From Vezdaea acicularis (taxonomy: Eukaryota), in assembly GCA_026025075.1 (NCBI GenBank), contig JAPEUI010000159.1:1-32482 (forward strand): 32,482 bases of DNA, in the 5' to 3' direction. Position numbers and translations under genes: made by a program. Positions 1 through 32,482 of this stretch are shown here, piece by piece (position 1 is the first letter of the stretch; the number at the start of each line of letters is the position of its first letter). The notes under the pieces are model-generated. The model was not told where the DNA came from and searched no databases. It worked only from the letters and a program-made list of their open reading frames with translations.

Positions 1-335
1 TCTTCTTGTGGGGATGGCGGGAGATATTCTTCTTCGACGAAGCCGACGAGGTGCGAGAGAGGGAAGGTCGTGCTGTCTCTGGACAGTGTTGGGCCTTCGT
101 CGGAGGAGTCGGACGGAGTTGGACTTTCACACTTTGGTGCTGGGGGTTTGGACTTGTGGAGGGCCTCGTGTGGGAGGGGAGGAAGATCTTTTGTAAGGGT
201 AGGGCTCCTTGGAATACGGTCTTGATGCTCTCTCTGCTCAGCCTGCTTGGAGTGAGATCTTGGGGGTGGAGAGGGTGGTTCCTTGCTGCGAAAGTTCGCG
301 TTTGAGTTTTTCGTCCATTTCTGTGGGCTAGACAT
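1..335 (-). CDS. 5' part of a hypothetical protein (Pro/Ser-rich, probably disordered N-terminus), truncated by the window edge
   Basis: Minus-strand ATG at 335 opens a stop-free frame to position 1 (MSSPQKWTKNSNANFRSKEPPSPPPRSHSKQAEQREHQDRIPRSPTL...VEEEYLPPSPQE). It is absent from the ORF track because no stop lies in the window. No family recognised. Confidence 0.5.
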   Translation of the reverse strand, partial: MSSPQKWTKNSNANFRSKEPPSPPPRSHSKQAEQREHQDRIPRSPTLTKDLPPLPHEALHKSKPPAPKCESPTPSDSSDEGPTLSRDSTTFPLSHLVGFVEEEYLPPSPQE

Positions 336-983
336 CGTGAGGTGAAGAAATTTTTGACGGTTGCCGCGCCGATTTGCTTTCCACTTGGTTTCCACGCCGA
401 TTTAAGTTTTTATTGACGTTTTGGTAAAAGGGGTATACGCAATGGTAAACGGTTGATTTTGTCGAGCGTATTGGTAAACGTGAACGTTACGTGTAGCTTG
501 TAACTTGTGATGAATTGATGCAAAAGGACGGTGGGTTAGGTTTGAGGGAAAGGAGACGAGAATGAACTTGACCACACCACGGGAGACGTGTTCGCACATT
601 TGAGCAGCAAAATCGCATGACGGACACAATGGAAATGACGTAGATGCCAGAACGACATGGAAAGTGAACGATAGTTGCACTTACGATAACTCAATCAAAC
701 TATGGCTGCTCCTCTAGCAACGAAGCCTGCATTCAACCAATGGGTTCAAACGTAGATCGTAGATCTTAGGGCTCCCTTATGTGCAAACTACTCCCTTTTA
801 CTTTCACCTTCCCAAAGCTCTTTCGCCTGCCCATGCTGCAAAACCTCGACGGATATCCAGGAGCAATCAAAGCACAAACTCCACCATGCAATTTACTTTG
901 GTCATGGTCGCGTTATTAGTGGATCTTTAAACCCCTTCCTCCACCCTTTTTACTTTCTTTAACAGTGGATTACTGCAGCGAAG

Positions 984-2148
984 TTATGCCTTGACATCGT
1001 TTCCCGTAGATTTTGCTGCCACGGCACTATCCACCCTTTGTGCTTCTGATGCCGACATCGAAACGCCTTGAGCCTGGGCTCTCTTGCTCAGAGATATCAA
1101 TTCTCGCATCATGAGCTCTCGAGTGGAGTGTGCGAGGTCATCAACGTCAGCTGCAGTAAGACCAGCCGTGGATATTGGCGGGAGGACTGTATGGGAGAGT
1201 CAGTAGTTGCATAAAAAGCACGAGCTCACTTCATCCATTCATTCAAATTAGAATGAACGCAACATCTCAAGCAACCCACCTTTTACAGGGATACTCCCCG
1301 CCTCAAATATTCTGCTCTGGACATGTAATACGTTCGAGTAGTTGGCTACTACGATGGGCACGATTGGAACTTGGGCATTTACCGCCAAATGAAAGGCCCC
1401 TTTCTTGAACGGCAGCATCTCGGGCTTGGACGTATAGCTCCTCGTGCCCTCGGGGAAAATATAGACGCTCTGCTTGTCCTTCTGCATGTGCGCCGCTGCG
1501 CCATCGAAAGCAGCCATTGCGGTACTACGGTTACTACGGTCAATGAATACAGTGCCGCTGAGAGCCACTATGGAGATCAGGCCTATTAGCGTGATATTCC
1601 TCGAGCAATTGGAAAGGTGTAACCCACTGAACCAGCCGAGGAAGGGCATAAGCCGAAGAGACTTCTTTGCCGTCACAGAGCAGTAAGGGGGGAACACCGT
1701 GCCGAGCATCAAAATGTCAAGCTCTCTGTAATTGAGGGCCCACCCATTAGCATTAATGTCTTCAAATTTTGCTACGACCGTCCCCACCACAGCCAACGAC
1801 CAAGGAGGCAGGAACTCACGTCTGATGATTCCCAATAAAGACCGCTGGCCTCACTTTCAAATGATCCTCGCCCTCCACCACGAACCGAACACCCGTCGTA
1901 AAGCGCATGACCCACTTAAAGCTCCTCGCCGTCGCCCACTGGCTCCTTCCTCCATACCCCGCCAGCCTGAGCGCTATCGACGCAAAAACGCCATAAGTCG
2001 CACAGACACACAACGACAGATACGCAGCCAGCAGTCGAGCGTAGAAGCGGAAGAAGGGTATGCGGACAGACAGAGCGTAGAGAACCATCGTGAGTAGCAC
2101 GAGGGCAGCGGGGAAATAGAGGAAGACGAGGGGGAGGTAGCCAGCCAT
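984..2148 (-). CDS. SLC1: 1-acyl-sn-glycerol-3-phosphate acyltransferase (LPAAT), 4 exons
   Basis: Exons 2148-1820, 1725-1628, 1567-1280, 1186-984, all with GT-AG introns. The spliced protein has an N-terminal hydrophobic segment and the acyltransferase motifs NHQTELD (spanning intron 1), FIDR and FPEGTRS, plus PFKKGAFHLAV. Stop is TAA at 986-984. Confidence 0.95.
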
Positions 2149-3442
2149 TGCGGCGGTGATATGCGGGGTAGCGCGAACGAAGGTGTTCGTGGCGTTAATG
2201 CCAGGCCTTAGGGGAATTGCTGACTATGAATATTTCGGCCTGGCTGCTTTTTGGGAAAGGGTTGTGGCGGGAGAAGGGAAGGTCGTGCGTGCCTTTTTCA
2301 CGGTTGAGAAGCTTTTTAGCGTTGTGGAGATCGCCCGAGAAAAAAAGTCTTGGGGGACGGAAGCCGAGCGCGGGGGAGAAGATTCCGATGGACGGTTCTA
2401 TATCTACCCATCCAACGACGGTCGGATGCGCGCCATATTGTGGAGAAGTCACAGGGGAATCGTCAGATGGACTCTGCGGCGGTGATCTTCTTCAGGGATG
2501 CTGCGTCACTCTCTGGAGGGAAGGTCTGTCTTCGCTGAGACATTCAATGCAACGACAGTTGTGCGCATGACGACTTGCTGGTTTCGATTTTGGATTGGTC
2601 TCGCTTGCCGCGCTCCACGTGTGGGAAATGACGGCAGGGGTGATAGGGGGCCGAGGGATTCAGTGCTGCGAGACGCCATGCATGAAAGTATATCTACAAC
2701 ACGAGTACACGTACCAGGGGATCTTCCACACGTGATTTGAGTTTTAAGAGTGTGAGCTGCCCGGAGGCTCACTTCCATTTACCCTATGTGGCAGGAGTCC
2801 TCCCATCCTGACCCTACCTTACAACGCAGGTTCACAGGTAGACAAGGTTTGGGAGTAGATAGAACATCTGATACTCCAGCGGACACTGGGAAAAGACAAG
2901 GACTAGAGAGTGCTATGCTGTTGCTTACAAGTGCACGCTGGTTACCCAACGATGTAAAGGCTCTCCAGACCTATAGTCCCAGAACAATGCGGACTGTCCA
3001 TTGGTATGGTATTATCCAGCCAGAACCAATTGATGCTTCCGCTCTACATGGAGGCGAGCCATCTCTCTTCCCATAGAAATTACTTAGTCTCTGTCTTTGT
3101 GTCGACGCCAATAGTGTTTGGGAGCCTATGGCACATTCATCAGCCACGAACAAACAATTATAGAATACGTGAAAAGACCCATACCTTCAATGCATATCCA
3201 GCGCGTGTTGCTTCATCCTTGGAGAAGTTACATGCTATGACGCGAGGACGAAGTGATTATAGCCAAACTGGAACGAGGATCCCCAAGTATATCAACAGCA
3301 GATGGGGAGACGATCTAACAAGACTTCAAATCTCCACAAATACAGACACCTAGCTCACAAGAAGGTTCGAAAACAAGAACGGCAAGTCACAAGCCTTACA
3401 ACAAGTCCACTTATCTCTGAACAGAAGCCGCAGCCAAGATAG

Positions 3443-6400
3443 TTACTTGTGTAATTGCTTACTAGCCGTCTTAGACCAGTTCACAAAGTCTGTAAAGAAT
3501 GATGGCTGCACGCTCGACTTCTTCTGCAGTAGCCACTGCGTCCACGTATCCGCATAGACCTGCACCACTCCCTTCATATTCTCTCTATCGCTAGCCACCA
3601 AGGCCCTGACTAGTAGCACGCTCATCTGGCTGCAAGCCGAAGCGTGTACCTTCGAGGCATCCCTCATGGCCTCGGCATGGACATCTTTGAGTATCTCCCA
3701 AAATTTCTCGGGTTTGTTCAGTAGTAGAATATGTTTGCTCTTACACGCTTGAGAGAGTTCGCGGAGCAGGTTGCGGGCTTTGTCAACTAAGACTTTACTG
3801 GTTGTTGTGCGAATCAGGACGAGGATAGGTCTGATGATTACGACCGCCTCTGAATCATCTTGCTGCTGCTTCACGTAGATGGTGAGTAGGTCTAGGACAC
3901 GACCCTTGAAGTTGATGATGTTCTCCTTGGCATCTTTTCTCTCTTGTTTTTTCGATGTGATCTTTTTTCTTTCCCGGAATATCTTGGCGAGGTGACCGTC
4001 TAAAACCATCATCTGCTCGTCATCCATGTCTGAATCGTTGGAAGATGAAGCTTCGTTGAGCTTATCCGCTCGCCGAGTACCTAAGGCATCGGCGAGAGCA
4101 GCGTCGAGCTTTTCGGCCTCGTCCACGTCCATATCCTCCATGTCAACTATCTCGTCGTCATCGTCGTCGCCGCTAGCGCTCTGATCGCTCTCATGGAGTG
4201 CACCTCCGTTAATTCCGACATCTCCAGCATCAGATGGAGACTCGTCCTCATCATCCTCTCGATCAAAAATATCCTCTTGACCTTTGATGCTCTCACTAGT
4301 ACTAAGGACCTGAAATACAGATTATTCAGTAATTTCAAAGAGACTCAACTCCGTAAATCTGAACGTACCTCAAGCATGGTCCATAAAGCCTCTGCATTCA
4401 TACCGAACGCGAAAGCGCCAAAGACTTGTTCAACCAGCTTCCTAAGCAGTTGTGATTGCTGTACGGACAGACTCAAGAAGAGCTGTACAAGGGAGACTGG
4501 GGCGCGAACATCAATGCCGGATTTGCTCTTGACTTTAGAAAGGCCATTGTAGTATGCCTCAAGATCCTCAAGCGAGGAGAGAGATTCCTGATCGCCATCG
4601 TAGATCCTCAGAATGATTAGCGAATACAAGAGCTCAATTGCTTGAAAGAGTCTCGATCTTTCTGCCGTGGACCGAGATGTCTGAATATATTAGTACAAAT
4701 CCGCGCATGTATCGTACAATGGACACACCTTTTTATGGATTTCTTTCAGTTTGCTTCTTGCAGAACCAAGAGCTTCTGCTATTTCTGCATCGAACTCAAA
4801 AACTTGCGAGTGATCAGAGGACTTTTCCAACTTTCTAATAATCCTCAGCGTCTTGTATAACCATGAATCCCCTGAAATGACTGTCATGGACACTAGAACG
4901 CCTAAGCTTGAGAACAGCCTCGTCCGAAATAGCTTCTGCGTGGCCGGTGAAAATGGAGGGGTTGCCTTTAGTGACTCCTTCGATGGCATTCTGATGAAGT
5001 AGCCATGCTCTACGAAGATACGTAAGATGACCCCCATAGCGGGATGCACCTTCTCACAGGTCCCACCTGGTAATCCACGAAGTGTGTTCAAACAGAGATC
5101 AGCAAGCACTTGCCGCCTCGACTCAGCCGCTTTGGCCTCGTCAGTTGCTGGTGAGATCATTAGTCTTTCGATAATGTGAAGCATCTCTGTTAGCGTGTGA
5201 CCTTCGGCTAGAAAAACAAGTCGCTCGATTGTCTTGGATTTACTGATCTTATCGAAAGATGGGGACCCATTGGGACCTAATAACGCTTGCAGTGCGATCA
5301 CGGCTGTCCCAGGCCGATCGTGCGAGAGGTTTTGAATCACCTTGACTGCCTTTTGCGCGATTGTGTGCAAGTAGCGATCTTTCTTCGAAAGCTGGTTGAT
5401 GAGACATCGCAAAAGGTTCTTGCTATATATGCAATCCAAAGATTCAACATGAGCATCCCTCAAAACTTTGATAAAGATTAAGAATCCCCAGTACTTCCGT
5501 TCTTCAGATGCTTGAGCGGAGAACAGGGTTTCTATGATATATTAGCTTGATCGAGGAGCTATGGAAAAGTTCCTACCATCGATTACAACATCCCAAAATT
5601 CTTTGAACACCGTTAAATCCGCTCGCTCATATAGCCTAGCAAATACAGCATCCCACACGAAATGGAGCTTGCCGTTCCATGTTCCACGTTGACTGCTCCC
5701 ACTCTGCTTCTGAGCATCTTGAGGCTTTTTAGATTTATCTTTCTGCGAGGATGTCTCCTTGAGTATCTTGGCTAATCGAGCAAAATTTGAAGGATCAAGG
5801 GGGTCTCCATTCTCCCATGAAAGAGTTCTCACAGCGCCCTTGTTACCAAGTTCGAGTGCACGCAAAGAGATAGCTACTGCCTCGGGCGTATCAACAAGAT
5901 TATGGTCCTTCAACCCCTCGGTGACTGGCAGTACTACATCGAACGAGCAATGAGGCTGGGCCTTTAAACCTTCATACAAGACAGAGCCGCACTCTTCTCG
6001 GAGCCAGGACTTCTTCCTAGCTAGGTCTAGCAAAAGCTTCGTCACTTCTGTCCAATGCTCGAGGCCCGACAGTGGCTGGAACAAGATGCCTGAGGTAACG
6101 ATGGCCTTCAGGCCGAACAGCCTCCCAAAATGGTGATCACGTCTCTCCTGGAGGCCAACTGATTAGACCACATACACCACTCGTCATCAATATCATGCAA
6201 CGGGGCCACGCACTTGTCCAGACGCACTACCTTCCGGATGGGTTGCCGTCTTGAGGATATGCAGTACACGGTCAAAGTCGATCCCCAGCGCTTCTCCAAG
6301 CGTCCCTTGAGGCCCTAGCAGTTGAACCAGCAGCTACACGCACTGATTAGACTCTGTCCCGTGCCTCGAAACAGGCTTTGAAGCCGCAGAGGTAGGACGC

Positions 6401-6603
6401 ACCTCCGTGAACGCTACGGAGAACCCAATTCGACTCGACTCCCTCCCACTCGCCAAGCCCCGTATCAGACGGTTGAGAGCATATTCGACAGAGGCGGCGG
6501 ACGGCTGATTGGCCAGTGATAGCTCCGAGAGTAGGGCATGGGCCGCTTCGAGACGAACGGTTTCGTCATTGCTCGCCAAGTCGTTGTAGTATTGAAGAGA
6601 CAT
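3443..6603 (-). CDS. POL5: DNA polymerase phi / Pol5 (MYBBP1A-like nucleolar ribosome-biogenesis protein), at least 6 exons
   Basis: Exons 6603-6403, 6333-6214, 6147-5577, 5531-4729, 4680-4369, 4309-3443 join in frame. Recognised Pol5 signatures: YALNRLIRGLASGRESSRIGFS, ERRDHHFGRLFG, KKSWLREECG, ASEERKYWGF, a long acidic linker, SDMDDEQMM and FKGRVLDLLTIY. The start may extend to 6723 (see findings). Confidence 0.9.
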
Positions 6604-8022
6604 GCTGGCCCTTCCAATAATACATCAGAACTCCTAGCCTCATATGTACCCTTGGGGATAACTGCTACCGGGATATGGTTCGTGGGTTGGTGGGACGATA
6701 GGGTCCGATCGAGTGCAAACCATGGTCACGGAAGATTTAGGCGAGGCGAGAAAAAACACAGTAGAGTTCGTCCTAAGACGGCAATCCATCAAAGCGGTTG
6801 CCCGGATTCAGGGCAGAGCTCCCATGCAGATCCATCGCGCAAAGATAAAAGCTCCAGTCAAGGATGCGATCGCCGATGCGGCTTGCGATCGACCGCACTC
6901 GAAACAGGGCAGGGCAGGGCCGAGCAGGGAGATCCATGACGTCTTGGCGGGAGGACATCACACGTGACTGCGCGCCAGGCTGGCGTTACGGCGGGTTAGC
7001 GCCGAGTTCGCGCTCGCGTTGTTTACTCGCGAAAAAGCATCTGGCGCTCTCTTTGGTTGTCGCCCTTCGCGACCATCCCGCCGTGCAACGATCGAGCGGC
7101 GGCCGCCAGACCATGCTCCCTTGAGACCATGCTCCCTTCCGAAGCTTAATCAGAGGATGGGCTGCTCTCCGGTCCCCACTCGGATCCACGGCGGAACCGC
7201 CAGTGTCCTCCTTGCTGGCGTCTACTCCAGCCAGTACCGACCCTTCAGTCAACACGTCGAGCGCCGTCGTGCTACCAGGAGATTACCGCGCAATGAAGGG
7301 GCTCTCGAAGCGCGAATTGAGGGGTATAAGGGACGAGGAGAGCAGGAGAAGCTGATGAAGGGGCAGCTGCGCGATGTGTCAATCGTGAAGTCATCTCGAG
7401 GAGGATACTCTGGCAACGATAGCCGCTGGGCGAGTGATTGGACGGTGGAACAAGCTCCTCCACGACCGTCGCGCTGACCGGCGGCGTATCTTGGACCAGA
7501 ACGGACTGGAGCAGCTGCAGCCAAGGGCGCGGTCGATACGACACGGCCGTGACGGAGAGATCCAGAGCGCTCGCAACGTGCGCTGATTCGCGGTCGTGGA
7601 GCATGCCTCAACCCTGTCGCGGGCAAGCTCGCAATTCCTTCGTGCGCCGTCGAAGCAACGACGCAAGCCCCTCACCGACGCCCGTGTTTGATCCCACCTG
7701 AAAAAAGGCCGAGCAAGAAGGGCAGATGGCAAAGGGCTGAGGGCTGACGGAGGAGAACGGCGGAAATGCCAGATGCCAAACCCTGCTCTGTCCGCTGCCG
7801 CTGCCGCCGTCCCTCCTCGCGAGCGCTGCCCGGCCCAACCCTGATTGACTGTGCATTTGTGCCGCCCCCATCTCGCATCACAATCCTCTCCCCCGCCCAG
7901 CGCCCGCTTGCCATGTTGCTTCGACAACGACCGTATCCAGAAACCTCCAGCGCTTCGGGACGCCGTTCGGCGACAAGCTTCGTTGCTCCACCATCACCAG
8001 CGAGCATCTCCGCCCTCCTCTA

Positions 8023-8130
8023 AAACAGCTTATGCCCTCATCTCTTTCCCCTCTTCCCATCGTGTCTCCTCCGCCCGCCGTCCCCGTGCTTGCTCCTCTT
8101 CCTTCTTCTCCTCCTCCTCCACCCTCGGCA
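8023..8130 (+). promoter_or_regulatory. Pyrimidine (CT)-rich tract, probable core promoter/TSS region of CDC25
   Basis: Almost purine-free runs (e.g. tctctttcccctcttccc, ctcctcttccttcttctcctcctcctcc) lie ~400 nt upstream of the CDC25 ATG. CT-rich boxes typically precede transcription starts in filamentous fungi. Confidence 0.4.
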
Positions 8131-8506
8131 TAAGAGTCCACCATTGAGCCCCTCGGACATCTCCTAGACGCATGTGCATCGCCTCGCCCCGACGTAATCG
8201 CCCTTTTTCGCCAGCATCACCATCTCTGCCGCCGGTTCCCAATGTATTTCCTCTGACGTAGCTTGCTATCCCCAGGATCCTTTGTCTTGACGACGGACGG
8301 ACGACTATCCTCCTGCAGGTCCAGTAGAGCGGACGGGTCCGTGTGCTTTCCCATCGGTCTTCAGCGGAACGGACAAAGCTGAGAGAGAACGCTCAATTGC
8401 AACGGCTACGGGGCAAACACAATCGAGAGCTCCCTTGTTTGATACTATCAAACTTGACGCCTTCGCTTGAGTCCGGTTGGGTTGTCATAGCATCAAGCTC
8501 ATCATC

Positions 8507-10372
8507 ATGGAGCGTTCCTCGCCATTGGCTGCAATGCAGCCCAGCGCAACACTCTGGGGACTGGGACCAGAGTCGTTCAATTCGAATCCGTATTTTGCCC
8601 GATCGTCTCATGCGGCACCGGCGAGCTTCAATTTTCAGGATCTGAGCATGAAGAGCAAGTCGTCATCGGACTATTTTACGCTTGGTCCCGTACGAGGATC
8701 TTCACCGACGGCCTCCCTCGCGGCAGACTTGTCACAGAACTTCCATATCGACAAGAGGTCGGTCGAGCCCTCTAATTAGACTTGCAAAGCAATAAAACTA
8801 ACTTTTACATTTCAATTATAGCCCCCAGCTCCCAACGCCTCGGCGGTCGCTCTTCACCTCCAACCTGTTCGGGACACTCGATGGTCGGGGTAAGGCATTC
8901 TTCGCCAGACGTGCGTAATAATTACACATATTTACAATTTCCACAGAGCAGGTCACTACCCCGCCGCTCCCGTCGTCATCTCCGGGGCCAGGAAATGATT
9001 CAATGGACCTGTCGCCGCTCCCCCATAAAGCGCCATATGCCGTGAAGGTCGATCCACCGACGCCGGGGGAGAACATGGACGACTCTTCCATGCTCTCCTC
9101 TCCTACACGACTGGTGGAGTCACCTCTGGAAGCTCCTAGGCATCACACGTTCCAGGAGTAAGTTCTGGTGAATGTCTTAGGTGAAGTCCTTGCTGATTTT
9201 TCTTAGGCGAAGGAAACCACCTTTTCTCCGGCCATCCCTAGCTCGTGCGAAGGGGTTCTCGACCAACACGGTGTCATTGCGGTCGAATGGAGCCGAGAAT
9301 AAGCTCCCTGCATTCACATTTGGCACGAGCAGCAGCAAGCCTTCGGTGCCCACATCGTTGTCGTTGGGAGAATGTTTTGGGGACTCTCCACCACAAGACC
9401 GAAAACAAGCACCGATCCTGATGGGTCCGCCTCGTGCTCGACAGCCCTTTGGAATCGTCAATGGCAGCGCACGAAATGGATCTCCGATTAATTCGAGCAT
9501 TCGCAAACCACTGCCCTCCCAGGCCAGGCCTCGGAAGCAGTTTCGTCGGACTTTGAGTATGTTTGAAAAGCCCGGTGATGTGATGAAGCAGGAGAAAAAG
9601 GACTTCGGGCAGGATGCTGGTCTCCAATCTATCGCAGATATAGATGACACCCATCAGCTTGGCTTGCCGCATTTCATTCCTGAAGACCAGGCCGACAGCT
9701 TGCCCCGCATCTCCAAGGAAACCCTTGTACAGGTTCTTGATGGACAGCATGCTCAAAGGTACACCAAGACGGTCATTATCGACTGCCGATTCGAGTATGA
9801 ATACCAAGGTGGCCACATTGAGGGAGCCGTGAACCATAACAATAAAGAGTCCCTTGCACAGGAGCTCTTCACCTCGGCATTGCCAGCCCAGACGTTACTC
9901 GTGTTCCACTGCGAGTATTCGGCCCACCGAGCTCCAATGATGTACGTTGCTCCTGCACAACTGACATGACTTATGACTTATATCTTATAGGGCCAAATAC
10001 GTTCGTCATCGCGATCGCTCCATCAACGACTTCCGCTACCCTCAACTGTCCTATCCCGAAATGTACATATTAGACGGCGGATATAGTGCCTTCTTCCCAT
10101 CACATCCAGGACGCTGCTTCCCACAGAATTATGTCGAGATGGATGCACAAGAGCACGCCAGTACCTGCGAACGCGAGATGGGTAAACTCCGTCAGCGAAC
10201 CAAGCTAGGTCGTGCCGCAACTTTTGCCTTTGGACAGCATGATCAGATGGAGAGCAGTCCTACTGGTCCAGCGCGAATGAGCGATGACTCTATGATGGGC
10301 TCTTCGATATCAAGCCAGTCCTCAGACTTCAGACCGTTGTCGACAAGGCGTTTGGCCTCATACCCGCATTGA
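8507..10372 (+). CDS. CDC25: M-phase inducer phosphatase (Cdc25/Mih1/NimT family), 5 exons
   Basis: Exons 8507-8757, 8822-8889, 8947-9157, 9207-9941, 9991-10372. N-terminus is MERSSPLAAMQP...SSPTASLAADLSQNFHID. The rhodanese-fold catalytic domain has IIDCRFEYEYQGGHI, the HCX5R active site HCEYSAHR, and YPEMYILDGGY. Confidence 0.95.
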
Positions 10373-11391
10373 TTCCTTTTCAACTTTTCCTAATCTCTCG
10401 GCATCACGGAGTATTGCATTGGGACCGGCGTTTTTTTTCTTATTCCAGCATTCTCGGCGCATTGACTGCGACTTACCCTTCATCATCCTTGGGCTGCATT
10501 TGAGCGGATACCCCCATAATACCTGTTCGCCATGGAACTGGTCCTTATAAGACCCTTTGATTAAGAGCTCAGCTATATTTCAATGCTGCTCGGTCGACCT
10601 AGTGCTGCAAGCTAGCACCAGGAGGTAGTGATACAGAATGCGATCGCATCCATCAGTAGCCAGCGGTCAATCTAGTCTCATCAGTCATTCCAGCTTCTCG
10701 AAGCCTGCACCATAAATTTTCCTTTATCATCACACTTACAAACAATACCACATTTCCTACCCATCCTCCATTATCTCTGGCTTGTGCCAAGGCCATAACG
10801 CAACTTGCCTATCTCACATGAAAAAGAGAGTAGGGCGGCTGCTTGTGGACCTCCGATATCACACTACCCACACCAAGATACATAAACACCTTTTATTTTC
10901 CTTACAGCACAGATTGAGATCCTTCCTGGATATATCCAGCTCACGTATTTGGGTCAGTCAGCCGCCCCCTAGGATAAGCCTCTGTACCATGCATCCCGTC
11001 GTCGAAATTGCTGGTGGAAGCTTTGGCAATTGCATTTGGTGTGCTTGGCATTTTGCGCAACTGCGTTTTGCCTGCAGCTGAGGAAACTGGTACGAGCGCA
11101 AATTGGAACGAGGGCGTTCTTAGAGACGCGCGAGTGCTTGCTATTGGGGAGATGTAGGATTATAGGTAGCCGGCTGATAATGCATTGGATTGTTCAATTG
11201 CTGTGATCTTGTATTGAAGTGAAGTGAAGTAAAGTCTGTTGGATACAATCTTCATAACCACCACCCCACCATCTCGCGAATCGATTACCCCACAAAACAA
11301 CCTCCCATCCACCACACTCTACCAACGACCTCCACTCCACTCCCCTCCCCTCCAACTTCTAATTTTTCCTCTCTCCCCATTACGTCCACAA

Positions 11392-12248
11392 ATGGACGAC
11401 ATCGACGACATCCTCGCCTCCGTCTCCGCCGCCCCCATCATCCCCCAGCACACGCGCGACCTGCACACTCTCACGCGCCTCTGGGTCGCCGAGCGCAGCG
11501 CCCCGGAGGTTTTACCCTGGGATGCCGAGATGATGGGGAGGGTTCTGGAGGGAATACGGAAGCAGGTGAGGATTCTTTTTCCGGTGTTTACTTCAGAGGA
11601 TAGACTTTGCTTCATTCGGACTTGTGGACGGACGGAACGAGCTGACAGCTGACGGGTTAGAGGGGCCTAGATCGACCTCGTGGAAGCGGAGACCGGCAAC
11701 GAAGACCCCCGCGCTAGCTTCCGCCTTATTATCATTCAGACGGAGCTCGAGCGCTGGAAGTATCTCGTAAGGAGCTATCTGCGCGCGAGACTAGCTAAGG
11801 TATTTTCCATCCACCCTCCTCTGCCCTATGCGCCCCAGCCGCCCAGTCCCACACACAGAACACTAACCCCCTCGTTCTCTCTCGCGTATAGATCGACAAA
11901 CACGCTCTCCACTACCTCCGCCAATCCACCTTCCCCTCCGCCTCCTCCTCCCCACCCCTCCTCAATCCCTCGGAACTAGCGTACGCACGAACGCATCAGT
12001 CGTTGCTACAAGCGCATTATCAGGCCTCCTTCCTCAATGCGTTTCCGGAGCAGTTGAGAGGATTGGAGGATACGGCGGGGGGCATCTCGATGGTTGAAGA
12101 GCCGGATTTGGAGGCCGTGGTTTGGGTTAGGGTGCTGGCTGAGGGGGTGGAGGTGGAGGGGGAGAGGCAGGAGAGGGGCGCGGTACTGGTTGTTAGGTGG
12201 AGGAGTGTGAGGGGGGGGGTGCTCCGGGGAGGGGTCGAACTGGTTTGA
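11392..12248 (+). CDS. SLD5: GINS complex subunit Sld5 (GINS4), 3 exons
   Basis: Exons 11392-11565, 11671-11799, 11892-12248. Motifs [52 protein letters not shown] and [16 protein letters not shown] are typical of fungal Sld5. Confidence 0.92.
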
Positions 12249-13005
12249 GGTGGAGGGAGGGGGGGTGGGTTGGGGTTCGTAGGGATGATATTGAATTGCT
12301 GGTGGGATGTCCTGGTTTTATAACTAATATGGGGTGACCTTACGGGTGGCTCGGCGGACATGCGAGAGCTCATTTCGGTCCGTTGAAATGAGGGATAGCC
12401 TGTTTTTCGGTGATTCTATCTGCCCTCATCGCGCTTAACAATACTGAATTAAATTCCAAAAAAATAAATAAATTCATAAGATTCAAGCTAGCGCATCTGG
12501 GAACATCAGACTGATCATCAGAAGACGGTAGTGAACAGCAATAAACCGCCAGATATAGCAACTGCGCACGCGACACGGCTCTTTTCGAAACGTTCCGCAC
12601 CAATCACCCAGATCGCCTCGTAGCTACGCTCGTAGGCGGTCTCTCAAACAGCATTACAGCTTCAAGTCTTTCAAATAAACTATAGACAGCAGAGCTATGA
12701 CTACAAGTGAATTTCTCCGCAATTTGCCGTTTTCCATACGTTATCGTAGGCCGTTCTCACCGAGAATTAGCATGACGTGAGTTGTGGCGTTTGGCTCTGC
12801 ATCCAAACGGCTTGGCACCCAGGAAATACCCAACCACGAGCTTGCGACTCGGCAGAGAATCCTCGCCAACTATCTTTCCCATATCTTTTGTCACATTCGC
12901 TGTCCTTTTCTTATACCGCGTGTGTAGCACCTTTTGGGGGCTGCTTGTGAGCATACTTACTTCTGATAGGCAGATCCTAGAAGCTTACCGTTGTAATAGT
13001 TTTAC

Positions 13006-15886
13006 ATGGCTCCACCACCGAATCCCGCTTCCTCGACGAGCAACAGTGGGACGAGATCGGCTTCGTTACAGCCAGCGCCGAATGTCGAATCTTTGAACGC
13101 TCCGGCTACCAGCCCTTCGGGAATTGCTACTTCTACAAGTAATCTTGCAGGAGATCATTCAAATGTTTCTTACAAGAAGAAGCGCCGTCGCCGTAAGAAG
13201 AGGGATCGTCGCGAGTCTTTCGCCGCGCCTTCGGACGACGCCAGTTCAATGGCGGCGCAGACGAATTCTAACAGAGACCTTCTCGATGTCCCTGATCGCA
13301 CTGAGAGATCTCAAAGCTTTTATCGGTTGGGGCATGATCAGAATTTGAGCAACACAAGCATGGACAGCGAGGCACTTCTGGACCATCGGTTTGTTCTCGT
13401 TCCTTCCAAATTCACCGCCTGGGAAGAAGAATAATTAGGAAAAGAAGCTTATAGTCGATGGGAACCTAGTGAACAGACGCCTTTGAGACCTCGCAGATCT
13501 AGCACGATAGCTCAATCAGCATTTGGCCAGCGGCAGGGCCAGTACGAGAGTACATCTTATCGCCAGCCCTACGTGAATCCATTCGTTGATGGAGAAGGTC
13601 AACCAGGGCGACCACATCGATCAAGGCCTATACGGCGTCAGTCGGCTCGAGACAGCGAAGAAGAAGATGAAGCCGATGATAGAACCCCCCTGATGGGGAC
13701 GTCATATAGAAACAAGCTTTCTACAGCTATGGGTACGATCTATGGTGGTGTTAGCGGAGAAAACAGATCACCAAGGGATGGATCAAGACATTCTACAAAT
13801 ACGTCTAGATCTAGCCGTCGTCGTAAAAAGCTTCCAAGCCAGCCATCTTTCACTGGGGTGGGCGAGTATGATGTTAACAATCCGCCATCCGTCCCTGGAT
13901 CACCCACAATGGGGCCCAATGCATCATTGGACAATCTTGTGGCGGCGGGCTACTCAAGTGCTACACGTGGAGGTCATGCAGGGCCGGGGCCGTTAGGAAA
14001 TGACCAAATCATAGACATCATTGATGATAACGGCGTAGGAAACCCCTATGGAACTAGCTCATCTCCAGCTTCTCCTCGAGGACCTCTTCAACGACGGAAC
14101 ACGATAGCTTTAGGCGCTGAAGAGGACGTCTGCTTTCCTATTGAAGGACTATCAGAATTGGGCGATGATGACCGCCATCACCACCATGGCGAGGGAACCT
14201 CACCCCAAGGGCAACGGAGAAGTCGCCGTCGCCGGTGGCCAGAACTATCCGTGTTGGAAGACTGGAGCAGAGAAGAGAAAGAAGAGAAAAGTGAACGAAT
14301 CGGCGCAAAGAAAATAAACGAGCCAGTTCTCGTGGGTGGTAGGCTGCGACCGAATCTGAAGGCCGGCTGGCACAGAGAGGAAGAAGATGCGCCTTATCGA
14401 TTTACATATTTTAATGAAGAATTCCCAAGCACAATTCACAGCCAGACCATATCAGAACTTGTACAGCCTGGTTCTTCCTTCCAAGAGCTTTTCATCCCCG
14501 ATCCGCCAGAGCTGAGCGACGACTCTTCCGAGGACGAGTCCGATATGCAGTCACACCATGAAGGCCCAATGGACGCGCTCCATGCAAACGGAGGAACTTC
14601 GAAAGCGAACACGAGACCGCCATCCGTAACAGGCGATCGTAAGCCAGAGATGAGAACCCATTCTGGCGAAGCAACTCCGGCCCTACATAAGTCCGGAAAA
14701 CCAAAACGGTATGGAGCACGGCCAACCTTCTGGCTTGATGTTCTTTCACCGACAGAAACAGAGATGCGAGTCATCTCAAAGGCATTTGGAATACACCCAC
14801 TGACCGCAGAAGATATCATGTTACAAGAAGCGCGTGAGAAGGTTGAATTGTTCCGAAATTACTACTTTGTCAATTATCGCACATTTGAGCAAGACATGAA
14901 TAGCGATGACTTCCTTGAGCCGGTGGACATGTACGTGGTTGTCTTTCGGGAAGGTGTCGTTAGCGTAAGTGGCCCTTCCATATGCATGCTATCAATGCTA
15001 ATCATATCTAGTTTCACTTCTCCCAGACTCCACACCCTGCAAATGTGCGGAGACGGATTAGACAACTAAAAGACTATCTGATCCTGACCAGCGATTGGAT
15101 TTCCTATGCTATCATTGATGACATCACAGATGTCTTTGCTCCTTTGATTCAGTCTATCGAAGACGAAGTGGATGACATAGATGATGCAATTTTACAGTTA
15201 CATGCGGGCGAAAAACCGTCGGAGAAAGGGAACAAGAGCTCGGAAAAATCAGAATCAGGTGATGGAACTAGTGGAGAGAAAGGAGGCGATATGCTTCGGA
15301 GAGTAGGCGATTGCCGCAAAAAGGTCATGGGACTCTATCGGCTTCTGGGTAACAAGGCGGACGTTATCAAGGGCTTCGCCAAGCGCTGCAATGAGCAGTG
15401 GGATGTTGCACCAAGAAGCGAGATCGGGTTATATCTGGGTGATATTCAGGATCATATCGTAACGATGACCAGCAATTTGAGTCATTACGAGAAGTAAGTG
15501 GAGGCTAGATAAGGCCATCACTCTTTTTTTTCTATGCTGACGACAGCGCCTTTAGGATCTTGTCACGCTCTCACAGCAACTATCTCGCTCAGATCAACAT
15601 CCGCATGAACGAGCGGCAAGAACAAACCGCGGATGTGCTGGGACGCTTGACGGTGCTTGGGACGATAGTGCTTCCTATGAACATTATTACCGGCCTCTGG
15701 GGCATGAATTGCTTAGTCCCTGGGCAAGACGTGGATAACCTCTCATGGTTTTGGGGTCGTGAGTACCCAACGTGCGACTTTTTCGTGAGAACGAGGGGCT
15801 GACGTCATTCTCTAGTGACTGCTGGGCTCCTGTGCTTCGGCTTCAGTTGCTATTTCATCGCCAAGAAAGTATACCGCATCGTCTAA
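13006..15886 (+). CDS. CorA-family Mg2+ transporter (Mnr2/Alr1 type; Mnr2-like by recalled motif similarity), 5 exons
   Basis: Exons 13006-13388, 13470-14964, 15012-15493, 15556-15758, 15816-15886. Long disordered N-terminus, then WLDV...AFGIHPLTAEDI...REKVELF, YLGDIQDH, and two C-terminal TM helices flanking the GMN signature (TGLWGMNCLVPG). The family is certain; MNR2 versus ALR1 orthology needs a phylogeny. Confidence 0.92.
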
Positions 15887-17065
15887 TACTGAATTGGTTA
15901 TGGAGGGTAGTTTTTCGGAAAGAGCTCGGACCAAACTCGTATCTCTGCTCTGAACCTCCGTTGTTCAACGCTCCCGCTCAGAGGTGCTTTGACATATTAC
16001 AATTGGACACGAGAAAAGAGAAGAAGCAAAACCAACATGCAATCTGTTAGCTGACGCCATCCGCTTGCAGGCGCAGAGGGACGGGGCGATACCGGCATTT
16101 GTGCCTATCAGACCTAGCGAAGGATCTCTCATATATTGTATATACTCACATAATCCCGATCGAGCTGACTAGGAAACTCGAGAGAATGAGTGCATATCGC
16201 GAGACTCAATATTGTTACAGGATCACGCCATCATTACGACGACAATCCGCACAAATAATAGGCACAGCTCCAGCGGTTGCTAAACCTCTCACCCCACCCC
16301 GGCAAGAAGCGCGCTTTGAAGTCGCTCACCCACACTCCGACGGCCCGTGCCAGGAATTTCAACTGCCAAAATTACATACTCGTTGCTAAAGGATCCACCC
16401 ACGAACATGAAGGAGCTGGGCCATGCTGCGATCGACAGGGCGTGCGTTCATCTAAGGATTTGAGGTTCTGCACCCATAAGCTCGGACAGCCTAAGCCTTG
16501 TCCTACGCCGTTTTCTGCGTCGCTTGGTACCTCGAAGGGTACAACTACACGGAAACTTCCATGCGCGACTTATCGCGATCACCTATGCTCCGCAAAAAAA
16601 AGTCTGTCCCCGTCTCTCGCCTTTCAGCCACTGATCCCACTCCGGAAGCATCATCCACCTACGCCATCAGGGTACAGGAACCGAGAAAAGGTGCGCGGCC
16701 GCGTTATGGAACAGGATCGCATCGTTGGCCCAGGCATTCGATGCGGCCAGTTCATTCCACGTTTCCTCACAATGCCCCCCAACAAACCCTTGACGCCCCA
16801 ACTAGCGAAGGAAGCAATGAATACCCGCTGATCCGATGACGAAATACGCAACTATGATGTGAGGCACTGAGTCAATGCTTCTATCGGAGAATCTCAGACA
16901 GATTACCCTTTGCTCAGACAACCCTCCAATGCGCTCTACATAATGAAAGACCGTCGCCACTAGGAAAATGCCATGATGCAGAACAGCAATTAACAATACC
17001 ATGAGCTTGCATTGCCACGACGATCTTTCAAACCTCGGTGCGCAGCCCTCTGCTCGAGGCTTACA

Positions 17066-18130
17066 ATGCTCCCTACACTACGCCCGCCCCTCCGCATATC
17101 TACCTTCCTAATCAACCACTTTATTTTGCTCTCGCTCATCCACCCCTTCCTCGTCACCTCCACTTACCACCTCGACCGGGGCCTGCTCCTCTCTGCCCCC
17201 TTCTGCGCCCCCGTCCCCCTCCCCAGCCAACTCACTCTTCCAAAGGGCTTTCATAGAAGTTGGTACCCGACCGTGACTGCTCTATGCGCCGCGGCTGTCT
17301 ATGGCGGGCAACCCTATGGTAACATGGGCGGGAAATGCTTCCCCGAAATCCCGATATTCGACTTCGACCACTCCATCGCCGACAGCGAGCTCATCGACGA
17401 CCCGGCCATCCGCCAGGTCTGCTATGCCTTCTGCTGGTGCAAGATAACCGGCCCGTCGCCCGGCCGACTGGAGACTGGTGGCGTCTACGAGGTCCGCCAC
17501 GGCCACCGCGTCGACCTGCGCAACGGCGGCATTGTTGTCCATGAGAACGGCCAGACCCTCACTATCCAACCCCCCACCGAGCCCATCCAGCTCCTGCCCG
17601 GCGAGCACGCCCACGAACACACCGCGCCCAGCCCCGCACAAGAAGCCGGCGCCTGCGCCACCAGCCCGCGCGCCGGAGAGACCTGCCAGCAGACGCCAGC
17701 TCCCGCACCAAGCGATGACGGGGCCAGCACCTCCGGCAGCTCCGGCAGTCATGACATGTATCTCCCCAGCTGCGGACGCAGCTGCGACAGCATGGCCAGC
17801 TGTAGCTCCGACTTCGACGCCGAATGCGCCGCCTGCATCCAGGAGCTCATCTATCAGGACATCGAGCCCGAATACCTCGACCCCGTCTTCCCCACCCAGC
17901 CGAGCGCGTACGGTCACTCTTGGGTCTGTGGGAATAAACATGGCCGCAGGAAGGTTAGGAGGAGGGATAAGATGGGTTTGAGGGAGAGGGGCGGCGCGGA
18001 CCTCCAGCCGCCTGGCTTGCTCGGCATGCTGTGTAGGTGTAATGGGACCTTTGTCGATGAGCGGTGCTGCGATGCGCCGGATGGGATGGTTTGGGGAGGT
18101 GGGCCGAGCGGGGTGGTGGAGTTAATGTGA
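17066..18130 (+). CDS. Intronless cysteine-rich hypothetical protein, probably secreted (354 aa, 18 Cys)
   Basis: First ATG of the long ORF is at 17066. A hydrophobic N-terminal stretch (ISTFLINHFILLSLIHPFLVTS) is followed by clustered Cys motifs (CYAFCWC; CGRSCDSMASC; CRCNGTFVDERCC). Strong C-ending codon bias supports coding. Confidence 0.7.
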   Translation: MLPTLRPPLRISTFLINHFILLSLIHPFLVTSTYHLDRGLLLSAPFCAPVPLPSQLTLPKGFHRSWYPTVTALCAAAVYGGQPYGNMGGKCFPEIPIFDFDHSIADSELIDDPAIRQVCYAFCWCKITGPSPGRLETGGVYEVRHGHRVDLRNGGIVVHENGQTLTIQPPTEPIQLLPGEHAHEHTAPSPAQEAGACATSPRAGETCQQTPAPAPSDDGASTSGSSGSHDMYLPSCGRSCDSMASCSSDFDAECAACIQELIYQDIEPEYLDPVFPTQPSAYGHSWVCGNKHGRRKVRRRDKMGLRERGGADLQPPGLLGMLCRCNGTFVDERCCDAPDGMVWGGGPSGVVELM

Positions 18131-18631
18131 GGGAAAAAAAGGAGGAGTTGTGGAAACAATCCATTGGGACGACTGGATTCGCGTCTTGCGACGAATTACA
18201 GCATTTGGGGTAACGCAAAAGGAGGAGATTTATTTTTTCTTCTTCTCCTTTCTTTCTTTTCTACGTACATATATTAGGGGGAACTTTTCTCTGCTGCTTG
18301 TAAGTATTAGGGTTTCCGGGGGAGTTTATGGGCTCAAAGCAAAGGTCTGAGCGATACACACGCATACATGGCATGGCAAATTTGTGGGATTATTACATTC
18401 GAGGATTTTACGGATAATTCATAGAACAAGTCATCTCGTCCGTTTATTGTTACATGTGACTATGTGAGTCCTGAACACCTCCCTGCTGCCCTTTTTTGCT
18501 CTATGAACCCTTTAGAGCAATACAAGGAAGCCCTTAAAACGCCGAGGCCTCTCCAATTTCGTTCGCCTTCCATGCTTAGAACCAAGGACAAAGCCAGTAC
18601 AGGACAAGTGCAACCACGCAGCTCTAAACGG

Positions 18632-19613
18632 TCACCTCTGGGGCGCCAGCCCCATGAAGCGCTGTCTTAGCATGAGTACGGTATTGCGATCTTGCTCGGG
18701 CATTCGTGCGAGGTCTTCGGGCGACAGATTCATGACCTGCTGGATCAATTCGCTTTGCTGGGGGAGTTGGGGCTGCGGGATTACGGGGGGTGGGGGTTGA
18801 TATGGCTGGCCATACATTGGGGGTGTCGGAGCTTGAATCCCTCCAATGACGGGGGGTACGGGTGGGTATGGCGGAGCGGCTGGAGGTAGGATGGTTTGTG
18901 GCTGGACTAGCTGAGGGGTGGGCGTCGCGCCTTGCTGGGCGCTCTTCTCTACGACAGACTGGAGAGCGGTGGTATCTACTAAGCCCATGAGAAGCAATGC
19001 TTGGAAAAGGGCATATGAGAGTTGTGGCGCTTGTTTGAGTAGCTCGGTAGCTTTTGCTGGGTCTTGCATGACTAGCCCTTTCATCTGTGATAGGATGTCG
19101 AGTAGTTGTGGAGCTGGCAGCGTGGCCAGAGTTTTGGAGATTGCATCGGGGCAGGTTAAGCCGGGCTCGAGGTCTCTGCCTGGGGGTAAAGGCGGTAAGA
19201 TGCCTGATGAAGCTTGAGGGGGTGGTGGAGGATAGGCAGCCCCGTTCTGGGGGAGCGGAGGAGGGGCACTATAGCCTGCAGGCGCGGCGTCGTCTTCACC
19301 TCCCTCGTGCGAGAAATCCACTCTCAGCTTCCGCCCCATTATTTCAAAGTCGTTGAGATTTCGGACGGCGGAGGATGCAGAGTCGGCATCTTGAAACTCA
19401 GCGAACCCGAAGCCTTTCGGTTTACCCGTCTCGCGGTCGTGGACGAGGCGGAAACTGAGGACCTTCCCGACAGAGCCAAAGGTCTCGATGATTTGTTCTT
19501 CTGTGAGCCCTATAGTGCAGTTCAGTGACCGTTAAAGAACAGCGGCGCGAGGAGATCATACCATATGGAATGTTTCCAACAAAAACAACTCTTCCTCCCT
19601 TGTCTGGGGGCAT
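18632..19613 (-). CDS. RNA15: Cleavage stimulation factor subunit CstF-64 / Rna15, 2 exons
   Basis: Exons 19613-19562 and 19509-18632. RRM with RNP2 VFVGNIPY and RNP1 KGFGFAEF, hinge domain (CPDAISKTL...APQLSYALFQALLLMGLV), and C-terminal CSTF_C-like tail (LIQQVMNLSPEDLARMPEQDRNTVLMLR). Confidence 0.93.
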
Positions 19614-19971
19614 GCTTGCCTTCGTGTTATGTAAGATGAAGATATGCCGTTGTTTGAATGATCTTTGAGGTCGCTCAATGTGAAAGGTCTGGAGGTGAGA
19701 AAATGTTGCTACAAGGGTGAAAGCGTCGGGCTTCTTATATGTATGGGTTCAAGTTGATGAAGTGCAAAGGGATATTCGCCGGCGACTCAAGAAGTTCGTG
19801 CTGCAATTGGTCGACTTAGCGAGGCGGCCGTAATGAGCTAAGCTCGACTCCTCCACATTTTCCATCTTGAGACTGGAATAACAGAAGCTTGCACAGCTTG
19901 AAAAACAATAGTCTCAAGCTCCACCTCGACCCGCTTCTTCCTCAAACGGACATTTCAAAAGATTTGGAAAG
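19614..19971. promoter_or_regulatory. Short divergent (probably bidirectional) promoter region between RNA15 and PHB2
   Basis: Head-to-head start codons at 19613 (-) and 19972 (+) are separated by only 358 nt. Confidence 0.6.
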
Positions 19972-21065
19972 ATGGCACGAGATCCTCGGGAGACCTGGGC
20001 TAGGTTTCAACAGACACTACAATCTGCTCAGCAGCAAGGGAGGCGTGGCTTCGGAGGTACCCCAAAAGGCGCCTTCGGGGGTGCTGCAGGCCTGATTCTC
20101 CTCATCGGCGGCGCTGCAGCGATCAATAATGCCCTTTTCAATGGTAAATGGCCTTGTTGACTGTCACAAACGTATGTCGGACCAGCTTACTGATCATCTA
20201 TTAGTTGACGGTGGTCATCGGGCGATCAAGTATACACGAATAGGAGGAGTTAAGAAGGAGATCTACCCGGAAGGTATGGAAAGATACCAGGAAGTTCCTC
20301 CATGATCTACCTGCTGAGCTACTCTCCTAGGGACACATTTTAAAATACCGTGGTTTGAGACGCCTATAACTTATGACGTCCGCGCAAAGCCACGAAATGT
20401 AGCGTCCCTCACCGGAACCAAGGATCTTCAGATGGTCAACATCACTTGTCGTGTACTATCAAGACCCCGCGTAGATGCGCTTCCTCAGATATATCGCACA
20501 CTTGGCACAGATTATGACGAAAGAGTCTTACCTTCAATCGTGAATGAGGTCCTAAAGAGTGTCGTGGCACAGTTCAATGCCAGCCAACTGATCACACAGC
20601 GTGAAAGTGTCAGTAGGCTAGTACGCGATAATCTGGTCAAACGGGCGGCGCGATTCAACATCATGCTTGACGATGTCTCATTAACGGTACGCCCCTGAGA
20701 TCCTTGCCATATCGTGACGTCTTCCACTCACTGGCTTCTAGCATCTCGCATTCTCCCCTGAATTCACGGCAGCAGTTGAGGCTAAGCAAGTCGCGCAACA
20801 AGAGGCTCAACGCGCTGCTTTCGTGGTCGACAAGGCAAGACAGGAGAAGCAGGCAATGGTGGTGAGGGCCCAAGGTGAAGCTAGATCCGCGGAGTTGATT
20901 GGCGACGCTATCAAGAAGTCTCGAAGCTACGTCGATCTACGAAGAATAGAGAACGCCAGAAACATCGCAACAATTCTTGCGGAAGGTGGTGGGAAGAACA
21001 AGCTCTATCTTGATGCCGATGGCTTGGGACTGAACGTTGCGGAAAAATACGAAGAAAAGAAGTAG
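19972..21065 (+). CDS. PHB2: Prohibitin-2 (mitochondrial SPFH protein), 4 exons
   Basis: Exons 19972-20143, 20205-20273, 20331-20686, 20742-21065. Motifs [69 protein letters not shown] and [13 protein letters not shown]. Confidence 0.96.
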
Positions 21066-21725
21066 TGGAAGGGCCAAGACCGTGTCGCATCATGGATTAG
21101 ATTAAACCCTCTCCACACTGTATTATTTACACTTCTCATATTGCCCCAAGTGCAGCAGGTACTTTCCTCAATAAAAACCATAGTGATTTAATGCATAGCG
21201 TCGCATTGTACTACCTGTCCATAAAACGTGAGGCTTTTGGTAACAGCTCGACGATTGGACTAAAGAAGCGAGCCAACCGCGGTTCTCAAGGGCCGCGCAG
21301 CCAGAGCTGAGGTGTGGCAAAGACCCATACACTTTCAGCTGGCGTGGGTCGCTCTGGCTCGTGCACGGGCCAAATCAGCTTCTTGACTCGAGGGAGACGC
21401 AGAGAACGAAAAGATTCACTCTTCTGGCTTCATGCATCTATTTCTCCACCTTTCTCATGTATCTTAGCCTTGCGCATCATCTCTGTCGCATTTAAACTTG
21501 ATACGAGACCACGAGGATATGATTTCTTTCGATAGATACCCTTACGAGTGACGACTTCTTGTTGATTTTACAGTTCGGTGATCTTCCTATAATATTGCTG
21601 GTGGCTGGTGAGCCAGCAGCAGCTTAGCGCCATTCGAACCCGTCACAACAACGCGGAACCACCCAAAGCTCGTGCAGCGCCTGCAGGCGTAAGTTGACTC
21701 GTTGTGGACTACACTCACTTCTGCC

Positions 21726-24700
21726 ATGTTCAGCAGGAGAGCAAAGAGTCAAGACGAGGACAGACCTGCCCGTCGGGGCTCCGAATCTATTGTGTCCTCT
21801 TCAAGCAGCCGAAAACCTTCACGTGGTGATTTTATGCCATCGACGACCTCATACGCCTCGACTTCACGAAGCGCATATTCTGGGACGGCGCCAGCAAGTG
21901 TTGCAAGCTCATATGTGACTGCTGCGACCGATCGACGCGACCCCGAACCAGGAGAGTCGCAACGAGCGCTCGTAAGGTCCGAGAGTATGCAGGACTCGAG
22001 GGACTCGAGAGATCGCCGCGACTCGACCCTCCGAGAGCGGTCACGAAGCCTCGACAGAGAAAGTAGTCAAGGAGGGCATCGTAGAAAGAAGAAGCATCAT
22101 CATCGATCCGGTAGTGGTGATACTGAACGACCCAGGGAGCGATCCCGAAGCGCTGACCGTGAGTCTAAGAGAGATCGGTCAAGAAGCCGTGATAGGGAGG
22201 GAAGGAAGAAGAAACACCATCATCATGAAAGGCTCGATAAGGACGACAAGAGCGGAAGAAGCGAGAGAAGGAGTCGGGACGAAGGGTCTGAATATGAGGA
22301 GAAGAATCGCGACCATCGACGTAAGAGTAGTGACCGTCGTAGTCGAGACGAGCGGTCTGAATTGGACGACATAACCGATCGCGACGATTATCGACCTGAA
22401 AGGAACGATCGCTACAGCCGAGACGAAGAATATGAGGAAGAGGATAGGAAATATATTGAGGACAGGAGAGCGAGCAGGGCCCCGGATCGTGGGCTGAGCC
22501 GAGCTGGTCCCGGCGAGGGGGCTACATTTTCTGCTAGCGGTAATTTCGACGCTCAGGTTCACAGTCAGAACTTCAACCAATTCCCTGGCCAATATGACGG
22601 CAACATTCCAGGAGCCGCAGATGACTACGCCGGTGCTATTCCGGGCAGCTTTCCTACTAGTCAAGAAGGACATCATGAAGCGTCGGTCCACGTGCCAGAT
22701 CAGTTTCCAGGGCAGTTCCCCGACCAGAGTGCTGCTCCCTATCGGCCACCTATAGCCTCGACTGAGGGAGGCCCAGGCGCAGCCGCTGATTACTATGGAA
22801 GTGCAAATGTAGAGCAGTTTGTCGCAGAACAGCCGGGCGTTCGACCTCAGCCCCCATCGCTGATCATTGGAGCAGAGCCGCACCTTATGGCTGCTTCTCC
22901 AAACAGTGCTCCACCAGTCGAACCATCAGCCGTGGGAGGAATTGGTGCTGCAGCTAGCTTTTATGGAGGCGACGGTGCGAACACTCCAACGTACGAGGCA
23001 AGGCCCGATAGGCCGCCCAATGCTGGGAATCCTGGAAGGCTATCCTCGAGTGGAGTTGGGATCGGTACTGCGCTCGGGGGCGCTGCGTTAGGATATGCAG
23101 CAACGCAGGCGTTTGGTGGAGGAAACTCGAACAAGCCATCCAAACCATCACGGCCTGGACGACTTGATGGGTCTGGGTCAATCAGTGGGAATTTTCAGGC
23201 AGGCGTCTCAGAAAACAGCACTTCATATTACCAAGAAGGGTCAGCCTCAAGTTACCATACTGCATCTGCACCCGCAGTGCCAACTCTCGGCGCAGCGGCT
23301 GCGGGGTCTGCTGCTGGCTACATGGCTGGTCATCATGGTCAACACGAAACGGCTGACAATGGCTACATCTCAGCCTCAGCCGGTAGGCCTCCACGCCCGG
23401 GTAAGCACTCTTCACATTCGAACGCCGGTTTGTACGCCGCCGGGGCCCTTGGGGCTGCTGGGCTGGCTGCTGCCGCCTTCCATCATCATCATCATCATCA
23501 TGGAAAACCATCGGGAGACTATGGTTCGGATGCGGGATTTTCATCTTCAAGCGGCCTGGCGATGGGGCGGAAGCGCAAAGGCCCAGCTTCAAAGTTCCTT
23601 GACTTTTGGCGAGACCCTTACGAAGTTGGTCGGATGGAGGATTATACTGAATATATAGGTGTTTGCGATCGCTGCTTTTCGCCTGGTACAACTGCCCGAG
23701 ATGCCCCACGCAAACACCATTATTCTCACCGAAGAGGTTCCAGTGAACGCCTCGTAGGCGCTTCACGTGTGACCAAGAGGAGGCGATACGAGTCTTCCGA
23801 TGACGGTGGATCTAAGCGCAAAAGTAATGCCAAATCATGGATTGCGACTGGCCTCAGTGGATATGGCCTGGCAAAGGTTGGAAAATCGCTTTTCGGGCGC
23901 AATCGAGACTTTGATGATACATACAGCGTTCGGTCGGGACGAGCTGATCGAGGTTCGACATACACGCTCGAGGAGAGTGACTCGGTCTCGCGAGGCAGAC
24001 GTGACCGCTCAAGGTCTCGTAACAGGAGTCACTTTGGATCGGATGCGCTTCTTGGTGCGACCATAGGCGGAGGCCTGGCTGCAGTAGCGCGGTCAAGCTC
24101 TCGTCATCGAAGTCGTTCTAGGGATAACCGTCGTGTGGAGACTGGTATTACAAGTGATGGGAAACTTTACAGGAAGGACTCACAGGGTGGCTTCTTTGGT
24201 GGAGGCACCACCACTTATGTCGAAGACAGCCGCCGAAAAAAGCATCACCATCGGTCAAAGTCTCGCTCAAGATCCAGATCTAGGGAGCCTCGCCGTGTTG
24301 AGAAAGGGATTACCAGCGATGGGAAAGTCTACGTGAAGGATTCGAAAGGCGGATTCTTTGGCGGGCCTAAGACTACTCTTTATGAAGACCCTTCTCGCAG
24401 ACGGTCACGTTCACGATCCCGGTCCCGGTCTAGATCAAAGGATCGCCGAACTGGAATTCTTGGTGCTGCGCTGGGCGCCGCAGTTGGCGCTTCTGCTATG
24501 AAAGCAAGTTCACGAACCCGAGTCCGGTCGAGGAGCAGGTCGAGGCGACGAGGATCTAGCTATATCTCACGCGGGCTTTCTGACAAAAGCCCAGATCGCG
24601 AGACTGTCATTAGCCGGACGAGCTCAGGGAGACGTAAAGTAAACCGTCGCTCGCCATCTGGATCCTATATAGACGTTGTAACTCCTGGTGAAGAGTCAGG

Positions 24701-27700
24701 CACTGGTCTCTTCGGAGGCTTTTTCAGTTCTCCATCTGCGGGCGTTCGTAAGAGTTCAAGGCCAAAGAAGCGTCGGGGTTTCTTCAATTTCGGCAACGGA
24801 TCATCCTCATCATCATCCTCCGTAGACTACAACCTGGCCTTTGGAGGCGAACTTGACAGACGCAAAGGAGGGAGAACCGGCAAGTCAAAGCGAAGTGACA
24901 GCAAGGCGGAAGATGCCGCTCTGATCGGGCTTGGTGCTGGCATAGCGAGTGCAATATCGATGGCCTCTAGAGGAGAAAAGCCTAAGAGCAAGCTCGGCTC
25001 AAAGCGTCCGGAGGTGATTGCGGTTAAGGAGTCCTCTCTTCCTGGGTCAAAGCCTCAACGAGATTCAGTGCGGAAGTCAAAACACTCCTCTTCAAGCTCT
25101 TCAATAGAGGAGGCAGAGTGGGAATCGGAGTCCGAGGACGAAGTCCATTCCGGGCTTGCCTATGGCTCGCTGCACCGCAAGAGCACCGATACCTTGAATT
25201 CTGACGCTTCATCCGGCACCGGCTGGTGGAACTGGCGGTGGAGAAAAGACAAGAACAAAAAGAAGAGAGATTCTACTACCGATTTTAGCTCCATGGCCGG
25301 ACCTGCCATTGCGGGAATGGCTGGTGCTGCCGCTGGGACTGCTCTCGCATCTGGACGTCGAGACGATGGGGGCACAACGAGCGTAAGCAGTGTTCCATCG
25401 CTGAAGAATGTTTACCCCATGGCTACGCCTGATGCTACTAAATTCGATGTCACTCGTCAAAGTTCTACGTCTTCTATCCAACTTCAGCAACAACCACCAC
25501 AGCAACCCATTTATACCTCACGGCCCGACCCAGTACCCTTGCAATACCCGCAAGCACTCCCTCAAGTTCCTCCTACAATGTTCTCCAACCCTTCGGTACC
25601 GCAAACTTATAATGCCCCTACAGGGCCTCCTGTTTTCGGAGGACCGGATCAGTATCGACGATATGATGCCCAAGGACGATCCCAAGAGGTGTCTTCGACG
25701 TCGCGTGATGCTAACATCAACATCGGCTCACGAAGGAGACGTAATTCGTCGCCAACAATTGAGCATGAAGATCCGGAACTTTTTACTTCTGCCGCCGCGG
25801 TGGATATAAAACGACGTATGTCGCTGCGTGATGAGCCTTTAGAATCGAACTTGACCCTCGTTAAGAGTACCCGCAGTCGCGATCGAGTGACTCAATCTGA
25901 CAGCGTTTCCAAGGAAGAGAGAAACAAAAGGTCTGATAAGATTTATAAAGAGGAGAAGAAAGAAAAATCTGACCGTATTATCAAAGAAGATCGCAAGGAA
26001 AAATCTGATCGGCCTTCTAGAGAAGAACGAAAAGAGCAATCTAGGCGCCGTAAATCCGCGGAAAAGGCGGCTTTAGAGCGGGCCAAGGAGAGTTCGAGGC
26101 AGGACCGCGAGGGTGCTAAGAAGTCAAAGCGAAGTTCAGTTAGTCGAGACGATAGTACGGAAAAGAGGAATTCAGGAATATCGGCCGGAACGATAGCGGC
26201 CGGCGCTGCTGGCGCGGTCGTTGGAGCAGTCGTTGCGAGCGAGAAGCGAAAGAATGATCGCCGTGAGGATACAGAGGATTTGCCGTCCTACTCGGATCTT
26301 AAGGATCAACGCAATGACTACCCTCGAGATTACAAAGAACCTTCCGACCGTCAGACAGAGATCGCAAGAAAGGCTGCCTCCAAGATTGTCGCTGAACGAG
26401 AGCAGTCTGATAGTGACGACTCTCCTGTTCCTTCTGTCTTGGATAAATATAATCAGAAAGATGAAACAATGGCTTATTACGTTACCCCACCAGAGCTTCT
26501 AGACAAAGTGAGAGGCCCAGTGCGATATGGGGAATCCCGCTACGACGTAAAAGCTGTTCACCCTGAGAACGCCGATGCCGAAATTCAAGTCCGCAACGTG
26601 ATCGTGCCGCAAATCATCACCGCCGAGCCTAACGAGCCCCAATTTCCGACATATCAATCGTCTTACGGCTTCCAAAGTCGGGATGAGAATCAGCCTATAA
26701 ATTTGGATGCTCGCAAAGTTCCCTCTTTGATGCTAATTCAACCAACCCCAGAGTCCAGTGTGGCCGGCTCCACGAAAGGGAGCGACACCGCCCCTCCGTC
26801 CCCGGAGATTCTACCAAAGGCCGTGCCTCCTCAAGTCCGAGAACCAACGAGGAAAAACACAGGGTCAAGGGTTACTTGGGGTGATGATGAGACGCTAGTC
26901 TACGAGGTACAGACTCCTGAGATAGAGAGAGATCATTATGTGGGATCCCGTCAAGAGAATCCTCCTCTGGAGGGCCCACGAAGAGAAACGCGACCTCCTG
27001 GACCCAGCCAGTATTCTATACAGTCACACCAAAGAGATGCTGCCTCTGAGCCGGCATATGGCGCTGAGAATAGAGCTTCTATCGATCACCAAGATCCGCA
27101 GATGCCTGGCTCTTACGGAAATGATCTTGAATTTGCAGCTGTAGTTGCAGCTGGGCTTGAGAGCACCGGATTCCCTGCATCAAAGGTGCTCGAAGATCCA
27201 AACTTCCATAGGCGAAGCTCTCCACCTGGCTCTAATGAGCCAGACCTCCGTGAAGAGAGCCATCAGAGACAAATGCCCACTGTGGGCAGGTTCGCCCTTG
27301 ACTCACCTGGTACTGAGGGCGCACCTCCAGTAAGGGGTTATGTTGAGGGTGAGCTTCCACCCACACCGAAAGACCCGCAACCTCCACAAAGAGACTCTTA
27401 TGGCTTTGACGAGAGGCCAGAAGAGGCTCTCGGTAGGAATGACAGCCGCGAAATAAATGAGAGCTCCAGTAGAAAAGAACGTCGTGAGAGAAGAGGCGTT
27501 CCTGAGGAGCGCGGAACAAGCGAGGCTAAGTACCCATTAAAGTACGCTGACGACTATGATAACCCAGTGAGCCCTAATACCGTGCCTATTTCTGGCCCGC
27601 CTCTTGTTGCTGAGCCAGAGCTTTACATCAATGATCCACCTGTTACAACTCAACCAACTCGGAAGAGATCTGGATCTAGTTCTCAACCTTTCGAGCCTGC

Positions 27701-30700
27701 ATTGGCTGGTGCCGCTATTGGAACGTTTGCGGCGGCTGCAGCAACCATGAATCAGAAGTCAAAGGGTGATCGTGATATCAGATCTGACGTAGGCGTTCCG
27801 AATGGTAGACGGAAGGATTACCGGGAGGTAGTTCAAGAGACATCGAGGCCATACAGCTCCGATTTAGGTTCAAAGAATCGTGAGCCTGACCAAATTCCGT
27901 TAAAGCCAATCAACCCACTTGACTTCCTTGACCGTTCCGATGAGGCAGTTTCAGACGCCCCAGCTTATGTTGATAAAGAAGAGTCTTCAACGCGCGAGTA
28001 CGTCTCAGCCGAAGAGGAACCGGAGCCCTTTGAAGAGCATCAGCGGTCTAGGAACAAGCATATAGATAGAGACCAACAGCTATATCATTTGCCAGAAGAT
28101 GAACTACGCCCAGGTGTCAACGCTTCATCTCGAGAAGAACATACTGAGAAGGTAGGAAAGGAATCGAGACGAGAAGAGGAGATGTATGTTCCTCCGGAAA
28201 GAGACAGCAGATCTGCCAGCGCGGACACTATTACGGAAGCTCTCGATGAAGGCAAGAGAAAGAAGGAGCACAGGCATAGCGATAAGTTTGACTTACCTGA
28301 ACAAGAAATCTCCCCTGAGCTTGAGAGCAAGTCTTCCGTCTCTGAACCCGCTACCGAAGATGGTGAAGAAAGCAAGAGACGGAAGAAGAAACGGCATAGC
28401 AGTCGATCCGATTCACCTAGCCAAGAAATGTCCCCAGACCCAGAGAGTAGATCTCCTATATCTGATACCGCCACAGATCTTGGCAGTGAGAGCAAGAGAC
28501 GGAGAAAGAAGCGTCATAGCGATCGCTTCACTTCACCTGTACGAGAGTCTCAATCAACAGCGGGCTCCGAGCTCGTGGAAGGGGCCGATGAGGAACGGCG
28601 CAAATCCAAGAAGAAGCACAGGCGCTCTACTACTGACATTGATGATACTGCCTCTACTATTTCATCTACAACAGCCTTCGAAGATGATAAAAGTAAGAAA
28701 AGCAAGAGTAAACTTGGTGCAGTCTTGAGCCTCTTCGGAAAGTCAACAGAATCCTTGACTAAGGAGGCAAAAGAAACAAAGTCCCGAGACTCTAAAGAAG
28801 CAGAAGATAACCTTGACTCAGAAAAGTCAAAGAAAAAGCATCATCGCAGAAAGTCGGAAGACCCAAGTACTGCTGAAGCTGTCTATAGCGCTGCGGCTGC
28901 TACTGGCGCCGCCTCTCTGATGGTGGATGACAGATCTGGCTCAAGTAGAAGGGATTCATCAAGACGCAGAGATTCGTCTAGGGTAAGAGATTCCTCTAGA
29001 ATAAGGGATTCCTCTAGGACGAGAGAATCATCTAGAAATGGAGACGATGGCCACCGGCATCATCGTCGTCATCGATCTACCAACGATGGAGATGAACAAT
29101 CGAGTCGTGACTATGAGGACGAGTCGCGAGGACGAGAAGACGATGTAATTTCTTCAGAGCTCCCTTGACTATAGCGAAGCTAACATGTATTAGGACCCTG
29201 AGCTCACTAGTAACAGGGACTTGAAAGCTCCCAAAGAGCACAAACATCATAGACGAAGGTCTAGTGCATCTAGAGATGATTCAAGCAATTCTTTTTTAGG
29301 TAAAGGTTCGGAGGGTCTAGCTCCGTCCGATAGCGCCGTAGACAACTTGCGCTCGGACCCTACCGAACCTACTGTCCCTGCAACCGGAGCTTTATTGGAC
29401 GCGGCAGCATTGCCAGCGTTACCACTTAGTCGACCTTCATCCCCAACAGAGATTGGAAGTCAGAGGGATCTTCCATTAGAGCCGTCAGACATTGAGCCAC
29501 CAGACATTGCACCATCAGACATGCCGCCACCAGACATTCCGCTATCAAACATTCTGCCATCAGACACTCCGCTATCAGAGATTCCACCATCCCCGAACCT
29601 CAGTGCTAAGTCTACTGATAAACGCCTTTCAGCTGTACAGACTGGTGAGACGTCGCTTCAAGCAGGTCCTGCCGAAGGCGCGTCTCCTACGATGAAGATA
29701 CCAATCGGTTGGCGCAAATCTTCAACGCCCAGCCATTCTAAATCTCCATCGCTCGCCTCACCAGAACCAAATACCTTGCAGCCTTCTAAGGGGTCGGCAT
29801 CGAAGCCATCAAGATCTCGTCCAAACTCAGTTGAGTTCAGGAGCTACAGTAACGAGATTCGACCTCTATTTCTAGTAGAACGGCACCCCCCTAAGCAAGA
29901 GCTAGATCTTGAGGAAAACCTCCCTTCGTTGCCGTCGAGCCGAGCGAGCTCTGCAGCACCGTCTGAGCATGACTCTGAAGAAGAGCACGCCAAGGACATG
30001 TCCAGTGAAGTTGCTCGGGATAAATTTCTCTCAGAACTCGATACCACCCCCAGAAAAGCCGCAGAGAAGCCACTAGAGTTCTTAGATTCGGCGCAATCAA
30101 CTCCAAAAGCATCAGAATTCCCAAAAGAACTCAAGGAGACGCCAATTGTGACCGCCGAACCTCCGCCACCTATTCGCTATATCTACAATACCTCCCCGCC
30201 GCCACCCATTGCAAAAATAGACCGCAAAGCATCGCCGAATCCTCAACAACGCATGGTCCATAGTGTTACTGATCTCTTTCCAGGCCACAATGCTGGAGAG
30301 CGGTCTCGCCTAGTTGACGATATTAAGGATCTTCCTCCCTTGCCAAAGAGCAGGCCACAATCACCAATTTCTCAAGAGATCTCGCAAGAAGTCCCAAATC
30401 CGTTTCATTTCCTCGACGAAGAAGTAGAAGATATTAAGGATCTTCCTTCTTTGCCAAGGAGCAGGTCACAATCGCCTTCCACTCAGAAAATCTCACAGGA
30501 AGTCCCAAAACCGCTTCGTTCCCTTGACGAAGAACCTGACGATATCAAAGAGCTTTCTCCCCTGCCAAGGAGCAGGTCACAATCGCTATCTACACAAGAA
30601 ATCTCGAAGGAAGTCCCAAATCCGTTTCATTTCCTTGATAAAGAGCCTGACAACATTGATGCTGCAATCGCGAGTGTAATAACGCAGATCAAGACTCCTA

Positions 30701-32482
30701 AGAAATCGGAGGAGGAGTCATCTACGCGAGGACTCGATGGCAAGATCGAGGAGGCAACTAAGAAGATCGACAAAATATGGGACGATTCTTCAGCGAAGGT
30801 CAATGACAGCGAGTCGAGGAAGTCGGAATCTCCATTGCGGAAACATGATCGGGAAGAGCTCGTTAGCGGGTCATCACTCTCTCAAGACGACAAGGTTCGA
30901 AACATTGTTGCCCAAGTTGGACCGCCACTTGAGGACCCTCCTACCAAGAAAGATCTGTCATCAGAAATTCCATCTGAGACTTCATTCGATCGGCTTCGTG
31001 AGCAAGACGATGTCTTTGAAAGTCCAAGCGAGGTCTCAGGCAAGAGGAGTAAAAAGAGCAACAAAGAGAAACGAAAGGGATCAAAAGCCCTTAAAAATGA
31101 GTCTAAGCCCACCCTGTCATACATTTCTGATGATACTGCCACACTCGTCGAGGAACCAACGCCTTTGACTGCCGAAGAACCGCATGCTGTTACAACCGAA
31201 TTAGAATCCGAATCCAAGCTAGAATACGACCTCAAGCAGTCCAAAAAGAACAAGAAAATGGAAAAGAAGAAAGGCCGCAAGGATTCCACGCCGTTGGAAG
31301 AGGAAGAAGATTCTCAGCCACCCTCGCGTAAACAGAGCAAGAAGGATAAGAAGAAAGACAAGAAGAAGAAACAAACTCTTGATCTGTCTGAAGTTACTTC
31401 CGAGTCAGCTTTATCCAGCGATGTTCCTGGGGGTGCTCAACCGCCCCTTCTAGTGGATCGAACTGAGGAATTGCGGGAAGTCATTGAGCCTAGTCGTTCA
31501 GCAGCTGTTACAGTGCCAGTGGTACCCTCGCACATCGATGCGCCATCTGATGTTGATCAACTTATTCAGAGGACGCGGCAAAGCCAAGATGCCAGCCAAC
31601 AAGGCACGAGAGAAGTGCCAGTAGAGTCTAAACCGATTCTCCCACCTGAAGATCTTGAGGAGCAACCCCCAATAGTCAAGCCAAACATCCCTGAAACCAT
31701 TGTGGAGCAAGAGGAACCCACTGAGACAAATCGGTTGAACGCTGCAAACCTCATACAGCGCACGTGGCGCGGCCATTCTATCCGCCAGCAAGTCAAAGAG
31801 CTAGGTCTAAGCTTGGAACCTCAAAGGGTTGATCCTGCCGAGCACGGCGCCGGACCCGAGCACGACCAGTCTATTGAATTCCCCAGCATTCCTGAAGAGT
31901 CTTCTACTAAAGACACTTTGCCCATCGCACTCGCGGAAGGGGGTGAACTTGGTCATAGTGAAAAGCAGGCTGAGGCAGTTGAAAAGTCGCCAGAACTCAC
32001 TACTGTAGTTGAAACCTCTAGTCAAGCGTCTGCCCCAGTCGTCACGATACCAGAAGTGTCAAGTGAGGTTGATGGTCAACTGAATGCTGCAAGAGTGATA
32101 CAGAGAACGTGGCGAGGCCGTTCCATTCGTCAGCAGGGAAAGAAAACCCTACAGCCTGAATTCATCAGCCTTCCAGCTGGAGACGATGAGGATCTTGTCG
32201 AAGCCAAGGAGGAAGTAAAACATGAATCGCCAGATATTACTGACGCCGTTTTGGATCGCGAAAAACCTTCGCGAGATGTTGATGGTCAACTGAACGCTGC
32301 AAGAGTAATACAAAGAACATGGCGAGGCCATTCTATTCGCCAGCAGGGAAAGAAGGCGCTACAACCTGAACTCGTTAGCCTGCCAGCTGGAGACGATGAG
32401 GATCTTGTCGAAGCCAAAGAGGAAATAAAACTCGAATCCCCAGATATTACTGACGCCGTTTTGGATCGCGAAAAACCCTTGC
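21726..32482 (+). CDS. lah: Giant disordered repeat protein, probable Woronin-body tether leashin (Lah); 3' end lies beyond the window
   Basis: Exon 21726-29144 (2473 codons), 49-nt intron 29145-29193 (GTAATT...GCTAAC...TAG), then exon 29194 to >32482, read codon by codon with no stop (1096 codons), giving at least 3569 aa. Blocks I recall from Pezizomycotina leashin/'involucrin repeat' proteins: SVASSYVTA, QFPGQFP...GAAADYYG...QPGVRP...AEPHLMAASP, YTEYIGVCxxCF...APRKHHY, RPNSVEF...IRPLFLVERH...LPSLPSS. These are followed by an acidic linker with poly-Lys tracts. Identity is from motif recall, not a database search. Confidence 0.8.
23481..23501 (+). repeat. (CAT)7 microsatellite encoding a His7 tract
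   Basis: catcatcatcatcatcatcat, in frame within the giant ORF. Confidence 0.95.
24129..24440 (+). repeat. Two-copy 162-nt (54-aa) coding duplication
   Basis: RRVETGITSDGKLYRKDSQGGFFGG starts at 24129 and RRVEKGITSDGKVYVKDSKGGFFGG starts at 24291; each is followed by an RS-dipeptide tract. Confidence 0.9.
25911..26042 (+). repeat. ~4 copies of a 36-nt (12-aa) charged repeat
   Basis: KEERNKRSDKIY / KEEKKEKSDRII / KEDRKEKSDRPS / REERKEQS starting at 25911, 25947, 25983 and 26019. Confidence 0.85.
28242..28545 (+). repeat. ~2.5 copies of a degenerate 120-nt (40-aa) repeat with basic clusters
   Basis: LDEGKRKKEHRHSDKF (28242), GEESKRRKKKRHSSRS (28362) and GSESKRRRKKRHSDRF (28482). Confidence 0.8.
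28947..29036 (+). repeat. 5 copies of an 18-nt repeat encoding xR(D/E)SSR
   Basis: RRDSSR RRDSSR VRDSSR IRDSSR TRESSR. Confidence 0.9.
29482..29592 (+). repeat. ~7 copies of a degenerate 15-nt repeat (5-aa unit, P-S/P-D-I-x)
   Basis: ccgtcagacattgag ccaccagacattgca ccatcagacatgccg ccaccagacattccg ctatcaaacattctg ccatcagacactccg ctatcagagattcca, in the frame of exon 2. Confidence 0.85.
30319..30651 (+). repeat. 3 copies of a 111-nt (37-aa) tandem repeat
   Basis: Units start at 30319, 30430 and 30541. The first unit is DIKDLPPLPKSRPQSPISQEISQEVPNPFHFLDEEVE. Confidence 0.92.
31753..31785 (+). other. IQ calmodulin-binding consensus motif (stand-alone copy)
   Basis: Encodes IQRTWRGHSIR in the context LNAANLIQRTWRGHSIRQQ, an exact match to IQxxxRGxxxR with the typical preceding AA. 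Confidence 0.8.
32068..32482 (+). repeat. 210-nt (70-aa) tandem repeat with one IQ motif per unit; at least 2 copies, runs off the window
   Basis: Units start at 32068 and 32278. Unit 1 is VDGQLNAARVIQRTWRGRSIRQQGKKTLQPEFISLPAGDDEDLVEAKEEVKHESPDITDAVLDREKPSRD. IQ motifs are at 32098-32130 and 32308-32340. Confidence 0.93.

Follow-up and report, generated by a model that had tools for sequence, protein, structure and literature searches.

Leashin (Lah) is a giant tether that binds Woronin bodies to the septal pore, and its N-terminal region is the Woronin-body-binding end. Complete IQ motifs usually hold Ca2+-free calmodulin, and in myosin V, IQGAP/Iqg1 and ASPM, consecutive IQ motifs follow one another about every 23-25 residues along one long helix that is stiffened by light chains. 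Lah homologues of 5936-7480 aa are recorded in the available portions of Ng 2009 (PMC2690989). In Aspergillus fumigatus, the Woronin-body tether is AFUA_2G08060, annotated as an "involucrin repeat protein" (available part of PMC8227032, citing Beck 2013). The accessible text of Leonhardt 2017 (PMC5345055) describes V5303/V5304 transmembrane mutations in this species' Lah and a C-terminal 288-aa targeting domain (LahC288). The transit of Woronin bodies from the tether into the pore, and an active role of Lah in this step, are treated as unresolved in the available portion of Steinberg 2017 (PMC5745230).

We analyzed a window of 32,482 nucleotides from Vezdaea acicularis (contig JAPEUI010000159.1). 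It carries a giant gene that sequence comparison supports as a Lah orthologue, and the linker of this gene encodes three IQ motifs. The gene model and its conserved blocks are as follows.

21726..29144, + strand: exon 1 of the giant Lah-like gene, 2473 codons, beginning at the first ATG (MFSRRAKS...) of ORF 21693..29168 (ORF list and translation)
23319..24011, + strand: best-conserved N-terminal block, aa 543-773 of the exon 1 ORF product (P0002), including FLDFWRDPYEVG...CDRCFSPGT...RKHHY
26604..27386, + strand: second conserved block of exon 1, aa 1638-1898 of P0002; matches aa 1266-1481 of P0063 (E 2e-14), collinear with the first block
29145..29193, + strand: putative 49-nt intron, GTAATT ... 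GCTAAC ... TAG, read directly from the sequence
29194..32482, + strand: exon 2, partial; 1096 codons, still open at the window end
29581..30393, + strand: conserved central block of exon 2, aa ~130-400 of P0001 (phmmer without bias filter, and blastp)
30312..30638, + strand: linker repeat without an IQ motif, a 111-nt (37-aa) unit in 2.9 copies with 79% matches (Tandem Repeats Finder; translation)

The first-pass annotation had assigned the motifs to a second exon of this gene. The putative intron, of the form GT..CTAAC..AG, agrees with this, as it would unite both ORFs in frame: its excision would drop the stop codon at 29166..29168 that ends the exon 1 ORF. Moreover, the conserved blocks on the two sides of the putative intron belong to one polypeptide in orthologues. 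No alignment crosses the junction 29144/29194 itself. At least 3569 codons of the spliced model fall inside the window, at whose edge the frame has not yet closed.

The proposed leashin-like identity also stood, on the basis of N-terminal matches, three collinear blocks and a match to an annotated Aspergillus protein. With the first 1200 aa as the query, 245 matches were obtained at E<=1e-3, including 190 at E<=1e-30, among 1.84 billion representatives. The best 150 of these 245, clustered at 50% identity, were used as family representatives, and 54 of these best 150 are at least 5000 aa long. Giant fungal proteins of 5000-7250 aa carry counterparts of the N-terminal block and of the two central blocks in collinear order. 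The N-terminal block aligns with aa 381-606 of an Aspergillus fischeri "involucrin repeat protein" (P0063) at 45% identity over 245 aa (E 1e-51), and the exon 2 block matches aa ~1900-2600 of many orthologues (for example, P0003 at E 1.2e-21 and aa 1902-2048 of P0063 at E 6.5e-11). Because P0063 shares its annotation with AFUA_2G08060, these matches point to Lah. P0063 also contains VV at positions 5321-5322, inside a hydrophobic segment 235 aa before its C-terminal end; this segment fits the V5303/V5304 transmembrane site and 288-aa domain of A. fumigatus Lah. A Kyte-Doolittle screen for C-terminal transmembrane segments at a threshold of 1.6 flagged 3 of the 69 full-length representatives, a count that is uninformative because the threshold was too strict, with P0063 itself scoring 1.39.

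Other features of the predicted protein were also recorded. Residues 2401-3569 of the spliced model have a PELS content of 43-45%, a net negative charge and several tandem repeats, whereas the ~1500 residues at the N-terminus are net basic and rich in RS/RD. Homology between the linker and its orthologues is confined to one central block and acidic repeat motifs. No motor, GAP-related or ASH domain is present, and the exon 1 ORF product contains no Pfam family. The nearest sampled relatives are lichen-forming ascomycetes. The window appears to hold the 5' two-thirds or so of a Lah orthologue, and the conserved C-terminal septal-pore domain would lie beyond the window end. The idea that Aspergillus Lah is usually annotated as "IQ calmodulin-binding motif protein" was dropped; the names returned were "involucrin repeat protein" or "hypothetical protein."

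The IQ motifs are in exon 2, within the repetitive, acid-leaning middle of the Lah orthologue, which agrees with their initial assignment to the linker. Coordinates of the motifs and of the repeat units that contain two of them are given here.

31735..31791, + strand: IQ1, solitary, LNAANLIQRTWRGHSIRQQ; its I is residue 3327 of the spliced model; 28.8 bits with our own IQ profile
32068..32277, + strand: tandem unit A, 70 aa, consisting of a basic IQ half (+6 over 26 aa) and then an acidic spacer (-9 over 44 aa)
32080..32136, + strand: IQ2, LNAARVIQRTWRGRSIRQQ; I is residue 3442; 22.7 bits with our own IQ profile
32278..32482, + strand: tandem unit B, which ends with the window after 68 codons
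32290..32346, + strand: IQ3, LNAARVIQRTWRGHSIRQQ; I is residue 3512; 25.8 bits with our own IQ profile

A search of all six frames of the window with the regular expression [FILVM]Qxxx[RK]Gxxx[RK] recovered the three motifs at the positions originally noted (IQRTWRGHSIR at 31753, IQRTWRGRSIR at 32098 and IQRTWRGHSIR at 32308), each of them read in the + frame of the long ORF. The sole further match was an unrelated VQEPRKGARPR at 16672. The sequence LNAAxx precedes the motif in all three cases, and the last two motifs are exactly 70 aa (210 nt) apart, as had been claimed. The distance from IQ1 to IQ2 is 115 aa, and therefore only the last two motifs are in tandem. Tandem Repeats Finder reports this array as period 210, 2.0 copies and 90% matches over 32068..32477. 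In a scan with Pfam PF00612, which had been recommended as a check, the IQ family reached 24.7 bits (E 1.6e-5; cut-off 20.3), and two stretches passed; the strongest was residues 849-868 of P0001, at IQ1. For our own profile, 18 IQ segments were taken from two unrelated IQ proteins.

When the 3569-aa spliced product was shuffled 5000 times, strict motifs averaged 0.04 per shuffle; 3.9% of the shuffles contained one or more, and 0 of 5000 contained three or more. The three IQ copies are paralogous, and therefore represent one origin followed by duplication, not three independent events. A single-sequence AlphaFold model of low confidence (mean pLDDT 53.8) has only two helices, at 36-59 (24 residues, IQ2) and 107-131 (25 residues, IQ3), and the acidic spacer is non-helical in this low-confidence model.

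Database comparisons of the IQ region (aa 820-1096 of P0001) returned other IQ proteins. Among proteins of 602-1918 aa, two unrelated IQ-repeat proteins matched on the motif alone; the better match has an ASPM-like set of Pfam domains, and the other is poly-N/Q-rich. No matches were found among proteins of 1919-5000 aa or 30-601 aa, and proteins larger than 5000 aa were covered by the 150 family representatives only. When solved structures were searched by sequence, the sole match was Sp17, an IQ protein (E 0.07). Neighbours in a protein atlas are IQ clusters at 0.76-0.77, which is below the counting level and serves as a lead only.

The motifs appear to be lineage-specific among the sampled relatives. 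The regular expression and our own profile found an IQ motif in 0 of the 166 relatives examined, where the profile maximum was 0.1 bit, versus 22.7-28.8 bits in the window. The Pfam IQ family was likewise absent from all 10 orthologues scanned for it, which are 4301-4943 aa long. No close relative was found among the representatives at 50% identity, drawn from the best 150 of 245 matches. The first-pass annotation had noted that IQ motifs are not known to be described for leashin, and the literature searched contains no link of leashin with IQ motifs or calmodulin: in the available portions of Ng 2009 (PMC2690989), Leonhardt 2017 (PMC5345055) and Steinberg 2017 (PMC5745230), IQ motifs are unmentioned, and the word "calmodulin" is absent.

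The rest of the 70-aa unit is of a more familiar kind. With default phmmer filters, the IQ region matched nothing at E<=10 among the 150 representatives; with the bias filter off, and with blastp, weak matches were obtained for the acidic half only (best E 0.003). This half (LQPEFISLPAGDDEDLVEA) aligns to linker repeats of orthologues, and the IQ half lies opposite gaps. Its counterparts include PEFIALPSGDDDDL in P0033 and LPIDEDSDL in P0014, and an LPxx-acidic-L motif is present in 36 of the 69 full-length representatives. The acidic half also resembles the core of the Neurospora crassa R1 repeat, LPVDEDLDLLPALPES, as given in the available text of PMC2690989. Given this likeness of the acidic half to ordinary Lah repeats of the linker, the unit looks like a normal Lah-type acidic repeat to which an IQ helix was added.

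The array had been predicted to continue past the window, and contigs assembled from public runs indicate at least one further unit and then an exit from the array. In one such contig, a variant copy aligned to 32235..32412 has five differences, among them the letters that stand at the extreme end of the window, and none of the differences listed falls under IQ codons. Another contig departs from the array at 32281 into dissimilar sequence. The array is therefore short, about four units, which suggests a total of about five IQ motifs in a protein expected to exceed 5000 aa. Among JGI metagenome contigs, a protein-guided scan for the downstream extension matched 544 stretches, zero of which were confirmed as relatives, and a search for the IQ codons as an exact degenerate DNA pattern found 0 matches.

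Nucleotide variation among the copies indicates that the IQ core is under purifying selection. Over 19 codons, IQ1 and IQ2 differ by 9.0 synonymous differences in 13.8 sites and by 5.0 non-synonymous differences in 43.2 sites (dS 1.5, dN 0.13; Fisher p 2.7e-4). Comparisons of IQ1 with the tandem copies give a dS of about 1.2-1.5 and a dN of about 0.1 (Fisher p 2.7e-4 to 4.9e-4). The amino-acid changes between IQ1 and IQ2 are confined to x positions, and every position of the complete-IQ consensus, as well as the preceding AA, is constant in all three copies. The 20 codons on each side of IQ1 and IQ2 are unrelated (pN 0.70). It is this combination of near-saturated synonymous change with a retained 19-residue core from which we infer purifying selection. 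Units A and B also differ with a dN/dS of 0.11, but the acidic spacer is likewise constrained (dN/dS 0.16), and therefore the constraint between these two units is not specific to the IQ half. These tests rest on 19 to 68 codons and on paralogues inside one gene. Moreover, the conserved I, Q, W, R, G and R alone cannot separate calmodulin from another specific partner.

The reading that we favor, to which we assign a probability of roughly 50%, is that the linker of Lah gained a complete IQ motif that was later copied, and that each helix is a predicted docking site for calmodulin or a light chain, so that the tether would act as a platform, not a lever. According to this model, an acidic, repeat-rich linker acquired a canonical "complete" IQ motif in this lineage, and the motif was then copied, with one copy remaining solitary and the others residing in a 70-aa unit (basic IQ helix plus Lah-type acidic spacer) that may have reached about four tandem units. 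Each IQ helix would separately dock one calmodulin or calmodulin-like light chain, probably in its Ca2+-free state. The tether would thereby park a handful of EF-hand proteins beside the septal pore and the Woronin body, as a local docking or sensor platform instead of a rigid lever. A more ambitious extension is that calmodulin or Mlc1-type light chains on about five Lah IQ helices sense wound Ca2+, alter the conformation or partner binding of the tether and gate the speed of sealing; we consider this a long shot.

The mechanism proposed initially was different, namely that calmodulin is bound at regular intervals and that the rise in Ca2+ after wounding shifts the stiffness or length of the tether and drives the Woronin body into the pore. 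The motifs on which it depends are genuine and selected, the available text of PMC2690989 discusses the elasticity of the tether, and the movement of the Woronin body into the pore and a conformational change of Lah are open or speculative matters in the accessible portion of PMC5745230. However, the motifs are 70 and 115 aa apart, the acidic spacer between them is without predicted structure, and no single lever-type helix is formed. The short array with about five motifs amounts to roughly 125 helical residues, and the whole protein is expected to be longer than 5000 aa, so any direct effect on length or stiffness should be small. The preference of complete IQ motifs for Ca2+-free calmodulin also counts against it, and a motif found in 0 of 166 relatives is not part of the general plugging mechanism. 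We therefore regard the stiffened tether as very doubtful. An unlikely alternative is that the basic amphipathic helices serve as "stickers" for the acidic linker (compacting the tether), for acidic membrane or for another septal protein, and that their likeness to IQ motifs is incidental. The charges of the unit would suit such a role, as the IQ half is +6, the spacer is -9 and the surrounding linker is net negative, and selection reveals a constraint but not its cause. A generic basic patch, however, needs no I, Q, G and W at set spacing, whereas here the complete-IQ positions and the preceding AA are kept in three of three copies while x positions vary, and the match to independent IQ profiles is strong.

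The motif could also be a functionless by-product of a fast-evolving linker, in which an IQ-like string arose by chance and was amplified through unequal crossing-over. Lah linkers show little conservation and contain many lineage-specific repeats (available portions of PMC2690989), a single strict match is reached by chance in the 3.9% of shuffles noted above, and none of the 166 relatives shares the motif. Yet recent amplification or gene conversion should leave few synonymous differences, whereas 6-9 are observed in 19 codons, and the low dN relative to dS between IQ1 and the tandem copies is found where the flanks have diverged beyond recognition. Neutral origin is thus quite unlikely in our assessment. 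It is extremely improbable that the arrangement is an artefact, either of chimeric assembly at the repeat or of a wrong gene model that places the IQ region outside Lah. The window does terminate inside a repeat, where public contigs break up, and the exon junction is crossed by no alignment; against this, the Lah central block (aa 130-400) and the IQ motifs share a single unbroken 1096-codon frame, and the codon-level pattern of selection agrees with this frame. In addition, a public-run contig matches 31645..32202 with 0 differences, a stretch that comprises IQ1, the unique spacer and IQ2, and another spans 29551..31627, although the public runs may include the source sample of the window, and so these contigs are not fully independent.

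If the docking sites are as predicted, selected, canonical calmodulin-type sites on Lah would give a first indication that the tether itself receives an EF-hand or Ca2+ input. They would also illustrate that a "non-conserved" linker can gain a discrete interaction module by altering one ordinary acidic repeat unit. A Ca2+-responsive Lah, if true, would connect wound Ca2+ with Lah at the molecular level for the first time. It would also supply a natural "add-on module" for transfer into model fungi, as a test of whether Lah is active or passive in pore sealing. The significance is bounded by the confinement of the feature to one lineage, outside the general mechanism, and by calmodulin binding that is predicted from the motif.

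Several known systems resemble parts of this arrangement. With the necks of myosins (for example, myosin V), IQGAP/Iqg1 and ASPM, the locus shares the complete consensus AAxxIQxxxRGxxxR and Pfam PF00612. The spacing of a myosin-type lever arm is not found here, as the distances are 70 and 115 aa and the acidic spacer is non-helical in the model. Motifs 70-115 aa apart make a stiffened lever unlikely, and a docking platform for calmodulin or light chains fits better. Neuromodulin/GAP-43, neurogranin and PEP-19 are small, disordered neuronal proteins in which one IQ motif holds Ca2+-free calmodulin. The likeness to them is a single IQ helix in a disordered chain, and by analogy a role as calmodulin store or platform is plausible; the difference is that several motifs reside here in a giant organelle tether, and no homology is proposed beyond the motif. 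The PEVK spring of titin has been reported to bind the EF-hand protein S100A1. It too belongs to a giant elastic tether and is a Pro/Glu-rich, disordered spring that may be modulated by a Ca2+ sensor, although to our knowledge no IQ motif is involved and the resemblance is by analogy only. A parallel between Lah and titin is discussed in the available portions of PMC2690989 and PMC5745230, and the authors of the latter term it speculative. The closest counterparts are the Lah tethers themselves (N. crassa LAH-1/LAH-2, A. fumigatus AFUA_2G08060 and A. oryzae AoLAH), which share a homologous N-terminal block and two homologous central blocks, arranged alike. The relatives belong to a giant size class, and the likeness extends to a repeat-rich, acidic PELS middle and LPxxDDxDL-type repeats that match the R1 consensus. 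The V. acicularis protein differs from them in its net basic, RS/RD-rich first ~1500 residues and in the canonical IQ motifs of its linker, which are its own among the 166 relatives compared.

The 3' part of the window begins a giant gene that we file as an orthologue of Lah (leashin), the fungal tether between the Woronin body and the septal pore. Its linker carries IQ (calmodulin-binding) motifs. The gene consists of two long ORFs separated by a putative intron.

Parts of the Lah-like gene
21693..29168, forward strand: ORF 1, 2491 codons, first ATG at 21726
29145..29193, forward strand: putative intron, 49 nt, which starts GTAATT, holds GCTAAC and ends TAG
29194..32481, forward strand: ORF 2, 1096 codons, open at the window end

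Excising 29145..29193 fuses both ORFs in frame and gives a stop-free predicted model of at least 3569 codons, open at the window end; the motifs would thus lie in a second exon, as the first-pass annotation had it. No alignment bridges the exon 1/exon 2 junction itself, and the gene model is supported because relatives carry the conserved block of exon 2 in one polypeptide with those of exon 1. Beside this gene (1248-21065), Pfam matches to ORF pieces indicate ordinary eukaryotic housekeeping genes.

Neighboring genes (Pfam on ORF pieces)
1248-1850, reverse strand: acyltransferase
3443-6162, reverse strand: DNA polymerase phi/Pol5-like, three ORF pieces
9181-9969, forward strand: rhodanese domain
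13435-15497, forward strand: CorA-like Mg2+ transporter
18632-19531, reverse strand: CSTF2/Rna15-like RRM protein
20318-20698, forward strand: Band 7/SPFH protein, immediately upstream of the Lah gene

The first 1200 residues were searched against 1.84 billion representatives (clusters at 50% identity), yielding 245 matches at E ≤ 1e-3, of which 190 had E ≤ 1e-30. Among the best 150 of the 245, 69 proteins have at least 4000 aa and 54 at least 5000 aa (longest, 7251 aa). The nearest named members in this set, Vezdaea aestivalis (54% identity), Lignoscripta, Loxospora and Pycnora, are lichen-forming or related ascomycetes; Penicillium and Aspergillus members are more distant, and none of these 150 representatives at 50% identity is closely related to the window's organism. 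One member, P0063 (5556 aa), comes from A. fischeri and is annotated "involucrin repeat protein". The same annotation is borne by AFUA_2G08060, which, according to the available text of PMC8227032 (after Beck 2013), tethers Woronin bodies to septal pores. Three conserved blocks are collinear with the family.

Conserved blocks of the window protein
Block 1, aa 543-773: P0063 381-606, 45% identity, E 1e-51
Block 2, aa 1638-1898: P0063 1266-1481, E 2e-14
Block 3, exon 2 aa ~130-400: aa ~1900-2600 of many orthologues (P0063 1902-2048, E 6.5e-11)

A hydrophobic segment of P0063 (VV at 5321-5322, 235 residues before the C-terminal end) agrees in position with the V5303/V5304 transmembrane mutations and C-terminal targeting domain that the accessible portion of PMC5345055 describes for A. 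fumigatus Lah. The leashin identity proposed earlier is thus borne out by N-terminal family matches and the three blocks, as a call made without the C-terminal pore-binding domain, which falls beyond the window.

A six-frame scan of the whole window with a strict expression, [FILVM]Qxxx[RK]Gxxx[RK], confirmed the three reported IQ motifs at 31753, 32098 and 32308 (IQ1, LNAANLIQRTWRGHSIRQQ; IQ2, LNAARVIQRTWRGRSIRQQ; IQ3, LNAARVIQRTWRGHSIRQQ), all in the spliced Lah frame; the single other match, at 16672, is unrelated. With the Pfam IQ model (PF00612) the score is 24.7 bits, above the curated cut-off of 20.3. Tandem Repeats Finder resolves the region 32068..32477 into 2.0 copies of a 210-nt unit (90% matches), and so IQ2 and IQ3 are spaced exactly 70 aa apart, as first described; IQ1 stands by itself, 115 aa before IQ2. 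Within the 70-aa unit, the IQ half has a charge of +6 over 26 aa, and the spacer has -9 over 44 aa. Shuffled proteins hold a mean of 0.04 strict motifs, and none of 5000 shuffles reached three; because the copies are paralogues, the question is one of a single origin and retention. Two other in-frame linker repeats occur without an IQ motif: a 37-aa unit at 30312-30638 (2.9 copies, DDIKDLPPLPKSRPQSP...FHFLDEE) and a 5-aa unit at 29474-29591 (~7 copies, PSDIx-like).

To assess retention, copies were compared codon by codon (Nei-Gojobori counts with a Fisher test); counts are small, and the copies are paralogues in one gene.

Pairwise comparison of IQ copies (19 codons each)
IQ1 and IQ2: synonymous 9.0/13.8, nonsynonymous 5.0/43.2; dS 1.5, dN 0.13; p 2.7e-4
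IQ1 and IQ3: synonymous 8.0/13.5, nonsynonymous 4.0/43.5; dS 1.17, dN 0.098; p 4.9e-4
IQ2 and IQ3: synonymous 6.0/14.3, nonsynonymous 1.0/42.7; dS 0.61, dN 0.024; p 5.0e-4

Residue changes are confined to x positions (N/R, L/V, H/R), and beyond the motif the 20 flanking codons on each side show no relationship between IQ1 and IQ2 (pN 0.70). Between units A (32068..32277) and B (32278..32482, cut by the window end), dN/dS is 0.11 overall, 0.04 in the IQ half and 0.16 in the spacer. The abundance of synonymous differences argues against recent amplification or gene conversion as what made the motifs alike. The IQ motif in the Lah linker is canonical, and the codon comparison shows it to be under selection.

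Other Lah proteins provide a different picture. The strict expression has 24 matches in the 150 representatives (549,945 residues), none like IQRTWRG: 17 hold proline, mostly in a conserved N-terminal FQQRQRGPLDK-type string, and the other seven are lysine-rich strings. The former string lies at aa ~440-500 of Aspergillus/Penicillium-like Lah proteins (family members P0063, P0094, P0103, P0106 and others), aligns with GRKRKGPASKF in the window, and gives nothing with IQ profiles; it is a pitfall for IQ surveys made by regular expression alone. Our own IQ profile, for which two unrelated IQ proteins supplied 18 motif segments, gives the window motifs 28.8, 25.8 and 22.7 bits and reaches at best 0.1 bit in 166 family proteins (the 150 representatives plus 16 cluster members), so that none of these carries the motif; Pfam IQ at E ≤ 0.1 detects it in none of 10 orthologues with lengths of 4301-4943 aa. 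A phmmer search of the IQ region against the 150 representatives gave no family match at E ≤ 10. Switching off the bias filter, or using blastp instead, gave weak alignments (best E 0.003) of the acidic half alone, LQPEFISLPAGDDEDLVEA, which pairs with orthologue linker repeats such as PEFIALPSGDDDDL while the IQ half faces gaps. An LPxx-acidic-L motif, found in 36 of the 69 full-length representatives, resembles the R1 core of N. crassa leashin as given in the available part of PMC2690989. As far as seen among the best 150 of 245 matches (50%-identity representatives) and 16 cluster members, IQ motifs are not normal in Lah. In our reading of these alignments, an ordinary acidic Lah repeat unit may have gained a basic IQ helix and then been duplicated.

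According to the first-pass annotation, IQ motifs are not known to have been described for leashin, and the literature, so far as its accessible text extends, gives no link. Full-text searches returned only an incidental co-mention of leashin and calmodulin (a TAP-tag peptide), and none for Woronin with "IQ motif" or for Lah and Woronin with "IQ domain"; ten papers combine Woronin, calmodulin and septal pore in full text, but, as judged from the search results, none of them has these terms in its title or abstract. The word "calmodulin" is absent from the accessible parts of Ng 2009, Leonhardt 2017 and Steinberg 2017.

The window terminates within the 210-nt repeat, and word depth in public contigs rises ~2- to 3-fold over 32235-32482. 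Seven public DNA runs, and no listed RNA run, contain part of the window; contigs of four of them were aligned to it and fragment inside the repeat; the end at 32,482 is probably an assembly break due to the repeat. One contig, found in two runs, covers 32235..32412 with five differences, none listed beneath IQ codons. Two of these, 32268 T>C and 32270 C>T, are the letters at the window's extreme end, so this contig looks like the next downstream unit. A 737-nt contig tracks the unit to 32281 and continues into unlike sequence, of which 30 printed letters are stop-free by eye in the gene's frame; this departure is plausibly the exit from the array. A 92-nt contig (32383..32474) has a word depth of 25.6, compared with ~8-10 in unique flanks of the same run. 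Two metagenome scans for a downstream extension recovered none. Because the runs possibly include the window's own source sample and word depth does not equal copy number, we infer only that the array continues, as had been proposed, by at least one unit, and that it is short (~4 units, ~5 IQ motifs overall).

The only helices in a low-confidence single-sequence AlphaFold model (mean pLDDT 53.8) are two, of 24 and 25 residues, on IQ2 and IQ3. Each IQ copy would form a short helix on which one calmodulin or calmodulin-like light chain may dock, and the tether would carry a few EF-hand proteins close to the septal pore. The form usually bound by complete IQ motifs is the Ca2+-free one. A Ca2+-triggered switch of partners or conformation on wounding is possible, as conjecture. 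The lever-like stiffening of the tether that had been proposed is unlikely, given IQ spacing of 70-115 aa, an acidic, unstructured spacer and helices that would account for little of the chain. The earlier interpretation is partly supported: Lah identity and the novelty of IQ motifs in Lah stand, and the lever analogy does not fit. The available text of PMC5745230 terms speculative both the way in which Woronin bodies enter the pore and an active role of Lah in that entry. The IQ array represents a naturally occurring add-on to a tether of debated mechanics. It appears restricted to one lineage, and its significance is limited accordingly.

Spaced, nonlever IQ arrays exist elsewhere: P0170 (703 aa, Logan record), an unrelated poly-N/Q-rich protein, has four IQRTWRGH-like motifs at wide intervals, and ~35-45 aa after each of them comes a second IQ-like helix, LIQTRARI. 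The first ~1500 aa of exon 1 (21726-26000) are net basic, with RS/RD/RSRSRS runs, KKKHHH tracts and a His7 run (CAT x7, 23481-23501), and this basic N-terminal third contrasts with N. crassa leashin, which is portrayed as acidic. The middle part, repetitive, net negative and 43-45% P+E+L+S, fits the leashin linkers described in the available part of Ng et al. 2009 (PMC2690989).
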